A stretch of DNA of 64,000 nt from contig CAWDLW010000020.1 of NCBI GenBank assembly GCA_963803145.1, positions 96,001 to 160,000 on the forward strand. The letters are read 5' to 3'. How positions within the stretch are numbered: position 1 is the stretch's first letter; each line of letters starts with the position of its first letter. Below the pieces are notes generated by a model. The model saw only the letters and a program-made list of their open reading frames with translations. It was not told the DNA's origin and searched no databases. This DNA comes from Methanotrichaceae archaeon (GTDB lineage: Archaea; Halobacteriota; Methanosarcinia; Methanotrichales; Methanotrichaceae). This document shows, in pieces, positions 1 to 64,000 of the stretch. The translations under genes were made by a program, and so were the position numbers.

Positions 1-77
1 GGCACAAAGAATAACAAAAAGCTCAATGGGAGTAAGCAAGACCTCATCGTTGTTTCGGATAAGCTCAGGATAATAAT

Positions 78-1130
78 ATGAAGCTCGATCTCAGGTCGAT
101 CAACAAGTGCGTTCGGTGTGGCACATGCCGGTCAGTCTGCCCTGTCTTCGAGGAGACTGGCTGGGAATCGAAGAACACACGAGGCCGCATCCTCGTCATG
201 CGGAGCCTGATGAATGGCTGCAAGCCCGATGCCGACGTGCTCGACAGCCTGAACACCTGCACCACATGCGGCATCTGTATAGATAGCTGCCCTGCAGACG
301 TAAACCCTGTCAGCCTTGTCGAGGGTGCAAGGAAGGAGCTTGTCTCCGATGGCGTGATGACCGATCTTCAGGCGCTGCTGAATGAGAATGTGATGGAGAG
401 CGGCAACACCTTCGGCGAATCACAGGACCGGCTGGCATGGCTGAAGGATAAAAGCCTGCTGAAGGAAAAGGCGGATTACGTTTACTTCGTTGGCTGCCTG
501 AACTCCTATCGCTACCTAGAGACAGCGAAGAAGACCTTCGATATACTCAGCCGCTTCGGCGCGACCTTGCTTCCGGCTGAGCAGTGCTGCGGCTCGCCGC
601 TGCTCAGGACGGGCTTTGATGCGAGCCTGTTGATGGAGGCAAACATCAGCCAGATTGAGGATATCGGCGCTAATACTATTATCACAGGCTGTGCGGGATG
701 CTATACTACTCTAAAAAACAATTATCCCAGGAAATTCGAGGTCAAAAGCGTTCCTGAGTTTCTGGCTGTGCATCTTTCCGAGCTGAACCTCAAGCGCCTT
801 GATTTGACTGTGACCTATCACGATCCCTGCCACCTCGGGAGGATGAACAAAGTCTTCGATCAGCCGCGCCAGGTGATTAAAGCAATCTGCAATCTGAAGG
901 AGATGGAAACCAACCGTAAGAACGCTCGCTGCTGTGGGGGCGGCGGGGGTGTGAGGGCTGGGTACAAAGATCTATCACTGCAGATGGCGAAAAGGCGGCT
1001 GGAGGATGTGCCTTCTGGCGTGGACTATATCGTGACATGCTGTCCGATGTGCATCAGGAACCTGAGCGATGCTGGGGCTGGAGAGAAAGTCGTGGATTTG
1101 GTGGAGCTGGTGGAGAGAGCGATGAGGTGA
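78..1130 (+). CDS. (Fe-S)-binding oxidoreductase, GlcF/HdrD-like (2x[4Fe-4S] + two CCG domains)
   Basis: CVRCGTCRSVCP and CTTCGICIDSCP ferredoxin motifs; QCCG, GCAGC, YHDPCHLGR, CCGGGGG and CCPMC CCG-domain motifs. Confidence 0.9.
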   Translation: MKLDLRSINKCVRCGTCRSVCPVFEETGWESKNTRGRILVMRSLMNGCKPDADVLDSLNTCTTCGICIDSCPADVNPVSLVEGARKELVSDGVMTDLQALLNENVMESGNTFGESQDRLAWLKDKSLLKEKADYVYFVGCLNSYRYLETAKKTFDILSRFGATLLPAEQCCGSPLLRTGFDASLLMEANISQIEDIGANTIITGCAGCYTTLKNNYPRKFEVKSVPEFLAVHLSELNLKRLDLTVTYHDPCHLGRMNKVFDQPRQVIKAICNLKEMETNRKNARCCGGGGGVRAGYKDLSLQMAKRRLEDVPSGVDYIVTCCPMCIRNLSDAGAGEKVVDLVELVERAMR

Positions 1131-1388
1131 CCGTCAGAGGTTCTGTTGCATATGGGTGTGTTTCAGCATCTAATGGCATCTAATGGATAACAGATGTTTA
1201 TTCTATTGTTCCACCCCCCCTTAATGCAAGAGAACAGCAACGTCATCAACATGTTGCACGTCTCTAACGTCTCGGATCTAAACACAGTGCAGACACTGTC
1301 TGCACAATTATCTTGGTCTTATTCCATCCATCTTTTAGATGATTTTAAATATGATGGCTTGTAAAACCCACCTATAAAGGAGGAATGG

Positions 1389-1775
1389 ATGATGAATAAA
1401 TACGCAATTTTATCACTAGCCCTAGTATTTTCCTTAACTGGAATAGTCTTTGCAACAAGCGTTTGCGATACTGCCCCGTGTGAAAAAATGGTCAACGCGA
1501 GCCTTGGAAATAATTTCACAATTTCCTTTGCATCCGTTTCACCGTCAACTGGATTTCAGTGGTGGACGAACTTCGATCCGAACTACCTGAGCCTGGTAAA
1601 TGAATCCTACGTCCAGAATAGTTCAGCCCCGGGAATGGTCGGCGTTCCTGGAATGGAGTCTTTCACCTTCGCTCCTAAGAAAACAGGCGAGACGGATGTA
1701 ACTATGCTTTCGCTTCAGCCTTGGGAGAATGGCACCATTGGGCAGCGCAAGATCTTCCCAGTTACCATAACTTGA
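1389..1775 (+). CDS. Secreted protease inhibitor I42 (chagasin family)
   Basis: Signal peptide; SPSTGFQW (NPTTGY-like), GMVGVPG and QPWE (RPWE-like) loops. Confidence 0.8.
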   Translation: MMNKYAILSLALVFSLTGIVFATSVCDTAPCEKMVNASLGNNFTISFASVSPSTGFQWWTNFDPNYLSLVNESYVQNSSAPGMVGVPGMESFTFAPKKTGETDVTMLSLQPWENGTIGQRKIFPVTIT

Positions 1776-2070
1776 TAGAGAATCTTGTCCGCATTTTCTA
1801 TTTTTTAATCTTTAAACTAGATGATTAATGGATAAGCGAAAGTTTTTACCTTTTTAAGTAATCAGATATATCCTCGCTTTTTTCAGTTGGGCGGCCTTAG
1901 CCTTCTATGGAGCGTTTAGCCGAGACTCCTTTGGCTAGCATAGATGCCTCATAAATTGCTAAACAGATCATTGGCGTATTAAACATAGAACAATACTTAT
2001 AATAAATAAAGGAGGACAGCATCAGCTTGGAATTTCAAAAAGGATGAGAATGGGATTAGATCCCACAAAT

Positions 2071-3834
2071 TTAATCGCCTACGAAACTGTTCGACATCTG
2101 GTTAATAACGCTCATGATAGTCATATTGGCCGACTGTCCGCTTGATTGGATGACATCAGTGCTGCCAATGCTTGACACATAGTGACCTCCCTGGGCTATT
2201 GTGCTAAGGTTATTCGAATTGGCATTCTGTAATGCCTCCTGAGCGGAGTTGACCTGGCCGTGAGCATCTAGTCCAGAGTCCTCTGATTGGTTAATCTGGC
2301 TGTCAACATTTTCATTGGCATTCTCCTCGGCGGATTGGCCTGCTGTGGCTGCAGCGGTCAAAGTCGCATTGTTGAGGATGTCTTGGGAGACGGAGCCATT
2401 GTTATTGTTGATCGCCGATTGTAATCCGGTCTGCGATTCAGTGGCTGCAGCATTGCCCGTCTTATTAATATCCGCAATGTTTGAGCTATTCTGGGCTATA
2501 TTGCTGTCAGAGTTATTATTTGCAGCCTGGCTATTGGATGCGGTCGCGGTGATATTCCCACCATCAATAGAGATGCTGTTTGAACCATTCTGGGCTATAT
2601 CGCTATCTGAGTTGTTATTTGCAGTTTGGCTGTTGATTGCAATCGCTGCATTGTCTGTATTGTTCGTGTTGTTTGCATCATCTGCGCTCTCTTTGCCCGT
2701 AACGCTGATTTTATTGTTGCTATCCTGGGTCAAGGAGCTATCGGCGTTTTTATCCGCAAGCTGATCATTGGCTGCCAGCACTTCACCATTGTTACCGCTG
2801 GCGTTGATGGTATTGCCTGCATCCTGGGATACATTGGTATGGGCGTTTGCATTTGCCTCCTGGCCATTGATAGCTGTGATATTGCTATCGCTGCTTGAGG
2901 TAATTGTGTTGGTTGCGCTCTGGGTTATTGTCGAATTGGAGTTCTCATTCGCCGTTGGATTATTGGCGGCTACTATCTCACTGGCGCTCTCTGCAGTAAC
3001 TGTATTAGTAGCACTCTGAGCAACTGATGTATTGGAGTTTGCATTTGCCTCCTGGATATTGGTCGCCGCTACGTTGCTTTCACTGCTTGCGGTAATTGTG
3101 TTGCTTGCATTCTGGCCTACAGAGCTGTTGGAATTTTCGTCTGCCTCAGGGGCATTAGTTGCGTTTACCTTGCTATCACTGGTTGCTGTAACGGTGTTGC
3201 TGGCGCTCTGATCTACGGATGTATCGGAGTTGCCGTTTGCCACCTGTACGTTGGTTGCAGCTGCATTGCTGTTGCTGATTGCCGCAATGGTGTTGCTTGT
3301 GCCCTGGGCTATAGAGCTGTCGGAGTTTCCAACTGCCTCCGGGATATTGGTTGATTCTACATTGCTATTGCTGGTTGCAGTTACGGCATTGCTGGCGCTC
3401 TGGGTAACTGTGCTGCCAGAGTTGGCATTTGCTACCTGTATATTGGTTGCCTGGGCACTGCTGTCACTGCTTGCGGTAACATCGCTGTTTGCACCCTGAA
3501 CTACGGTGCTGCCGGTATTCTCATTTCCCACCGGATTATTATTTTCCATTACACTACCGCCACTGCTTGCAGTAACGGTATTGCTTGCACTCTGGGTGAC
3601 TGTGCTGCCAGAGTTGGCATTTGCTTGCTGAGTATTGGAGGCTACTACTTTACTATCGCTACCTGCTGCACTGCTTGTGGTAACGGTATTGCTCGCACTC
3701 TGAGTCACGGAAGACCCGGAGTTGCCATTTGCTTCTTGCGTATTACTTACATTAACAACATTATTTGCTAATGCTCCGGACATCAATACCGTAAGTCCGA
3801 TAAGCAATGCTACTATTTGTTTATACATATTCAA
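2071..3834 (-). CDS. Secreted Asn/Ser/Ala/Gln-rich protein with about 10 tandem 32-aa repeats (predicted beta-solenoid)
   Basis: Signal peptide (..LMSGALA); repeats such as DSKVVASNTQQANANSGSTVTQSASNTVTASS; GGAGG RBS upstream. Confidence 0.8.
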   Translation of the reverse strand: MNMYKQIVALLIGLTVLMSGALANNVVNVSNTQEANGNSGSSVTQSASNTVTTSSAAGSDSKVVASNTQQANANSGSTVTQSASNTVTASSGGSVMENNNPVGNENTGSTVVQGANSDVTASSDSSAQATNIQVANANSGSTVTQSASNAVTATSNSNVESTNIPEAVGNSDSSIAQGTSNTIAAISNSNAAATNVQVANGNSDTSVDQSASNTVTATSDSKVNATNAPEADENSNSSVGQNASNTITASSESNVAATNIQEANANSNTSVAQSATNTVTAESASEIVAANNPTANENSNSTITQSATNTITSSSDSNITAINGQEANANAHTNVSQDAGNTINASGNNGEVLAANDQLADKNADSSLTQDSNNKISVTGKESADDANNTNNTDNAAIAINSQTANNNSDSDIAQNGSNSISIDGGNITATASNSQAANNNSDSNIAQNSSNIADINKTGNAAATESQTGLQSAINNNNGSVSQDILNNATLTAAATAGQSAEENANENVDSQINQSEDSGLDAHGQVNSAQEALQNANSNNLSTIAQGGHYVSSIGSTDVIQSSGQSANMTIMSVINQMSNSFVGD

Positions 3835-4218
3835 CCTCCTTTAGAATTCACGTCGAAGCGTTCTTCGACAGAAGTCGAATAGTGAACGCTATATTATTTA
3901 AAGATTTTGGTAAAACCGTCGATATATATAGTGCCTACAGGACGAATCTGCTTAGAATGAAGCGCCACTATGGTTGAGAATTTTTCTATTACGCCGATAG
4001 AAATATGACTAAGAAAAAACCCTTATTTTTTTTCTTAATAATTTTAAATGTTGTTCTATTCATTTAAAGTGATATTATTCGTTTAAGCATAAAAACCTTT
4101 GCTTTATCAACTATCTATGCCACCATAATTTTCATAAGTTCTCTGTATTTGAGAGCAACTTGAAGTAAATAGCGCATATGGCATAAATGGCTTTATAGCC
4201 CCTCCACTATATCTCACA

Positions 4219-5199
4219 GTGATGCTCAACGACATGGAAAGCGCCATGGCCCTTGTTGAAGGCCAAAAGCTAGAGGCTGTATCTGCAGTTAAGGATAAAT
4301 GGCTGCTGGCATTAGAGGAAGCCTCGAAGATATTGAAGTGGCCTGAAAGATTTATCGTTCAGTATAACCCGGCCATCTGGAGAAGATCGCACTATCCTGT
4401 CGGCATGAGGCTTCTTTCCGATCCCTTTAAGGAGTATCTTATATTCGAATTTGCCACCCCCAATTACATCCTGCCTTTTGATTGCTTTGAACTCGGAAGG
4501 GCAAAGATAGGTGTCATGCTCCACGAGTTCAGCCATCTAATTGATGACGAGCGCTGGGGATTCGATCTGAGAAGCTTAGCAATAGAGGCAGGAGAATTCA
4601 TAACCAGGGAGCAGAGAGCTGAGCTAATGGCCTTCGCCTGCTGCCCAATCGGAGTTTTCGAAGCCAACCTGGCCTTGATTATGTCCACTGCCAGAATGCT
4701 TGATGTGGAGCTTGGCGATCACTCCAAAGCCCTGGCTGCAGCGGAGACTATGGGCCATGCGGGTCTTGCCGGCGAGGCTGATCCTATAGAGGTTTTCAAG
4801 GAAATCCAAGGAGAGGGCATTCCTGCGGATAAAATTCTTGAGCATTATTTATGCACCTTCGCCTTTTCCCTGGCAGGACTCACCACTACGCCAAATTTAA
4901 ACGAAAGACAGGGCCTAGGGATCAAGAGATCCAAAGATTTGACGCAGGCTAATAAGTGGCTTTGCCAGCATCTTAGGGGCGAGGTGGATTTTCCGAAGCT
5001 TCAAGATCTGCTTGAGGACATTGGCTATTATGCATTCTCTGAGGAGGGATATGATCCTCTTAGCTGCCTGGAATTCACTTGCGTCGATCGAATGGCGGCC
5101 AAGGAGAATATCTCCCACGCTAAAAGCTACTTTGCGGAGGAGCCCTGTTTCATGGATCTTCTCAACGCTACTGAAGCGCTAAGAATGAAGTTGAAATGA
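4219..5199 (+). CDS. Hypothetical protein with HExxH zinc-metallopeptidase motif
   Basis: MLHEFSHL followed by a downstream EQRAE motif. Confidence 0.55.
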   Translation: MMLNDMESAMALVEGQKLEAVSAVKDKWLLALEEASKILKWPERFIVQYNPAIWRRSHYPVGMRLLSDPFKEYLIFEFATPNYILPFDCFELGRAKIGVMLHEFSHLIDDERWGFDLRSLAIEAGEFITREQRAELMAFACCPIGVFEANLALIMSTARMLDVELGDHSKALAAAETMGHAGLAGEADPIEVFKEIQGEGIPADKILEHYLCTFAFSLAGLTTTPNLNERQGLGIKRSKDLTQANKWLCQHLRGEVDFPKLQDLLEDIGYYAFSEEGYDPLSCLEFTCVDRMAAKENISHAKSYFAEEPCFMDLLNATEALRMKLK

Positions 5200-5266
5200 T
5201 TATTGTAAATATAATTAGAGAACTCATAAAATTTTGGGATCGAAGAAGAGACACACAAGATAATGC

Positions 5267-5587
5267 TTAGCGGTAATCCTCCCTTGCGGGGTTGAACGTA
5301 TCCACTACTACAGATCTCTCAATGGCGATTGCGCCGTGCTTCACACCAGAAGGCGCATAGTAAGTATCCCCAGGTCCCAGATCAAAGTGCTCTCCATCGA
5401 TTATGAGTCTCAACTTTCCTGAAGCGATATATCCTATCTGCTCATGCGGGTGAGCATGGCCCGGTATCTCAACGCCAGCATTGAGGGTGAACTCACAGAT
5501 CATCATTGACTTGCCTTCGGCCAGCGTGCGGCGGATGAGGCCCGGCACCATCTCCACTGGGGAAGCACTTGAATATTTGTTAATCAT
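5267..5587 (-). CDS. Cupin domain protein
   Basis: HAHPHEQIGY...G motif 1 and GDTYYAPSGVKHG motif 2. Confidence 0.9.
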   Translation of the reverse strand: MINKYSSASPVEMVPGLIRRTLAEGKSMMICEFTLNAGVEIPGHAHPHEQIGYIASGKLRLIIDGEHFDLGPGDTYYAPSGVKHGAIAIERSVVVDTFNPAREDYR

Positions 5588-5821
5588 CGCTTCCCTTAAG
5601 GATCGATTGGAATCTTCAATCTGACGGTACTATCACTGCTTTTATCCCAAAGCTAATCGGAATATGCTTTGTGAACCCTTTGTGCGTTTAATGATTTTAT
5701 TTTTAATGATTTTATAGTGGTAGGTAGAGCGCATAGGCATTAAACATCTGATGTGATTCTACCAACTGCAAGAAGGGCACAAAATAAAAATATTGGTATC
5801 AGGGGCTTTTGATAAAAATGC

Positions 5822-6196
5822 TCAAGGCTTCTCTACAATATCGCCTTTGATGCCGTTGAGCATATTGAGAATCTCCTTTTGCTCGGCATCATCAACCTTG
5901 AAGCTATCGAGAGACCCAACAAGATGAGATATCATCGTCTGCCAGCTCACTCCGTCAATCCCCATGCCCTTATGGATAGTCTTCATATCGCGTCCTGTGT
6001 AGTAACATGGCCCTCCAGCGGCTTCGCAGATCATGTTTACCTGCAGCTGACGCAGCCTCCTTCTCGAATCATCTCCATGGCCGGCAAAGTATCTTGCCAA
6101 CCTCTGATCTCTTCCCATTCGCCTCATCAGATCATCGACGACCGCTACAATTGTATTATAGCCGCCGAGCCTTTCATAGAGTGATGCATTTGCCAT
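5822..6196 (-). CDS. Group 1 truncated hemoglobin
   Basis: SLYERLGG, GGPCYYTGRDMKTIH and HLVGSL motifs. Confidence 0.92.
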   Translation of the reverse strand: MANASLYERLGGYNTIVAVVDDLMRRMGRDQRLARYFAGHGDDSRRRLRQLQVNMICEAAGGPCYYTGRDMKTIHKGMGIDGVSWQTMISHLVGSLDSFKVDDAEQKEILNMLNGIKGDIVEKP

Positions 6197-6274
6197 ATCA
6201 ATCCCTCACATCCACGCATTCTATCTACAGTGAGATAAAAGTTTTCCTAAGATTTTGTCATGTCCAATAGGTGA

Positions 6275-7018
6275 TCAATATCCAGGCGATTGACCTTTGC
6301 AGTAAGTTACACTAAAGCCATTAGGAAGTAATTCCATCCTTAAGCCGGTATACCCTTTGCTAATAAGATCGACCTGGACAACGATGTCTGAACTATCTAT
6401 CTTTACTTCATTTACTTCATCAGAGCCAAAGGAAATTGGGCATAACACATTTTGATATAAGATATATCTCCACCAGCCGCTGAACTTTCTCTTGAGGCCT
6501 CTGATAACAAAGCCGCATAACATCAGATTTCTCAGGCTCACAGGATTCTTAGGAGAGACCGTGCAGAAAATGTGCTCATAACCCATTTTCTTGAGCACTT
6601 CCAGGTGCTGTCTTGCCATCCTTCTCTGCAGCGAATTTCCTCTATAATCAGGATGGACGACTGTTGCCTGCAGGTGGGCGGCCTTCATCAGACCCTCCTC
6701 GGATAGGTCTATGTCCCGCCCCAGATTTCCACAGCCTTCCTGTGACTTGAACTCTCTTGGAACATAAATCAGGCTGTAAGCTATCAGGCCGTCCTCAGTT
6801 GATACTCCTATCACAGATCGTTCAACTTTGAATATTTCTTTGAAATAATCGATTGGGTGAGTCCAGAAGATCTCTGGATCAGGAAGGCCCCGAACTATGG
6901 TATTCTGAAGTCCTATGAGCTCATGTAATCTTCCTTCATCCAGGAAATCCATCTCATAGTTTACGTCCCTCTCTAAAGGCTGGCCTTTATTTTTTATGAG
7001 CCTTCCAATCCGTATCAA
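6275..7018 (-). CDS. GNAT family N-acetyltransferase
   Basis: VVHPDYRGNSLQ acetyl-CoA motif A; TVSPKNPVSLRNL. Confidence 0.85.
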   Translation of the reverse strand: MIRIGRLIKNKGQPLERDVNYEMDFLDEGRLHELIGLQNTIVRGLPDPEIFWTHPIDYFKEIFKVERSVIGVSTEDGLIAYSLIYVPREFKSQEGCGNLGRDIDLSEEGLMKAAHLQATVVHPDYRGNSLQRRMARQHLEVLKKMGYEHIFCTVSPKNPVSLRNLMLCGFVIRGLKRKFSGWWRYILYQNVLCPISFGSDEVNEVKIDSSDIVVQVDLISKGYTGLRMELLPNGFSVTYCKGQSPGY

Positions 7019-7167
7019 ATTCGTGCCTCTTCTGCTAAAATGCCGGCAGCAGCTCTTGTGGAATATCCGTTTCTTACTGGATTATTCCCCATACCAGATC
7101 GCTCCTTTTACTCGATTATAGTAGCATTGCCTTAATATCCGAGAAGAAGATATAAAATATATCGGTC

Positions 7168-7452
7168 ATGGAGATTGCAAATTGGGCTGAGATCTTAAGA
7201 GAGCTCGAAGAGCTTTATGAGCTTCATGAGCAGGGGGCCTCTGACCCCAAGAAATGCCGGGAGTTCAACTCCAGAGCATCCGTATTTCTCAGCAAGATGG
7301 AAGATATGGGCGCAAATCAGATGGCAGATAGGATGATGGATATTCTGGGAGGCTGCAGCCCCAAAGATTTTTCTCCATGTGATAACCGCCAGAACACAAA
7401 GGGCGCCCTGGAAAGGCTCAGGAATAAAGCAAAGGAGAATCTTGGCCAGTAG
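7168..7452 (+). CDS. Hypothetical protein
   Basis: ATG-started 94-aa ORF with protein-like composition and an upstream TATA-like tract. Confidence 0.6.
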   Translation: MEIANWAEILRELEELYELHEQGASDPKKCREFNSRASVFLSKMEDMGANQMADRMMDILGGCSPKDFSPCDNRQNTKGALERLRNKAKENLGQ

Positions 7453-7997
7453 ATCTACAGCTTTTTTGGTGAATACTAAAGATATCATAATCCAGAGATA
7501 GTAAGAGATCATACTATCTATATAAGAAGAGAGATTCGTTAGCGATGATTTGAATACGGCTTGCCTCCATATTTATTAAATTTCGGATAATGTTTTGAAG
7601 AGCAAGCCCTTTTTGCGGACATCCTCTTCCTAAGCGAGGATGTCTTCTCATGGTCCAACGAGAGAGTAAACAGCTTTAAGCTCATCATTATTATTGCCTC
7701 TTAATAGCATATCAGTTATCCATGGACTTGCTATCCCAAACTAAGCAAGCCAGTATAAGAAAGATAACCGGTATATTAGATAATAAGTGTTATAATAGAT
7801 AACACACCAGGAATGATAAATCGGGAGTGGCTATCTGAAAAATTCGTACTGATTTTAGGTAGCAGCCAGTGATGGCGATATTAGTAATAGTATCTGCCCC
7901 GTGGCAAACAGGTAAAGTCCAGGATCTTTCAGAGCCTATTGTATCTTTCAGTTTAGCGCTCCTTTTGTGCCGATGCCCTTAGCTCCGGCAGTTTCAG

Positions 7998-9086
7998 CTA
8001 TATTGTATCATTGACCGGAGGCAGCTCATGCGCATCCCAGTCCTGCCATGAATAGACCTTTGAATTGAATCCCATGAGCTGCAGCGCATACCAGACCAGG
8101 GATGCATTGGCGATATCCGTGGAATACACGACAACCGGCTTACCTTTGTCAAGCTTCGAGAAGGTATTATTCAGCTTAGAAGCATCCTTTATCCTTCCAT
8201 TTTCAAGTACATCATTTGTAGGGATCCAGAAGGAATTGGGGATTCTGCCACCTCCGAAATCCTGGAAGCTCCTTGCATCTACAACCTGAGCAACGCCTGA
8301 TTTCACATAGCCGTAATCCGCGAGCAACTCAGGATTTACCTTTGCAGTATAGCTGACCTTCGGCAAAGTTTTCAGCTTAGTATCCAGAGGCAGACTGGCA
8401 CCTATCCAATCATGCAGATCTCCATCCAGCAGTTTTACATTGTCCTGGCCAAGGTATTTCATCAACCAGAAAACAAATGCTGCCTCGCCCGATTCAAAGG
8501 CGCTGCTGTAAACAACAACTGAATCGTCGCTGGAAACCCCTGCATCTCCAAGGATTCTTGTGATCTCAGAGACTGGCCTAATTGTGCCGTTTTCATAAAT
8601 GAAGCTCTTTGAGGGGATGTAAATAGCGCCTCGGATAAATGCATCTCCCTTAGAGTGGTTGCTCGTTACATCCAAGACTAGATCAGAGCTGGATACACTT
8701 TGCATCGCTTTGAGGGTATCTCCTTTCGGAAAACTATCCGATCTATAAACCTGGATAGAGTCCATTGAAGAATCCGCTGAAGGACTCATTGGGGAATCCA
8801 TTGAGGAATCCATCGAAGAATCCGACGAGGCCTTCGGTATAGATTCAGTATCATTCAGTGTGCTGCCTATAGCTGCCTGTCCCACCTTTAGGCTGCTTCC
8901 CGCTGCCATATCTTGGATGCTTCCGCCGGCCATGGGCACATCAGAGCTGAGGAATGCCTGTGCAGTAGCATCCCAGTCCTGAGAGTTACCACCACAGCCG
9001 CCAGGCGGGCATTGAGCATCTGCATATGAGAGCAGAGCCGTGATCATTAAAGCAATTCCTAGAAAGATCAGCAATTTACTGCCCAT
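7998..9086 (-). CDS. Secreted tandem rhodanese-domain protein lacking the catalytic Cys
   Basis: Probable start MGSKLL at 9086 with GGAGG RBS; signal peptide; FIRGAIYIP, LLDG, VVDARS..F.GGRIPNS; active-site loops read VVYSSA and VVYSTD. Confidence 0.8.
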   Translation of the reverse strand: MGSKLLIFLGIALMITALLSYADAQCPPGGCGGNSQDWDATAQAFLSSDVPMAGGSIQDMAAGSSLKVGQAAIGSTLNDTESIPKASSDSSMDSSMDSPMSPSADSSMDSIQVYRSDSFPKGDTLKAMQSVSSSDLVLDVTSNHSKGDAFIRGAIYIPSKSFIYENGTIRPVSEITRILGDAGVSSDDSVVVYSSAFESGEAAFVFWLMKYLGQDNVKLLDGDLHDWIGASLPLDTKLKTLPKVSYTAKVNPELLADYGYVKSGVAQVVDARSFQDFGGGRIPNSFWIPTNDVLENGRIKDASKLNNTFSKLDKGKPVVVYSTDIANASLVWYALQLMGFNSKVYSWQDWDAHELPPVNDTI

Positions 9087-9291
9087 ACCAAATGCCTCCG
9101 GATCAAATAAGGTTGAGATCTCAACCCTAAAGTCTTGCTTCGGCATAAACTCCGGCGCTCTTAAAGATTTCCCATCAATTATGTATAAAATCACCATACA
9201 ATCCAAATGTTACATATTTAGTAATAATATTGTTAATATTATTAATTAGCAATATTACTATTATCCATGCTTTCCTTATTCATGATCCAGC

Positions 9292-10350
9292 TGTGTAGTC
9301 CCGAAATCTTTGACTTTATATACCCACCAAAGGGGCATGGGAAAGAAGAATAAGGTTGTAAAGCTAACACAAAGAAAGATCCGGTACATAATCCGAGCTA
9401 AAACCAGTAACATCAGCACCAAAAGAATCGCTGCTGAGATGAAAGTCAGCGAGTCAACCGTTAAGCGAGTCTGGATGCATTGGATGAAAACCAAGATGCC
9501 CCTAAACATTAACAAATTTGGACGTAAGAAAAAAGATGTTGATGAGGAATCAGAGAGATTGATATTAGAAACCAACAAAGAGCAAAATTTGGGGGCAAGG
9601 CGTCTTGAAAAGATCATAGAATTCAAGTACGGAAAACATATCCCTCACAACACAATTCACAAGGTTCTGCTGAATCATGGCCAAGCTAAAGTAAACCGTA
9701 ATAAAGCGAAGCGTAGAAAACCTTGGGTCAGGTGGGAACGCAAGCACAGCCTGACACTGGTACATCTGGACTGGCATACCAGTAAGCTCAATGGAAAAAA
9801 GGTATGTGCAGTTCTTGATGATAGTTCGCGGCGAATTCTCGCAGGCGGAGAGTTCGATGCAGAAACTACTGAGAATAGTATCATGCTCCTTCAGGAGGCG
9901 CTGGATAACTTTGGATGGCTGACGGGAATCAGTCAGGTAATGACTGATCATGGAACTCAGTTCTATGCCAATAAACGAGATAAAAAGGGAGAGGCCGATA
10001 GCAGATTTGAGAACTTCCTTAAGGATAATAAAATAGTCCATATTAAAGCGAGAGTCAAACACCCTCAGACAAATGGCAAATTCGAAAAATGGAATGATAC
10101 ATACCAAAAGAACAGGTCTAGGTTCGATAATTTTGACAATTTCATGGATTGGTATAACACTGTTAGGTTCCATGAATCGCTCGATACAAAATGGTATCTT
10201 CAGACGCCAGATAGTGCTTTCTGGTCCAGGCTACCAGAAGGGTGCAAGCTGAAAATGTTTCTCGATCGTATGGAGACTGAATTAAATGTTAGAGATAGAA
10301 CCTAAAAGTAGAGACCGAGTATATAAAGTCAAAACATTCGGGACTCTACA
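9292..10350 (+). mobile_element. IS481-family insertion sequence (1059 bp)
   Basis: TGT...ACA ends; 32-bp imperfect terminal IRs (27/32); flanking 15-bp direct repeat TATTCATGATCCAGC at 9277-9291 and 10351-10365. Confidence 0.95.
9337..10305 (+). CDS. IS481-family DDE transposase (integrase core)
   Basis: N-terminal HTH; HLDWH, VLDDSSR, TDHGTQF and HPQTNGKFEKWN; likely ATG at 9337. Confidence 0.93.
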   Translation: MGKKNKVVKLTQRKIRYIIRAKTSNISTKRIAAEMKVSESTVKRVWMHWMKTKMPLNINKFGRKKKDVDEESERLILETNKEQNLGARRLEKIIEFKYGKHIPHNTIHKVLLNHGQAKVNRNKAKRRKPWVRWERKHSLTLVHLDWHTSKLNGKKVCAVLDDSSRRILAGGEFDAETTENSIMLLQEALDNFGWLTGISQVMTDHGTQFYANKRDKKGEADSRFENFLKDNKIVHIKARVKHPQTNGKFEKWNDTYQKNRSRFDNFDNFMDWYNTVRFHESLDTKWYLQTPDSAFWSRLPEGCKLKMFLDRMETELNVRDRT

Positions 10351-10560
10351 TATTCATGATCCAGCCAAAAACGATTTATACGAAAACGCAAGAGCTACTC
10401 GGCAAATGTCTAAGGCCATATAGGCTATTGTACGATAAATGCCTTAATTGGGCCTTCAACTATGTGCGGCTGCTGTTCAGGCAATTATTGCTTATCCGCC
10501 TATGGGAAAGATTAAAGCTATTAGAGCTAGATAACTAATCAAGAAATATAGGGAGTAAAT

Positions 10561-11139
10561 GTGATGTCCAGAGTGCTGGTTGGGGCTATCAAGGCTTTTG
10601 CGGCAACATTTCTATTAATCATCGTTTTAACTGTCTTCGTTACAGGATCGCAGGCTGCGGGCAAATTGGAAGGCTATAAACCCGTTCATGCCCTCGGTTC
10701 TGGCGAGGATGACTGGTGGATCGGCTATCCACCTCAGAGCTCTGGATCAGGCTCATTGATAATCCATCCGAAATGGGTCCAGGATTCCCTCAAGGATAAG
10801 CCAGTGCTTATCCTGGACCATTCAAGCAGCTGTACATCATGCGTAGTGCAAAAGGCAAATATAGAAAAGGCTCTTGCCGCTTACGGCAAAAATGTAACCT
10901 ATTATGACCTTTTAACCGATTCGCGTGATAAAAGAGCCTTTGAAGTTCTTAGTGTCTATGGCATTACTGGAAACTACGTGCCCACAACAGCCTTCATCAC
11001 ACTGATAAAAGGTCCTGATGGCAGGGTATCAGTTGCCTGGCACTCTGCAGAAGATGCGATGAGCGAAGGTGATGTCGTGTCCTACCTAAAGGATGCCATA
11101 TATTACTATCAGCAGAATGCACCTAGCTGGAATAAGTGA
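10561..11139 (+). CDS. Exported thioredoxin-like protein
   Basis: Signal/anchor helix; CTSC CxxC motif; YVPT cis-Pro motif. Confidence 0.75.
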   Translation: MMSRVLVGAIKAFAATFLLIIVLTVFVTGSQAAGKLEGYKPVHALGSGEDDWWIGYPPQSSGSGSLIIHPKWVQDSLKDKPVLILDHSSSCTSCVVQKANIEKALAAYGKNVTYYDLLTDSRDKRAFEVLSVYGITGNYVPTTAFITLIKGPDGRVSVAWHSAEDAMSEGDVVSYLKDAIYYYQQNAPSWNK

Positions 11140-11146
11140 TTGAAGA

Positions 11147-12535
11147 ATGGCTGAGGAAAGGTTGCTGCTGGCTAAAGCATTCTTTTTGCTTCTTATTGCC
11201 ACTGCAATTCTGAGCCTCTACACTCCAGCATCCGCAAGCAACAAGACCATTAATGCCCCTGATTTTACTGCTGTCAGTACAGACGGCAAAAACTTTTCAC
11301 TAAGCGACCTACGGGGAGAGCCAGTAGTTCTTCACATCACCAACATCGAGATACCACTTTGCAGAGAATGCGAGAAGGATCTTAAGGCCCAGGTGAAGGC
11401 ACTTGCTGATCTAAGGGCACTAGATCCAGGCATAAAAATCATCACCATCAACCTCAGAAAGAATCCTTACTCGAAGGATGGCAAATCATTGGCGGAGGGC
11501 TGGTGGAAGGTCAACATCACCTGGCCCTGGATAGAGGATATTGAGCCCTACAAGATCGGAAGCAAGTACATCGATTACTGGAATGTTCAAGGTGGTATGT
11601 CCAACCCCACGATCTTGCTGTTGGATAAGCAGGGCGGGATTGCAGGAGTCTATCATGTCTACCGCGTAGGCGGAGGAGATGTTGATGGTGTACAGAGTGC
11701 AGAAACCATTTATAAAAAGGTACAGGAGCTGAAAGGCTCTGGATGGACGGGTCTCGAAGGCGAGATCTCGCAGCAGAACGTCTCTGCTCTGGGTATGTTC
11801 ATTCTTGGAATTGTCACCTCGCTTGCACCGTGCTCAATAGCCCTTATGATTGCGGTCTTCTCCTATGTCCTGACCATGCGCCGTAAGGATGAGTACCTGC
11901 GAAAGAGCACCTCCACATCAAAAGAAGGCTTTATGATAGGCATTGCCTTTACCTTCGGCATGGCAGTGGTTTTCTTTGTGCTGGGTCTGTTTATATCCCA
12001 GGTTGGAATGTTCATCCGCGACTCCAGGGTCTTCGACTTCGTGGCAGGCACTATAATGGTTCTCCTGGGAATAAGTACCTTCAAGCCTCTGGGTGAGATT
12101 TTAGAGCCAGTGGCCTCCCGAATCAGGAGAGATCCGTCAGGCGAGACGGGAGAGGTCGGCGATAGCCTGCTTCACAAATTGATTAACGTATCCATCGGCC
12201 TTTTCAAGTATTCATCTCTCATTGGAGCCTTCACACTCGGCGTATTCTTCGCCCTGGGATGGGCGCCATGTGCTTTATCCATGGTTCTGCCTGTCTTGAT
12301 TTGGCTTGCAGCCCAGAATATCACACCACTGGGAGGAGGGATAATGCTCTTCATATTTGGCATGGGCCATGGAGTTCCTATAATTCCTATAGCTACCTTT
12401 TCAAGGGCAGTCGGCGGCAGGATCGGAGATCAGTACATATCAGTGGGAAAATGGACCACTAAATTTTTCGGGCTGCTAGTAATAATAGTAGGAGTAGTAT
12501 ATGCGGCGAGGTACTTCGGATATGTGCTGTGGTAA
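11147..12535 (+). CDS. ccdA: Redoxin domain fused to CcdA/DsbD-type transmembrane disulfide transporter
   Basis: APDFT..DGKNFSLSDLRGEPVVL...CREC; membrane part with LAPC and GWAPC. Confidence 0.85.
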   Translation: MAEERLLLAKAFFLLLIATAILSLYTPASASNKTINAPDFTAVSTDGKNFSLSDLRGEPVVLHITNIEIPLCRECEKDLKAQVKALADLRALDPGIKIITINLRKNPYSKDGKSLAEGWWKVNITWPWIEDIEPYKIGSKYIDYWNVQGGMSNPTILLLDKQGGIAGVYHVYRVGGGDVDGVQSAETIYKKVQELKGSGWTGLEGEISQQNVSALGMFILGIVTSLAPCSIALMIAVFSYVLTMRRKDEYLRKSTSTSKEGFMIGIAFTFGMAVVFFVLGLFISQVGMFIRDSRVFDFVAGTIMVLLGISTFKPLGEILEPVASRIRRDPSGETGEVGDSLLHKLINVSIGLFKYSSLIGAFTLGVFFALGWAPCALSMVLPVLIWLAAQNITPLGGGIMLFIFGMGHGVPIIPIATFSRAVGGRIGDQYISVGKWTTKFFGLLVIIVGVVYAARYFGYVLW

Positions 12536-12601
12536 TGTCAATTTCAAGCGCAATTTGGAGTTCGGTTTATTACAGTTTATTCCCATTTTGTATCGGGTTA
12601 G

Positions 12602-12844
12602 GTGGTACATATTAAGATAGAAATCCTTGGAACGAGTTGTGCCAAATGCAAGAGCCTAGCAAGGAATGTGGAAAAAGCGGTTTCTGAGACAGGCATTCAG
12701 GCAGAGGTAATCAAGGTGGACAGCATCCAAGAGATCATGAGCAGAGGAATCATGATGATCCCTGCCCTGATTATTGATGGAGAAACAAAATCCATCGGCA
12801 AGGCACTCAGCGTTGAGGAAATCAAAAAGCTCCTAAAGCAATAA
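12602..12844 (+). CDS. Small redox-active disulfide protein (thioredoxin family, MTH895-like)
   Basis: IEILGTSCAKC...GIMMIPALIIDGE. Confidence 0.9.
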   Translation: MVHIKIEILGTSCAKCKSLARNVEKAVSETGIQAEVIKVDSIQEIMSRGIMMIPALIIDGETKSIGKALSVEEIKKLLKQ

Positions 12845-12859
12845 ACTTATTCTGGATAA

Positions 12860-13357
12860 TCAAGACTTCAAAAGCCCTTCAAGCCTGGAAAGTATCTTTG
12901 TTCTCTGTATCTCCTTGAGACAGCGCCTATGGATCTCCTTCGCATGCTTATCGTTGACCTCAAGTATCTTATTTGCATCTACATTCGTCAAAGTTGATGT
13001 CAAAAAAAGCGATAGCTCCCAGTTGACGACATCGTTTATGAACTGAAAGTACCAGTATAATGACAGCAGATCCTTGAGAACATCATCAGGCATCTGGCGA
13101 TAAAGTCCCTTTATCTTTAGAAGATCCAAGCCAGATGTGTTCACCCTCATTAGCCCAATGTGGGTTCCTGCATTGAGCGAGAGCATATTATCCTTGATCT
13201 CCTGATATACGACCGCGATAGCGTTTTTAAAATCCTGCCTGGATTTCCTATACTCTCGCGCATCAATAAGGGAATGGGTCATAAAAACGCCTAGCAATGT
13301 TGCTGCCACGCCTATCAATATAAATGCCAGCTCTCCAAAGGAAATATCAACTGCCAT
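12860..13357 (-). CDS. Hypothetical membrane-anchored protein
   Basis: N-terminal TM helix followed by helical domain (EIKDN motif). Confidence 0.6.
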   Translation of the reverse strand: MAVDISFGELAFILIGVAATLLGVFMTHSLIDAREYRKSRQDFKNAIAVVYQEIKDNMLSLNAGTHIGLMRVNTSGLDLLKIKGLYRQMPDDVLKDLLSLYWYFQFINDVVNWELSLFLTSTLTNVDANKILEVNDKHAKEIHRRCLKEIQRTKILSRLEGLLKS

Positions 13358-13630
13358 CGCATCTGCTCCGGAGCGTTGCTTACAAGGTATATGCGGATGT
13401 TTTATTTTGGCTTTGCAGATCTAGAACAGACTGGGGCAATCCCACCAAATCCGGTTGGGTCAGTCAGCCTGAAGTTGATCTGCACCTCGAAGCTACATCA
13501 TTCTCTATTCTATAAGTGTTCTAATCCTTTTTATAAGTGATGTTCGAGATTACATATGCTGTGATTATGCTGCTGCCATATCAGTCTCAATTCCTAGTTA
13601 CCTTATTCAATTCCTCAGCGTATTCATCCA

Positions 13631-14989
13631 TTAGCGCATATATTTATAATGCCTGTATCCCTGTTCATCAATATTTACAAGCGCGAATTCATCCGATGGT
13701 TGTATTATGCTCTTCTCCATTCTGCCTTGATGAAGCGTTTCATACTCCTCAAGACTGATGGCTCTTCTTTCCGTGAGGATCTTCCAAACGTTTCTCAAAG
13801 GGAGCGTGACAATCTCAGGCTGAATTATCCCAGAGAAGACAGTGGCTGAACAGCCGCTCCCATATGAACCAAAGCAGATGCGTTCTCCTGGATGAAGATT
13901 CTGCCCCTCGGCAAGGCTTGCAAGCCCAAGGTAAATTGATCCCGTATAGATATTTCCCACCTGCCTGGATATCTGCGCTGATTCTTTTACCTTGGCATTA
14001 TATGCTCCCTGAAACATGCTAGTCTTCGAAAACTTCTTCTCGTAATTTGCAGCAGCTACGGAATAATCTTTTGGGTCTGCAAAATCCTCGAGTGCCGGCT
14101 CATTTCCTATCTCTTCCTCAATCTCATGCCATCGGGACAGATTTCTCCACTCACGCCTGAAGATGGCAGCAGCCGCATATTCCACCATTCTTGGGTAGGG
14201 GATGTGGAAGAGCAGGTGCTCGATATGGTCTGTCGCGCATTCATCCTCGGCTATATCTATAATCCCGCGCTGCTGTGCCTTTTTCACATAGGCAGCAAAG
14301 GCACTCTCCATTGCATTCAGATAGCAATCGTTGCTGTGTTTGCCGTTTACAACAGCGGTCTGCAGTCCAAGCGGCCTGAAGAAATCGTTCTCATCTCTGG
14401 TGAACACACCGAAGCTGCCCTCCAGGGCAACCAGGCGAGGATTTTTCTTAATAAGCAGCGAAACTGAGCCTGCGCCCTGGGTATACTCTCCTGACGAGCG
14501 GAGCTGATATCTGGCTATATCTGAGGTGACGACAACGCCCACCAGTCCATCATCTTCTACAGAAGACCAATAAAATAGATTCTCCAGAGCATGGGTCGTG
14601 CCTATGCAGGCGGATTTGAACTCGACAGTAGAGCACTCCTCAAATGAGCCCTGTCCATAGACCATCTCAAGCATGCCTATGACATAAGTTCCTATAGCCT
14701 TGGCTTCGTCCACGCCCGATTCAGTGCCAATATAGATCTTGCCAATATCGCCAGGATCGAGATCATTTCTGCGCATAAGGCCAAGCAGGGACATGGCAGC
14801 CATTGTCGCTGCATCCTCATGTTTATCCGGGATAGCCATACGTTCTATCCCTATTCCTTTTGTGAGCTTCCCTGGATCGATGCCCCTCGAGGCTGCAAAC
14901 TCTCCTGTTGTTGATATGAAAAGTTTAGGCACATAAACTGAAAGGTCGTCTATGCCCACTGGGTACCTGAGGCGCGTACTTATCATCAC
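13631..14989 (-). CDS. mvaS: Hydroxymethylglutaryl-CoA synthase (long, bacterial/haloarchaeal-like type)
   Basis: GTESGVDEAK, EFKSACIG (catalytic Cys), GEYTQGAGSV, FHIPY, GNIYTGS, SYGSG. Confidence 0.9.
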   Translation of the reverse strand: MMISTRLRYPVGIDDLSVYVPKLFISTTGEFAASRGIDPGKLTKGIGIERMAIPDKHEDAATMAAMSLLGLMRRNDLDPGDIGKIYIGTESGVDEAKAIGTYVIGMLEMVYGQGSFEECSTVEFKSACIGTTHALENLFYWSSVEDDGLVGVVVTSDIARYQLRSSGEYTQGAGSVSLLIKKNPRLVALEGSFGVFTRDENDFFRPLGLQTAVVNGKHSNDCYLNAMESAFAAYVKKAQQRGIIDIAEDECATDHIEHLLFHIPYPRMVEYAAAAIFRREWRNLSRWHEIEEEIGNEPALEDFADPKDYSVAAANYEKKFSKTSMFQGAYNAKVKESAQISRQVGNIYTGSIYLGLASLAEGQNLHPGERICFGSYGSGCSATVFSGIIQPEIVTLPLRNVWKILTERRAISLEEYETLHQGRMEKSIIQPSDEFALVNIDEQGYRHYKYMR

Positions 14990-15153
14990 TATTATCTCCT
15001 ATCTCCTGCTCTTATTCCCAGCTCTTTCCGATCAAGTATCCGAGAGCTGCACATATTGTTTTATAGTTTTTGCTGTCTTTCCCGGGCATTAACTAGATAA
15101 ATTATATTAATTAGAAGAACTAATATGATCATAACTTTATGAGGCAGGTGAGA

Positions 15154-15375
15154 ATGATGGATGGAAGTGTCTATAAGGTAATAGTACTGGTTGGGACTTC
15201 TCCGAAGAGCTGGGAAGAGGCAGTCCAGAATGTGGTTGCAACCGCAACTAAGAGTCTAAGAGATATGAGGATTGCTGAGGTAAAGGAGCTGGATGTAAGA
15301 TTGGAGAACGGCAAGATTGTAGAGTACAGGGCTAAAGTGAAGCTATCGTTCAAATACGAAATGGAACAAGATTGA
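15154..15375 (+). CDS. Dodecin family flavin-binding protein
   Basis: VYKVIVLVGTSPKSWEEAVQN...YRAKVKLSFKY. Confidence 0.9.
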   Translation: MMDGSVYKVIVLVGTSPKSWEEAVQNVVATATKSLRDMRIAEVKELDVRLENGKIVEYRAKVKLSFKYEMEQD

Positions 15376-15544
15376 TTTAATTATTTTTCAATGATATATC
15401 CAAAGGTAAGAATCTCTACCCTGGACGATATTTTTACGCCTTTGAGTCTCTGTAGTGAGGGCAAACAGCGCTAAACTATAGTTAATCATTGAGCTTATTG
15501 CCCTATAGATACATTTAATAATTAATGCGTGAAAATACATAGGC

Positions 15545-16042
15545 ATGGGTAGAAAACCTATAATAATTAGGCATATATCAAAGATAGACCTTGATAAATT
15601 ATATAAAAAAGAGACTGATCTAAGGATTAAGGAACGGTTATTGGCAATAATACATTTATATGAAGGGAAAAACGTATATGAGGTAGCTGATATTTTAAAA
15701 AGGGGCGAGAGGACAATAAAATATTGGTTAAGCAGATGGAATAATCAAGGCTATAATGGATTGACACCAAAGAATAGAAATGGCAAAAAGCCAAAGATGT
15801 CTCTTGATGAATGGGATAGAGTTATTAAAGAAATTGAAGACAAAGGAATGACGATAAAAGACGTATTAAAATATGTAAGGGATACAAGAGGTATAGATTT
15901 TTCATATAAATATGGCTGGCGAATTTTAAGAGTAGTGAAAAAAGTTAAGTATGGGAAACCATACATCAGAAATGAAAAGAGGCCTGCAGATGCAGAAAGT
16001 TTTTTAAAAAAGGATAAAATCAGTGCTGACCACTGTTACTGA
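15545..16042 (+). CDS. IS630 transposase, N-terminal HTH part (orfA)
   Basis: ERLLAIIHLYEG...TIKYWLSRWN..GYNGL; ends just after the T6A6 slippery site. Confidence 0.88.
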   Translation: MGRKPIIIRHISKIDLDKLYKKETDLRIKERLLAIIHLYEGKNVYEVADILKRGERTIKYWLSRWNNQGYNGLTPKNRNGKKPKMSLDEWDRVIKEIEDKGMTIKDVLKYVRDTRGIDFSYKYGWRILRVVKKVKYGKPYIRNEKRPADAESFLKKDKISADHCY

Positions 16043-16550
16043 TCCTGTTATAGGATTTCTTGATGAAAGCTCTTTACAACAGCGCCCTAATACACGTAGA
16101 GTCTTAAACACTCATTTAATAAATTATAAACCTGGAAAGGTTAGATCAAGAACTATTTTTGGATTTATAGCATTAAATGGCAATGATGAGGTTATGGTTT
16201 CCAACTCCTCTAAGAAGGAAGCGTTGATGGCATTTGCTCAAAATATAAGAAATAATAATATTATGAGGCCAATTTGTATACTTTTAGATAATGCTAGAAT
16301 TCATTTGGCCAAGAAATTTAGAAAACTAGCTGAGGAAATCGATATTCACTTAATTTATAATATCCCCTATTCACCAGATTTGAATCCTATAGAATTCGGT
16401 TGGAAGGATTTCAAAAGAGAGATCGCCAAATACACTGATTTCGATGAAGCTATTATAGCTAGCCAAGATTGCGCTTTAGAAATATTTTATTCCAAAAAGG
16501 ATGGATATTCAAAGTCCTGGGTGGAGCGATTTCTTAGTGCAAAAAGCTAG
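16023..16550 (+). CDS. IS630 transposase, DDE catalytic part (orfB, reached by frameshift)
   Basis: FLDES, LDNARIH, PYSPDLNPIE. Confidence 0.9.
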   Translation: MLTTVTDPVIGFLDESSLQQRPNTRRVLNTHLINYKPGKVRSRTIFGFIALNGNDEVMVSNSSKKEALMAFAQNIRNNNIMRPICILLDNARIHLAKKFRKLAEEIDIHLIYNIPYSPDLNPIEFGWKDFKREIAKYTDFDEAIIASQDCALEIFYSKKDGYSKSWVERFLSAKS

Positions 16551-16659
16551 GAGATTAACTATAAATGCGCATAAGACATGAAGAACTTTTTTTGAGGTTC
16601 TGAGATTTCTTCGCTATCCTCGTTATATATCTTCAAATACAAAAGGAAACTGATCAAGC

Positions 16660-17466
16660 CTAAAACGTCGAGCAATTGCCTTCGTTAGTAAGCTTGATCT
16701 CAAATAGGCTCGGCCAGAGCTTTCCAGTAACAAACAGCCGGTCGCCAGTGGAATCATAGGCTATGCCGTTGAGAACATCCGTATTTTCGCGTACCTTCTC
16801 GCTTAACAATCCCTGCAGGTCGACCCAGGCTTTGACCTCGCCATTTCCTGGTGAGATGATTGCGATTTTATCTGTAAGCCAGACGTTGGCATAAACCATG
16901 CCCTTGATGTACTCCAGCTCATTCAAATCATTTACCGGCTTGCCGTTATCCGTTACTTTTATCTGTCCAACTACATTGAAGGTTCCAGGATCAAGGAAGT
17001 AAAGGGTATCTGTGCCATCGCTCATTATCAGGTGCTTGCCGTCTGTTGTGAGTCCCCAGCCTTCTGTATTATACGTAAAGCTATCTACAAGGCTCAGATT
17101 ATCCTTATCGTACACTAAGCCTGTGCCCGACTGCCATGTGAGCTGAATAATATGGTCGTTCCGCACAGTGATCCCTTCACCGAAGAACGAATCAGGAAGA
17201 CTTACCTCTTCAAGAACTTTGCCTGTCTTGATATCGACCTTACGTAATGTGGATTTGCCATCAAGGCCTGTGCTTTCGTAAAGTATGCCTTTATCATAAA
17301 CAAGGCCCTCAGTGAATGCCCCTGTATCATGAGGATAGGTGTTTATGATCTTGTAGCCGTAAGTTGGAACACAGAAATTAGATGCGTTCTCTGCCTCTGC
17401 GGTCACCGAAAGAACCACTGCAAACACTGCAGCTATCAGAAGAACCCGGAGTAATTTTCCAATCAT
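16660..17466 (-). CDS. Secreted glutaminyl-peptide cyclotransferase (plant/bacterial beta-propeller type)
   Basis: Signal peptide; PHDTGAFTEGL, ESTGL.G, FGEG, QLTW, EGWG, SDGT, LNELEY, NVW, VLNGIAY, TGKLWP. Confidence 0.95.
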   Translation of the reverse strand: MIGKLLRVLLIAAVFAVVLSVTAEAENASNFCVPTYGYKIINTYPHDTGAFTEGLVYDKGILYESTGLDGKSTLRKVDIKTGKVLEEVSLPDSFFGEGITVRNDHIIQLTWQSGTGLVYDKDNLSLVDSFTYNTEGWGLTTDGKHLIMSDGTDTLYFLDPGTFNVVGQIKVTDNGKPVNDLNELEYIKGMVYANVWLTDKIAIISPGNGEVKAWVDLQGLLSEKVRENTDVLNGIAYDSTGDRLFVTGKLWPSLFEIKLTNEGNCSTF

Positions 17467-17808
17467 TATTGTCTCTCTTATCTAGCGACCTCATGCCATA
17501 GATAGCTTTTCGTTTCTTATAGATCTCAGCCTGATCTACCAAAATTTAAGTAAAAGGGAGCCTGCCCCCAAGCTAACCCCATAGCAGCTTAACACAATCG
17601 ACCTGTTAATTTTAGGTAAAACCGACCGTGAAGTATCTGAACTAGTCGGTGTCAGGCGTGAACAATCATAAAATGGCACAAAAACCCGTTTTTTTATCGC
17701 AAAATTGAACAATTCTACGATTTCATTTATGGAATTAAGGTGATAGCAGTGCTATTTATACATTCACCGCCAATAATTATTATCAAAGTATCCATTAGAG
17801 GATTGAAT

Positions 17809-18639
17809 ATGAAGTCGTATAAATTATTTCAAGTCCTACTGGCCCTAATTTTATTGACTTGTTTATCAGGAGTCCAAGGGCAGTACAATGCATCAACCGT
17901 TGGGTATTCCGGGCAGTATAACACGCAGACAATTGGGTATTCAACCGCCGCACCAAGTTCTGCTCAGGCCACTGCTCCGTACGCTCAGTTCTACACTACG
18001 AACGCAGGACCCGCTCCCAGCAATCCTATCAGCGCACCACAACAATATAATATCTCTGGCAACATGCCTGCTACGGCATATTTTAGCAATCAGATGCAGT
18101 CGGTGCCATTTTCTCAGTATCAATCAAATCCAACATACGGAGAAAGCAACTCATTGTGGATAAAGGGTTCAACGGCTTGGTCACAGTATGCAATAGTTCC
18201 CGTAGGAGCTACCGTACAGCTTTTAGCGATCTCTCCTTCTGGTGGCGGCAGTGGGCTTTTCAATATTGTGGATTCTAATGGGCAAACTAATAGCTACAAC
18301 TACTTCTTCTACCCAAATAGCCAATTGACTTTCTATGCTGGCACTCCAGGACAGCACACTCTTACTTTCAACATCAGAGGGGTGGCAAGTAATCCTGTGG
18401 TAATAGACGTAGCGGGCACTATGACAATGACGTACAATCCGACAGTTCCGACAGGCAACTACTACCCACCGACAGGCAGTTACAACCCAACAATTTACCC
18501 TGGATACAATGGGCCATACTACGGTCCTCAGTCGGCATTAGACCTTGCAGACTTGAACAAAGCATACCAGAAACTGTATGGCGATTATTATAATGGTTTC
18601 TGGAGCTACGGCATGTATCCCTGGTTAAATGCTCCTTAG
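17809..18639 (+). CDS. Secreted hypothetical protein (paralogue of 47218-48009)
   Basis: Signal peptide from MKSYK; shares NSLWI.G...W.QYA.VP.G and FYA.T.GQH with the 47 kb gene. Confidence 0.75.
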   Translation: MKSYKLFQVLLALILLTCLSGVQGQYNASTVGYSGQYNTQTIGYSTAAPSSAQATAPYAQFYTTNAGPAPSNPISAPQQYNISGNMPATAYFSNQMQSVPFSQYQSNPTYGESNSLWIKGSTAWSQYAIVPVGATVQLLAISPSGGGSGLFNIVDSNGQTNSYNYFFYPNSQLTFYAGTPGQHTLTFNIRGVASNPVVIDVAGTMTMTYNPTVPTGNYYPPTGSYNPTIYPGYNGPYYGPQSALDLADLNKAYQKLYGDYYNGFWSYGMYPWLNAP

Positions 18640-18967
18640 GAATCATGAGCCTGCATCCATCGAGTGGACTGAAAAGACATCGAGAGGATACCCTGATGAA
18701 GCAGAGGATATCAAAGCTGTCATGGCTTGCAGGGCCATTATGCAGAAGGTATTGGCTAAGTTCAACGGATGGGAGGTAAACTATGAGGCAATGGATGAGA
18801 TCGAGAAAGCCTTTGCCTTCCTCCTTGGAGAGTTCAATAGCTATGGACCTTGGAGCACTTGCAACTTTTCCTTTTTTAAGGGTTTACCTAATTCCATTTT
18901 ATTCTTTTAATTTTCGTCTGTTAAGGCAACTTTGGGTATATCCGGTTTGAAGCGATTGAACGACCTA

Positions 18968-19954
18968 TTACCATGCCTTACCTTCTGTAGGCTCTGGGAA
19001 CTGCGCAGTCTTTGGCGTCTTATAGCAAGTACAATCGAATATGCCATTAGCGCTTGCATCGAAGCCCTTCTTATCATAGACTTCCATTGAGGCACAATTG
19101 CCCGATTGATCTAGATTTTGTGCAGTAGCACTTGATATTTCTCCAGTCTCAACCGCTTCATTTAGCCCCATCTCTTGTGAAGGCGTAGGCATCGTTCCGT
19201 TATCCTCGCCTGGGTTCATGATGTCGAAACTATCCGCTAGACTACCGTTATCTACAGAGTGCGCTAATGGAACGGCGCCCCAAATCCAAAGATCGTTAGG
19301 CTTAATGGTGGTGTTATGTGTGTTGTTGAGATTAGCCAAAGCCGTTTTTCCACCGACCATTCTATACGGAGCTGCAAACATCTCAGCTATGTTTCTGTAG
19401 CCCTCGGCTGGCAGATGGTGAACCTCATCGAAGATTATTAGGCCAAACCTGTTCCCGAGCTTGTCTGCATGAATGTAGGCGGAATCATAAGTGGATACTG
19501 TTAAGGCTTTTATGTCCTGCTCACCTCCGCCCAAGACACCAACATCTATTCTGAACTCTTCCTTCAGCCTGGAGCGCCACTGGTCCACAAGATCAAGAGT
19601 CGGAGCTACTATAATAGTTGGAGTATTCAGGAGAGATATGGCCTCTATTCCGATAAGTGTTTTGCCGCTTCCTGTCGGAAGCACGATTATGCCACGTTTA
19701 TCGTTGGCTACCCAAGCATCGAGAGCTTGTTTCTGGTAATCTCTCAGCTTAATATTGCTTTGGAGCTCAGGACAGAGTATAAGGTTGAGAACGTAATCAT
19801 CGCAGTCAAAGCAGGATGTCTTTAGAAAATCGATGGTATCCTTATAATTCAGGGCCATTGTCCTGAACGCTTTAGATCGCTCATCCCAGGTAGAGTTGGG
19901 AACTCGTGCATTTCCTTTAATCAGGATGGTGCCTCGTTCAAAGGTAAGCTTCAT
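18968..19954 (-). pseudogene. Truncated XPB/Rad25-type SF2 helicase fused in frame to an unrelated C-terminal segment
   Basis: LRDYQ, LPTGSGKT, APTLDLVDQW, DEVHH present; similarity stops at APYRM (~19358) before motif III and the second RecA domain. Confidence 0.8.
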
Positions 19955-20292
19955 GGCCTTATGAACAAAGGGTCCGCGAGTTTAAAAGCCTTGAGAAGGC
20001 AGAGTGAATGTGAAACTAAGCATCCCAGGAAAATGCGCTCATCCTTTGATATGAATAGCAAGTTCGCGTAAATTGTGTCATTATCGGTGATCTGGTTATC
20101 AAGCGTTATTGATCATCGCCCCCCTTTATTGGAATGAATTAGTATGTTGGCTAAGAGCAGAGAAAAGGGTTGAGCACTAGTGGAAAGAGCAATCGAGGCA
20201 AAAGTGCATATTCAAAACCAGGATTTTAGTATACCGGTTTAAGTATCATCGGATTTGGAGATAATGCGTTGGATGCCTTCTGATGTATTGGT

Positions 20293-20870
20293 GTGAGACA
20301 ATTGGTCGATTCTAATGCCAGGTTGACAGTAATGATTGAATCTACGCAAGCATGGGCTCAGACCTTTGAAGAGATCAGAAAATGCCGAATTTGCGGATTG
20401 GATATAGAGACCACTGGTTTAGACCCCTTGGTATCAAGAGTCCGGATGGTTCATCTGGCGCTTCCTGATGACAGAATTTACGTAGCAGATATATTTGATT
20501 TGGGAGATAAAGCCCTGTACAATCTGAGTCCCAAGGGCGAAGGCTGAAGTTTCAGAACATGTTTGACACAATGCTCGCCTCCCAGGTATGCTGGGCAGGC
20601 GTCTATAATTTGGTGCCTTCGAAATTGCCCAAGAATCCCTGGAAGAAAAAAGTTCCTGACCATAGCCTCGAGGCCCTGGCAGAACGGCATCTTGATGTTA
20701 TTTTAGATAAAAGCCTACCGGCGTATGATTGGAATGCAAAACATATTGCCTCCGAGCAGATAGCCTATGCAGACAGGAAGTCTGAAGTACTTCTGCCCCT
20801 CCATAAAATTGTGCTTGAACGAATAAGCGCCATAAAAGATGTGTTGGGGAAAAATCGCACATGTATTTAG
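20293..20870 (+). pseudogene. Family A DNA polymerase (Pol I-like) 3'-5' exonuclease domain remnant
   Basis: GLDIETTGLDP, FDTMLASQ, HSLEALAERHL..LDKS and W....EQIAYA split over two ORFs; no polymerase domain. Confidence 0.8.
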
Positions 20871-21391
20871 ATATTTTCAAGGATGATGTTGAAAGGCACC
20901 GAATTTCGTATTATATCTCCAACAGGGGATGTTCTCTGAACATGTTCAGAAAGTTCTCTAATTTTCTCTTGTGATGCGTCGCTTTTTACCTTGCAAGTTA
21001 CCTTGATGTTTTGATAACCTGGTCTAACTTTATCGGACACGCCCAAGAACCCCCTGAGATCTAAGTCGCCTTCCAATGAAATAGTTAGCGACTCCAAGTT
21101 TATTCCCCAAGCTGCGGCATTGTAAGCAAATCCGATTACCAGACATGACCCTAGGGCTGCTAGAATAGTTTCCACTGGATTGGGAACCCTATTGGTTCCG
21201 AGATACGATAATGGCTCATCACCTTCTATTAGGAACTCTCTGATTTTCGTCTTAGAGTATGCTCCGTTGACCCATTCAGTATTTGCCTTAAACTTGACTT
21301 GAGCCTTAACCGGATCTGCCTTGATATTATCAATAATTTCTATTAATTTATCGACATTTACACCGTTTTTGATAGTACTCATAGAAAACAC
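20867..21391 (-). CDS. OsmC family protein
   Basis: DEP..LGTN..PNPVE.ILAALGSCL, LEGDLDLRGFLG, TSPV. Confidence 0.9.
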   Translation of the reverse strand: MFSMSTIKNGVNVDKLIEIIDNIKADPVKAQVKFKANTEWVNGAYSKTKIREFLIEGDEPLSYLGTNRVPNPVETILAALGSCLVIGFAYNAAAWGINLESLTISLEGDLDLRGFLGVSDKVRPGYQNIKVTCKVKSDASQEKIRELSEHVQRTSPVGDIIRNSVPFNIILENI

Positions 21392-21708
21392 TCCTCCCTT
21401 AATTAGCTAAGATTTCCATAATTTATCTGTTACTAATACTAATTAAATTTTTGTAAATTCCTTAAATAGGCGTAAATAACACAGTCAAACTGCCGCGGCG
21501 TACTCCACTGCAGGCGAGGTAATACGATAAAAAAGTTGAGAAGACGCTGTTCCAAACCACGATCTGCCCTCATAGCTTGCCCGTGAGGTGCGATGGCATA
21601 CGATGATAGAAGTAGGATTGAATCCATCCAACAAGAATTATGCAAGACGAGGGATACATGTATAGGTATTGTCTTCTGTGATAGATTCTTTTTAGGAGAA
21701 GGAGGAAA

Positions 21709-22125
21709 GTGAAGAAGATGCAAAAAAATGCAGTGGATGAGGACGAAATCGCTTCAATGAAGAAAGATATAAACGATGCCTTGGGAGCAAACTATAACGA
21801 AAGAAAACAAGCACTAGATAGCAGATTCATCGAACTGAGGCTGGGCACTCCAGAGAAGAAAGACTACAAGCTCATGGAAGATACTATTGCCGAATTGAAG
21901 GCAGAGATAAGGGATAGCGACGACTTGGAATACACGGACGATGATTACGAGGAAGTGACCAAGGAGTTCTATGAAGAGCTCATCGATGAGGAGGCGGGCA
22001 TAAACTTGCGTGGCAGGGCGGTCATTGACTTCGTGATCGATAGGCTGAAAGACATCCTTGAGGGTCTTGAGATTGGGGGCGAAAGCGAATTGGAATACTG
22101 CCATCATGATCGGAATCTTTGTTAA
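21709..22125 (+). CDS. Hypothetical acidic protein
   Basis: GGAGG RBS; 138-aa ORF. Confidence 0.5.
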   Translation: MKKMQKNAVDEDEIASMKKDINDALGANYNERKQALDSRFIELRLGTPEKKDYKLMEDTIAELKAEIRDSDDLEYTDDDYEEVTKEFYEELIDEEAGINLRGRAVIDFVIDRLKDILEGLEIGGESELEYCHHDRNLC

Positions 22126-22159
22126 CAGATTCAAGATGGGTTTAATCAATGTCCAGGAT

Positions 22160-22459
22160 CTGGATACTTTGAGGGCCTGGAAAGCGCTGATGTAGGGGAG
22201 CTGGCATTCGCCGCAGGGTAAGCATGCTGAAGTACTCCAGGAGATGTGCCGAGGCGTCAGCAGTTCAGGCTTACAGGAGAAAATGGATCGCGCTGGCTCT
22301 AGGGATGGAGATAAGCTATGTGGTTAAGGATGCTGACAGGCGGGAAGTGGATATGGCGAGGCAGCCTCGAGGTTCGACGTTGAATACTATGGGAAGATGA
22401 TGGAGAAGGTTTGGGGGAAGACATTTGTTTTTGAACAAGTTGGACCTTGCAATGACTGA
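22160..22459 (+). pseudogene. C-terminal remnant of a family B (PolB2-like) DNA polymerase
   Basis: Manual translation across two frameshifts: ELA-IRRRVSMLKYSRRCAEASAVQAYRRK..LGMEISYVVKDA..EVD / FDVEYYGKMMEKVW; not in the ORF track. Confidence 0.7.
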
Positions 22460-22945
22460 TCCATGGGAGAGCAATAGCCTGATTGGCGGGGTGAGTTGCC
22501 ACGGGCAAGGAGCTTTGAGAGTGTGAGAATGGGCATGAAAGCCTCCTTGAACCTACATACCCTCTTCAACTAGCCCCTTACTTTGGGCTTGGAATGTTCA
22601 CTTACATATCACTTAGGGCCCACTTTTGGTGCCCTTCAATCCAGCTCGATAGATTATAGGGGTGAACCCTCGAAGACCTGCATAACGCCTTTAAGGCCAT
22701 GCCCTCTAAGCAAGGTAATAACTTGGGTTGGCGGAGTATGAGATGGGAGAGTGAGGGACGATGTGTCCAGAAGCGTTTACGATAGGGTGATGATATAGGT
22801 TGCAGATAAATAGAGCTCAAGCTCTCAAAGATGTAATAGGAATAATGAATTGCATAGATGAAGGCAAATATGACCCCTACTTCTCCTACTGCGCCTATTG
22901 CTCAGAATTCAGGTCGATATGTCCTTATGCAACAGTGGCAGAGGA

Positions 22946-23713
22946 ATGAAAATGAAACACTTAAGCCAAGTAGATATTTCGCCTACAATCGCCCATATGC
23001 TGGGGATAAGCATACCTGAGCCGGATGGTGGATTGATTAAGGATGTGGAGGGCTGGAGGTGCCAGAATGTTATTCTAGTGATCATAGATAGTTTAGGCTA
23101 CGACCTCTACAGATGGCTGGAACCTGAGTTGAAGAACATGCCTGCTCTCTCCAAACATGGCCTAGTTCTGAGCGCCAGGGCAGTTTCAAATCACACTTCG
23201 CCAGCCATTGCTTCAATCCTCAGCGGACTGCTGCCAGAACATCACCGAATCATCGATACCGAGAGTGCCAAGATGTCTCCCTTCTTGAGCATTCCTGAGA
23301 TTGCCAGTACGCTCGGTTTGAGGTCTGCTGTCGTTATGGAGAAAGGCGGGGCCGAAATCTACGAAGGATTGATCGAGTTTATTGGGGCAGTTCCTCGCAC
23401 CCTTAGCCCACCTGACTTTGATAGGGAGATCTGTCGCCTCTCATTGGATGCTTTGTCCTCCAATCCTCGTCTTCTGGTGTCATACTTCATAGGAATTGAC
23501 AAAGCAGCTCATAATGGCCTTTCATCTGATGGTTTCAAGGAGGCTGCATTGGGCATTGATTATTACATAGGGGAGATTTCATGTGCTGCCCAGCCAAGAA
23601 CAATGATGGTTGTTGTCGGAGATCATCCTATTCACGCGGGACAGTTCAAAAGGACTCACGATCCATATTGCGTGGCTCTTATAATTGGAAGGAAAGGCTC
23701 TGGCACCGCATGA
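22946..23713 (+). CDS. Alkaline phosphatase superfamily protein (type I phosphodiesterase-like)
   Basis: IIDSLG, TSPAIASILSGLLPEHH, IDKAAH, VGDH; QVDISPTIA segment at the N-terminus. Confidence 0.8.
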   Translation: MKMKHLSQVDISPTIAHMLGISIPEPDGGLIKDVEGWRCQNVILVIIDSLGYDLYRWLEPELKNMPALSKHGLVLSARAVSNHTSPAIASILSGLLPEHHRIIDTESAKMSPFLSIPEIASTLGLRSAVVMEKGGAEIYEGLIEFIGAVPRTLSPPDFDREICRLSLDALSSNPRLLVSYFIGIDKAAHNGLSSDGFKEAALGIDYYIGEISCAAQPRTMMVVVGDHPIHAGQFKRTHDPYCVALIIGRKGSGTA

Positions 23714-24213
23714 TTTAATGGAATCGGCGCCCTACGAATCTTAATCCTCTCTGAGCCCAGAACCATCTCAATCGACTATGTCATCCAACGTCTGGTAGCT
23801 CCAAAGTGGATATTTGCCAAGGACCTCAATCGCAACCTCAACCTGCAGAGGCTCAGGGTAATCTACGCCCCGGGTGCAGATCCCTACCTAGCTGCTTTTA
23901 CTAGGGATTGTTCTCTTGAGTCTTCAAAGAAGTCTTGCTCGCTCATGCAAACCAACTCTGCTTATTCTCGATCACCAAACATTTCAATATTTTATCATCT
24001 TTCTGCGATCCCCTACCTAATCATGATTTATTAAAGTTGCCCTCATACTTTAAGAGGTTGGTTAAGAAATCCGATAGAGTATTCTACTTTAATGAAGGAC
24101 TGAAGGCTAAGATAAGAATAGTAGCAAATGCAATTTCGAGTTTACCTAAGAACTAGACATCGTTGGAGGCGTTTTCGTAATCTTTTAGCATAGCGCTTGG
24201 CCTGTGAGTAGCC

Positions 24214-24445
24214 ATGGGTGGAAGCTTTGAGAGCATAAGGATGGCCGTGAAGGAGATCTCAGCCAGGTGGCTGAAGGCTTCAAAGGCGCTGAAGAAAGAG
24301 GACCAGATTTACGGGCAGATGATTGCTGAGATGGCCAAGAAGCATTCAAGCGAGAGCATTCTATGCTTTAGATGATCCATTAGAGGTAGCTATATTTTCG
24401 GATCTGGTGGACATGATGAAAGAACTAGAAAAACGGCATAACTGA
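24214..24445 (+). pseudogene. Frameshifted small alpha-helical PolB2-associated-like protein
   Basis: MGGSFESIRMAVKEISARWLKASKALKKEDQIYGQMIAEMAKKHSSE / (1-nt insertion ~24355) AFYALDDPLEVAIFS. Confidence 0.65.
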
Positions 24446-24911
24446 AGGATTTTCATAAGGCAGCAAAAATTAATTCCTAAGACGCCCTTTAAGGCAAAGC
24501 TCTCTGGGCAAGGTAATAACATAAAGGAATGGTGGAATGCAACTCAGTAGAAGGGAGAACGATGGGAGTAGAAGCGAGGACGATAGAGTTACAGGATAGG
24601 TAGGGAAACGATGGGTCATGTCTAGATATAGTTCCTTCGCTCCAGGGAAGACTAGATACTACACTTAATAATTGAGCGAAAGGTGAGTAGAGCCTTCGAA
24701 CCTATTGGGGCGGGGTATCGGAGGCTCCCTATATGCTAAAAGGATTTTAAACTATTTAAATTTAATTAATTGTTCAGCGACCTAATTAATCGCTAGGAAT
24801 AGTCATGATAGTAATATCCATAATAGGAAATTTTTGATAGTAATCTTATGATTAGTATCGGAGTCCTTTTATGGTGATACAGCACGATAAAAAGGAGGAG
24901 CAAAGTATCAG

Positions 24912-26477
24912 ATGAAAAATAGCACAGGCGAGAACAGTACTCATGAAATAACGGCAAAAGAGGCATACAGAAGACTTCTGAATATTTCTACAGAGATGTC
25001 CTACATAGACACAATGATAAGCCTCTCAAAATGGGATCAGAGCATTTCAATGCCCCAGAATGCTACTGATTATCGAGCAATGGCTCAGGGCTATATGGTG
25101 GATTTGAAAAACAAGAAGTATACAGATCCCGAATTCGGAAGGCTGCTTGCAATTGCCAATAATGATAGCAATTGGTCTTTGATAGAAACCGCCAATCTGC
25201 GGTTATGGAATCGTGACTACAATAAAAGGATCAAACTCCCCTCTGATTTCGCCGCTCGTGACTCAGAGATGGCATCTTTAGCTCAGGCTGCCTGGGAAGA
25301 AGCTCGTAAGAAGAATAATTACTCTATTTTCGAACCTCGCCTGAGGGCTCTTATTCAGCTGAACAAAGAGAAGGCCAAATATTGGGGCTATAATGAACAT
25401 CCCTACGATGCTCTCATAGACACTTTTATACCTGGCATGACTGTGGCCAAGTTGGATAAAATTTTTGATTACGTCACGCCTCATATCATCAATCTGATAG
25501 CGAGGATAAAAGAATCCAACGAGACCTCTTCAAAAAGCATCTATAGCGACTCATTATATCCTGAAGAAAAGCAGGCTGAACTCATAAAGAATATAACATC
25601 TGCTCTGGGCTTTAACTATGGTTCTGGGCTTATGATTAAGACCAAGAGGCACCCAGAGACTATGGATATCGGGATACATGATATCAGAACCAGCTTACGT
25701 TATGATGAACATAACCCTGAGATCGCCATCATGACTGCAATTCATGAAGGTGGTCATGGCATTGCCGCTCAAGGGATTCCAGATGAGTACTATAGAATGC
25801 CAATAGGAATATACCCACGCCTGGGAGAATATCCAGGCATGGCTGTGGCCGAGGCTGAGTCGAGACTGTTCGAGAACAATCTGGGCCGCAGCAGGGCTTT
25901 TTGGCAGTACTGGTTGCCTCAGATGAAAAGAGTATTCAAACCAGTGATGGATAACATCACCCTGGATGATATGTATAGGCGCATTAATAGGCTTAATATT
26001 ACTCCTATTCGCATTAATGCAGATGAGATATCTTACATCCTCCATGTTCTCATTCGTTATGAGATTGAGCGTGATCTCTTTGAGGGAAATATTGACGTAG
26101 ATGAATTGCCGATGGTCTGGAAACAAAAGTACAAGGAATTTTTAGGACTGGATATTACCGATGACAATGATGGCATACTCCAGGACGTTCATTGGGCTGC
26201 AGGGAACTTTGGCTACTTCCCAGCTTATATCCTAGGTTCTATGAATGCAGCTCAGCTTGAGGCAGCTATGAGACGAGACCATCCGGATCTAGACCAGAGA
26301 TTCGCATCAGGCGATTTCTCCATTCCTGTTTTATGGATGCAGGAGCACATATACAAGCATGGTGCTATCTACAATACAACTGAGCTGATGAAGAATGCAA
26401 CAGGAAAAGAGACCGAGCCTTATGATTTCCTGAACTACCTGAATAGTAAATACAAGAAAATATACAATCTCAAATGA
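24912..26477 (+). CDS. Carboxypeptidase, M32 (Taq) family
   Basis: WDQ...MP, HPYDALID, HEGGH, AESRLFEN, IRINADE, GILQDVHW, FGYFPAY. Confidence 0.93.
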   Translation: MKNSTGENSTHEITAKEAYRRLLNISTEMSYIDTMISLSKWDQSISMPQNATDYRAMAQGYMVDLKNKKYTDPEFGRLLAIANNDSNWSLIETANLRLWNRDYNKRIKLPSDFAARDSEMASLAQAAWEEARKKNNYSIFEPRLRALIQLNKEKAKYWGYNEHPYDALIDTFIPGMTVAKLDKIFDYVTPHIINLIARIKESNETSSKSIYSDSLYPEEKQAELIKNITSALGFNYGSGLMIKTKRHPETMDIGIHDIRTSLRYDEHNPEIAIMTAIHEGGHGIAAQGIPDEYYRMPIGIYPRLGEYPGMAVAEAESRLFENNLGRSRAFWQYWLPQMKRVFKPVMDNITLDDMYRRINRLNITPIRINADEISYILHVLIRYEIERDLFEGNIDVDELPMVWKQKYKEFLGLDITDDNDGILQDVHWAAGNFGYFPAYILGSMNAAQLEAAMRRDHPDLDQRFASGDFSIPVLWMQEHIYKHGAIYNTTELMKNATGKETEPYDFLNYLNSKYKKIYNLK

Positions 26478-26516
26478 TACACAACACTTGAGAAGCTGCA
26501 GTAAATCCAAAAGGCT

Positions 26517-27785
26517 CTATAGGCTTTGCAGGTTCAATCTATTTCTGAATAGATAGTATGTGCCTCCTAGGATCAATCCGATTATACCAGCTACCCATGC
26601 TTCTTTGGATATGAAGAATAAGATTATCAGCAATCCAAGACACGATGTAAAACCCACAATGGGCACAGCTTTCCCATGGATCTCTTTCATGGACCGCAAC
26701 TTTAGATAAGAGAAGTTGGCAAGTGAATAATAGACTAGCTGGCAAAAAGTACTAATCGCTACTACGCCGGTTAGGTTTACGGAAAAAGCCAGTAAGGTCA
26801 TGATGATGCCTGCGATCCCGATAGCATAATATGGTGTATTATATTTCGGATGTAGCCAGCCAAATGCACCAGGCAGCGCGCTCCGCAGAGCCATAGCATA
26901 AGCCTCGCGTGATACACCCAGTATGGATGTCAGCAGGACACTGGCAGTTGACATTATACCTCCGATGGTGATTATGTAGACTGCAACTGGACTTCCTGTT
27001 GCCCTCATGGCGCTTGATAGGGGCGAACTTGAACTTGAAAGCCCACCTGCTCCGACCAGCCCTATAGCAACAAATCCTATAGCTAGATAAACGACTGTGG
27101 ATATCAGTAATGATAGTAAAATTGCTCTTGGAACTGTATGTTCTGCATCCTTCACTTCTTCAGCAATAACCGCTACTCTTGCAAAGCCTCCATAGGCGAA
27201 GAAGATGTAGCAGGCTCCATAGATTATACCTTCGTAAGAAGGCACAAAAGGCCTGAAATTCCTCAAATTTATGTAGCCTAAACCGAACATGACAAATAAC
27301 AACAATATGATGAGCTTCGTGCCCACCAGGAAGTTGTTCAATAATGCGCTCTTCTTAATTCCAATGTAATTGAGCATAGTGAAGGCTAAACAGAGAAATG
27401 CTGCGATCAGCTTCGGATTGAAAATAGGAAAAAGCATTGTGAAATAGTAAGCGAAGCCTAATGCGACTGCAGCGCCGCCAAAAGTATTGCCCAGAATCCA
27501 CATCCAACCTGCTATGAAGCCTGCGAAAGGAGAGATGAGCCTATATGAGAACTCATAAACGCTTCCTTCTCTCGGGAGCCAGGCAGTTAGCCCTGCGAAA
27601 CTCAATGCGGTAAAAAGAGAGACTGCTGCAGCAATCATAATGGATATGAGAAGCGCAGGCCCAGCCATGCCTGCGATTATGCCGATCACGACAAATATTC
27701 CAGCTCCGATGATGGCACCCACATTTATAGCTGTGGCATCGAGAAGTCCCAGCGTCGGCTTCAATTTTAAGCGTTTATCATCCAT
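26517..27785 (-). CDS. APC-family amino acid permease
   Basis: About 12 TM helices; GAIIGAGIF, FFAYGGF, EEVKD...VPRAI. Confidence 0.93.
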   Translation of the reverse strand: MDDKRLKLKPTLGLLDATAINVGAIIGAGIFVVIGIIAGMAGPALLISIMIAAAVSLFTALSFAGLTAWLPREGSVYEFSYRLISPFAGFIAGWMWILGNTFGGAAVALGFAYYFTMLFPIFNPKLIAAFLCLAFTMLNYIGIKKSALLNNFLVGTKLIILLLFVMFGLGYINLRNFRPFVPSYEGIIYGACYIFFAYGGFARVAVIAEEVKDAEHTVPRAILLSLLISTVVYLAIGFVAIGLVGAGGLSSSSSPLSSAMRATGSPVAVYIITIGGIMSTASVLLTSILGVSREAYAMALRSALPGAFGWLHPKYNTPYYAIGIAGIIMTLLAFSVNLTGVVAISTFCQLVYYSLANFSYLKLRSMKEIHGKAVPIVGFTSCLGLLIILFFISKEAWVAGIIGLILGGTYYLFRNRLNLQSL

Positions 27786-28045
27786 AGTTTGGCCTGGGAA
27801 GAATTTTGTTTGATAGAACTAGTGCTCGAATCCTCTAAATCATTTTGGAGTGTAATTATGGGTCAGTCGGATTAAGGAAAAATTTTTCATTATTAGATGG
27901 ACCTGCCGGCTAATTGATTGGGGGTCTTGTCTCTTGCTCTAAGATTGCAATCTCTCTTTTGCTATGATCCGATTTCAATCGATGCTTCTACAACCTATAA
28001 TATTTTTTAGTAATGTTTACTAACTTTAAATGAAATTATATTCAT

Positions 28046-28303
28046 ATGGCTAAAGAAGAGTATAAGCAGCTATCCTGCATGGATATAGGCATGCCATGCG
28101 GATTCCAAGTGCGGGCAAAGACTGAAAAAGAGATCATGGAGCTTACAAAAAAGCACGCGACTGAAGTACATGGCATGAAAGAAATTTGGCCGGAAACAGA
28201 AAGGAAAATCAACGAGAACATCAAGCCAGTATCCGTAGACGTACCTGAGAGCGCCACGAAGGAGAACGTCCGCAAAGCTCGACAGGACTTTGGCTTTAAA
28301 TAA
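28046..28303 (+). CDS. DUF1059 family small metal-binding protein
   Basis: CMDIGMPCGF...HATEVHG. Confidence 0.85.
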   Translation: MAKEEYKQLSCMDIGMPCGFQVRAKTEKEIMELTKKHATEVHGMKEIWPETERKINENIKPVSVDVPESATKENVRKARQDFGFK

Positions 28304-28638
28304 TTTGACACTTAAACCCTTTTTCAAGACATTAAATTTAATAACATAGTTTAAGGAAGCACAAGAAATGGTTAAGGAGGCTAATTATGCTCCATCACTG
28401 ATGTTCTAATTATTTTTGAATAACACGTACTAAATACAATGCCAGCACCGTATTATGATAGCTTTTATATCGATTCAGAGATTATAGCCTCAATATTACC
28501 ACCAATCCCAGTTTGGCTCTAGGAATTTAGGTTAGCCCTTCAGATGCTAAATGTAAAATGGTTATAATATCTTTGAGAGGATTTCTTAGCATAGAAATCT
28601 ATTTATCGAAACATCCTATTATAATTCTAAGTGATATT

Positions 28639-29061
28639 ATGAAAGTAAAAGATGAAATGACAAAAGATATAGTTGCAGTGGACTTTAATGCAACGGCTAA
28701 AGATGCTGCTAAAAAAATGGATTCAGAAAACGTAGGCTCTGTGCTTATCCTGGATAACGGCTTACTGAAAGGTCTTGTTACTGATAGGCAAATAGTCACA
28801 AAAGTTATAGCTGCTGATAAGAATCCGTCAAGTATTAAGGTAAACGAGTTCATGACCAAGAATCCTGTGACAATTAGCCCAGAAGCGGAGATACATGATG
28901 CCTGCCGGATTGTGGGAGAGCACGGTTATAGAAGGATTCCTGTTGTAGAGGGTGGAAAGCCTATAGGAATAATATCTGCCGCCGATCTCGTCGAGCATGC
29001 AAAAGCCTGCGATTTATGTACGCAGAATATCTTCAAAGAGCTTCAAAAAGCCGAAAGATAG
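28639..29061 (+). CDS. CBS domain protein
   Basis: VKDEMT, VGSVLI..GLVTDRQ, RRIPVV..GIISAADL. Confidence 0.9.
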   Translation: MKVKDEMTKDIVAVDFNATAKDAAKKMDSENVGSVLILDNGLLKGLVTDRQIVTKVIAADKNPSSIKVNEFMTKNPVTISPEAEIHDACRIVGEHGYRRIPVVEGGKPIGIISAADLVEHAKACDLCTQNIFKELQKAER

Positions 29062-29154
29062 TTTGGCATGAGATAACGGTTCTTTTAAATAGTAACAGCC
29101 ATATATATCAATAAACTTTCAAAGTATCGCATATCATAACGATACTAAAAGGAG

Positions 29155-29472
29155 ATGTTCTTAATGGCAGATGAAACTTTCATAATATGTCCTGATCTGG
29201 ATACCTATGCCGATCCTGAGCATAGCAAGTTGACCGTTGAAGCTGAGATTCCTGGGGTAGAGAAGAAAGATATAACCATCCACATGCACGAAGACAGCCT
29301 CACCCTATACGCCCCCAGAGAGACCGGAAATGTCGCCTACGCAGCTTCTGTCTCCATTTGCTGTCCTGTGAAATCCAAGGAGGCGAAGGCGAAATATGAG
29401 AACGGTCTCTTGAGAATCGAGGTTCCCTTCAAATCCGAGCCTGAGAATCCGATAAAAGTGCCTGTGGAATGA
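29155..29472 (+). CDS. Hsp20/alpha-crystallin small heat-shock protein
   Basis: AEIPGVEKKDI, AKAKYENGLLRIEVP. Confidence 0.9.
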   Translation: MFLMADETFIICPDLDTYADPEHSKLTVEAEIPGVEKKDITIHMHEDSLTLYAPRETGNVAYAASVSICCPVKSKEAKAKYENGLLRIEVPFKSEPENPIKVPVE

Positions 29473-29587
29473 GTCATACGGTCTGATGTTGAGGACAAAA
29501 TAACAATTAGTCCTAGGCTGACCTGGCATAATTAGGTTTTATCACGCACATTGTCGCAGCTGAAGTTAAACAGAGGAGGATAGTAAA

Positions 29588-30955
29588 ATGGCTGAAAAGA
29601 GCAACAAGCCGCTTATGACGGGATACATGATGTCAACCCAGATGCTTGAGGTCGACGGCTGCAATAGATGCCAAGAATGCATGAAAGTATGCACGACATT
29701 CAATGTGAGGCCCGACAGGCCTGGTGTGACACCAATGTATAAAATTGCGAAGTGGAGGGAGCTGACGGCCAGGACCCACAGTCTTAGGGCTAAGATATTT
29801 GGCCCAAAACCATTCGATGAGGATGAAATGACCGTCTATACAGAGGATTCTTACATGTGCACGACTTGCGGCGTGTGTGCGACCGTCTGTGAGGCAGGGA
29901 TCAAAACAGTGGACCTCTGGGAGGCCATGAGGCCCAACCTGGTAGACCGCGGCAATGGCCCTTATGGCAAGCAATCCTTCTTCCCCAAGTTGGTCCATGC
30001 AGACAAGAACCCATACCAGGCCAAGCAAGAGGATCGCCTCTGCTGGTTGCCCAAAGATGCCAAGGTGCTCGAATCTGGTAAGATAGCATATTTTGCAGGC
30101 TGTACTGCCGCTTACAGGCAGCAAGCCCTTGCAGTGTCTACCGTCAGGGTGCTCAACGCCCTGGGAGTGGATTTCTGTATGCTGGGCCAGGATGAGTGGT
30201 GCTGTGCCTCGGCGATGGTAAGAACAGGTCAGAGGCCGGTCATGAAAGAATGCGCTGTGCATAACATCGATGCTCTAAAAGATAGAGGAGTTGAAACAGT
30301 CCTCTTCGCCTGTGCAGGGTGTCTCAGGAATTCCGTCTTAGATTGGCCGCGTTGGTACGAAGGTTACATACCCTATGAGTCGATGCCGCTTTCAGTCTAC
30401 CTCAGAGAAAAAATAAGGAAGGACGAGGTGGTGTATAAGCAGCCAATAAACTTTAAAGTGACCTATCATGACCCTTGCCATAACGGAAGGCATCTAATGC
30501 ATATAAAGGGCAAAGACTGGTGTTTTGAGGCCCCACGTGATGTTTTGCAATCCATACCCGGACTCAGGTTCCAAGACATGGCCCGCAATAGGGCTTTGCA
30601 GAGGTGCTGCGGGGCTGGGGGAGGATTAAAAGCTGGCATGCCAGATGTGGCTCTGGACTGCGCTAAGGCCAGAGTCCAGGATGCAGATGCAATTGGATCA
30701 GAAGTCATAGCCAGTACCTGTCCCTTCTGCAGAAGGAACATTATGGATGGAAGAAATGATGCACAATCAAAAGTGAAGATACTGGATGTTGTAGAGATAA
30801 TGGCACTCTCCATGGGACTTGATACAACTGTACCCTCTAATCCCTATTCTAAATACCAGGAGCAAGATGTCCTGATCTGTACTCCCGCTGAGTGTAAGGT
30901 GGAAACAATCGAGCGCAAAGAGCCTGGCAAGGACCTGGTGGGCGAAGCTCATTGA
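29588..30955 (+). CDS. hdrD: Heterodisulfide reductase subunit D-like Fe-S protein
   Basis: CNRCQECMKVC, CTTCGVCATVC, YFAGCTA, WCCASA, ACAGC, TYHDPCH.GRH, CCGAGGG, CPFC; no hdrE neighbour. Confidence 0.75.
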   Translation: MAEKSNKPLMTGYMMSTQMLEVDGCNRCQECMKVCTTFNVRPDRPGVTPMYKIAKWRELTARTHSLRAKIFGPKPFDEDEMTVYTEDSYMCTTCGVCATVCEAGIKTVDLWEAMRPNLVDRGNGPYGKQSFFPKLVHADKNPYQAKQEDRLCWLPKDAKVLESGKIAYFAGCTAAYRQQALAVSTVRVLNALGVDFCMLGQDEWCCASAMVRTGQRPVMKECAVHNIDALKDRGVETVLFACAGCLRNSVLDWPRWYEGYIPYESMPLSVYLREKIRKDEVVYKQPINFKVTYHDPCHNGRHLMHIKGKDWCFEAPRDVLQSIPGLRFQDMARNRALQRCCGAGGGLKAGMPDVALDCAKARVQDADAIGSEVIASTCPFCRRNIMDGRNDAQSKVKILDVVEIMALSMGLDTTVPSNPYSKYQEQDVLICTPAECKVETIERKEPGKDLVGEAH

Positions 30956-31311
30956 AGAAGGTACCAAGATCGACCGGATGGGCCAGGAAATGCTCCTCTT
31001 GCACCTGGTTCGGCCTTCAATGAGATTGACGGAATTGCCGGTGGGGTATACGCTGGAAATAATCCGAATGCACCAGGATTTGTTAATGGGAATGCCAACG
31101 GTAATGCAGTTTCCCAGTATGATGTAGGCTGCTTTGAGGTTTCACAACAATCTAATGGCCACACTACGCCACAGCCACCAGTATCTGGTCCGTAATCCGA
31201 AAATTTAGGATTTATCTTTTTTAGTTCTTATATTTAGCCTTGCAGGCTATAGCAATTCATGAGCCTCCTTGATCGGCGCTAGAAGTTCCTTTCCCTTATC
31301 TGTGGTCTTAC

Positions 31312-31532
31312 GGCAGGAGCTTCGAAAGCGTGAGGATGGGCGTGAAGGATGTTTCGGCCAGGTGGATGAAGGCTTCAAGGGCACTCAAGAAGGAGGACCA
31401 GACCTATGGGCAGATGATTGCAGAGATGGCAAAAAGCACTCAAGCGAGGCATTCTATGCTATGGATGATCCTTTAGAGGCGGCTATATTCTCTGTGCTGG
31501 TAGAGATTATAAAGAGGAGGGAAACGCCATAG
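31312..31532 (+). pseudogene. Second frameshifted copy of the small PolB2-associated-like gene
   Basis: GRSFESVRMGVKDVSARWMKASRALKKEDQTYGQMIAEMA / (1-nt deletion ~31433) KHSSEAFYAMDDPLEAAIFSVLVE; start codon lost. Confidence 0.65.
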
Positions 31533-31676
31533 GAAAATAGAAAATCCAAAGATGATGGTAAATGCTAAACCTTGTAAGCTTTTTTCCCTAATCTATTACT
31601 AACCGAATAACCATGCTGGAGGGAAACTTATAGATAATAATCATAGTTATGTGTTTTAGTCAGTTCTGGTGTAGAA

Positions 31677-34427
31677 ATGGCAATTGATAACCTCTCCCAA
31701 AGGATATCCAAGCTTTCACAGCGTTTAGAAAAACTCCAGGCAGAATTTATGAGCAATCCAGCAAATGCTCCCGAAATCTCACCCAATGCCTTGGAGAGTC
31801 TGAAGGCAAGCCTTGATGAGCTTTCGGCAGCTACGGAGATGCTTAAACAGCGAAATGAGGTAATCATTGAGCCTAGGGCGGAGGAGAATGCTAGCGCAGA
31901 CGTTCTGGCGCTTATTAAAAAACTGGAGGTCCACCAGATCGAGCTGGAGTTGCAAAATGATGAGCTTAGACGATCTAGGCTAGAGGTGGAGGATGCACTG
32001 AAGAAAAGCGAGAAACGGATGAACAAGTCACAGGAGATTGCTCATCTCGGCAGTTGGGAACTGGACCTCCTGAACAACCGCCTATCCTGGTCAGATGAGG
32101 TATACCGAATCTTCGGTCTACGGCCTCAGGAGTTTGGTGCCACTTATGAGGCCTTTCTCGATGCTGTGCATCCGGACGATCGTGCAGCAGTCGATGCTGC
32201 ATATTCGGGCTCGCTTCGTGATGGAAAGGATACCTACGAGATCGAGCACCGGATTGTAAGAAAATCAAATGGCGAGGTCAGGATCGTCCATGAAAAATGC
32301 GAACACATCCGAGATGAATCAGGCCAGATAATCCTGTCAGTCGGAATGGTACATGATGTCACAGAGCGCAAACAGGCAGAGGAAGCGCTGAGCAAGTCCA
32401 AAGATGAACTTGAGTTGAGTGTTCAGGAGAGGACTGCCGAGCTGCAAGAGGCTAATAAGGCTCTGGGTGAATCCAAGGATTTCCTAGATAAAATCATAAA
32501 TTCCATTGGCGATCCTATTTTCATCAAAGACAGGCAGCACCAGCTGATCCTGGTCAATGATGCCGCTTGCAAGTTATTTGGTCGCTCCCGGAAGGCCCTC
32601 TTGGACCGTACTGCCTACGATCTCTTTCCTTCCAAAGATATGGCTGATATCTCCTGCGAGAAGGATGAGGAGGTCTTCAGGACGGGCGAAGAAGTTGTGA
32701 ATGAAGAGACAAACACCTATGCACTTGGGACGACCCGCATAGTCCAGGTCAAGAAGGCTCTTTACACAGATAAGGCTGGAAATCAGTTCTTAGTAGGCAT
32801 CACCAGGGATATCACTGAGATAAAGCGCTCTGAAGAGGCATTAGCCATAGAAAAAAGGAAAGCAGATGATGAGCAGCGTCGGCTAAAGGCTGTATTGGAT
32901 GCTCTGCCCTTGGGAGTGTTTATCGTCGATGTCAAGGGCCATGTAATTCAGGTAAATGATCAGGCCGATCGCATCTGGGCCAAGTCTACGCCTTCCTCAG
33001 GGATAGTGGACTGGAGATCATACCGTGGCCACTGGGCAGATTCCGGAGAGGGCATAGAGTATGAAGACTGGCCACTATATCGATCGCTGAGATATGGCGA
33101 GATATACATCGCCAGGGCTATAGAGATAATGAGGTTTGATGGCAGCAGAGGAACCATCTTATCATCCAGTGCGCCGATTAAAGATGGTGGGGGCAATATC
33201 ATAGGTGCAGTATCAATCATACTGGATATAACCGATCGAAGGAGGATGGAAGAGGAGCTACAGATGGCTAAGGAGGCAGCTGATGCTGCTGCCGAGGCTA
33301 AGGGGATCTTCCTGGCTAATATGAGTCACGAAATCAGAACTCCCTTGAATGCAGTCATTGGACTTACTGACCTTCTCCTGGACACGGATCTAAAACCAGA
33401 GCAGGAAGAATGCATTGAGACAATAAGGTCCAGCGGAGATGCCCTTCTGGCGGTAATCAATGATATCCTTGACTTTTCCAAGATCGATAGCGGCAAGATG
33501 GAACTTGAGCATCAGCCTTTTGATCTCCGATCCAGTATAGAAGAATCACTTGATTTGGTGGCCCAGAAGGCAAAAGAGAAAGGTTTGAGCCTGACCTATG
33601 GGATGAATGATTCGGCGCCGAACATTATCGCTGGTGATCCAACTAGGCTTAGGCAAATTTTGATCAACCTGCTCAGTAATGCAGTCAAATTCACAGAGCA
33701 AGGGAATGTCGAGGTCTCTATCGCTTCACAGGCTAGAGATGATGGCAAATGCATACTCCATTTTGCAGTCAAGGATACTGGAATTGGCATACCCCAGGAT
33801 AGAATGGATAAGATTTTTCAGTCTTTCAGCCAGGCGGATATGTCCACTACTCGCAAGTACGGTGGCACTGGTCTCGGATTAGTTATAAGCAAACGCCTAG
33901 TTGAGATTCTGGGTGGCAAAATCTGGGTGGAAAGTATTGTAGGGAAAGGTTCTGCGTTCCATTTCATACTGCCAGTTGACGTATACTTAGGTCAATTGCC
34001 CAAGCCAAAGGAAGCCATATTTCAACGCAGGGGCAAAACACACGCTAATATGCGCATACTCCTAGCGGAGGATAACGCTGTCAATCAGAGAGTCATGCTC
34101 CAAATGCTTAAAAATTTAGGGCATAGGGCTGATGTAGCAGCCGATGGGACGGAGGTAATTAAAGCCCTGCAACTCCAATCATACGATCTGGTGCTTATGG
34201 ATATACAGATGCCAGAAATGGATGGTTTCGAAGCCACTCAGGAGATACGAAGACGCTGGCCAAATGGTCCAATGATTGTGGCTCTAACCGCCTATGCGCT
34301 AGAAGGTGACCGTGAGAAATGTCTCGATGCAGGCATGGATGGCTACATCGCTAAGCCTGTGAGGATTCAGGATCTGGCAGAAGTCCTGAAGCAGTATGCT
34401 CTTGACGCTCAGGACTTAACAGCTTAG
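31677..34427 (+). CDS. Hybrid PAS/PAC sensor histidine kinase with receiver domain
   Basis: Three PAS/PAC domains; H-box FLANMSHEIRTPLN; NLLSNAVKFT, DTGIG, GGTGLGL; receiver AEDN..DIQMPEMDG..KP. Confidence 0.96.
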   Translation: MAIDNLSQRISKLSQRLEKLQAEFMSNPANAPEISPNALESLKASLDELSAATEMLKQRNEVIIEPRAEENASADVLALIKKLEVHQIELELQNDELRRSRLEVEDALKKSEKRMNKSQEIAHLGSWELDLLNNRLSWSDEVYRIFGLRPQEFGATYEAFLDAVHPDDRAAVDAAYSGSLRDGKDTYEIEHRIVRKSNGEVRIVHEKCEHIRDESGQIILSVGMVHDVTERKQAEEALSKSKDELELSVQERTAELQEANKALGESKDFLDKIINSIGDPIFIKDRQHQLILVNDAACKLFGRSRKALLDRTAYDLFPSKDMADISCEKDEEVFRTGEEVVNEETNTYALGTTRIVQVKKALYTDKAGNQFLVGITRDITEIKRSEEALAIEKRKADDEQRRLKAVLDALPLGVFIVDVKGHVIQVNDQADRIWAKSTPSSGIVDWRSYRGHWADSGEGIEYEDWPLYRSLRYGEIYIARAIEIMRFDGSRGTILSSSAPIKDGGGNIIGAVSIILDITDRRRMEEELQMAKEAADAAAEAKGIFLANMSHEIRTPLNAVIGLTDLLLDTDLKPEQEECIETIRSSGDALLAVINDILDFSKIDSGKMELEHQPFDLRSSIEESLDLVAQKAKEKGLSLTYGMNDSAPNIIAGDPTRLRQILINLLSNAVKFTEQGNVEVSIASQARDDGKCILHFAVKDTGIGIPQDRMDKIFQSFSQADMSTTRKYGGTGLGLVISKRLVEILGGKIWVESIVGKGSAFHFILPVDVYLGQLPKPKEAIFQRRGKTHANMRILLAEDNAVNQRVMLQMLKNLGHRADVAADGTEVIKALQLQSYDLVLMDIQMPEMDGFEATQEIRRRWPNGPMIVALTAYALEGDREKCLDAGMDGYIAKPVRIQDLAEVLKQYALDAQDLTA

Positions 34428-34748
34428 AAGGTTACATTCATCTCGTATATAATCCTGGCAATTCGGATTGGCTATTTACTAGTAAGGACGTGCGGAATTC
34501 CCGTACCCCACACTTCCTCCGCACTGAACGATATCTACCTTAGAGCCATTCCGATCGTATAAATAGAGGTTTGATGCTGGGCCTCGAAAGAACACCATAG
34601 CCTGGCTTCACAAATCCCTAGCTAAATTAGCGATCAAAGTTTAGTATTATAAATCCATCAGAATTAATTTCTGTAATAGCTCCTAAGGGATATTACCTTC
34701 GCCGAGTGTTTGCTTGGCATCATTCATAATTACCGGTATTTTCTTCTA

Positions 34749-34870
34749 CGCAGCAAGCTGCGGGGCATGCAAGGCGCTGCCGCACAAAAATGGAACCAGG
34801 TTATCTGATCTATCCCTAAGTTGGATACGGATGCCCTCTATCCATCCGCAGCGAGCTGCGGGGTATTACG
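34749..34870. mobile_element. Putative non-autonomous IS200/IS605-derived miniature element (PATE/MITE-like)
   Basis: Two near-identical direct-orientation hairpins CGCAGC-AA-GCTGCGGGG (34749) and CCGCAGC-GA-GCTGCGGGG (34846), about 97 bp apart, with no ORF. Confidence 0.5.
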
Positions 34871-35084
34871 TTTAAAAGTAAAGATACAATATTCGATAAA
34901 ATCTAAACAATTGTTGCTAACAAAGAGGTTATAATTATGCCTGTTAGATATACACCTATAGATAGACCTAGTTCGATTTTGCCAGCTCAATCTCCCCAAC
35001 AGATATTATCTCTTCGAAATATTTATCATCGCAGAAAGTGAAGAACTGAATGTGAGCCGTTAGCAAAAAGTAAGGGATGGTAAA

Positions 35085-35546
35085 ATGAGACAATCTTTAA
35101 GGCTGATTGCTGTCTTACTTGTGGTGGCACTAGCTTTGATACCCCTAGGTGCTTGCGCATCTCAGGATATACTCGGGACTTGGAATGTAATAGGCAAAAT
35201 TGTAACCACATGCAGTACAGATCCGAATGCTCCTCAACCTGGGTCTTTAATGCCACCGCAAATCTGGTCAATTACAAACTCAGCAAATGGACCAATTCTT
35301 ACTAGCGATAAGGGGAGTGTATCAGGACAGTATACAGCTAACGGAGCAATGTTTGAGTTCACCACGACATTAGGCTCGGATCCTAGTTACGGACGCACTG
35401 ATTGCCTAACCCAAATCGAATGTTACGCTGATAGCCCTGCATCCATGTATGGAACTGTTGTGAATCATTACATCCAGACAATCTACATAACAGGAGCTAC
35501 TTTTGAAAGGTGCAGAGAGGCAATCCAATTTAGCGCGTCAAAATAG
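35085..35546 (+). CDS. Secreted hypothetical protein
   Basis: Signal peptide; ILGTWNV lipocalin-like start; four Cys in the mature part. Confidence 0.7.
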   Translation: MRQSLRLIAVLLVVALALIPLGACASQDILGTWNVIGKIVTTCSTDPNAPQPGSLMPPQIWSITNSANGPILTSDKGSVSGQYTANGAMFEFTTTLGSDPSYGRTDCLTQIECYADSPASMYGTVVNHYIQTIYITGATFERCREAIQFSASK

Positions 35547-35579
35547 CAATATAATCACTGAGGGTTGTAAATATAAGCA

Positions 35580-35623
35580 TATAAAGGGATGCCGATTTGA
35601 GTAGAGATTGCCATCCCTTTATA
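35580..35623. repeat. Inverted repeat (12-bp stem) downstream of 35085-35546
   Basis: TATAAAGGGATG ... CATCCCTTTATA. Confidence 0.6.
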
Positions 35624-35971
35624 GCATTAGCTCTGCTTTATGCCACGTCAACTTTTGGCAGATAACTGCGAAGGATGGTCGCTGGAGGGAAAGTACAGTT
35701 TTACGAAGGTCCAAAAGATGCTGGAAAATTCAAAGGTTTTCTGCGAGGAAGTCCGGCCCGGTTTGAACGTCATGAGGTTGGACATCTAATTATCCATATG
35801 CTGGAAGATGCCAAAGCTCATCCTGTTAGCATTCCAGTAGATCAACGCAAATTGGAGCGCAAACCTCTATATAAAACAAAAAGCAAGATTGGGATAAAAA
35901 AGTAGATACTATAGTCAGCGCTCCAGAAGCTGAAGAAGTGGAAGATAGTACTTCATATACAATCGCTCAAA

Positions 35972-36541
35972 CTACTCAATAATCTTTACGGTGACTATAA
36001 TTGCCTTGATGCCATCATGGTGGCCCATCATGGACTTAACGGGCCTATGGCACATCTGCTTGCCAAACTGTCCCATCTCTCCCATCATGGACTTAACAGG
36101 CCTATCGAACATCTGCTTGTCGTCTTTTCCCATGGAGTTCTTGCATCCGCACTGATCATTCTGCTTGCCATCCCACTTTCCTTGCTTTTCATCCTTTCCC
36201 ATCATGGAGTTCTGGCATCCACACTGATCATTTTGCTTGCCATTCTCTCCCATCATGGACTTGACAGACTTCTGGCATCCGGACTGATCGTTTTGCCTGC
36301 CATCACACTTGCCTTGCTTTTCATCCTTTCCCGTCATGGAATTCTGGCATCCACACGGATTATTGTCCTGTCCCATGGAATTCTGGCAATTGCATTGATT
36401 CTGTTGGCCATCTTGCATCATGGGCTTCTGGTCATTCCACTGGTTTTGGTTTCCATTTTGTGTATCATACGGCATTGAAAAAGCTGGCATAATGAGAATA
36501 CATGCAACCGCCAATGCCATAAAGAATTTAGTATATTTCAT
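35972..36541 (-). CDS. Secreted Cys/Met/Gln-rich repeat protein
   Basis: Signal peptide; recurring QNDQCGCQNSMMG and VKSMMG units; GGAGG RBS. Confidence 0.75.
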   Translation of the reverse strand: MKYTKFFMALAVACILIMPAFSMPYDTQNGNQNQWNDQKPMMQDGQQNQCNCQNSMGQDNNPCGCQNSMTGKDEKQGKCDGRQNDQSGCQKSVKSMMGENGKQNDQCGCQNSMMGKDEKQGKWDGKQNDQCGCKNSMGKDDKQMFDRPVKSMMGEMGQFGKQMCHRPVKSMMGHHDGIKAIIVTVKIIE

Positions 36542-36942
36542 TTAACATTACCTCCATTCAAGATCGACTCTAGTTTTTAGGCTGAGTCATCTTGGGACTA
36601 TCTCTATTTCCAATGATATAAAAAGGTATAGCTGAAGGAGCTATAAATCGAATCAGAACGATAGCCGTTAATTTATCTTATAAAGTCTCCTTCTCTGAGA
36701 AAGCCTCTCTAGATAAGTTAGACAATAGTCAAAATAGTCTTGATGCTTTAAGATTGATCGAGTACGACTTTGGAGAGACGGATGAGGTGTGTAGGACCGT
36801 TGAGATGAGGGTGATAGGATTGGTTGGAGAACGCTAGATCACGCTAGATGATAATACTTTCGCCCCTGGCACAATTTCCATTATTCATTCTAGTAACTAG
36901 CAAGGAAAAAAGATCCACTGTAATACGGCATAGAGACTGTTT

Positions 36943-37473
36943 CTACTTAATAGATGATAAATCCATCTCTACAGCCATATCATATGCCTCAACAGCGTCT
37001 TCATGTAACCCCAGCTGATCCAATGATTCGCCTTTTCCATACCACGGCAAAGCCCATTTTGGATTCATGGCAATAGCTATATCATATGCTTCAATAGATT
37101 CGTTATACCTTCCTTGATCAAAAAGAGTTTCTCCCTCGCCATACCAAGCTTTTGCGAGTTTGGAATCTAGAGTAGCAGCCGTATTATATGCCGCCATCGC
37201 CTCATCGTATTTTTCCATCTTGCGGAGGGCATTGCCTTTATGATCCCATGCTTCTGCATAGGATTGATCAAGCTCTATGGCCTGATCGTAGGCATAGACG
37301 GCCTCCTCATATCTGCTCATATTATAAAGAACATCACCTTTATTAAACCATTCTAAGGGATTTGGGTCACTTGGAGCGGAAACGTTCTCGTTAGTCAAGC
37401 TACATGCAATTCCAATTTCAATTGTCATGAAAGCTATTAATATGACTATCGGCTTCAGTGATAATTCTATCAT
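36943..37473 (-). CDS. Exported tetratricopeptide repeat protein
   Basis: Four TPRs (W.NKG..L....RYEEA...YD.A); hydrophobic N-terminus. Confidence 0.9.
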   Translation of the reverse strand: MIELSLKPIVILIAFMTIEIGIACSLTNENVSAPSDPNPLEWFNKGDVLYNMSRYEEAVYAYDQAIELDQSYAEAWDHKGNALRKMEKYDEAMAAYNTAATLDSKLAKAWYGEGETLFDQGRYNESIEAYDIAIAMNPKWALPWYGKGESLDQLGLHEDAVEAYDMAVEMDLSSIK

Positions 37474-37491
37474 TATCTCACCCCTTTAGAC

Positions 37492-38145
37492 TTACTCAAT
37501 ACGAATGAATTGTCGAGACGGAGATGGCTTATCCCCTCGGATAAATATTCCTAAATGATACTGCTTTTCGTCGTATAACGGCGCTGTTCCCCCAGGGTTA
37601 TGCCAGCGTTCTAGGAATTCATTGCGTGGAATGAATCCTCTACTCCCCAATGTATATGGGTCTTCAAGGTAAACATTATTTTCATCAATTCCTATAACAA
37701 CCATGTAATGACCATCATACCAATCATCGGTCCAAGACTTATTCGAATATGAACTACCTCTCCATGATTGGCAATCTATTATCACAGGGACGCCCTCATT
37801 GATGGACTTTTCAAGATCCTCAAGAGTAATGTTATCCTTAATCTCGGCTTCAAGACCCATCTGCTGAGCCACTCTTACAATATCTCTTTCGTCTGTTCCA
37901 AAATCTGGGCTTGTGTTGAGCAGAGCCATTAATTCATCCTCCTCAATATCTATACCCCAATAATCCAGCACCGCCTGAAGGGCTGTTGCTCCGCAAGAGT
38001 AGTTTGCGCTCTGCCGTGTATCTGGTACATGAAATAGAATATTATTCGATGTCTCTTCAATTGGCGCCTCATTAATGCCGCATGCTTCAATGGCACCTAA
38101 GATGAATATTAAGAATATTATCATAAACAGCAAATTTTCCCTCAT
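37492..38145 (-). CDS. Exported C39-family cysteine peptidase
   Basis: QSANYSCGATAL (Gln/Cys), GHYMVVIGID (His), LEDP (Asp). Confidence 0.88.
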   Translation of the reverse strand: MRENLLFMIIFLIFILGAIEACGINEAPIEETSNNILFHVPDTRQSANYSCGATALQAVLDYWGIDIEEDELMALLNTSPDFGTDERDIVRVAQQMGLEAEIKDNITLEDLEKSINEGVPVIIDCQSWRGSSYSNKSWTDDWYDGHYMVVIGIDENNVYLEDPYTLGSRGFIPRNEFLERWHNPGGTAPLYDEKQYHLGIFIRGDKPSPSRQFIRIE

Positions 38146-38269
38146 AAGATAGAGTTTAGGGCTACACTATATAACTTTTGCTAAAATGAATAAAGAAAAT
38201 AATTCCTATAAATGCCATTTAAAAGAGGAAAAGAACTTTATCTTCACAAGCCTTCAGGCTTCATGATAT

Positions 38270-38632
38270 CTAGGTTGCATCCAAGTCGTTCTCCCATATA
38301 CCAAATGCATTCTCCTCCGTGTCCTCACATACAACGAAGTATCCCATTCCCGGGACTGAAGTTTTTGGAACCAGCACCTTTCCACCCAGATGCTGTATCT
38401 TTACGATATATCTATCCGTAGATGAAACATCAATATAGTTAACGATCGTCTGACCTGGCCTCTGCCTCTTAGTAAGGCTGCCAGAGATCGCATCTCCATT
38501 CCCTGTCTTGATAATTAGGCGATCGTTTAAGGAAGAAGTTTTGGATTCCTCGATACTCCAGCCGAAAAGCTCAGAGTAGAACTTCCTTGCCCTCTGAATA
38601 TCATCTGCAGGGATCTCAAACCAGCTTATCAT
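38270..38632 (-). CDS. VOC (glyoxalase/bleomycin resistance) family protein
   Basis: WFEIPADDIQRARKFYSELFGW, LGGKVLVPK..VPGMG.F...DTEENAFGIW. Confidence 0.9.
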   Translation of the reverse strand: MISWFEIPADDIQRARKFYSELFGWSIEESKTSSLNDRLIIKTGNGDAISGSLTKRQRPGQTIVNYIDVSSTDRYIVKIQHLGGKVLVPKTSVPGMGYFVVCEDTEENAFGIWENDLDAT

Positions 38633-39127
38633 CGAAATTTTTCCTTCATAGCCTCAAAGGCTAAGCCATCAATCACTTTACATAATTTTGCAGCACGTTG
38701 AAATACCAATGGATAATATTGATATCAAATTTTTTTAAACCTAGCTGCCAGGTTTTAGAGTACACCATCTACTCCCATCAAGGTCGTACTATTCCCCCAT
38801 TGCTGTTAATATTATCATATCTGCTTTCTCGTATTATTAAAAATTTTCTGTTTAGCTAATTACTTTCTCCTAACTCTAAAGAAGTAGATAGGTTAATGGG
38901 ATTATAACAAAAGCGAAATGCTTCCACAGGCTATTTTTTATAATTAGGATAATACAATGGATATTTAGGATATCATCAGTACGCGATATGCTTTGTCAGC
39001 ATAACCCGAATCAGTATTATTCATATTAATAATCGTATAAGTATAAATAATAGAGCTAACTTTGATGCAAAAAGAAGGCTAATGAGGTTTATATTCCTTC
39101 ACCATGCCTGAATTATTCTATTATTCT

Positions 39128-40249
39128 CTATCTTGGAATCACATTGATCTGGCCCTTCATGCCCATGTAGTCATGAAGCACACAGAGATATTTGTAAGTC
39201 CCAGGCGTACTGAAGGTGAGGTTATAGCTTTTCGGTCCTGGTAGCGGCACCATTGTGCCCCAGATAAGGCCCGAGTTGAAATAGCCAGCACCATTGTATA
39301 CCTTACTTCCGTTTGGCATCAGCACAATGGGGTTCAGTACTAATTTCGGCGGCCCTCTTTGCTGTGGCTCAGCAATGACAAGCTCAGGCTCTTTGCCTCC
39401 CGATAGGAAGGTGACCGTATGAGGAGTCTCCACACTTCCGCGGGTCCATTCTACTGAATCACCGACATGTATCGTCAGATCTGTTGGGGCAAATCGCATC
39501 CAATCAATGAGGCCATTGCCATAGCCTATCTTAACATCGTAAACAGTCGTCCCATTCTGCCCGGGATGACTGGATACATTTCCAGCTTTCGGCTCTGCCA
39601 ACAGAGCTGCCTCCATATCCGATGCAAGAAGCTTTGCAGCATCTGCATCTATCTGCTCTTGGGTCTTGGGATAAGGCGTGCCTGCTGGCTGCACTGTAAC
39701 GTTTCCCTTCATCATGCCGTGGAACGCACAGAAGTATTCAAACGTTCCAGGCTTGGTAAACGTCAGGTTGTACTCTCTGGGGAAGCCCGTCTCTATGTCC
39801 AGTTGACCTGAACCTGTCAGCATAGTCCCATTATAGGTTTGCCCTCCCTGTGGAAGTATTACAGTTGGATTGAATAACAAACGCTGGCTGCTATTATTCT
39901 CAGGGATTATAATACCTGGAACCTGTTTTCCTGTACCTAGGAAGGTTACAGTATGCGGCTCAGACGCTTTGAGCTTCCATGCAATCTTATCCCCGACATT
40001 GACGGTTATATTTTCAGGATAAAATCGCATAAATTGCCATGCACCTGATGGTCCGTACTCCTGGGGTTCAATTGCTGCCTCCCCGCCGACCAGCACCGTC
40101 CAGGTTACAGGGCCAGCCTGAGCAGCCTTCCCTTGCTGAACCTGCGCATAGGCTGCACCAGTCAAAACAACAAGTGCCATCGTACAGAAAGCAAGGAGCA
40201 TTATGATCTCCAAGCGGTATAGAATACCCTTACTTTGTCTTTTTGACAT
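39128..40249 (-). CDS. Secreted two-domain cupredoxin (blue copper) protein
   Basis: Two PHTVTF ... C-x2-H-xn-M sets (CAFHGMM and CVLHDYMGM). Confidence 0.88.
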   Translation of the reverse strand: MSKRQSKGILYRLEIIMLLAFCTMALVVLTGAAYAQVQQGKAAQAGPVTWTVLVGGEAAIEPQEYGPSGAWQFMRFYPENITVNVGDKIAWKLKASEPHTVTFLGTGKQVPGIIIPENNSSQRLLFNPTVILPQGGQTYNGTMLTGSGQLDIETGFPREYNLTFTKPGTFEYFCAFHGMMKGNVTVQPAGTPYPKTQEQIDADAAKLLASDMEAALLAEPKAGNVSSHPGQNGTTVYDVKIGYGNGLIDWMRFAPTDLTIHVGDSVEWTRGSVETPHTVTFLSGGKEPELVIAEPQQRGPPKLVLNPIVLMPNGSKVYNGAGYFNSGLIWGTMVPLPGPKSYNLTFSTPGTYKYLCVLHDYMGMKGQINVIPR

Positions 40250-40486
40250 AGGATAAAATCCTCCGAGCGATTATGAGACGATTCTGAGAGAACCGACGTT
40301 ATTATTTGAAACTGCTTACTTCTTATATTTTTTGTAGAATAACATGACAATAGAAGCTAAAAGCATCTAGAAGCACCAAATTTAGTATAGCTGTGCTCTA
40401 TAGGAGCATATTTAACGTTACATTCTCGGGTATCTATTTCCAATTTAGATGAGCATTGACAATCCAGAAACTAAGGCGGTTCTATC

Positions 40487-40918
40487 CTAAAGTTCCTTCC
40501 ACATCCTGACAGCATTCTTTCCTCTGCCGTAATAATTTCTTAGCATTTCCTTCTTATGATACCCAGCCTTGCGATAGAGCTCCAAAGCTGCAGGGTTATT
40601 TATAGCAGCCTCAAGCCTTATACGCTCTACCCCCTGAGAACGCAGTCTTTCCTCCAGCGCTCGGATAAGCATTGAGCCTACGCCCTTTCTGCGATAATCA
40701 GGATGCACATCAAGTGTATAGATGAATCCAGTGTCTCCGCTGGCATAGCCGATGATGAATCCTGCCATTCTATTGTCCTCAAAGGCGGCCAATGTCATCG
40801 CGTATCTGATAAGGTACGCGAACATCCCCGGCGGAAAGGCGGTCTCATCAGGAAAGCAGAGAATCTCGATCTCGACGATCTTTGAAAGATCAGCCAGCTC
40901 CGCCGCGCGAACCATCAT
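40487..40918 (-). CDS. RimI-like GNAT N-acetyltransferase
   Basis: YTLDVHPDYRRKGVG, N.AALELY...GY...NYYG. Confidence 0.85.
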   Translation of the reverse strand: MMVRAAELADLSKIVEIEILCFPDETAFPPGMFAYLIRYAMTLAAFEDNRMAGFIIGYASGDTGFIYTLDVHPDYRRKGVGSMLIRALEERLRSQGVERIRLEAAINNPAALELYRKAGYHKKEMLRNYYGRGKNAVRMWKEL

Positions 40919-41292
40919 CGCTTTTCAGATACCTGTTTCACCACGTCGGCATAAGCCCCGAAAACCTCCGGGATATCAACTGTACCGATAATATCCACCA
41001 CGCCAATAGCAGCAATGGTCTTTCCTTCCGCTACTATCGGCGCGACAGATACTGGAACTCCTTTGTATGCGCCGCTTTCAGGAATTTTGCGGATCGGCTT
41101 CCCTGTCCTCAAAACATCCTCAAGTATAGGGCCACTATAGCGTTCATCCAAGACCTTGCCTTTCTCAACTCTTACTCCAGGGCGGTTAGCGCTGCGTAAA
41201 GTGACAGGCAGCTTCACGACCTCATTGATTGCAAGGGCTAGCGGTGCCAGGTCAGAAGATCCGGCATCCTCAGATATAACAAGTCTGGGCAT
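40915..41292 (-). CDS. DUF2111 domain protein (methanogen-type)
   Basis: LPVTLRS...GVRVEKGKVLD..YSGPILE, GAYKGVPVSVAPI..AAIGVVD. Confidence 0.85.
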   Translation of the reverse strand: MPRLVISEDAGSSDLAPLALAINEVVKLPVTLRSANRPGVRVEKGKVLDERYSGPILEDVLRTGKPIRKIPESGAYKGVPVSVAPIVAEGKTIAAIGVVDIIGTVDIPEVFGAYADVVKQVSEKR

Positions 41293-41412
41293 ATCAGACT
41301 ATATGGGCGCCACTTGCTATAAATTCTGCCCTTATTATCTCCACCTTAGGCTTCCTTTTCAAACGCTATATGGCCCCGCGGCGCTTGAACCCTACCTCTT
41401 CTTATCTCCACC

Positions 41413-42588
41413 TTAGGTTTGCTTTCTCTTCAGAAGCCTCGCCTGGAAGCCGTGATACTTGGCAAAGCCCTCTGCATCGCGCTGGCTCAGCGTTTGGGAG
41501 TCGAAGGAGACCATATCCTGCGCATAGAGTGCATCAGGCGATTTTCTGCCTACAGGTGTCGCGCATCCGGCATAAAGCTTCATCCTGACTGAGCCGTTCA
41601 CACGCTTCTGGCTATGGTCGATGAAGGCGTTCAGGTCTGGAAACAGAGGATCGTCAACAAGCCCCATGTAAGCCAGCTCTGACCAAGTCTCATCAACGAC
41701 TGACTTGAACCTGAGCTCCTGCCTGGAGAGTACCAGATGCTCTAGGTCATTGTGAGCTGTGAGAAGTATCGTCGCAGCGGGATGCTCATAATTCTCGCGA
41801 GCCTTTAGGCCAAGAACTCTATCCTCGACCATATCTGTCCTTCCGATGCCGTGCTCGCCCCCGATCTGATTGAGCTTTGTTATCAGTTCGATTCCATCCA
41901 TCTTCGCCCCGTCGATGGAGACTGGCACGCCCTTCTCAAATCCTATCTCGATAACCAGGGCAGGCTTATTTGCATCAGGCTTCTTTGACCAGCTATAGAT
42001 CTCCTCAGGCGGCTCAAAGTAGGGATCCTCAAGCCTTCCGCCCTCAATGGACCTGGACCAGAGGTTTTCATCTATCGACCATGGCTTGTCTTTCGTGACA
42101 GGCACATCTATTCCGTGCTCCCGCGCATAATTGATCTCCCATTCGCGCGCGAGATCAAGCTCTCTCATAGGCGCGATTACGCGACAGCTTGTGCACCTGA
42201 AGACCTCTTCGAACCTTAGCTGATCGTTTCCGCGCCCTGTGCAGCCATGCGCCAATGCATTTATTCCTTCCTTCTCGGCGATCTCGACGGCCTTTGAGGC
42301 TATCAGCGGCCTGGCTATTGCAGTTCCCAGAACATAACCCTCGTAAGATCCATTTGCCTTAATCAATGGAAAGAGGTAATTCTCGACGAACTCTTTCCTG
42401 GCATCTATAACATAATGCTTATCGGCAAGCTGCTTCGCGCGGTTGTTTCCCCGTTCAATATCAGCTCCGGGCTGGCCGACATCAACAAGAACAGTTATGA
42501 CTTTATCAAATCCATAACGCTCCCTCAGAAGCGGTATGCAGACGGATGTATCGAGGCCTCCCGAATAGGCCAATACAACTTCACTCAA
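41413..42588 (-). CDS. argG: Argininosuccinate synthase
   Basis: [56 protein letters not shown]; likely TTG start at 42588. Confidence 0.97.
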
Positions 42589-42689
42589 ACGTATATCACC
42601 GCTCCCGTACAATAAGCCATGCAAATTTAATGTTATCTCTTCTTTTGGGCGATAACTCTATAACTGCCGCGGAAAAAAATGATGCCATA

Positions 42690-43790
42690 ATGACGCAGCT
42701 AATTTCGACTGCCGCTCTTAACGTAGACTTTGACCCTGATAGCCATAGGCTCAATGCCCATGGAGCTCTGGCTCTAATGGTCCAGCCAGTCCTAAACAAG
42801 ATCAACCAGAGGCTATCTGAGGAAAAGCCTGCCATGGTCAGATTGAAGGATATAGTTGCCACTACCTGGCTTCCGCCTATACCTAGCGGCCCTTTCAAGA
42901 GGTTGGTACTCAATGAGGCTCGATTTGCTATCGGGAGGCCTGTCCCTCAAACAGTCTCCATTGAGGCGACACGCCTTTGCGGCTGCGCATGCGATCACTG
43001 TCTGATCAAAGATGGCGTGGGAGAGCTAAGCAAAGAGCAGATTCTTGGCGTTATAGATGAGGCACTAGATCTGGGAGCCTGTATCATAACCTTTACAGAA
43101 GGCGACCCGCTGCTGCGTGAGGATATCTTTGAGATCATCAAGCATGTCGATCCTGAGAAGGCTGTTGTTAACCTCTTTACTCCTGGTCTCGAAATGACTA
43201 TCGAGAAGGCAGTGAAACTCAAGGAGGCCGGCCTTTACAACCTAATAATAGGAGTATATAGTCCGGATGCTGCGGAGCATGATAAGATAAGGGGTCTGGA
43301 TGGAGCTTATGCAAAGGCAATCGATGCAATAAAGATGGCTCTTGATGCAGACCTGATGGTGACGATGTCGACCCACGTGAAAGCTGGCGATGTGGAAAAG
43401 ATACCCTTGCTTTACAAGCTTGCATCCGACCTGGGTGTTCATGAACTATCGGTCTGGGAGGGCATACCAAAATCTCCTGAGGAGCAGCTCACCCAGATAG
43501 AGCGCGAGAAGATAATTGACATCTACAGGAGGATTAATTCCACACCTGGCGGGCCTCGTATCTTCGCTAGTACCTACTTTGAGGGCCAGATGCTGGGCTG
43601 CATGGCCGGGCGGAGATGGATGCATGTAGGTGTAGACGGCAATGTCAGAGCATGCCCTTACCTGAATGAAAGCTATGGAAATATTCTAGATAGCCCTCTC
43701 AAGGATATTTGGAAAGCCTTGAGGGACTGCGGAGAGTTCAATAATTTCACCTGCAGCTGTCCAGCTCAAAATCTATTTGGCCAGGTTTGA
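42690..43790 (+). CDS. Radical SAM protein with SPASM/twitch C-terminal domain
   Basis: CGCACDHC (CxxxCxxC), FTEGDPLLR, GCMAGRR...GNVRACPY...GNI; likely start at 42690. Confidence 0.88.
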   Translation: MTQLISTAALNVDFDPDSHRLNAHGALALMVQPVLNKINQRLSEEKPAMVRLKDIVATTWLPPIPSGPFKRLVLNEARFAIGRPVPQTVSIEATRLCGCACDHCLIKDGVGELSKEQILGVIDEALDLGACIITFTEGDPLLREDIFEIIKHVDPEKAVVNLFTPGLEMTIEKAVKLKEAGLYNLIIGVYSPDAAEHDKIRGLDGAYAKAIDAIKMALDADLMVTMSTHVKAGDVEKIPLLYKLASDLGVHELSVWEGIPKSPEEQLTQIEREKIIDIYRRINSTPGGPRIFASTYFEGQMLGCMAGRRWMHVGVDGNVRACPYLNESYGNILDSPLKDIWKALRDCGEFNNFTCSCPAQNLFGQV

Positions 43791-43976
43791 TTATCCCTCA
43801 TCTTTATTTTGCATTGTAATCTATAAGGCAGTGCTTATTTTGGAAATACTCAATCAATAAGTTCTAAAAGAGTACAAAATGTCTTTTTGTTCGGGGTCTA
43901 TCCTACATAAATCCCTCAATAAAAGTTACGGAAAATTATTAGTACAGATAGGGCTTTATGCGTTCTGAGGTAGGAT

Positions 43977-44615
43977 ATGGGATTGATCAGCAGCCTAAGA
44001 GAAAGCTTTGGAGGCTGGATAAATAAAATATTTAAAAAGAAGAGGGCAAAGATAGGAATATATGGCCCGCCAAATGCTGGCAAAACCACCCTTGCCAATA
44101 GGATAGTCAAGGACTGGAGCGACGGCGAGATCATGGGTATAGTCTCGCCGATACCACATGAGACGCGCAGGGCTATTAGACGCGAAGGTGTATTGATAAA
44201 ATCTAATGGCTCAAGCATAGAGCTCGATATAGTCGATACCCCAGGAATGGCTACTAAGATCGACTTTAAGGAGTTCATGGCCCATGGCCTAGCTGAACCT
44301 GAAGCAAAAAAGAGGGCCAAAGAGGCAACAGAGGGCGTAATCGAAGCCATCAAATGGTTGGATGACCTAGACGGTGTGCTTCTAGTAATGGATTCCACTG
44401 AGGACCCCTACACACAGGTCAATGTCACAGTTATAGGAAATATGGAGGCAAGAGGGCTACCGCTTCTCATCGTTGCAAATAAGAATGACCTACCGGATGC
44501 ATCGCCTTCCAGGATAAAATCGGCCTTCCCGCAGCATCCCGTAGTGCAGATCTCGGCTCTTGACGGATCGAATATCGATGGACTTTATCAGGCGATAGCA
44601 GCTCATTTCGGGTGA
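43977..44615 (+). CDS. oapA: Era-like archaeal GTPase (OapA-type)
   Basis: [27 protein letters not shown]; followed by DUF2073 and Zn-ribbon genes. Confidence 0.88.
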
Positions 44616-44619
44616 TTTT

Positions 44620-44979
44620 ATGAGAGAATTACAGATGGATCTGATCTCCGGAGAAAAGCTGGAGAGGATGACCTCCATGGAGAAGATTAGGCTTATCCTT
44701 GATAAGGTCAAAACCGGCAGGATAGTTGTTCTGGAGAGCGGGCTCACCCCTGATGAGGAGGTGCGCTTGATTGAGATGACAATGAGCGAGATCCGCTTAG
44801 ATGAGTTCTCGGGAATAGAGATTGAAAGCTATCCTGTCAAGAGGGAGAACTCCTTCTTCAACAAGCTTCTTGGGAAAAACGTGAAGGGCAGGATGACAGT
44901 GATAGGGCCTGCAAACCAGCTAAGGACTATTGAAAAGAATCAGTATCAGATCAGCACTAAGTTATCTGTAGGAGATTAG
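44620..44979 (+). CDS. oapB: DUF2073 family protein (OapB-type)
   Basis: MEKIRLILD.V..G.IVVLE.GLTPDEE..LIE.TM, FSGIEIESYP, TVIGPAN. Confidence 0.88.
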   Translation: MRELQMDLISGEKLERMTSMEKIRLILDKVKTGRIVVLESGLTPDEEVRLIEMTMSEIRLDEFSGIEIESYPVKRENSFFNKLLGKNVKGRMTVIGPANQLRTIEKNQYQISTKLSVGD

Positions 44980-45579
44980 ATGCCCCACATATGTACCCGT
45001 TGCAATAATATCTTCGATTCCGGCGAGGACATATTGAGGGGATGTCCTGTCTGCGGCTGGAAGAAGTTCATGTTCGTTAAAAAAGTCCAGCATGAGGGGA
45101 AGCAGCATGCAGAGCAGGTTATAAACAAGTCTATGGGTGTCAGAAGGCCTCCCAAAAGGTCGATTAAAGAGCGATCGGTGGAGGGAGCAGAGGAGAGATC
45201 GGTGGAAGAATCTGTGGAGAACTCAGTGAAAGAGATCAAAGTGGGCACAGGAGAGTTAGCACAATCTGCTCATGAAAGACCACAGTCTTCTCATGAAAGA
45301 TTACAATCTGCTCACGAAAAACCACCAGTAAAACCTGTAGTAAAACCTGTGCGTGCCAAAATTGATGATAAGATTGCCGATACGACTACCCAAGACAAAA
45401 ATACCACACCATCCCCGCAGATAAATGATAAGCTAGAAAGCATAAAAATTACTGCGCCAGGAACATATGAGCTGAATCTGCCATCGCTCTTTGAAAGGGA
45501 CGAGCTGATCATGGCAGTGAAGGAAGGAACTTACTTTATAGATCTATCCTCAGCCTTCAGAAAGGGCAAGAAGGAATGA
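44980..45579 (+). CDS. oapC: Zn-ribbon protein DUF2072 (OapC-type) with low-complexity linker
   Basis: MPHICTRC...GCPVCGWKKF; ESIKI.APGTYELNL; EGTYFIDL. Confidence 0.88.
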   Translation: MPHICTRCNNIFDSGEDILRGCPVCGWKKFMFVKKVQHEGKQHAEQVINKSMGVRRPPKRSIKERSVEGAEERSVEESVENSVKEIKVGTGELAQSAHERPQSSHERLQSAHEKPPVKPVVKPVRAKIDDKIADTTTQDKNTTPSPQINDKLESIKITAPGTYELNLPSLFERDELIMAVKEGTYFIDLSSAFRKGKKE

Positions 45580-45588
45580 CCTTCCTTC

Positions 45589-45747
45589 TTAGTCCTGCTG
45601 AAGTTTGATCTTTATTTCTCTCCAGTCTTGGCCAACGCCTCTAAGGGATTCGGCCATAGCAACGGCAACGTTGCCTATAATCTCCTGGGTAAAATCATTT
45701 AGGGGGATGACCTTGCCATCCACCATCAGCTCAGCCTTCATCGCCAT
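45589..45747 (-). CDS. Small 52-aa protein missing from the ORF track (resembles a MobB C-terminal-type small domain)
   Basis: Manual translation MAMKAELMVDGKVIPLNDFTQEIIGNVAVAMAESLRGVGQDWREIKIKLQQD*; GGGAGA RBS. Confidence 0.7.
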   Translation of the reverse strand: MAMKAELMVDGKVIPLNDFTQEIIGNVAVAMAESLRGVGQDWREIKIKLQQD

Positions 45748-45778
45748 TCTCCCGCTTATTCAAGCGATTTAAGTGCGC

Positions 45779-46186
45779 TTATGCCCCGCCAAATATAGCT
45801 ATTGGAGGAGTATAGACTGTGCTATTTGCCGATATCGCCAGGGGCAGGGTGAAGACAGTGTTCGCCTGGGAGGTGATATTCTGATTCTTTATGGAAAACA
45901 TGGGGGTAATCGTCACTGGAGACGGTCCTGTTATAATTACTGGCGAAGCGGTTGATTCGACTGTAGGCTTTCCAAGGGTACTGAGATCGGAGACCGATGG
46001 AGTCGTATTTTCTCCAAGGTGGGTAGCAGGAACGCTAGCCATGCTTTGAGAGATCACTGGAATAGTTATAGTACCCAGATTATTCTTTCCTAGAGTGCTG
46101 AGATCCAGCACGTTATCTGCGCCAGCTGCAATCAGCACGCCTGCTAGAAGCATCGTGACAACGATGATCGTGAGAGTTACTTTCAT
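45779..46186 (-). CDS. Secreted Thr/Pro/Ser-rich protein
   Basis: Signal peptide; duplicated DLSTLGK motif; GGAGG RBS. Confidence 0.75.
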   Translation of the reverse strand: MKVTLTIIVVTMLLAGVLIAAGADNVLDLSTLGKNNLGTITIPVISQSMASVPATHLGENTTPSVSDLSTLGKPTVESTASPVIITGPSPVTITPMFSIKNQNITSQANTVFTLPLAISANSTVYTPPIAIFGGA

Positions 46187-46597
46187 TATTAACCTCCGTT
46201 CTCCCGGTACATATGCGTACCTTGTTTTTACCCTGGTACCTGTGGTTTAACCATTTATTCCTTTTGCTGATCTATTGAGCATTTGCTGATACTATTGCAG
46301 ATTTAGATAATTCCATAAAATCGCTCGGATAGGATACTTTTCACATCGATAGATGGATAAATCGGAAGCTAACTGCCAATTCTGAAAGCCGTCAAATATA
46401 GTAGCCTGCATTCAGCTTGCTATTCCTCCATGCCTATGGTCTCTGGTCTCCGGGATTCATGCCCCCTTTAGAGATAAAGATCCTCAAGGCAAAGCGTGTG
46501 ACTGAGACGAGGGCTGTATGATTGGCTGTATAATCGATAACTGGAGGGCTATAATTATCAAGCACAAGCTAAAAAAGGAGGGCTATGAAAAGCCCAT

Positions 46598-47215
46598 TTA
46601 GTAATTTGGGGGTACAGATGTTTGCGGTGTCTGTGATGGGACTGTCCCCTGTGTTGATGGCGGCATCTGGCCTGCTGCTGCGACTACTTGGATACTGCTC
46701 AATATACCTTGTGTCACACTCTCAGGATAGGTTGATGTTATATCCACGAGCATCGTGCCAACAGAAACAGGGCCGCATTCACAATTGCTGCTGTCCAGCC
46801 AGTATTGTGCCTGGTAGAATTGTAGCCCAGAGGGTACACCCATGCCGAATGGCAATCCAGAGATAAGGAAGCCATTCTTGCCATCTATAACCTGCTCTTC
46901 AGCTGCAGTAGTGTTAATTCCTCTTAATGCCATACGAAGGGCCGTAATTTCCTCGCTCACCTGCAGAGTGGAATCTGTGAGGTTATTGTACTGTGTTATA
47001 CTTATTGAAGCGCCGGTCATATTATCAGTTACTATCACTATCGGATATATCGTGGCAAAAGGATAAACTGCTGGATTCGGCGTTTGAATCTGGTAGTTCA
47101 TGTTTGTGTTCATATTGAAGGATACCGTATAAGGTCCTGTCTGGCGTGTCTCAGTGGCGGCTAAAGACAGGGAAGACAGCATTAGAACTAATGCTATCGC
47201 AATTATTAATCTCAT
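46598..47215 (-). CDS. Secreted hypothetical protein
   Basis: Signal peptide; GPYTVSF, IDGKNG, YWLDS..CECGPVSVG, STYP. Confidence 0.8.
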   Translation of the reverse strand: MRLIIAIALVLMLSSLSLAATETRQTGPYTVSFNMNTNMNYQIQTPNPAVYPFATIYPIVIVTDNMTGASISITQYNNLTDSTLQVSEEITALRMALRGINTTAAEEQVIDGKNGFLISGLPFGMGVPSGLQFYQAQYWLDSSNCECGPVSVGTMLVDITSTYPESVTQGILSSIQVVAAAGQMPPSTQGTVPSQTPQTSVPPNY

Positions 47216-47217
47216 TT

Positions 47218-48009
47218 TTAATAACCTCCTGTAGATGGATTACCCAATGGTTGACTACTCGTTTGCTGGGCTATTGGCTGAGTATAGCCTGGCTGCTGAT
47301 AGGCGGTCTGCTGACTTGACAGCGGATTATAGGCAGCCACATTGGCAACAACATCGATATCTATAGCGTTGCTCAGCTGGCTGCCTATTGAGAATAGCAG
47401 TATATGTTGCCCTATTGTATCTGCATAGAAACTTATTTGGCTCGATCCCGGGTAGAAATAGTAGTAGTTCTTTATCAGCTGGCCATCTGGACGTATCTCA
47501 TAAAGGTATCCGCTGCCGCCTATGGGAGTGATTGCCAAAATGGTTAAGGATGAACCCTGGGGGACTGTTGCATACTGGGTCCAGCTGGTAGTCCCTTCTA
47601 TCCATAGAGAATTGCCTCCTGTGTACGTAGAATAGGTCTGGTATTGAGAGTATGGCACCGCCTGTGTCTGACCTACAAAATAGAGGCTTGATGGTGCATT
47701 GCCGCTGATTGCATATCTCTGAGGTGCAGTGATATGAGTAATCGGAGCAGCTCCTATGGGCATCCTATAGTACTGAGAATAGTCTATTGAGAAGAATTTT
47801 TGGAATCCGTAGGATTGATTAACGTTAGGATATTGGCCAAAGGGAATGCTTGAGGGATGAGTGCCGATAGGAGAATAGTACGGTCCTGTTACATATACTG
47901 GCCCAGAGCTGAGCCAATCTTGAGGAGATCCTAGATCCCAAAGCTGACTAGAGGCGGATCCCATCAGAAGGCTCAAAAGAAGAGCCAATAGGCATAATTG
48001 CTTTGTCAT
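47218..48009 (-). CDS. Secreted hypothetical protein (paralogue of 17809-18639)
   Basis: Signal peptide from MTKQ; NSLWIEGTTSWTQYATVPQGS; FYADTIGQH. Confidence 0.8.
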   Translation of the reverse strand: MTKQLCLLALLLSLLMGSASSQLWDLGSPQDWLSSGPVYVTGPYYSPIGTHPSSIPFGQYPNVNQSYGFQKFFSIDYSQYYRMPIGAAPITHITAPQRYAISGNAPSSLYFVGQTQAVPYSQYQTYSTYTGGNSLWIEGTTSWTQYATVPQGSSLTILAITPIGGSGYLYEIRPDGQLIKNYYYFYPGSSQISFYADTIGQHILLFSIGSQLSNAIDIDVVANVAAYNPLSSQQTAYQQPGYTQPIAQQTSSQPLGNPSTGGY

Positions 48010-48143
48010 AATCTTTTCACCATAATAAGACATGCTTCAAAAAATTTAAAACTATCTCACATTGCGTACTTTTTAGTTTTTAGTAAAATAGCAGGGGAAT
48101 GCAGAAGCATATCTGCATCCCTTGACGGCACTTACTCAATGCC

Positions 48144-49244
48144 CTATGAAGCGCTGGATCCTGTTGGAGCCGCCGATCCTGTGGGGCATCCCCTTGTACA
48201 GCGACTGCTTGTTGGACAACTTGAGCCGGAACAACACGTCGAACCCGTTACGCATGTAGATCCTGTCGGACAGCTTGCACGAGTTGTGCAACCCGCACCG
48301 GTTACACAGCGTCCGCCCGTTACGCATCCGCTAGAGGATGGACAACAGGAGTTGGTTGAACAGCCTGTGCCTGTTGGACAAGCACTATTTGTTGCGCAAT
48401 AACTGCAGGTTGTACAGCCACTGCCGGTTGGACAAGCACTGCTAGTTAGGCAATAGTTGCAGGTTGTACATCCGGTGCCGGTTGGACAAGCACTATTTGT
48501 TGCGCAATAACTGCAGGTCGTACATCCGGTGCCGGTTGGACAAGCACTGCTAGTTAGGCAATAGTTGCAGGTTGTACATCCGGTGCCGGTTGGACAAGCA
48601 CTATTTGTTGCGCAATAATTGCAGGTCGTACAGCTACTGCCTGTTGGACAAGCACTGCTGGTTAGGCAATAGCTGCATGTTGTACATCCGCTGCCGGTTG
48701 GACAAGCACTATTTGTTGCGCAATAATTGCAGGTTGTACATCCGGTGCCTGTTGGACAAGCACTGCTAGTTAGGCAATAGTTGCAGGTTGTACATCCGCT
48801 GCCTGTCACGCAGCCAGTAGTTGTGGGACAGTAAGAGTTGGTGTTACAGTTGCAGCCGGTTGGACAGCTACCTCCGCTTGGGCAGCCAGTACCTGTAAGG
48901 CAGCTTGCACCTGTTGGGCAGCCAGTGCCTGTGGGACAGTTCGTGCCTGTCGGGCAATTGCAGCCCGTTGTACAGCCGGTTGTCGGACAGCCGGAGCCAG
49001 ATGGACATAATGAGCCACTAGCACAATCGCCGCCAGTCGGACATGTTGATCCAGATGCACAGTTACAGCCTGTAGTGCAGCCTGCGCCTGTAGGACAGGT
49101 CGAACCTGTCGGACAATTACAGCCGGTAGGACATCCTGCGCCTGTTAAGCTGTTGGCCTGTACGGCTTGTACCCCCTCATCTGCATGTACGCTGCCGATC
49201 AATAGCAAAGAGAGGACTATCAACAGCACTAAAGTAGTTTTCAT
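48144..49244 (-). CDS. Secreted Cys-hexapeptide repeat protein A (about 54 C-x-[T/S]-x-x-x units)
   Basis: Signal peptide MKTTLVLL..SVHA; GGAGGAG RBS; 8 central 18-aa units CTTC[NS]Y-C[LA]T[SN]SA-CPTG[TS][GS]. Confidence 0.88.
   Translation of the reverse strand: MKTTLVLLIVLSLLLIGSVHADEGVQAVQANSLTGAGCPTGCNCPTGSTCPTGAGCTTGCNCASGSTCPTGGDCASGSLCPSGSGCPTTGCTTGCNCPTGTNCPTGTGCPTGASCLTGTGCPSGGSCPTGCNCNTNSYCPTTTGCVTGSGCTTCNYCLTSSACPTGTGCTTCNYCATNSACPTGSGCTTCSYCLTSSACPTGSSCTTCNYCATNSACPTGTGCTTCNYCLTSSACPTGTGCTTCSYCATNSACPTGTGCTTCNYCLTSSACPTGSGCTTCSYCATNSACPTGTGCSTNSCCPSSSGCVTGGRCVTGAGCTTRASCPTGSTCVTGSTCCSGSSCPTSSRCTRGCPTGSAAPTGSSAS
48370..48800. repeat. Coding tandem repeat, 54-bp unit (108-bp super-unit), about 8 copies
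   Basis: Recurring GTTGGACAAGCACT..., alternating GCTAGTTAGGCAATAG and ATTTGTTGCGCAATAA. Confidence 0.9.
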
Positions 49245-49660
49245 ATTCTCCTCCAACACTATTTTTAAAAGATGTCTCTTGTGGCATTTTAATAAGTATA
49301 TAGGAATAAATTGTTCTGATTGCTCATTATTATTATGCGTACCTTGTAGAAGTACGTAATCATCTTAGCTAATTTTTTTCATAGTTTTCTCGACATGCTG
49401 ATCTATTTAAATGCTTAATACGTGAATTATAGACAAAAATTTACTATAAATTCTGATGAACATACCAGTAAGCATATTAAGATGAGTTTCAGAATCTATT
49501 AACCCACTTCATATCGATACTTTATAAATACATAAAATACAACAATTAGCGGAAAATAAGATAGAATGTTCTTAGACAAGGGTTTCTTGCGCGAGCTATA
49601 TCCTTTTCCAGGCTTGAGTTTGATGGTTGTTAAAAAGATACCGATATAAAATTTATCGGC

Positions 49661-49691
49661 GAACTCGGCTAGTTATAGGCCAGCCGAGTTC
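49661..49691 (-). terminator. Stem-loop just 3' of the membrane-protein operon
   Basis: GAACTCGGCT / AGCCGAGTTC perfect 10-bp stem, 11 bp after the stop of 49703-51784. Confidence 0.5.
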
Positions 49692-49702
49692 CCGATTTTA
49701 AA

Positions 49703-51784
49703 TTAAGTAAATGTTTTGCCTGTTGTATTCCCGTTGTCTACGATTACATCACGCAGATTATCCACTTTGCAGCTGAGCTTTACCCACTCCGCAGGAGGAT
49801 CTGATATGATCACGGCGATCATATTCCGCTTGAAATATTTGTCCATCAGCTTTTCCAGATCGAACATGCCCGAGAGATAATCCTCTTGATAGCTTGCATC
49901 GCCGCTTAATATAGCAATCACTGGTTCGCCTTTGAGCTCGGGGAACTGAGTTGTATAGTGCGCTAGTGGGTAGGATAAGTTGAAGGATATCAGGAAGAGT
50001 ATAGATAATATCACCAATGCTCCAAATGGGTTTCTGCGGTTGATGACTACTACGACTAATCCGATAGCTACCAGCAGTATGAGTACAAGTGTTTTATCGA
50101 TCTTATCTACACTTGATAAGTACTCTATCATGCCGATAGACATCTGAGCATGGTCTCCGAAGCCTACAACGCCATTGTTGAATTGTGTGCTGTCTGTGAA
50201 CATGATAACATTGCCAGCTCCATACTTGGTTCCGACTATTACAAGATGCTTATCAAAGAGCGAGTTCATCTTTACTTCATCTGGAAACTCTCGGCTTAAG
50301 AAGAACGGAGCCGTCTCATTACGGAAATGGCCAAAGAAGCTGGGCCTGGTTGTAATCTCAAATAGGGAGCTTCCATTCAGCCTTTCGATGCTGTTGCTAG
50401 TCTCCCACCCAAGGTCACCAGTCATGTATCGGGTAATTATCGGTGGAAATTCTCCATCTTGCGTTATAGACCCACTAGTATCTGTGTATGTATCCTGAAC
50501 ACCCGTTGCCATGAACTTATATCCTATTCTCTCGGCAATCGGATTGAGATTAGTGCACATTCCATAGATATCTGTATGTTCGCTAACTAGGAAGAGGCTG
50601 TTGCCTCTGGCTGTAAAGTTAAGTATAGCATCAACCTCTGACTTCGTGTAAGGTCTGGTCACGCATTTTAGCACAAGTATAGCTTTTTGTCCCCGAGATA
50701 TATTTTCCAAAGCATCGAGTGTGATATCAGGAACCAGAGATGCACTAACAGAACTTACAGCAGGCGCCTTGCTAGGCTTATCTATTATTAGGGTAACATT
50801 ATATAAGCTTGCAAGTATATCAAGCCACCCAAAGTAATTGTTGGTGCCGCTCACAGGATCCTTTTCGTACGTTTTAATGTAATCAGGCCAGGTAGGCTCC
50901 CATTCGCTGTGGGCTTCATCTATTATTATTTTTGGGTCCGATCTGACTGTCATCGGAGTGTAGTACAATAGCCCCAAGAGTAAGAATATTATCAATAGCG
51001 GTGCAGTTATCTTCTTTGATGTAAAAGTGCCCGCCTGTATTTTTTTGATCTTGGCGCCGGGAATCACCAGGCTCACGAGCAGAATGGATGCCAGGGGAAT
51101 AGCCAAAGCCGGCAGATTATCAAGGACGAAATTAGCTGGCGATGGATTATACAGAAAATTCTGCAGGTTAAGGATTGTGAAGATAAAAGGAACAGCAGCC
51201 ACTGCAAATGCAGACTTCACGGTGATCTTTCGATCCTCATCCAGGATTGCCAATAGCACCAACTCTGCGACCAGCAAGGCAACAAAGAACGGCAGAAGAA
51301 GCTTCACATCATCGAGTAGTATAGGCAGTTTGGTCCTGGTATGATAAAGCAGAAGGTAACCTACATCGTTTATCTCATACCTTATTCCAAATAGAGGTGA
51401 TATATCCCTAAGAACTGCGTACAGTCCATTAAGCAGGAGTTTAGTATCCGCAAACTGGAGTACTAAAACGCCTGCAAGGGAGGGAAGGAAAGTCTCAACC
51501 TTGGCATTGATCGCTATCAGACAGAATATCAAGACGACGATCAGAGGAATATAGGTGTTATTGACTAGGCCCTTTACGAAGAAGATGGAGACTGGTATTG
51601 CCAGCGCAAATGCAACCAGGTCACCTTTTCCTGGGGTATGATCTCTGAATGCGACCAGGAGAAGAAGGATGGAGGCCGCTGCCACTATGAATGTGGAGTA
51701 CTCCCAGTAATAAAACGACATTATATAGCTTCCCAAGAGGAGAAGCCCTGTCGCAAATCCGGTTACTTTGGATTCAAAGTCCAT
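49703..51784 (-). CDS. Multi-pass membrane protein with one DUF4350/GIFT (class I GATase-like) domain
   Basis: About 8 N-terminal TMs; IIIDEAHSEWEPT, LVLKCVTRPY..SEVDAILNF...GNSLFLVSEHTD, YGAGNVIMFTDST; 2 further TMs; start overlaps the upstream stop. Confidence 0.7.
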   Translation of the reverse strand: MDFESKVTGFATGLLLLGSYIMSFYYWEYSTFIVAAASILLLLVAFRDHTPGKGDLVAFALAIPVSIFFVKGLVNNTYIPLIVVLIFCLIAINAKVETFLPSLAGVLVLQFADTKLLLNGLYAVLRDISPLFGIRYEINDVGYLLLYHTRTKLPILLDDVKLLLPFFVALLVAELVLLAILDEDRKITVKSAFAVAAVPFIFTILNLQNFLYNPSPANFVLDNLPALAIPLASILLVSLVIPGAKIKKIQAGTFTSKKITAPLLIIFLLLGLLYYTPMTVRSDPKIIIDEAHSEWEPTWPDYIKTYEKDPVSGTNNYFGWLDILASLYNVTLIIDKPSKAPAVSSVSASLVPDITLDALENISRGQKAILVLKCVTRPYTKSEVDAILNFTARGNSLFLVSEHTDIYGMCTNLNPIAERIGYKFMATGVQDTYTDTSGSITQDGEFPPIITRYMTGDLGWETSNSIERLNGSSLFEITTRPSFFGHFRNETAPFFLSREFPDEVKMNSLFDKHLVIVGTKYGAGNVIMFTDSTQFNNGVVGFGDHAQMSIGMIEYLSSVDKIDKTLVLILLVAIGLVVVVINRRNPFGALVILSILFLISFNLSYPLAHYTTQFPELKGEPVIAILSGDASYQEDYLSGMFDLEKLMDKYFKRNMIAVIISDPPAEWVKLSCKVDNLRDVIVDNGNTTGKTFT

Positions 51785-53867
51785 TCTCTTCCCTCCCTCC
51801 AATGGATGTAAGCAGATTTTCAGTGAACTTCTTCAAGTTAGGATCTGGATAGCTAAACACCGGCTCATATTGTACGAAATTCTTGAATATCGTATGGTCA
51901 CCTACCACTACTATCTGTCCTTTCCCGATTTTCTTCACAGCCACGACGGGTGTATTGTTGTAAAGAGCAATTGGCGTTCCACCCATGACCTCAACTGCGG
52001 AATACATAGTGATGTTTCCATTAACGCTATCCATCAGAGGATTCTTTAGCGGTCTGACAGCTATCCTTGTCTCCTTCATGTAAGGCAGATGATAACCCCA
52101 TGTTGTGTAGTTGAAATAGCTGATATCTCCTAGAAGCGTCTCATTCAAAGACATGCCGAAGTTGTTGAGCAATGTGTTCACTGGATGGCCTGATTGGTCT
52201 GCAGAGATATCGGAATGGTATCCATCAAAGACTATCATAGTACCGCCGTTCTCTACGTAATTCAATAGATTTGTCCGCTCCTCTGTGCTGAAGGGATCGG
52301 TTGGGCCCATAGTCACATATGCCTTGTATTTCGATAAATCTTGAGGTACCTCTTTCACAAGAACGGGATTGAATCCATAGTGCTGTGCAAATATGGCGAC
52401 GAAGACATTCTTGTACTGATGTGGATCTCCATAGCCCTCGATGTTTGCATGTCCAACATCAAGCGCAATTACATTTGTCGGCTCCCATGTCACAGGAACG
52501 GCGGCCTGGACCTGAAGCAGAAGAAGAATAAGAGATACTGAAACGATCAAAGGCACTATTGTATATAGGCGTGCTCTGAATATGCCTAAAGCTGCCAGAA
52601 GAGCCAAAGGTACAACGAGCCAGATGTTTCTCAGGACGCTGTTCTCATGGTTGAGATAACTCATGACCTTTCCCAAAAAAACATAGTTGTACATCAAATT
52701 GGGACCGCTCATAGAATCGGAGTTGGCTATTGCCAGTACTCTTCCTTTGCCATAGTTTACAGCTGCGCATATTGGAAGAACTCCAAAGTCCTCATTGCTC
52801 TCAGGCGCAACATCCCCCAAATAGGCATGGTTCTCTGCTGCCCAATCGCCTAGATCGGCCCATGTTGTGTACTTGAGCGCATAAAATATCAGTCCATCGG
52901 ATCTATTAACCCTTAGAGTTGCTCCTGCGGTCTCCTCTGTGCTGTCAAAGCCAGAAAGGCTTGCGAAATGAGGCTCCCAGAGCATGCTATAGTCGAAGTT
53001 AAGGTGAAGCCCAAAGGTTTCCAGTATGGGATTGAGGTCTATATAGCAGTCCATTATGTTTGTATGATCTCCCAGCACAAACAGACCGCCGCCGTTTCTT
53101 ACGAAGTCTGTGATATACTCGATCTCCTGGGGGCTGTACTTCTCCTCAGGGGTTTCCAGTACCAGAATGCTGACGTCTTTTAAAGATTCGGGAGATATTG
53201 TTGTGTTCAGAATAGTAGTCTCATAACCTACTGTATTCAGATATCTGAGAGTGGAATGAGTTATTGTATCGTTCTCAAAGAATGCCGAGTCGAGCTTATG
53301 ATGGTATCCGTCGTATGCGATCTTGCCTGTCTTTATCTGGCCTAATGGATCGATCGGAGATAAGCTGATCAAGAGCAGTATCATCGATACATACAGAGCC
53401 GCTTTTGTTATGGGCTTAACCTGTACCTTGGATGCATCTCCCAGATCGTAGACGCTCGCAACAACAAAGAATGCAAATGTGATCAGAAGGGTTATCCAAG
53501 TATTCAGTGCGAGACCTAAGCCCTCAACCATTGCTATAGGCAGCAAGATAAATGTGGTCTTTAGCAGATGCTCATTCCTGTAGAAGTAATATATTACTGC
53601 TAGCATTAGGAAGATGTAAGGCGTAGGGTTTCTCAATAGAAATGGTATGAAGAACATTATGATGCCGAGTGGCCTAGCCTTCTCGAACCTCTTCCATGAG
53701 AAGAAGATGAGTAGAGATAGCCCTGACACTAGGCTGACAACATACATTGGCGTCATCAGCTTAAAGACGGAATGTATAATCCCTGACTCCCAACATATAA
53801 AGAAAAGAAGAGGTAAGTAGGGAATGTAATCTCTGGCCCTGGCTGGCGCCTTTGATTCGCTGCTCAT
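51774..53867 (-). CDS. Multi-pass membrane protein with two DUF4350/GIFT (class I GATase-like) domains
   Basis: About 6 TMs; IAYDGYHH, P...YS..E...I..FVRNGGGLFVLGDHTN, YGKGRV; TM pair; second domain ALDVGHAN, YVENGGTMIV, GKGQIVVVGD. Confidence 0.75.
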   Translation of the reverse strand: MSSESKAPARARDYIPYLPLLFFICWESGIIHSVFKLMTPMYVVSLVSGLSLLIFFSWKRFEKARPLGIIMFFIPFLLRNPTPYIFLMLAVIYYFYRNEHLLKTTFILLPIAMVEGLGLALNTWITLLITFAFFVVASVYDLGDASKVQVKPITKAALYVSMILLLISLSPIDPLGQIKTGKIAYDGYHHKLDSAFFENDTITHSTLRYLNTVGYETTILNTTISPESLKDVSILVLETPEEKYSPQEIEYITDFVRNGGGLFVLGDHTNIMDCYIDLNPILETFGLHLNFDYSMLWEPHFASLSGFDSTEETAGATLRVNRSDGLIFYALKYTTWADLGDWAAENHAYLGDVAPESNEDFGVLPICAAVNYGKGRVLAIANSDSMSGPNLMYNYVFLGKVMSYLNHENSVLRNIWLVVPLALLAALGIFRARLYTIVPLIVSVSLILLLLQVQAAVPVTWEPTNVIALDVGHANIEGYGDPHQYKNVFVAIFAQHYGFNPVLVKEVPQDLSKYKAYVTMGPTDPFSTEERTNLLNYVENGGTMIVFDGYHSDISADQSGHPVNTLLNNFGMSLNETLLGDISYFNYTTWGYHLPYMKETRIAVRPLKNPLMDSVNGNITMYSAVEVMGGTPIALYNNTPVVAVKKIGKGQIVVVGDHTIFKNFVQYEPVFSYPDPNLKKFTENLLTSIGGREENGL

Positions 53868-53895
53868 TGTTGGATCTCTTCCCCTAAATCGTTGC

Positions 53896-54651
53896 TTATA
53901 TACGCTCTTTAATCTTCGATGCTAAGCTTGGCAGCTTCTTCCTATAGCCCAGAAGCAGCGCAGCAACGACTATTATCAGTGCACTAGCTCCAATCTTGAA
54001 CATATTGTCTGTGAGCGACATTGCAGCATTGTAGTAGTTGTAATTCGCCCTGAATACGATATCAGTCTCGTTTCCTGTCTTGGCGGCACTCCAGAGTAGG
54101 GCGTCTCTGCCGGAGATAACGACTCTCTTAAAGGGATCTGTTGAGTTTCCAATGGTCACTACTGAGGTGCCTATTTTGGCATCCGCTGGAGGAATAACCA
54201 CAACACTTGCGCCCTGAGGCTCGCCCACATTCACACTTGTATAGAGCGTATTTCTCTCGCCAATCCTTGTCAAAAGCCCATTCCAGGTGAAGGATAGATT
54301 GAACTTATATGGCTTTCCAACCTGGTAGCCGGCGAGAAGCATGGATATGGTCCGCTCACCGCCAGCCTCGTTAACATCGGCATCAATCGTTTGACCCAAT
54401 GAGTCCTCTGCCGTGTAATCCTTCGTCTCTCCACCTCGGAAAGAGAAAGTATAAAGGATGCTCGGCTCCTTGGGTATGATAGTGCTTGACCAGGTGCATC
54501 TGACGCTCCCATCGGCATTTATATCATATATATAGCTATGATCTACAGGATCAAAGGCAATCTTCTGGTGAGATGCTGTATTCTGGGCAGATGCGGAGCC
54601 GAAAGCTGCTAGATATATTAACAGTAGAGAGAGAGTAGCAGCTTTGGCCAT
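53896..54651 (-). CDS. Exported beta-rich protein with C-terminal membrane anchor
   Basis: Start MAKAAT with GGAGG RBS; signal peptide; C-terminal hydrophobic helix followed by YRKK basic tail. Confidence 0.75.
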   Translation of the reverse strand: MAKAATLSLLLIYLAAFGSASAQNTASHQKIAFDPVDHSYIYDINADGSVRCTWSSTIIPKEPSILYTFSFRGGETKDYTAEDSLGQTIDADVNEAGGERTISMLLAGYQVGKPYKFNLSFTWNGLLTRIGERNTLYTSVNVGEPQGASVVVIPPADAKIGTSVVTIGNSTDPFKRVVISGRDALLWSAAKTGNETDIVFRANYNYYNAAMSLTDNMFKIGASALIIVVAALLLGYRKKLPSLASKIKERI

Positions 54652-55004
54652 CTGTAAACCTCCATATTGTAACACAATTAACTCTCCGAATAATCTTATT
54701 ATCATAAGATATCGTATTTCGAACATATATTAAGCTAGCGGTTAATATTTAAGTAAAAATTGAGCTACCGATATCTAATATACACTAAGCATTCTAGTGA
54801 AGTTACTGAGTTACTAACCGTATCTATATCTGTTACAAAAGATAGTACAGGTTTATCTATAAATACGTAGGAACAAAACATTCGTATTGAAAATCTTTAC
54901 CATTGGTTCTGTATTCGGTTATGACCTCATTAGAGCTCGAAAAGTGACCTAATACACAAAAATTTGTCTGTTTAAAAAATATTGGGCGCTAGCGACCTAG
55001 CAGC

Positions 55005-56195
55005 CTAAGAAGATGATGCTGACGTCGGGCAGAGCTTTTCTGACGGGCAACTGCTGCCGGTTGGACATCTTGAGCCTGTTGGGCAGTTATGGCTTGTTAC
55101 CGTCTCCGCTGAGCTTATGCATCTACCGCTGCTTGGGCAACTGCTGGTGCTCGGGCAGTTACGGCTTGTCACACAACCACTATCTGTTGGGCAGACAGCA
55201 TTAGTTGTGCAGCCTGTTCCAGTTGGACAATTACAACTGGTCACACAGCCACCACTTGTCGGGCAAACTGAATTGGTCGTGCAGCCTGTTCCAGTCGGAC
55301 AATCGTCGCTGGTTGTACAGCCACTGCCTGTCGGGCAGCCTTCACCACTTATACAGCCTGTTCCAGTCGGACAATCATCAGTAGTTGCACAGCCACTACC
55401 TGTTGTGCAGCCTTCGCCGCTTATACAGCCTGTTCCTGTCGGACAGTCATCACTGGTCATACAGCCACTACCTGTCGGGCAACCTGCACCACTTATACAG
55501 CCGGTTCCTGTCGGACAATCATCAGTGGTTGCACAGCCACTACCTGTCGGGCAGCCTTCACCACTTATACAGCCTGTTCCAGTCGGACAATCATCGCTGG
55601 TCATACATCCGCTACCAGTTGGACAGCCTTCACCACTTATACAACCGGTTCCTGTTGGACAATCGCTGCTGGTTGCACAGCCACTACCTGTCGTGCAGCC
55701 TGAACCAGTTATACAGCTTGTTCCAGTCGGACATGTGGCCCCTGTTGGGCGGAAAGATGTTGTTAAGCATCCAGAGCATGTCGGACAGAATGAATTGGTC
55801 ACGCAGGTCGTTTCGCTCGGGCATACCGTATTGGTCGAGCAGCCTGAACCTGTTGGGCAAGTTGATCCTGTTGTGCAACCTACACCAGTTGGGCAGCCGC
55901 TACCCGTTGGGCAAACAGACCCTGTTGCACAGCTACAGCCAGTTGAGCAGCCTGCGCCTGTCATACATAGGCCTCCAGTTGGGCAACCAGCGCCTGTTGC
56001 GCACCCGCTGCCAGTCGGACAGGCTGCACTGGTTGTACAACCGCTACCTGTCGGGCAACCTGCACCAGTCGGTGTACAGGCACCAGTCGGGCTATCAACA
56101 CAATTGGCCGTTATAGCCGATGTATCCACAGCTAATGCGTTGCCTGAAAAAATAATCAAAGCTATGGCTACCAAAAATACCGCTACGTACCTCAT
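55005..56195 (-). CDS. Secreted Cys-hexapeptide repeat protein B (about 59 units)
   Basis: Signal peptide MRYVAVF..NALA; central 24-aa units CPTGTG-CISG[EA]G-C[PT]TGSG-C[MAT]T[ST]DD. Confidence 0.88.
   Translation of the reverse strand: MRYVAVFLVAIALIIFSGNALAVDTSAITANCVDSPTGACTPTGAGCPTGSGCTTSAACPTGSGCATGAGCPTGGLCMTGAGCSTGCSCATGSVCPTGSGCPTGVGCTTGSTCPTGSGCSTNTVCPSETTCVTNSFCPTCSGCLTTSFRPTGATCPTGTSCITGSGCTTGSGCATSSDCPTGTGCISGEGCPTGSGCMTSDDCPTGTGCISGEGCPTGSGCATTDDCPTGTGCISGAGCPTGSGCMTSDDCPTGTGCISGEGCTTGSGCATTDDCPTGTGCISGEGCPTGSGCTTSDDCPTGTGCTTNSVCPTSGGCVTSCNCPTGTGCTTNAVCPTDSGCVTSRNCPSTSSCPSSGRCISSAETVTSHNCPTGSRCPTGSSCPSEKLCPTSASSS
55290..55720. repeat. Coding tandem repeat, 72-bp unit, about 5-6 copies
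   Basis: Recurring CCACTTATACAGCCTGTTCC(A/T)GTCGGACAATCATC at 72-bp spacing. Confidence 0.85.
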
Positions 56196-56694
56196 GTTCT
56201 CCTCTCGTGCAATTTTGAGAAAAACATGGGCAGCTTTTATAATAAAGATGTAGGAAAATAGTATACTAACAGCGCGTCATAAGCGGATATACAATGCAAA
56301 GATACGTATGTGTTGTGATCAAAAGCCAAAGAGCAGCATAAACCCATATAAAATATGATTGAATGCTTTGTGATTTCTAGGATATAGTTCATAATACGAT
56401 AATAATATGTAATCCCCATGCCAATCTGCAAAAGGCCTTGAGTCCATAATCATATATCCAAGGGTTTAGGATATTATATTGTAACTTATATTGTAACTCC
56501 ATACGGATATATCTCTAATATTGTAGATATGAACCGAAAATTTTTTACCCATGGACATATAAGTATTTAGGTTAGCTCGGAAGCCGAATATCTCAAAAGG
56601 ATGAGACTGCAGTACTATCTGGGAATTTCTACATGCTTATCAGTTGTGCTGATAGCACATAGAAACTATTAGAATAAATTGTGGTGGTGAAATA

Positions 56695-57084
56695 TTGATA
56701 AAGATTGGGATTGAATCCACCTTTGATGGACTTCGCAGAGACATTTTATCGTATCCTGAGAAGTACTTCTTTATATTGGTTATTGATGGCCAAGCAGCCC
56801 TCTGCATTCGAACTTGCGATTCACAAGGGGAGGAGCTGCAAGCATATGTCGTAGATGGCTTGGTTCCAGATTCAGAAGGCTGCCTAAAATCCATTTTCGA
56901 GGATGAGATCAGAGATGCTATTTTGGAGCAGATAGGCCCAGGACTACAGCTTTATGGGGAAAAAGAGTACAATGTAACAGAAACTCTTGCAAAGAAGATC
57001 TCAGAAACGCCTGATCTAATCGAATGGATCATGCGGTCGATTTTAAGCGCCGATAGACACATCATCATATTTTCTCTCTATTGA
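56695..57084 (+). CDS. Hypothetical protein
   Basis: 129-aa ORF with GGTGA RBS. Confidence 0.5.
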   Translation: MIKIGIESTFDGLRRDILSYPEKYFFILVIDGQAALCIRTCDSQGEELQAYVVDGLVPDSEGCLKSIFEDEIRDAILEQIGPGLQLYGEKEYNVTETLAKKISETPDLIEWIMRSILSADRHIIIFSLY

Positions 57085-57297
57085 CTTGATTATCAATCAT
57101 CTAGCGGTGTTCCAACGATATTAGCGATGCTCTAACAATATAGCTGTATATCTGTTTTATCGCGATATGAATGCTCTGAAATAGGCTTAGCAATTTTTCA
57201 GTCAAATTGCTATAAGTATCGGCGATAGTAAAAATAGTAGAATAGACAATAGTTGAATAGGCAACAGCAGAATAGTAACGGATGGGTCGATGATCTT

Positions 57298-57681
57298 ATG
57301 CTCATAAAGGATGTGCAGAAATGTCGTTTTATTACGTCCAGGGATAACACAGTTCTTTGCGAACTTCTTCATCCAGGCCGGGAGGATGTGAAGATCGCAC
57401 ACAGCATAGCCTATGCCATTCTGAAGCCTGGACATGCGTCACTGCTGCATAGGCTCACGAAATCCTCAGAGATTTATTTTATCCTTGAGGGAGTTGGTGT
57501 GATGCATATAGATAACGAATCTGAAGCTGTTCACCGAAATCAGGCTATTTTTATTCCCCCGCTGTCCTGGCAATATGTTCAAAACACAGGGACTGCTGAT
57601 TTGAAATTCCTATGTATAGTTGATCCAAGCTGGAGCGAAGACGATGAAGAGATATATGACCCTAATGGTGTTAATGCATGA
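57298..57681 (+). CDS. Cupin domain protein
   Basis: LCELLHP, SIAYA..KPG..SLLH, EIYFILEG.G, NTGTADLKFLCIVDP. Confidence 0.88.
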   Translation: MLIKDVQKCRFITSRDNTVLCELLHPGREDVKIAHSIAYAILKPGHASLLHRLTKSSEIYFILEGVGVMHIDNESEAVHRNQAIFIPPLSWQYVQNTGTADLKFLCIVDPSWSEDDEEIYDPNGVNA

Positions 57682-58811
57682 GTTCTAATCCTACATACAT
57701 GAAGTCTGAAGGCCTCCTTGAAGGCCTAAAGGACAGCGATGATCGCCTGAAAACTGAGGCTCTAAAGATACCTGAGGAGAGAAAGAGATTAGGGCTTGAA
57801 GGTCTTGTGGGCGGTCTGCAGGCAGTGGTTATAAACACTGAGCCTGAAATGCAAAGATCTGCCGTCGAAGAGCTTTTGAGGTACACCGGCCTCCACTTTC
57901 AGGAAGCCTTTCAGAATGAGGGCTTAAGAACCTGTGTTCTCGAAGTTCCAGGAGCGTCCGATTTCCGGTCTGCAGATTTCCTCATCACATCCCGGATGCA
58001 GGGGAATCCTTTTGAAAAGGTAAACATAGCCCCAAAATCAAAGCACCTTCCGAACACAAGGCTTGAGACATTCATCTTCGAAACAAACAATATCGACAGG
58101 TATGTTTCAATCCAGAAATCTCTGGGTGTTAAGTTCCTCACCGATGATATCGTGGATAAGGAGAACTATTCGTTCATCCAGACTGAACCTTCGCAGTTTA
58201 CCGGCAACTCGATAGGCCTCATTCAATGGAAAGGCAACAGGGGTGATTACAAGACGGCGGATTCAAAAGCCATCGACTGGAGACCAGAGAAGCCGGATTT
58301 CGATTATCTCAAGAACATAAGATGGATCGATCATGCAGCAACCAGGGTTAAGGCTCAGGAGAGAGATGCCAGCATAATCGAGTTTATGAAGCTGACCAAC
58401 TACAAGTTCGATTTTGCTATTTATGTAAAGGGCCTTAACTCCATAACAAGCGTTGCCAGGCTCTCGCATTCAGATTATGCCGCGGTCTTCACATCAGGCA
58501 TCACACCCTACATCAGCGACGAGATATCCGGCCCGACAGAGAAGTTCATTCAAAACTACGGCACAAGGGTGCACCACATCGCCTTCCAGACTGATAAGAT
58601 AGAGGAGACATTCCAAGCGATAAAGGATGACGGCATGAAGTTCCTGATAGAGCTTGTCGGTTCGCCCGAAGAAGGGCTTAAGCAAACCTTCTCAGAGCCC
58701 TCGAAGAATACGCTGCTGGTAAATGAGTACATACATAGATACGGAGATTTCGACGGGTTCTTCACCAAATCCAATGTGACTTTGCTGACTGAAGCTACAG
58801 GCAAGCAGTGA
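57678..58811 (+). CDS. VOC superfamily protein (4-hydroxyphenylpyruvate dioxygenase-like fold)
   Basis: IDHAATRV, F..NYG.RVHHIAF, GLKQTFS, EYIHRY..FDGFF...NV..L. Confidence 0.75.
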   Translation: MSSNPTYMKSEGLLEGLKDSDDRLKTEALKIPEERKRLGLEGLVGGLQAVVINTEPEMQRSAVEELLRYTGLHFQEAFQNEGLRTCVLEVPGASDFRSADFLITSRMQGNPFEKVNIAPKSKHLPNTRLETFIFETNNIDRYVSIQKSLGVKFLTDDIVDKENYSFIQTEPSQFTGNSIGLIQWKGNRGDYKTADSKAIDWRPEKPDFDYLKNIRWIDHAATRVKAQERDASIIEFMKLTNYKFDFAIYVKGLNSITSVARLSHSDYAAVFTSGITPYISDEISGPTEKFIQNYGTRVHHIAFQTDKIEETFQAIKDDGMKFLIELVGSPEEGLKQTFSEPSKNTLLVNEYIHRYGDFDGFFTKSNVTLLTEATGKQ

Positions 58812-58988
58812 GAGTAAAAAAGAGTAGAAAATGCTAGATTAAAGTGCATTCCAAAGCGGGCTCAGCGGTCTCGCTTAAGATTCCTTTTGTTTGGAAACTT
58901 AATTTTGGAGCCCGAAGAGTTACAGAACCCACAAGCGAAATATTATAATATTGGTAGCAGCCCTATTGCCGTCTTAGGAAGGCTGATT

Positions 58989-59483
58989 ATGGAGAACATT
59001 AAGATCAAAGAATTCCCGCTGCTTGTTCTGTGCATAATTATCTGCCAGGCAGCAGGCTCTATTGGCTCATTTTTCACAAACATGTCGGTCTCCACCTGGT
59101 ATCCAACCCTCGCAAAGCCCTGGTTCACGCCTCCAGGATGGCTGATCGGTGTTGTGTGGTTCATCCTCTTCATACTAATGGGCATAGCTCTCTTTTTTGT
59201 TTGGCGAAACAACCTGCGTCTGCGCAATGCACTTATCAGGAACGCCATCACAATCTTCGGAGCCCAGCTTATCGTTAACATCCTATGGTCTGCCGCATTC
59301 TTCGGCCTGCAGTCGCCTCTGTATGGATTGGCAGTGATATCTATTCTATGGGTTCTGATATTGGCCACGATTGTGATGTTCTGGCGTGTATCCAGGGACG
59401 CAGCGTTACTTCTGGTGCCCTATATCCTCTGGGTGAGCTTTGCTGCTTTCCTCAATTATAATATCTGGATGCTGAATCATTGA
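58989..59483 (+). CDS. tspO: TspO/MBR tryptophan-rich sensory protein
   Basis: WYPTLAKPWFTPPGW, NILWS..FFG, LLVPYILWVSFA. Confidence 0.93.
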   Translation: MENIKIKEFPLLVLCIIICQAAGSIGSFFTNMSVSTWYPTLAKPWFTPPGWLIGVVWFILFILMGIALFFVWRNNLRLRNALIRNAITIFGAQLIVNILWSAAFFGLQSPLYGLAVISILWVLILATIVMFWRVSRDAALLLVPYILWVSFAAFLNYNIWMLNH

Positions 59484-59991
59484 GGTCGATGTATTCAGCA
59501 TACCCTTTACCCTTTACCATTTTTTTGCTCTCGCTTCCAAAACGATCCAATCTTTAGCGCCATTGAGACACAGCACAGTGTGGATACATCCTATAATACC
59601 ACAAATAAATCCGAATCCCAAACGATGAAGCATGATACGCAAGCAAGCCAGAGGAACAATATAGAATATAGGCCAGCTCAACTGAGCAGCAAAATTCCTA
59701 GGAATGCCATTGTGATTGGTAGCAGAAATAGTAGCCAGACAACGCATCTGGTCTGGGAGATATTCGCGACAATGGCTCAAGCTTCCATAATCGATTATAT
59801 AACTGGAACCTTAGATAGCGAACAACAAGCGAAGTCATGGCACGAAAAAATGAGCTAGCCGCATTGTCAATCAAGCATCTAAGAGATTATCGAATTTGCG
59901 GGTTTGCGAATTTGCGGGTTTGTCTGCAAAAACCACTTTGATTTGCTGAATATTCCACAAAACTCATATATCATGAAAAATATGCACATTT

Positions 59992-60915
59992 ATGGAAGCT
60001 CTTAGAGTCTATGCAATCTTGTTCCTCCTAGGAGCGGTTATTTCTCCGGGCATCTGTGCCGCGGCCGCTTCAGGGAATAATAGCTCGAATGCTAGTATAG
60101 CGGCTGCATCTGCTGGAACCTCTCATGCAGATCTTATCGCTTTTGTAGATAATGCAGTAGCCTATGCCAAAGCTAACGGAAAAGAGATGGCCATCAAAGA
60201 GTTCAATAACAACAAATCGACTCAGTTCATTAAAGGTGAACTCTATATCTTTGCTGTTGACTTCAATGGCACAACCATAGCCCACCCATATCGACCGGAT
60301 TTCGTGGGAAAGAGCCAGATGAGTCTAAATGATACAAATGGTGTTCCATTCTTTAAGAATATGGCCACTGTTGCAAATAGAGGCAATGGGTCAGTCTATT
60401 ATGTCTTCGCCAATCCTGCTCATAATAAGAAACCGGAGCTGAAGTTAACCTACGTTGAGAAGGTAGATAATACCTGGTGGCTGGGCGCTGGAACTTACCT
60501 GTCCAATATGTCGGCAAACTTCAGCCAGGCATCCAGGAATAATCTCACAAGCTTTGTCAATTCGGCTGCTAATTATGCAAAGGAGTACGGGAAAAACAAA
60601 GCCTTGAAGGAATTCAACGACAAGAATGGCACATTCTTCAAGGGAGGACTGTATGTGTTCGCCTATGACTTCAACGGCACAACACTTGCAGCCCCAACTC
60701 AGCCAAATCTATTAGGCACAAATAGGATCAATGTCACCGATCCAAATGGAGTTAAGCTCGTTAGGGACATGGGAGATCTGGCCAAAGGCGGAAAAGGATT
60801 CACCTATTACATCTACGCCGATCCGACAAAGAATATGATGCAGAGGCTCAAGCTGAGCTGTGTCGAGAATGTGGATAATACCTGGTTCCTGGGTGCAGGC
60901 CAATACGCCCAATGA
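59992..60915 (+). CDS. Secreted tandem Cache (sCache_2-like) domain protein
   Basis: Two repeats of V..A..YAK..GK..A.KEFN...F.KG.LY.FA.DFNGTT.A.P...W.LGAG. Confidence 0.88.
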   Translation: MEALRVYAILFLLGAVISPGICAAAASGNNSSNASIAAASAGTSHADLIAFVDNAVAYAKANGKEMAIKEFNNNKSTQFIKGELYIFAVDFNGTTIAHPYRPDFVGKSQMSLNDTNGVPFFKNMATVANRGNGSVYYVFANPAHNKKPELKLTYVEKVDNTWWLGAGTYLSNMSANFSQASRNNLTSFVNSAANYAKEYGKNKALKEFNDKNGTFFKGGLYVFAYDFNGTTLAAPTQPNLLGTNRINVTDPNGVKLVRDMGDLAKGGKGFTYYIYADPTKNMMQRLKLSCVENVDNTWFLGAGQYAQ

Positions 60916-61242
60916 ATTGTTGAGATACAGTTGAATAGCCCAAAGGCGCATGAGCTGCGCCATTGGCCATATTTTTGAGGAGGTTATTTCTGAACCATGA
61001 ACCGCAAATGCCTTTAAAGTATTTCCCTGGGCGACCAAATATCTCATCATAGAATTCTTTTCTTATGTCTTTATGGTTTCGCATGAAAATTGGCCAATGG
61101 GCATCGATTTAATAATTCATTATGAGGCGCAGTCTCCTAGAAGTCTTCCACTAAAAACATTCATCCAGTAACTAAGTTATTCTTAGTTTTAGGATGGCTA
61201 TGTATTTAAACGATTGAGAGAATGAAGCAACGGGAGAACAAA

Positions 61243-61581
61243 ATGAGACGACTGATACTAATAATATCCATCTTACTAGCGATAACAGTTTTATCCCACA
61301 GCCTTGCACCAGCCCAACTTAGCGGCACCGATGGCATGGCATTGCTGAAGGGCTTGACAAACAGCTCGGAAAATCTTACTATGGGCAATAACACGACGTC
61401 TGACCACTCCAATAGCAAGATACTTGTCTCGCTCAGCGGCAATAATGGCACTGCGTTGCTATCCAACTTAACGAATAACCCGGCGAACCTGTCTTGGGGC
61501 TCTAAGCCACGTACACCGCCTCCACCACCATCATATACTGATGCCCTGTACGCTCAGGTTATCCATGATAACCACGTATGA
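61243..61581 (+). CDS. Secreted hypothetical protein
   Basis: Signal peptide; internal repeat LSG..G.ALL..LTN; LSWGSKPRTPPPPP. Confidence 0.7.
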   Translation: MRRLILIISILLAITVLSHSLAPAQLSGTDGMALLKGLTNSSENLTMGNNTTSDHSNSKILVSLSGNNGTALLSNLTNNPANLSWGSKPRTPPPPPSYTDALYAQVIHDNHV

Positions 61582-61774
61582 TCCTTCTGATGCCGGGATA
61601 CCGGACATCATAAGAATACGATAGTAGATCTTGCATCTGCTGCATTAATCTGAGAGAACCGTGGCTGGCTGCGTGGATCGGCCAGAACTAAATCTTATTT
61701 GGGCCTAAGTATTTTCAAAGGCAATAAGATTGAACTTGCAAAAAGTTATACGCTTAGAGAATCAGTTTTAAAAT

Positions 61775-62038
61775 ATGATAATGTCCATTCCATTATCATC
61801 TCCTCCTTTACTTGCCGCCACATTTTTGATAGCTTTGGGCGTAGCTTTGATTCCCTTATCGGCAAGGTACGGCATCATATGCATAGGCGCAGGAAGCATC
61901 ATTATGGGCTTAGTGATGTTGGCAGATCTGCCCAAAGGATTCGAGCTTCAAGGGATTATATTGTTTGGATTAGTCATCGTGGTGGGAGCCTGGATGATAG
62001 CTGTGGGCCTGAAGAATCCTGTAAAAAAGGATCGCTGA
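61775..62038 (+). CDS. Small membrane protein (3 TM)
   Basis: Hydrophobic 87-aa ORF with basic C-terminal tail. Confidence 0.55.
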   Translation: MIMSIPLSSPPLLAATFLIALGVALIPLSARYGIICIGAGSIIMGLVMLADLPKGFELQGIILFGLVIVVGAWMIAVGLKNPVKKDR

Positions 62039-62277
62039 AGATGAATTGGGTATCTTGAGATCATACTTTATATTTGGGGCCAATACTTGTGGCTTTGCTA
62101 CTAACTTAAGAGCCTGCACTCTCTGGGGCTAATACTAGCGGCTTTCCTGGCGCGCTCCAACGCCCGCGCGGGCTGCCCCTAACCCCTCTACGGGGGAAGG
62201 TTTTGGAAAACGCATGCTATAAAGTTGGAGGGGAATGGAAACGCTATAGTCGGAGATCCTTTTTGCATTTTGCTGCA

Positions 62278-63756
62278 CTAAACTCCGTCTATTGTCTTGT
62301 CCTTCCCAAGCTCTTCATATATCGACCTGAACTGCTCCAGCGCTGTCTCCAGATTCTCCACTATTTCGGCGGCCAGCACCTCAGGCTCTGGAAGGTTATC
62401 TGAATCCTCTAAACTCTCGTCTTTGAGCCAGAAGATGTCCAGGCTGGCTTTATCCCTCTTCATGAGATCTTCGTAGCTAAAAGCCCTGAAGCGCTCAGTC
62501 TCCTGCCTCTGATGCCGATTATCAGGGTTATAGCACTTGATGAAGTCCTGCAGGTCCTCAAGCTTGAGGGGATTGGTCTTGAGTGTAAAGTGCTGATTGG
62601 TCCTCAGGTCGTAGATCCAGAGCTTCTCAGTCCACGGATTTTGGCTGGCAGGCTTACGATCAAAGAATAACACGTTGGCCTTGACACCCTGGGCATAGAA
62701 AACGCCAGTGGGCAGCCGCAGTAGCGTGTGTACATCGCACTCCTGAAGCAGCTTACGCCTTACTGTTTCTCCTGCGCCGCCCTCGAAGAGAACGTTGTCA
62801 GGCACGACTATTGCTGCCCTGCCATTTATCTTGAGCAATGTCTTGATGTGCTGCAGGAAGTTGAGCTGCTTGTTGGAGGTCGTGGCACAGAAATCCTGGC
62901 GGCTGTATGTTATGGTCTCCTTATCGGTTTTACCCTCGCCATTGATGATGGTGATGCTGCTCTTTTTGCCAAATGGCGGATTGGTCAGAACCAGATCTGC
63001 ACGCTCGCCTCGATCTGCGATCAGGGAATCGGCCACATCAATTGGGCTTTCCTCGCCGCCTATGCCGTGGAGGTATAGGTTCATTGCACAGAGGCGGGCG
63101 ACGCTGTCCACGATGTCTGTGCCCTTTAGTGTTTTATTCTTCAGAAAAAGCTTTTGATCTTTATCCAGGGGATTTTGATGCTGATGCTCGACATAGTCGT
63201 AAGCCGCCAGGAGAAAGCCGCCTGTGCCGCATGCCGGATCGTTGATGGTCTCGCCGGGCTTAGGCCGCATAACTTCAACCATAGCCTTGATAAGCGATCT
63301 TGGCGTGAAATATTGCCCAGCTCCACCCTTAACGTCCTCGGCGTTCTTCTCAAGAAGGCCCTCGTAGATTTTGCCCTTCACATCTATATTTAGGCCGACC
63401 CAGGTCTCGCCATCGATAAGCTTAACCAGGCGCCTAAGTTTAGCTGGGTCCTGGATTTTGTTCTGGGATTTCCGGAATATGACGCCCAGCATTCCAGGCT
63501 CTTTGCCCAAAGCTTCAAGAATATGGCGATAATGAGCCTCAAGCTCTGCCCCACCCTTCTTCAGAATGCTTTGCCAATCGAGATCCTGTGGTATTTTCGA
63601 GGGCCTGTTATAGGGAGGGCGGCTCTGCTCATCGGCCATTTTAAGGAACAGCAGGTAGGTTAGCTGTTCCACATAGTCGCCGTAGCTAACGCCATCATCA
63701 CGGAGAACATGGCAGTAGTTCCAAAATCGCTGGACGATGGTGGATTCTTCGGTCAT
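62278..63756 (-). CDS. hsdM: Type I restriction-modification DNA methyltransferase subunit M
   Basis: DYVEQLTYLLFLKM, GAGQYFTPR, DPACGTGGF, TNPPFG, PDNVLFEG. Confidence 0.96.
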   Translation of the reverse strand: MTEESTIVQRFWNYCHVLRDDGVSYGDYVEQLTYLLFLKMADEQSRPPYNRPSKIPQDLDWQSILKKGGAELEAHYRHILEALGKEPGMLGVIFRKSQNKIQDPAKLRRLVKLIDGETWVGLNIDVKGKIYEGLLEKNAEDVKGGAGQYFTPRSLIKAMVEVMRPKPGETINDPACGTGGFLLAAYDYVEHQHQNPLDKDQKLFLKNKTLKGTDIVDSVARLCAMNLYLHGIGGEESPIDVADSLIADRGERADLVLTNPPFGKKSSITIINGEGKTDKETITYSRQDFCATTSNKQLNFLQHIKTLLKINGRAAIVVPDNVLFEGGAGETVRRKLLQECDVHTLLRLPTGVFYAQGVKANVLFFDRKPASQNPWTEKLWIYDLRTNQHFTLKTNPLKLEDLQDFIKCYNPDNRHQRQETERFRAFSYEDLMKRDKASLDIFWLKDESLEDSDNLPEPEVLAAEIVENLETALEQFRSIYEELGKDKTIDGV

Positions 63757-64000
63757 TGGATCAGCCTCATCTGGCGGGTATTATTATTTCTTCTGCTTCT
63801 CCTTGGAGCTTCTTTTGCGCTTTCTGCTTTGATTCTCTCCGGGAGCACGCTGGCTGGCTCATCGTTGGGGTCTTGGGGGACGAGCCTGCCTTCGAAGGCA
63901 CACTTGAGGACGGATTGGCGAAGTTTGTCTGCATAAATGAGGTTTTGGCCTAAGATTTTCTCAGACTCATCGCAGATGGATAAACGTCTCTCAACTTCAC
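63753..64000 (-). CDS. hsdS: Type I R-M specificity subunit S, 3' end (truncated by the window edge)
   Basis: Manual translation ...LRQSVLKCAFEGRLVPQDPNDEPASVLPERIKAE...; TGA overlaps the hsdM ATG (ATGA). Confidence 0.9.
   Translation of the reverse strand, partial: EVERRLSICDESEKILGQNLIYADKLRQSVLKCAFEGRLVPQDPNDEPASVLPERIKAESAKEAPRRSRRNNNTRQMRLIQ

Follow-up and report, generated by a model that had tools for sequence, protein, structure and literature searches.

A conserved trio of archaeal membrane proteins with outward-predicted GIFT domains and its genomic link to secreted cysteine-periodic repeat proteins

A trio of membrane proteins, made up of one anchored, exported protein and a polytopic pair with GldG/IFT52/OST48-type (GIFT) domains, here termed Mem1 and Mem2, shows a strong genomic link to secreted proteins in which cysteine recurs every sixth residue (hexad proteins). 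The cassette encoding them lies in a 64,000-nucleotide stretch of DNA (the window) from a methane-producing Methanotrichaceae archaeon. We favour, with a probability of roughly 0.55, a reading in which the trio is a membrane complex serving as a dedicated extracytoplasmic machine for the handling (maturation, assembly or anchoring) of Sec-exported Cys/Thr-periodic clients.

The cassette occupies 45.8-56.2 kb of the minus strand, with two hexad proteins flanking the anchored protein and the polytopic pair. All five of the co-oriented genes claimed in the first-pass annotation are present in the ORF list on this strand, and ORFs, Cys-gap counts and signal peptides bear out its description of two Sec-signal C-x-[T/S]-x-x-x proteins bracketing the membrane pair. 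The upstream hexad gene (55005..56195, 396 aa) is followed by the genes for the anchored protein (53896..54651, 251 aa from the likely start ATG 54651, in an ORF extending to 54726), Mem1 (51774..53867, 697 aa) and Mem2 (49703..51784, 693 aa from the likely start ATG 51784, with a TTG at 51802), the start of Mem2 lying over the stop of Mem1, as had been noticed, by 11 nt from this ATG. The stem-loop described between Mem2 and the downstream repeat gene comprises two hairpins (about 49693-49630) just after the Mem2 stop, the second of which precedes a T-run and is terminator-like, and an AT-rich spacer of ~440 nt separates these from the downstream hexad gene (48144..49244, in an ORF extending to 49259), which encodes 366 aa and probably starts at ATG 49244, behind a GGAGGAG site. 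The bracketing behind the proposed substrate/machine/substrate layout is not general: at most loci a repeat gene stands on a single side of the trio, and in this genome the majority of hexad genes lie away from the trio locus.

Beyond the downstream hexad gene, the minus strand carries three further genes for secreted proteins. The first, encoding a 271-aa protein (47218..48033), is syntenic in a same-genus locus (L015), and the C-terminal part of its product resembles a C-terminal domain fused to one of the Cys-every-fourth proteins described below (BLASTP E 1e-5, 115 residues); a terminator-like hairpin is found upstream of this gene at 48121-48096. The second (46598..47215, 205 aa) has 30% identical relatives directly upstream of type II pairs in two other genomes (L116 and L117). 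The third and last co-oriented gene (45779..46186, 135 aa) has synteny only in L015, and its place in the cassette is uncertain. A radical SAM/SPASM gene (42546-43790) lies on the opposite strand, outside the cassette and 2 kb beyond it. Among the loci compared, neighbouring genes vary, with no energy source or cytoplasmic enzyme conserved near the trio.

Both hexad proteins consist of a signal peptide followed by C-x-[T/S]-x-x-x hexads (consensus C-P-T-G-x-G, with Pro at position 2 in about half), and Cys accounts for 15-18% of their residues. The upstream protein contains 61 Cys, with 50 of the 60 successive gaps equal to six, compared with a mean of 4.07 and a maximum of 13 in 20,000 shuffles, and the downstream protein contains 68 Cys, with 37 of 67 gaps equal to six (shuffle mean 4.43). 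Position 3 is Thr or Ser in every perfect hexad (50/50 upstream and 37/37 downstream, 87/87 in total). The hexads of the upstream protein are grouped in a 24-residue higher-order repeat, and its DNA is tandemly repetitive with periods of 72/144/216 nt; in the downstream protein, eight CxxCxxCx5CP units arise from an 18-residue unit that includes an additional Cys. Where the repeat copies differ, they do so mostly at codon position 3 (10/16/82 and 18/48/84 at positions 1/2/3 in the two genes; 69 synonymous vs 22 non-synonymous in the upstream gene), so the minus-strand repeat frames are coding, and the long ORFs that cross the repeats on the plus strand are a by-product. Orthologues of 43-59% identity retain invariant Cys and Thr columns and vary strongly in repeat number (120 to 499+ aa), with the family present in three phyla and some members, as at locus L022, membrane-anchored. 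The cassette genes are real and under selection.

Searches of Pfam, NCBIfam and PDB sequences returned no family covering the hexad proteins, the downstream protein reaching 17.5 bits against NCBIfam Myxo_Cys_RPT, below the cut-off of 25. AlphaFold2 gave no fold for a hexad protein (mean pLDDT 36.0), leaving an ordered, stapled product without structural support. The Tenebrio antifreeze protein 1EZG, which also has Cys at every sixth residue with Thr/Ser beside it, and the hexapeptide beta-helices of left-handed beta-helix transferases, which share the six-residue period seen here together with 18- and 24-residue super-repeats, offer structural analogies; however, AlphaFold2 predicts no helix, PDB sequence matches to beta-helices were insignificant (1ezg E 2.1, hexapeptide transferase E 0.6), and Pfam Hexapep was unmatched. 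A gamma-carbonic-anhydrase-like chain matched in the PDB search with E 0.0019, over Gly-rich stretches, and this too was judged insignificant.

Mem1 comprises a polytopic domain (residues ~15-168), GIFT domain 1 (178-410), a TM hairpin (~413-458) and GIFT domain 2 (462-695), and was modelled by AlphaFold2 with a mean pLDDT of 81.3. It exceeds the Pfam cut-offs for ABC_transp_aux (PF09822, 69.3 bits vs 34.7), IFT52_GIFT (PF23355, 61.3 vs 27.2) and DUF4350 (PF14258, 53.5 vs 30.4), and matches IFT52 in a PDB profile search (E 2.4e-9). Structure comparison with VIA-align gave Z scores of 19.4 for IFT52, 16.1 for OST48 and 15.4 for S1P, and Foldseek and VIA-align identify both ectodomains as GIFT domains; the initial GIFT/GATase-like assignment is thereby confirmed by Pfam and fold alike. 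Mem2 carries a larger polytopic domain (~30-290), one GIFT domain (~290-565), a TM hairpin and an 84-aa tail, and scores 21.9 bits against DUF4350, under the cut-off of 30.4, with clear homology to Mem1 and to the paralogues described below (BLASTP E 2e-7 to 1e-24). The polytopic domain of each protein has 6-8 helices, and charge distribution together with the AlphaFold2 helices, rather than a dedicated topology predictor, suggests that the GIFT domains face outward. Where GATases have their nucleophile elbow, a [D/E]-H-T motif is present, and its His and Thr are invariant across all four subfamilies. From one subfamily to another, the polytopic domains show little conservation, which argues against a conserved membrane-embedded active site.

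In the anchored protein, a signal-like N-terminus leads into an ectodomain of ~190 aa, which is followed by a C-terminal TM segment and a basic tail, and the gene lies directly upstream of Mem1 in all ten genome loci. Its 83 relatives are all called hypothetical and none has a Pfam domain, with the protein itself unmatched in Pfam, NCBIfam and PDB sequence searches. A protein atlas lead to Ribophorin_I (score 0.85) was not upheld, with Pfam Ribophorin_I matching one of 21 members (E 0.2) and no PDB match.

The order anchored protein, Mem1, Mem2 is preserved in 10/10 genome loci, which span four lineages of archaea (Methanotrichaceae, and one MAG each of Methanospirareceae, Bathyarchaeota and Thermoproteota), and the trio is a conserved unit. 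Ten genome and 17 metagenome loci, among which L147 and L023 are one and the same contig, yield 26 distinct trio-bearing (type I) loci, of which six have flanks too short to be informative and four lack an adjacent hexad gene despite usable flanks. In the remaining 16 of 20 informative loci, the trio directly adjoins a hexad-Cys ORF that has a signal peptide, although some loci are near-duplicates and the independent cases number fewer than 16. This adjacency is at odds with the prospect, raised in the first-pass annotation, that the pair would usually occur without a Cys-repeat gene.

Co-occurrence across genomes is almost perfect. Mem1 is found in 8/105 Methanotrichales genomes and hexad proteins in nine, namely the same eight and one (G002) with a truncated remnant, an ORF of 114 aa that lacks a signal peptide; the largest genus has both in the same three of 59 genomes, and queries of a 401-genome phylum sample with Mem1 and hexad sequences matched the same two genomes, although relatedness among the genomes means that all of these counts overstate the statistical weight. 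Hexad ORFs are likewise present in the trio-bearing Bathyarchaeota and Thermoproteota MAGs, and the two genomes in which the trio lacks an adjacent hexad gene (G003 and G004, loci L016 and L017) have three and ten hexad matches elsewhere, respectively. As for the other prospect raised, repeat proteins in related genomes with no link to the pair, none was found in a genome lacking the pair among the 105 and 401 genomes, with the G002 remnant as the sole exception.

An independent case of the link is provided by paralogous (type II) pairs. The same genome encodes two further pairs of ~860-aa GIFT membrane proteins, each adjoining a different secreted protein with Cys at every fourth residue (43/50 and 31/52 gaps equal to four), and 11 of the 15 type II loci known from the order have a Cys-every-fourth gene next to the pair. 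The N-terminal motif [ST]PL[YF]xxR (matched as a regular expression) is present in nine of these 11 adjacent partners and in partners at nine of ten distant loci; only three ORFs of the genome carry it behind a hydrophobic N-terminus, two of them the type II partners. At the distant locus L151 the partners bear the motif and yet are not Cys-rich, so Cys periodicity is not obligatory for the wider family.

In the model that we favour, the three proteins of the trio would assemble into one membrane complex presenting three GIFT domains outward. A repeat protein would leave the cell unfolded via Sec and be captured by the anchored protein and the GIFT domains, a fold that is a non-catalytic scaffold in IFT52 and OST48. 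While the client is held, its regularly spaced thiols would be fixed, either through cross-links such as disulfides or through the binding of metal or metal sulfide, and it would then be delivered to the cell surface or sheath. Complex formation, contact with the repeat proteins, the action of machine on client and the chemistry are the putative elements of this scheme. GIFT domains are not known to act as enzymes, and the one candidate catalyst for maturation would be the conserved [D/E]-H-T site. Furthermore, extracellular disulfides are not obvious in a strictly anoxic habitat, which counts against the model.

Literature searches found no description of such a system, in agreement with the earlier statement that no named system has this composition and with the empty Pfam, NCBIfam and PDB searches for the repeat and anchored proteins. 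The Mem1 ectodomains share the fold of GldG, a gliding-motility ABC transporter accessory protein, IFT52 and OST48/Wbp1, and are likewise predicted, as in GldG, to be extracytoplasmic with TM segments on either side. However, the match to the GldG equivalog reaches 32 bits where the cut-off is 390 and no GldA/GldF-type ABC partner lies nearby, and in contrast to known GIFT proteins, which are not known to be linked to Cys-repeat proteins, the domain is here fused to a 6-8-helix polytopic domain in proteins that occur as heterologous pairs. A DUF4350/GldG-like archaeal ectodomain is also found in arCOG01314, for which Makarova et al. (2015, PMC5898192) predict, from gene context alone, a secretion or membrane-remodelling complex within a new extracytoplasmic system with secreted and S-layer-like proteins; the architecture here differs in being polytopic and paired, with Cys-periodic partners. 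The co-occurrence of machine and clients per genome, with some clients adjacent and most dispersed, and the short conserved signature of the type II system near a hydrophobic N-terminal segment are reminiscent of sortase, exosortase and archaeosortase systems, in which one membrane enzyme serves many dispersed substrates that share a signature. This likeness would be one of logic and not ancestry, with no relation in sequence or fold, a signature that is N-terminal rather than C-terminal, and no conserved Cys/Arg/His set found in the polytopic domains.

Several features can be read differently. Capture of thiophilic metals or metal-sulfide clusters (Fe, Ni, Co, Zn, Cu) outside the cell by the Cys-repeat proteins is an unlikely alternative, in which the GIFT pair would be a receptor or an uptake or detoxification channel and the relationship would be reversed, as between a hemophore or binding protein and its transporter. 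Their high Cys content would stay reduced in an anoxic habitat, and the CxxCxxCx5CP units resemble the ferredoxin-type cluster motif, however the signals are Sec and not Tat, lengths of 370-990 aa are large for shuttles, and some family members are membrane-anchored (as at L022). Similarly, whilst the polytopic domains could form a pore, and the ectodomain falls in ABC_transp_aux, a GldG-type transporter accessory family, these polytopic domains match no transporter family in Pfam or NCBIfam, and genes for an ATPase, a permease family or a metal regulator are not conserved beside the pair in the loci compared. The patchy distribution would suit a niche trait.

It is quite unlikely that the hexad proteins form a variable, mucin-like surface coat, O-glycosylated on the invariant Thr/Ser of each hexad and used for adhesion, sheath decoration or virus shielding, with the GIFT complex in an accessory role like that of OST48 and ribophorin in the eukaryotic oligosaccharyltransferase. 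The resemblance of Mem1 GIFT domain 1 to OST48 of the human OST complex (Z 16.1, rmsd 3.1, 200 residues) and the strong variation in repeat number are consistent with such a coat, as would be the weak ribophorin lead, had it been confirmed; no glycosyltransferase is conserved in the loci, and the Pro at hexad position 2 argues against an OST-type sequon. The trio-bearing lineages overlap those with reported sheath proteins, for which that study (PMC11576556) found no assembly factors from gene context, but the order is sheathed throughout and only eight of its 105 genomes carry the trio.

A role for the hexad proteins as large RiPP-like substrates, with Cys (and Thr/Ser) enzymatically thioether-linked and the membrane pair a mere exporter or scaffold, in parallel to lanthipeptides or to CrpA/CrpC of Methanococcus voltae, is very doubtful. 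A methanogen precedent exists in the ranthionine cross-links that a radical SAM/SPASM enzyme puts into a Cys-repeat protein (2026, PMC13692751), and CrpA is likewise a large Cys-rich repeat protein with no family or confident predicted fold, encoded beside presumed processing genes. CrpA is, however, built on a 17-residue repeat behind a leader-like N-terminus, and its radical SAM maturase, CrpC, is cytoplasmic, in contrast to the cleavable Sec-type signals, absence of a CrpA-like leader and six-residue period found here; the CrpC family model TIGR04463 is not met in the genome (261 bits vs a cut-off of 525), this match lying on a different contig without a hexad gene. The strict C-x-[T/S] register would suit thioether linkage, and a distant partner weakly matched the Cys-every-fifth RiPP peptide CefA (E 0.049, 13.5 bits vs a cut-off of 30). 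The radical SAM/SPASM gene 2 kb past the cassette has its top score as AhbD/NirJ-like, far under the cut-offs, with synteny only within the genus, and no radical SAM, LanB/C/M, YcaO or other maturase is conserved in any locus compared. Finally, that the Cys-repeat ORFs are merely translated tandem DNA repeats lying near membrane genes by chance, as the tandem repeats in both regions, the long ORFs on both strands, the unmatched Pfam and NCBIfam families and the absence of an AlphaFold2 fold might suggest, is almost certainly wrong, being already contradicted by the codon bias, the signal peptides and Shine-Dalgarno-like sites, the invariant Cys/Thr columns of orthologues and the spread over three phyla.

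The first interpretation is thus supported in part, with adjacency, co-occurrence, the GIFT fold and the lack of a named system upheld and the bracketing layout not universal. Under the favoured reading of the trio as a handling machine, one machine would serve many clients, two encoded beside it and about six elsewhere in the same genome. Given its patchy distribution in the order, the system is an accessory trait of these archaea and not part of core envelope biogenesis.

Open reading frame (ORF) calls place eight genes on the minus strand across 45.8-56.2 kb of the window, which is part of contig C20 of an assembly (G000) of 4.13 Mb in 51 contigs; close relatives of the encoded proteins carry the source names Methanotrichaceae or Methanothrix. 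In transcription order these begin with a 396-aa Cys-repeat protein (the upstream hexad protein; 55005-56195), followed by a 251-aa protein whose N-terminus is signal-like and whose C-terminus is a transmembrane anchor (the anchored protein; 53896-54651) and the polytopic membrane proteins Mem1 (697 aa; 51774-53867) and Mem2 (49703-51784), with the start of Mem2 overlapping the end of Mem1 at 51774-51784. Two hairpins on the same strand, the second with a T-run, lie past Mem2 ahead of an AT-rich spacer of ~440 nt, with a second, 366-aa Cys-repeat protein (the downstream hexad protein; 48144-49244) encoded behind a GGAGGAG site, and three more secreted proteins of 271, 205 and 135 aa thereafter. 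The layout proposed in the first-pass annotation, of five co-oriented genes with two Cys-repeat proteins around a membrane pair, overlapping membrane-protein genes, and a stem-loop between Mem2 and the downstream repeat gene, is confirmed by these calls.

Both hexad proteins carry a Sec-type signal peptide, with the remainder almost wholly composed of C-x-[T/S]-x-x-x repeats. Cys-Cys gaps of six account for 50 of 60 gaps in the upstream protein and 37 of 67 in the downstream protein, compared with means of 4.07 and 4.43 respectively, and a maximum of 13, in shuffle controls (n = 20,000). Position 3 is T or S in 87/87 perfect hexads, P predominates at position 2 and G at position 4, and a higher-order unit of 24 residues in the upstream protein and 18 residues in the downstream protein is superimposed, with extra Cys residues of the downstream protein forming eight CxxCxxCx5CP units. 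Read in the minus-strand frame, the repeat copies differ mainly at third codon positions (10/16/82 at positions 1/2/3 upstream and 18/48/84 downstream), with 69 synonymous and 22 non-synonymous codon differences in the upstream gene, and the repeat ORFs are thus coding sequences under purifying selection. Together, the gap counts, signal peptides, and codon-position bias bear out the two secreted Cys-every-sixth proteins noticed at first reading. The long opposite-strand ORFs over these genes (P-V-G-Q-type repeats; 55117-56253 and 48838-49359, plus strand) arise as by-products of the repeats, and an antisense ORF of this kind can mask the true repeat gene when ORFs are picked automatically, as at loci L137 and L138.

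The hexad proteins match no Pfam family at E up to 0.1 and no NCBIfam family, and their only matches among PDB sequences, to hexapeptide β-helices and the Tenebrio antifreeze protein, are insignificant. An AlphaFold2 model of a hexad protein from a 9-sequence alignment has a mean pLDDT of 36.0, with no secondary structure past the signal peptide and no strands, and a homologue search with the upstream protein, a low-complexity and hence uninformative query, returned none at E 1e-10 among 8000 candidates scored. A likeness to an N-glycosylation sequon with Cys replacing Asn was considered and set aside, since hexad position 2 is most often Pro.

About eight hexad genes are dispersed through the 4.13 Mb genome. 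Two of the encoded proteins (G000:C15:247343-249460, 705 aa; G000:C49:6387-9323, 978 aa) end in a globular domain of ~250 aa with a weak match to DUF6612 (E 3.6e-4, below cut-off), and relatives of this architecture are held by other genomes bearing the anchored protein, Mem1, and Mem2 (the trio). A 219-aa open frame at G000:C23:83260-83916, arising from an 18-nt tandem repeat and lacking a start and signal peptide, has 33/33 Cys gaps of six and probably represents a non-coding repeat with no relation to the hexad family.

Mem1 lies above the Pfam cut-offs, twice over, for PF09822 (ABC_transp_aux; 69.3 vs 34.7 bits), PF23355 (IFT52_GIFT; 61.3 vs 27.2) and PF14258 (DUF4350; 53.5 vs 30.4). Its AlphaFold2 model (mean pLDDT 81.3) comprises an N-terminal helical membrane domain and GATase1-like domains at residues 178-410 and 462-695, separated by a long hydrophobic helix with an R-A-R turn that we read as a predicted transmembrane hairpin. 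Structural alignment (VIA-align) superposes residues 465-693 on the GIFT domain of IFT52 (5fms_A; Z 19.4, rmsd 3.2, 200 residues) and residues 178-416 on the human oligosaccharyltransferase subunit OST48 (6s7o_G; Z 16.1), with a further match to the GATase-like domain of site-1 protease (Z 15.4) and agreement from Foldseek. By both Pfam and fold, Mem1 belongs to the GIFT/DUF4350/ABC_transp_aux superfamily (class I GATase-like fold). Mem2, which scores 21.9 against DUF4350 (cut-off 30.4), is a Mem1 paralogue by BLASTP homology, in which the polytopic domain is larger and only one GIFT domain is present, and the GIFT/GATase-like identity first suggested for the pair accordingly stands for both proteins. 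The distribution of K/R in the loops, taken with the model helices, suggests that the N-terminus of Mem1 lies inside and both GIFT domains outside. In an alignment of all four subfamilies, little is retained beyond a [D/E]-H-T motif at the site of the GATase nucleophile elbow, in which H and T are invariant, and conservation of the membrane domains from one subfamily to another is poor. A Cys-His triad in the GIFT domain was considered and dropped, with C274 invariant among Mem1 orthologues but not kept across the subfamilies. Precomputed domain annotations of Mem1 relatives include PF27016.

For the anchored protein, 83 relatives were found, each of them named 'hypothetical' and none with a domain, and it matches nothing in the PDB or Pfam. 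Weak protein-atlas leads to DUF5803 (0.86) and Ribophorin_I (0.85) were not confirmed, with hhalign against the genome's one DUF5803 protein giving a probability of 2%, a Pfam match to Ribophorin_I in 1/21 members at E 0.2, and PF04597 not found in the genome. That single DUF5803 gene lies ~1 kb upstream of a tandem hexad gene pair (G000:C18:16844-20537).

The association of the trio with hexad genes extends beyond this genome. Scanning one genome per species identified 10 orthologous loci (7 Methanotrichaceae, and one MAG each of Methanospirareceae, Bathyarchaeota, and Thermoproteota), all 10 of which keep the order anchored protein-Mem1-Mem2, and an eleventh locus holding a distant pair; metagenomes contributed 17 more trio (type I) loci, one on the same contig as L023, and 9 distant loci. 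On a rescan of all ORFs at the 26 distinct type I loci, a signal-peptide hexad-Cys gene lies directly beside the trio in 16, none was seen in four (L016, L017, L148, and L134, the last with only 1 kb downstream), and the flanks of six are too short to tell, with near-identical loci (e.g. L018/L139, L142-L144) reducing the number of independent cases. Given the density of about eight hexad genes per 4.13 Mb, we estimate that chance would place a hexad gene beside the trio at roughly one locus in a hundred. Cys-periodic signal-peptide ORFs thus recur near homologues of the membrane pair. The hexad protein adjoining the trio of the Bathyarchaeota MAG (L022:5003-5401) has a hydrophobic C-terminal segment and a K/R tail, indicating that at least some of the proteins presumed to be served by the membrane machinery (clients) are membrane-anchored.

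Co-occurrence follows the same pattern, in counts that cover related, non-independent genomes. Mem1 is present in 8 of 105 genomes of the order Methanotrichales, and hexad proteins in 9, namely the same 8 and G002, a same-genus genome without the trio. The copy in G002 (L059:7832-8176, on G002:C1) is a 114-aa ORF without a signal peptide in a position syntenic with the intact hexad pair on C18 of G000, and looks like a decaying remnant; this copy apart, no genome of the order lacking Mem1 yielded a hexad protein. In the largest genus, the trio was found in 3/59 genomes, which are also the 3 with hexad proteins, and the two genomes in which no hexad gene adjoins the trio contain 3 and 10 hexad matches elsewhere. 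Within a 401-genome sample of the phylum, Mem1 and hexad queries each match the same two genomes. The two trio-bearing MAGs of other phyla also have hexad ORFs, in one case on another contig, such that hexad proteins are present in all 11 trio-bearing genomes examined; the genome with only the distant pair has no hexad ORF.

A paralogous arrangement (type II) is also present in G000, with two more adjacent pairs of ~860-aa GIFT membrane proteins (G000:C20:4857-11209 and G000:C43:27677-34482; loci L057 and L058), each adjoining a secreted Cys-every-fourth protein (43/50 and 31/52 gaps of four). Type II pairs occur in 17/105 genomes of the order, and a Cys-every-fourth gene is adjacent in 11 of the 15 loci examined, the exceptions being L115, with full flanks, and three short contigs. 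Behind a hydrophobic N-terminus, the Cys-every-fourth partners have in common a conserved stretch of ~40 residues starting [ST]PL[YF]xxR, a pattern that matches 9/11 adjacent type II partners and the partners at 9/10 distant loci. The distant motif-bearing partners include small CxGSxx-hexad proteins encoded between the two membrane genes (L156-L158; e.g. 148 aa at L157:6832-7278), and three tandem proteins at L151 that are not Cys-rich. Only 3 ORFs of G000 have the motif behind a hydrophobic N-terminus, 2 of these being the type II partners. Type I clients lack the motif and type I alone has the anchored protein, which suggests that the latter may act as the adaptor of type I. A complex prediction for the C43 GIFT ectodomains (m1 306-566 and m2 323-878) with the partner motif region (28-112) gave no verdict (score 0.00, mark 0.32) and counts neither way. 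The 271-aa secreted protein of the window is similar to the C-terminal domain of one type II partner (E 1e-5), and this domain is found in 82/105 genomes of the order, often in tandem clusters.

Other genes of the window include a secreted 192-aa protein followed by a fusion of a thioredoxin-like domain (AhpC/TSA, Redoxin) to a DsbD-type membrane domain (10561-12535), the fusion being a candidate extracytoplasmic thiol-disulfide oxidoreductase ~36 kb from the Cys-repeat genes, and a run of three neighbouring genes (35972-38145) that encode a secreted protein of 189 aa with 12 Cys, a TPR protein, and a C39-like cysteine peptidase that is likewise secreted. Transposase-like genes (rve integrase core) lie at 9310-10305 and 15545-16550, with the N-terminus of the latter recurring next to the C20 type II locus (G000:C20:2721-3218).

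The neighbours of type I and type II loci are unrelated housekeeping genes, with no ATPase, transporter family, glycosyltransferase, radical SAM or other enzyme kept among them, and the conserved module is therefore the membrane pair, with or without an adaptor, and a secreted client. Judged by gene content, this module and its dispersed clients are the genomic signature of a putative machine dedicated to the processing or sorting of many substrates. In IFT52 and OST48 the GIFT domains act as scaffolds, and we accordingly favour capture and holding of the repeat chain, with the probability that the machine acts on its client put at roughly 0.55. The Sec-exported, unfolded chain would be captured and held by the GIFT machine, its thiols fixed, and the chain placed on the surface, with disulfide ladders, metal or metal-sulfide binding, thioethers, and O-glycans on the invariant Thr/Ser as candidate chemistries; as to metal binding, free thiols in a sulfidic, anoxic habitat would bind metals avidly. 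The chief rival, which we consider unlikely, reverses these roles, with the Cys proteins capturing metal in the service of a membrane receptor or channel. The putative extracellular maturation or assembly pathway envisaged in the first-pass annotation is thus partly supported, through adjacency and co-occurrence, as far as genomics carries.

Described systems resemble parts of this assemblage. Tenebrio-type stapled β-helices have 12-residue coils, Cys at every sixth residue, and internal disulfides, and the hexad proteins have the Cys periodicity, a sequence match to 1ezg at E 2.1, and no confident model. Left-handed β-helix hexapeptide proteins are recognised by Pfam Hexapep and a predicted β-helix, neither of which is found in the hexad proteins, for which matches in the PDB are weak. 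In Methanococcus voltae, a radical SAM enzyme was shown in 2026 to install thioethers on a Cys-repeat protein (PMC13692751). The Crp-type enzyme family TIGR04463 (rSAM_vs_C_rich) has a best match of 261 bits in G000 (cut-off 525), encoded on contig C30 away from any hexad gene, and the hexad proteins have Sec signals in contrast to the leaders of the M. voltae system. A radical SAM/SPASM gene in the window (42546-43790) is AhbD/NirJ-like, far below cut-offs, and syntenic only within the genus; it adjoins genes for origin-associated proteins (GTPase, OapB, OapC), the whole group spanning 42546-45579, and a replication origin may lie nearby. The absence of lanthipeptide, YcaO, and radical SAM enzymes from the cassette, remarked on at first reading, holds, with no match to lanthipeptide, YcaO or sactipeptide families (dehydratase/cyclase, YcaO, radical SAM maturase) in the five cassette and three downstream proteins, and no lanthipeptide, YcaO or radical SAM maturase gene conserved in related loci. 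The Cys-every-fifth RiPP CefA (NF038108) is matched only by a distant 148-aa partner (13.5, cut-off 30), and Myxo_Cys_RPT (TIGR04201) scores 17.5 against the downstream hexad protein (cut-off 25).

With respect to the membrane proteins, the first GIFT domain has an OST48-like fold, and the cassette contains no AglB gene. Makarova et al. predicted a DUF4350 archaeal secretion/remodelling complex (arCOG01314), the family members of which are described as having a signal peptide and single C-terminal transmembrane segment and as sharing an operon with genes for a vWA protein and an AAA+ ATPase of the MoxR type (PMC5898192); here, the N-terminal domains are polytopic and no vWA or AAA+ match was found among the neighbours. 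GldG of the GldAFG gliding-motility ABC transporter (TIGR03521) is matched at 32.2 bits against a cut-off of 389.85, and whilst GldG neighbours ABC ATPase and ABC-2 permease genes, neither was found among the scanned window ORFs of at least 110 aa (31 + 11) or the scanned type II neighbours. Archaeal sheath (SH) proteins have an amyloid-like core of two six-stranded sheets, and a 2024 survey covering lineages that overlap those bearing the trio reports that gene context gave no assembly factors (PMC11576556). A core sheath role for the trio is unlikely, as it is present in only 8/105 genomes of the order. A mobile island was considered and set aside, with the GC content of the cassette (0.44-0.49) similar to that of its surroundings and the cupin, glyoxalase-like, and OapC genes flanking the locus in relatives too, leaving no sign of recent insertion. 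Consistent with the view at first reading that no named system has this composition, the openly accessible literature searched contained no paper linking DUF4350/GIFT with Cys-repeat proteins or describing Methanothrix Cys-rich proteins.

GIFT/DUF4350 ectodomains occur widely across bacteria, archaea, and eukaryotes, and we know of no molecular role for them in prokaryotes. Their connection here, by adjacency and genome co-occurrence, to a defined and easily recognised client class provides this orphan domain family with a testable partner. The clients themselves are unusual. Predicted to be secreted by strict anaerobes, they run for hundreds of residues as C-x-[T/S]-x-x-x or with a Cys at each fourth position, are assigned to no family, and have no fold that could be predicted. 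As an extension of the favoured reading, and one we regard as a long shot, types I and II could be the first two subtypes of a so far unrecognised extracytoplasmic maturation/sorting system in archaea, built on paired polytopic GIFT proteins, each with its own client signature (CPTG-type hexads and the anchored adaptor for type I, the N-terminal [ST]PL[YF]xxR and Cys-every-fourth repeats for type II), the products of which would be thiol-lined extracellular filaments binding metal or iron-sulfur clusters, possibly forming a conductive or redox-active surface for extracellular electron exchange in cytochrome-free Methanothrix relatives. The finding bears on the building and decoration of the envelope and sheath in Methanothrix-type cells, and on their interaction with metals and uptake of extracellular electrons without multihaem cytochromes (PMC10470525). 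Even if its role is structural, the system would give archaeal surface biogenesis a new machine-plus-client logic and would yield annotation rules for thousands of 'hypothetical' genes.

Follow-up and report, generated by a model that had tools for sequence, protein, structure and literature searches.

Two paralogous GIFT-domain membrane proteins of a Methanotrichaceae archaeon are a divergent copy of an ancient tandem pair, co-inherited with secreted cysteine-ladder proteins

The two adjacent genes described here, A and B, represent a divergent version of an ancient type of tandem gene pair. Such pairs occur widely in Bacteria and Archaea, and no description of them was found in the literature searched. 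They lie in a stretch of 64,000 nucleotides from a Methanotrichaceae genome, referred to below as the window. In Methanotrichaceae, the pair is co-inherited with secreted cysteine-ladder proteins, which it probably handles at the cell surface.

Results

Genes and domain layout

Both minus-strand ORFs carry every motif cited in an earlier, sequence-only reading of this DNA, namely DGYHH at residue 186, GDHTNIMDCYIDLNPI at 266, EETAGATL at 311 and DVGHA at 470 in A, and DEAHS at 295, SEHTDIYGMCTNLNPI at 407 and WETSNSI at 466 in B (699-residue numbering). B most likely starts at ATG 51784, giving the 693-residue form present in the database, rather than at TTG 51802, and this ATG start overlaps the TGA stop of A by 11 nt. 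The layout proposed earlier, a soluble domain between a transmembrane (TM) bundle and a TM pair, agrees with hydropathy and with the secondary structure of both AF2 models, which are confident ones (pLDDT 87.7 and pTM 0.87 for A, 87.0 and 0.88 for B), with the caveat that residues 415-456 of A are modelled as one continuous helix, while B displays two. The TM bundle of A gave no Pfam match at E <= 10 except a chance-level one to DUF6057 (E 1.1); that of B gave none, and its best Atlas score was an uninformative 0.75. The small C-terminal domain of B, with strands and helices at 623-681 in the model, is a truncated remnant of GIFT domain 2.

Table 1. Features of the gene pair and its neighbours in the window.
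Feature	Position	Strand	Basis or remarks
Gene A, 697 aa	51774..53867	-	ORF; AF2 pLDDT 87.7; gene-1-class member of the pair
Gene B, 693 aa from ATG 51784	49703..51784	-	ORF; gene-2-class member of the pair
A, N-terminal TM bundle, aa 1-176	53340..53867	-	Hydropathy; model helices 15-169
A, GIFT domain 1, aa 177-408	52644..53339	-	DGYHH, GDHTN, LNP, EETAGATL, YGKGRV..NSDS
A, elbow motif G266-D-H-T-N270	53058..53072	-	Translation checked; immediately after strand 261-265
A, hydrophobic stretch of 53 residues, aa 409-461	52485..52643	-	Read as TM hairpin with R-A-R loop
A, GIFT domain 2, aa 462-697, with DVGHA	51777..52484	-	ABC_transp_aux match at 467-584; model
B, N-terminal TM bundle, aa 1-281, with small beta-hairpin insert	50942..51784	-	Hydropathy, model
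B, GIFT domain, aa 282-560	50105..50941	-	DEAHSEWE, SEHTD, LNP, WETSNS, YGAGNV..TDST
B, elbow motif S401-E-H-T-D405 (693-aa numbering)	50570..50584	-	Translation checked
B, TM hairpin, aa 561-613, N-R-R-N loop	49946..50104	-	Model helices 564-581 and 586-611; hydropathy
B, small C-terminal alpha/beta domain	49706..49945	-	hhalign to the start of the second domain of A
276-aa partner: signal peptide, beta-rich ectodomain, C-terminal TM	53896..54726	-	28 nt upstream of A
Secreted Cys-every-six repeat protein, 396 aa, candidate cargo	55005..56195	-
Secreted Cys-every-six repeat protein, 371 aa, candidate cargo	48144..49259	-

Paralogy and fold

That A and B are divergent paralogues, as read from the sequence, holds over their full length and far beyond chance: BLASTP aligned them at E 2e-8 (34% identity over 68 aa) and hhalign with a probability of 100% (E 2.7e-65) over 629 columns, from the TM bundle through the C-terminus. 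The assignment to GIFT/DUF4350 was confirmed as well; A passes the Pfam cut-offs for DUF4350 (53.5 bits), IFT52_GIFT (61.3 bits) and ABC_transp_aux (69.3 bits), and B, which stays below the cut-off for DUF4350 (21.9 versus 30.4 bits), matches IFT52 by its model. Structure searches (Foldseek with both models, VIA-align with that of B) bore out the class I glutamine-amidotransferase-like fold. The solved folds closest to the B model in VIA-align were IFT52 (Z 18.1, rmsd 3.0, 211 aligned), site-1 protease domain 4 (Z 17.0) and OST48/Wbp1 (Z 16.2 and 15.9), compared with Z ~8-10 for true amidotransferases, and the A model matched eukaryotic GIFT domains in Foldseek at E 2.8e-8 to 1.5e-5. Judged by the models, the good fold matches of both GIFT domains are non-catalytic ones only (IFT52, site-1 protease, OST48). 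Neither protein matched an enzyme family in Pfam or NCBIfam, including the GATase families of Pfam.

An ancient tandem pair

An unbiased profile search over 1.84 billion representatives yielded 7666 matches at E <= 1e-3; with the threshold set at E <= 1e-30, there were 1608 cluster representatives sharing the architecture described above. Of the 150 top matches, nearly all span the full profile and most have about 720-1,000 aa, and remote homologues share the TM bundle, GDHTN, the TM pair and the second domain. Family ORFs form a co-directional tandem pair in 76 of the 82 loci analysed (80 species genomes plus two further pairs from the source genome, which carries three), and four of the six single-copy loci are interrupted by contig ends. 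Since the GIFT1 tree places A in a gene-1 clade (support 0.935) and B in a gene-2 clade (support 0.995), the duplication is ancient; for B, the gene-2 HMM also beats the gene-1 HMM, with 151-171 versus 62-78 bits in three relatives. The neighbourhoods of canonical pairs in other phyla are mostly variable, and most lack adjoining Cys-repeat proteins, so the general function of the pair is not specific to such clients.

Residue conservation

In a set of 149 diverse representatives (clustering threshold no higher than 50% identity), at least eleven polar positions of GIFT1 show full or almost full invariance. By motif, the invariant residues are [DE]-H-T at the elbow, Asn in a helix and D-S-T at the last strand. 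The core comprises an acidic residue at 267, H268, N279, R376, D382 and S383 (each 149/149), T269 (148/149) and D292 (145/149); a "pHP" His follows with 147/149 and a canonical Cys with 133/149, the latter being present in 44 of the 61 gene-2 proteins from the loci. A and B keep complementary subsets of these canonical residues: the Cys is absent from both, A has Asn in place of D382 and Glu in the "pHP" column, with a His two residues later, and B has Thr in place of D292 and lacks the "pHP" His. In GIFT domain 2 of A, D470 is acidic in 143/149 representatives and H473 is His in just 60/149. The TM bundles show almost no conserved polar residues.

Homologues do not keep all the motifs equally well. 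H-T of the elbow, Asn of the helix and G.G.V....DS are kept superfamily-wide; D-x-x-H of the first strand is class-specific, and the E-T motif is family-specific, as is the Cys within the block. H403 and T404 of B are retained in 66/66 close and 3/3 remote homologues; the His of DEAHS is kept in 42 of the 66 close ones and replaced by Asn in the other 24. In both AF2 models, the motifs immediately follow beta-strands, at their C-terminal ends, and from the fold topology the conserved residues would be expected to cluster in space. Amidotransferases of this fold carry their catalytic triad in the elbow that follows the central strand and in the loop behind the last one, and the conserved polar residues are found at these places; at the position of the nucleophile, the A/B family has Asp/Glu-His instead of Cys.

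Topology and heteromer

The GIFT domains are very probably extracytoplasmic, in line with the sequence-only reading. In three relatives, SdrD_B or CarboxypepD_reg domains are present at the C-terminus, and in two of these (P0264 and P0285) no further TM segment comes after the hairpin. Two hydrophobic segments lie between the domains in 101/143 representatives (median of 47 hydrophobic residues), and the loop of the hairpin carries a net positive charge (K+R 2.49 versus D+E 0.54). The continuous helix in the AF2 model of A conflicts with the hairpin required by the proposed topology.

Of the heterodimeric enzyme proposed earlier, the heteromer is plausible, given the tandem arrangement of the loci, the 11-nt overlap, the complementary sets of canonical residues kept by A and B and a complex prediction rated as "weak support", while the enzyme part did not fare as well (see below). 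The A-B prediction reached an ipSAE of 0.53 (best control 0.01), and although the mark is passed by 116 of 157 solved complexes and only 2 of 215 mismatches, passes at 0.60 or under include just 18 of the 157 solved complexes plus both passing mismatches. Contacts agreed in at least 39% across runs, with a partner pLDDT of at least 80.

Partner and Cys-repeat proteins

The gene of a 276-aa protein, which had no match in Pfam and NCBIfam searches, adjoins A in all nine related loci. Across 101 Methanotrichaceae genomes, A was present in eight, the 276-aa gene in exactly those eight, and Cys-repeat proteins in the same eight plus one weak match; these counts come from related, non-independent genomes and cover 4 of 16 genera. 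Cys-repeat genes adjoin the triad of A, B and the 276-aa gene in seven of the nine loci, the other two having none within 10 kb. All seven Cys-repeat ORFs of the source genome encode a signal peptide and no C-terminal TM segment.

Discussion

Our preferred explanation, held tentatively, is that A and B, probably with the 276-aa protein, constitute an extracytoplasmic hetero-complex docking, orienting or maturing the Cys-repeat proteins. Each gene product would be polytopic, its TM bundle followed by a GIFT domain outside the cytoplasm, a TM hairpin and a further extracytoplasmic domain. In the membrane, A and B would form a hetero-oligomer, probably joined here by the single-pass 276-aa protein encoded just upstream. 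Each outward GIFT domain would present a conserved polar cluster where amidotransferases hold their catalytic triad, made up of the acidic-His-Thr elbow, the helix Asn, the Asp that follows the next strand and the D-S-T that follows the last one, and this cluster may serve as a ligand site. In Methanotrichaceae, the putative clients would be the secreted, anchorless Cys-every-six repeat proteins, which the complex would dock, orient or mature at the surface. For the site in the divergent A/B copy, we lean towards binding rather than catalysis; against docking, canonical gene-2 proteins show a degree of polar invariance that one would sooner expect in an enzyme.

Alternatively, A/B could be a heterodimeric extracytoplasmic enzyme with a catalytic His/Asp/Glu/Ser cluster at the triad position, for instance a metal-dependent or Ser/His/Asp-type hydrolase or transferase whose substrate might be a surface polymer, a lipid-linked precursor or the Cys-repeat proteins. 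The His, Asp, Ser, Arg, "pHP" His and Cys positions of GIFT1 are near-invariant in the 149 representatives, the motifs lie at strand C-terminal ends, the active-site location in enzymes of this fold, and the fold is common to Cys-dependent hydrolases and amidotransferases. We nevertheless consider an enzyme, as the sequence-only reading had it, unlikely: the best folds are non-catalytic GIFT domains (Z 15.9-18.1), enzyme-family matches are absent from Pfam and NCBIfam, the D-H-T elbow is absent from IFT52 and site-1 protease in the printed alignments, A and B lack a nucleophile Cys and have lost near-invariant residues (the "pHP" His and Cys in both, D382 in A, D292 in B), and two of the four motifs are class- or family-specific. 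With a presence in only 44 of 61 gene-2 proteins, the canonical Cys is moreover too variable for an essential nucleophile. The same residue losses, complementary in A and B, are as expected of relaxed, non-catalytic paralogues and would fit a passive scaffold, in which the GIFT domains make protein-protein contacts only, the polar residues lend stability to the fold or to the contact between A and B, and the whole acts as a membrane anchor or as a spacer of the envelope. Every high-scoring solved relative is a scaffolding domain (IFT52, OST48, site-1 protease/SPRING), and the homologous domain of GH42 serves in trimerisation, going by its Pfam name and by Makarova et al. 2015 (PMC5898192, section 3.2). 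A mere scaffold seems improbable to us, less so an enzyme, as the D-H-T elbow is kept in 149/149 family representatives and not in the scaffolding homologues of the printed alignments, and His, Asn, Asp, Ser and Arg residues invariant across phyla would be unusual for fold stabilisation only. Strict co-inheritance with one secreted protein family also counts against it and indicates a specific partner.

Least probable in our estimation is transport on the model of GldG with the GldA/GldF ABC transporter. Here the GIFT domains would form the outward portion of an export machine, with the fused TM bundles as its channel, an energising partner encoded elsewhere, and the Cys-repeat proteins, other large surface proteins or a polymer as its cargo. 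A does match ABC_transp_aux, and GldG weakly (32.2 bits, far under the cut-off of 389.85), 16 of 57 canonical loci have an immediate neighbour on the same strand with an ORF of 550 aa or more, and an RHS-repeat giant lies immediately upstream in 4 of 30 Pfam-scanned loci. For the related arCOG01314, a secretion or membrane-remodelling role was proposed by Makarova et al. (PMC5898192). Beside the pair, however, a conserved ATPase or ABC permease is absent (one ABC2_membrane_4 among 87 scanned neighbours, none in the cluster of the window), the TM bundles are nearly devoid of conserved polar residues, and the Cys-repeat proteins bear ordinary signal peptides, so that Sec export would suffice for them.

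Among the closest known systems, GldG has single N- and C-terminal anchors and works with GldA/GldF. This accessory component of the ABC transporter for gliding in Flavobacterium (ABC_transp_aux; PF09822, TIGR03521) likewise holds GIFT-type domains outside by TM segments, and A matches PF09822; A falls short of the GldG equivalog model, though, and A/B differ by their fused bundle of 7-10 helices, the hairpin between two domains, the two-paralogue pair and the lack of adjacent ABC genes. Archaeal arCOG01314/DUF4350 proteins are, according to Makarova, Galperin and Koonin (PMC5898192, section 3.2), ectodomain proteins of unknown function, with a signal peptide and one C-terminal TM segment. Their operons also encode a vWA protein and an AAA+ ATPase of the MoxR type, and the prediction for them is homo- or heteromeric complexes at the surface, near secreted or S-layer-type proteins. 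In contrast, vWA and AAA+ genes are absent from our cluster, and A/B have a polytopic, paired architecture.

Exosortases and archaeosortases with their PEP-CTERM/PGF-CTERM clients are alike in being polytopic proteins co-inherited with a multi-copy secreted family, a functional analogy only: A and B gave no sequence match to exosortase and archaeosortase models, their TM bundles lack an invariant Cys, Arg or His, and the Cys-repeat proteins have no common C-terminal sorting helix. With class I glutamine amidotransferases and Cys/Ser hydrolases, A and B have the alpha/beta fold in common, but their elbow reads G-[DE]-H-T without Cys, and the last strand is followed by D-S-T (N-S-D in A) and no His-x-Glu. 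The eukaryotic GIFT domains, being the closest solved folds (5fms and 5fmr, IFT52 N-terminal domain; 6s7o_G and 6c26_B, OST48/Wbp1; 8uw8_A, site-1 protease domain 4), have no fused TM bundle, and at the elbow position IFT52 reads S-E-G or G-E-G and site-1 protease S-D-W instead of D-H-T (printed alignments, covering these two and not OST48). The domains of OST48 and site-1 protease face the lumen, the topological outside, which is also where the GIFT domains of A and B are very probably placed.

Gene Cluster and Paralogy of A and B

The minus strand from 56195 to 45779 carries a run of genes for secreted and membrane proteins. The ATG start of gene B, corresponding to the database form, overlaps the TGA stop of gene A by 11 nt, and the gene of the 276-aa partner ends 28 nt upstream of A; together, the three genes form a tight operon. 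Genes of secreted Cys-repeat proteins flank this operon, with gaps of 278 nt on the upstream and 443 nt on the downstream side. Their products are built of six-residue units each opening with Cys (CPTGxG, CTTCNY or CATNSA), and the DNA of the two genes displays tandem periods of 54/108 nt and 72/144/216 nt. Long plus-strand ORFs over these genes (e.g., 55117-56253) are mirror artefacts of the repeats. Downstream of the second Cys-repeat gene lie three more secreted-protein genes, whose products of 135, 205 and 271 aa revealed no family match; among the related loci all three are kept in L001 only, the 271-aa one partly also in L007.

Coordinates of the genes discussed here, in the window or in the examined loci
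Feature	Location	Coordinates	Strand	Remarks
Gene A	window	51774-53867	-	697 aa
Gene B	window	49703-51784	-	693 aa from ATG at 51784; 699 aa from TTG at 51802
276-aa partner gene	window	53896-54726	-	276 aa
Cys-repeat protein gene, upstream	window	55005-56195	-	secreted product
Cys-repeat protein gene, downstream	window	48144-49259	-	secreted product
Three secreted-protein genes	window	45779-48033	-	135, 205 and 271 aa
Radical SAM/SPASM enzyme gene	window	42546-43790	+	adjoins argG
Small GTPase gene, then OapB and OapC genes	window	43977-45579	+	PF09846 (OapB), PF09845 (OapC)
Type I restriction-modification methylase (HsdM) gene	window	62278-63756	-	
Two-domain cupredoxin gene	window	39128-40249	-	
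Canonical pair, own genome	L088	4857-7424/7508-10060	+	
Canonical pair, own genome	L089	12251-14851/9678-12314	-	
Neighbour gene of canonical pair	L088	10223-11209		related to the next two
Neighbour gene of canonical pair	L089	15068-16483		
Neighbour gene of canonical pair	L053	4870-6171		
RHS-repeat/DUF6531 giant	L019	569-6505	+	
RHS-repeat/DUF6531 giant	L029	7-6723	+	
RHS-repeat/DUF6531 giant	L043	3438-8222	+	
RHS-repeat/DUF6531 giant	L069	2717-8998	+	

The sequence-only reading had described A and B as divergent paralogues sharing polar motifs, and this observation is confirmed: every motif that it quoted is present where it had been placed, and BLASTP and profile-profile alignment reveal paralogy over the whole length. 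BLASTP aligned a stretch of 68 residues surrounding the elbow motif (G-[DE]-H-T directly after a strand) at 34% identity (E 2e-8). Alignment of the two family profiles by hhalign reached a probability of 100% (E 2.7e-65, 629 columns), pairing A 29-697 with B 95-693 and leaving extra N-terminal helices in B.

AlphaFold2 models based on family alignments reached a pLDDT of 87.7 and a pTM of 0.87 for A, and 87.0 and 0.88 for B. The model of A shows helices at 15-169, an alpha/beta domain at 182-405, a hydrophobic helix at 415-456 and a second alpha/beta domain at 466-688. That of B has helices at 4-275, among which a small hairpin is inserted, then an alpha/beta domain at 285-557, helices at 564-581 and 586-611, and at its end a small alpha/beta domain (623-681) which hhalign equates with the start of the second domain of A; model and alignment together indicate that the second domain of B is truncated.

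Fold and Structural Relatives

A and B are members of the GIFT/DUF4350 superfamily (PF14258, PF23355, PF09822), whose domains are widespread. In A, three Pfam families exceed their cut-offs, namely ABC_transp_aux PF09822 (69.3 bits; cut-off 34.7), IFT52_GIFT PF23355 (61.3; 27.2) and DUF4350 PF14258 (53.5; 30.4). B matches only DUF4350 and stays below threshold (21.9 bits vs 30.4), but hhalign aligns it to the family of A with a probability of 100%.

The class I amidotransferase-like GIFT fold proposed earlier proved right by Foldseek for A and by exhaustive VIA-align for B. For A, the matches comprised site-1 protease domain 4 (9csd_A, E 2.8e-8), IFT52 (5fms_A, 3.6e-8), GH42 middle domains and OST48 (6s7t_G, 1.5e-5). 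For B, they were IFT52 (Z 18.1, rmsd 3.0, 211 aligned), site-1 protease (Z 17.0), OST48 (Z 16.2), Wbp1 (Z 15.9) and ThuA-like proteins (Z 13.7), true amidotransferases scoring about Z 8-10. Judged from the predicted models, the nearest solved relatives of both GIFT domains are non-catalytic. ThuA was considered as a precedent for an enzymatic relative and set aside, the available part of the source describing ThuAB as a dehydrogenase and assigning ThuA no role of its own (PMC8121099).

The Foldseek and VIA lists for the whole models were filled by the GIFT domain, so that other parts were barely sampled. The TM bundles of A and B gave no Pfam or NCBIfam match, and when searched alone none at E <= 10 other than a DUF6057 hit of A at chance level (E 1.1); the best ESM Atlas score for the bundle of B was 0.75, an uninformative level.

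A Widespread Tandem Gene Pair

Word-based searches returned about 60-70 full-length close homologues each for A and B, and those with a name all belong to the Methanotrichaceae, save one bin labelled Methanospirareceae. Beyond them follows a gap, and then proteins of 755-950 aa at about 17-25% identity. Against 1.84 billion representatives of clusters at 50% identity, an unbiased HMMER search with the A-family profile gave 7666 matches at E <= 1e-3, 3238 at E <= 1e-10 and 1608 at E <= 1e-30; among the best 150, nearly all span approximately profile positions 21-684. In the remote homologues, several TM segments at the N-terminus are followed by GDHTN, by hydrophobic segments and by another domain. 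The architecture of A and B fits this: a TM bundle, then the first GIFT domain (GIFT1), which carries the G-[DE]-H-T elbow, and after a pair of hydrophobic segments the second domain. Pfam and NCBIfam recognised the GIFT domains alone in these homologues.

We examined 82 loci, i.e., 80 species genomes and two further places in the own genome, and called a pair where two family ORFs of at least 250 aa reached hmmsearch E <= 1e-10. A co-directional tandem pair was present in 76 of them. Four of the six single loci are cut by a contig end, while L017 and L057 are apparently true singles; the upstream ORF of L038 is doubtful. Gene 1 lies upstream and is always the more divergent, gene 2 lies downstream. 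The own genome holds three pairs, namely A/B and two canonical (typical, non-divergent) ones on contigs C20 (855 + 850 aa) and C43 (866 + 878 aa). Each of these two canonical pairs (loci L088 and L089) adjoins a divergently transcribed uncharacterised gene, and the two neighbours are related to each other and to one in L053. Among 101 sampled Methanotrichaceae genomes, 16 carry the canonical pair. Canonical gene-2 homologues in four genomes of this family (G017, G067, G100, G012) contain one in-frame stop each (TAG or TAA), possibly marking pseudogenes or sequencing errors.

A FastTree phylogeny of 147 GIFT1 segments, built without five elbow-less gene-1 ORFs (three truncated at contig ends, the doubtful one of L038 and the full-length one of L054), separated a gene-1 clade of 56 gene-1, six intermediate and nine A-type sequences (support 0.935) from a gene-2 clade of 61 gene-2, six intermediate and nine B-type sequences (support 0.995). 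Since A and B fall into different class clades, the gene-1/gene-2 duplication is, on phylogenetic evidence, ancient, and each of the two proteins is an orthologue of its own class and did not arise by recent duplication. Class HMMs agree for B, three relatives of which scored 151-171 bits with the gene-2 and 62-78 bits with the gene-1 model; for A they are ambiguous (224 vs 232, 213 vs 202 and 216 vs 190 bits).

In the literature searched, no paper described the polytopic tandem pair, and none gave a biochemical function for GIFT/DUF4350. One large branch of this superfamily, which at E <= 1e-30 and 50% cluster identity numbers at least 1608 representatives, is an obligate-looking ancient paralogue pair fused to membrane bundles, with a strictly invariant polar site.

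Conserved Residues of the First GIFT Domain

Conservation was read from 149 diverse representatives, all of them canonical gene-2-like. In the alignment of the loci set, the elbow His and Thr are at 100% by construction, the motif having been used for cutting, and the unbiased values are those of the representatives; three D-S-T rows of B in that set were discarded as misplaced.

Conserved GIFT1 columns in the 149 representatives and the residues found in A and B (numbering of A)
Column	Representatives	A	B
267	Asp 101, Glu 48 of 149	Asp	Glu
268	His 149/149	His	His
269	Thr 148/149	Thr	Thr
279	Asn 149/149	Asn	Asn
292	Asp 145/149	Asp	Thr
298 (pHP His)	His 147/149	Glu, His two residues later	none
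313	Cys 133/149	Thr	Asn
376	Arg 149/149	Arg	Asn
382	Asp 149/149	Asn	Asp
383	Ser 149/149	Ser	Ser
384	Thr 148/149	Asp	Thr
First strand E-x-x-H-S	138, 132, 128 of 149	without motif	keeps motif

Common to both classes are G-D-H-T, the helix Asn, Asp292 and an Asp after the last strand, while the gene-2 class alone has the first-strand E-x-H-S-x-W-E and the K-x-P-T, pHP, S-C and F-S-N-F motifs. From the full canonical gene-2 set, B keeps E-x-H-S, K..T, H-T, N and D-S-T, its core residues being E402/H403/T404, N414 and D531/S532/T533 in its own numbering. It has Thr in place of D292 and Asn in place of the Cys, has no pHP His, and at R376 carries Asn, where most of its family has Lys. By its motifs, B is a divergent member of the gene-2 class. 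A and B each lack part of the canonical residue set, in complementary fashion. The Cys is present in 44 of the 61 gene-2 proteins of the loci set, and its not being universal argues against an essential nucleophile.

The motifs that had been taken for catalytic differ in reach. YG.G.V....DS is superfamily-wide, and the [GS]-[DE]-H-T-[ND]...L-N-P block is a real superfamily signature, but its Cys is family-specific. The D-x-x-H of the first strand corresponds in B to a retained gene-2-class motif; its His is variable, however (His in 42 of 66 close B homologues, Asn in 24), and the D..H of A is specific to its family. The E-T motif did not hold beyond the family, canonical proteins reading t-S-C there.

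In both models every conserved motif stands directly after a beta-strand. In A, strand 182-186 is followed by D186..H189, 234-238 by T-P, 261-265 by G-D-H-T, 287-290 by D292 and 375-380 by N-S-D; in B, strands 285-289, 368-373, 396-400 and 524-529 each precede the matching motif. Proteins of the amidotransferase-like fold have their 'nucleophile elbow' in the loop that follows the central strand, and amidotransferases carry their catalytic His and Glu in the loop after the last core strand. Because the motifs follow the strands in this layout, the conserved residues are very probably neighbours at the classical active-site edge of the modelled domains.

Topology and Association of A and B

We infer that both GIFT domains lie outside. 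At the C-terminus of three relatives stand SdrD_B or CarboxypepD_reg domains, of a kind typically found in surface proteins, and two of the three (P0264 and P0285) show no further TM segment after the hairpin. Two separate hydrophobic segments between the domains were found in 101 of 143 representatives (median of 47 hydrophobic residues), and the loop joining them is net positive, with R-A-R in A and N-R-R-N in B. Positive-inside counts over the 149 representatives were modestly informative, and the loop before the last bundle helix of B is Lys-rich. Running counter to a hairpin, the model of A shows one continuous helix at 415-456.

Complex prediction with A 150-697 and B 250-693, each with its own alignment, gave ipSAE values of 0.55, 0.51 and 0.53 in three runs vs 0.01, 0.00 and 0.00 for controls, which is rated as weak support; the runs share at least 39% of contacts, with a partner pLDDT of at least 80. 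Of 157 solved complexes, 116 reach the mark applied, as do 2 of 215 mismatches; with ipSAE at or below 0.60, only 18 of the 157 solved complexes do so, along with both passing mismatches. Because of the strong prior for association, we take the predicted complex as mild support for binding of A to B, which the tandem order, the overlapping genes and the complementary retention of residues also favour.

Genomic Context and Candidate Clients

The order 276-aa gene, A, B is kept in nine of nine related loci, and Cys-repeat genes stand beside this triad in seven of them. A occurs in 8 of the 101 Methanotrichaceae genomes, spread over 4 of 16 genera, and the 276-aa gene in exactly the same eight. 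Cys-repeat proteins are found in these eight as well (1 to 14 matches each), with an additional weak 119-aa-frame match in genome G019. Among the 55 genomes of the largest genus, 3 have A, the 276-aa gene and Cys-repeat proteins together, and none has just a part of this set. As related genomes are not independent, this co-inheritance counts as a strong lead and not as a statistic.

With at least 10% Cys and at least three CPT[GS] units required per ORF, the own genome has seven Cys-repeat ORFs; all seven carry a signal peptide and lack a TM segment at the C-terminus, so that these proteins would need something to hold or organise them. For the 276-aa partner, the nearest named clusters of the ESM Atlas, taken as a lead, were DUF5803 (0.86) and Ribophorin_I (0.85); neither score attains the 0.9 mark, and Pfam gave no support for either at E <= 10. 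These scores and the OST48-like fold of A and B faintly echo accessory subunits of oligosaccharyltransferase.

Elsewhere, the neighbours of canonical pairs are mostly variable. Four of 30 scanned canonical loci, from Planctomycetota and a Binatia bin, encode an RHS-repeat/DUF6531 giant on the same strand immediately upstream of the pair. In 16 of 57 canonical loci (a raw count), the pair directly adjoins a same-strand ORF of 550 aa or more. BLAST among 39 flanking ORFs of canonical pairs revealed lineage-restricted small families only, and no neighbour resembling the 276-aa protein.

Possible Functions

The best-supported reading of these data is an extracytoplasmic hetero-complex of two ancient paralogues serving the Cys-every-six proteins. 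A and B, here probably together with the 276-aa partner, would form a complex whose GIFT1 sites bind a putative ligand and which, in this lineage, may dock, orient or mature the secreted Cys-every-six proteins. The heterodimeric extracytoplasmic enzyme of the sequence-only reading is partly supported: it is upheld in its paralogy, its fold and its conserved polar core, and falls short in the full canonical set, several near-invariant residues being lost. Catalysis by A-B is possible; these losses make it a less attractive idea for A and B than for the canonical gene-2 proteins. A catalytic amidotransferase was rejected: class I glutamine amidotransferases have a Cys at the elbow, where A reads GDHTN and B SEHTD, and His and Glu after the last strand, where A reads N-S-D and B D-S-T, and neither protein matches GATase PF00117. 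A pure scaffold role is a rival with which the non-catalytic nearest relatives would agree, and the strictly invariant polar site of the pair less so. A GldG-like export role, another rival, starts from a match of A to TIGR03521, which covers residues 498-549 only and scores 32.2 bits vs a cut-off of 389.85, so that GldG identity was dismissed; B gave no match, and none of 14 control genomes had GldG above the cut-off.

Exosortases and archaeosortases have a conserved Cys-Arg-His in an eight-TM bundle, and the bundles of A and B hold no Cys, Arg or His among their family-invariant residues; neither these families (no NCBIfam or Pfam match at E <= 0.01) nor GT-C proteins were matched by the whole proteins or the bundles alone, and such an identity was rejected at the level of sequence. 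In the arCOG01314 secretion or remodelling module, as the available part of its description has it, proteins with a signal peptide and, at the C-terminus, just one TM segment are encoded in an operon with a vWA protein and a COG0714/MoxR AAA+ ATPase (PMC5898192). A and B, however, are polytopic and have no vWA or AAA+ domain in their cluster or flanks, on which grounds this module was excluded. Assembly of the archaeal sheath was considered because the close homologues are from Methanotrichaceae and the machinery is, in the available part of the source, described as unknown, gene context giving no hint (PMC11576556). As the main reading it was rejected, for the patchy distribution of A/B and of the canonical pair (8 and 16 of 101 genomes) marks accessory genes and argues against a core sheath role.

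A far-reaching joint claim, which we consider rather improbable, makes the gene-1/gene-2 pair an unrecognised ancient extracytoplasmic machine, shared by Bacteria and Archaea, with a catalytic GIFT1 site that processes or attaches large repetitive surface proteins. Its centre would consist of His, Asp, Ser, Arg and mostly Cys on an amidotransferase-like scaffold, and its clients would be giants of RHS type in Planctomycetota and rods of Cys-ladder type in Methanotrichaceae. If true, this would be a new system that matures or sorts surface proteins, with a role like that of sortases and exosortases, and the copy in the window a specialised derivative without Cys acting on thiol-rich clients.

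Our main result is an ancient, widespread and uncharacterised gene pair whose polar site is invariant, along with candidate clients of its divergent copy. One lineage inherits the pair only alongside a secreted Cys-ladder family and so offers, for the first time, a client and a site that can be tested. Methanothrix-type methanogens matter for methane emission and granule formation, and the data suggest that a minority of their genomes (8 of the 101 sampled) encode an accessory surface structure.

Further Genes in the Window

A few kb from the Cys-rich cluster lies a radical SAM/SPASM enzyme gene. As a candidate maturase of the Cys-repeat proteins it was set aside; it adjoins argG, and its linkage is inconsistent across related loci: it lies within 10 kb in L001 and L003 and was not found in the stretches examined for the other seven. 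Between it and the cluster, a small GTPase gene is followed by genes of the origin-associated protein families OapB and OapC, and a replication origin may lie near 43977-45579. The window also encodes a type I restriction-modification methylase (HsdM) and a two-domain cupredoxin.
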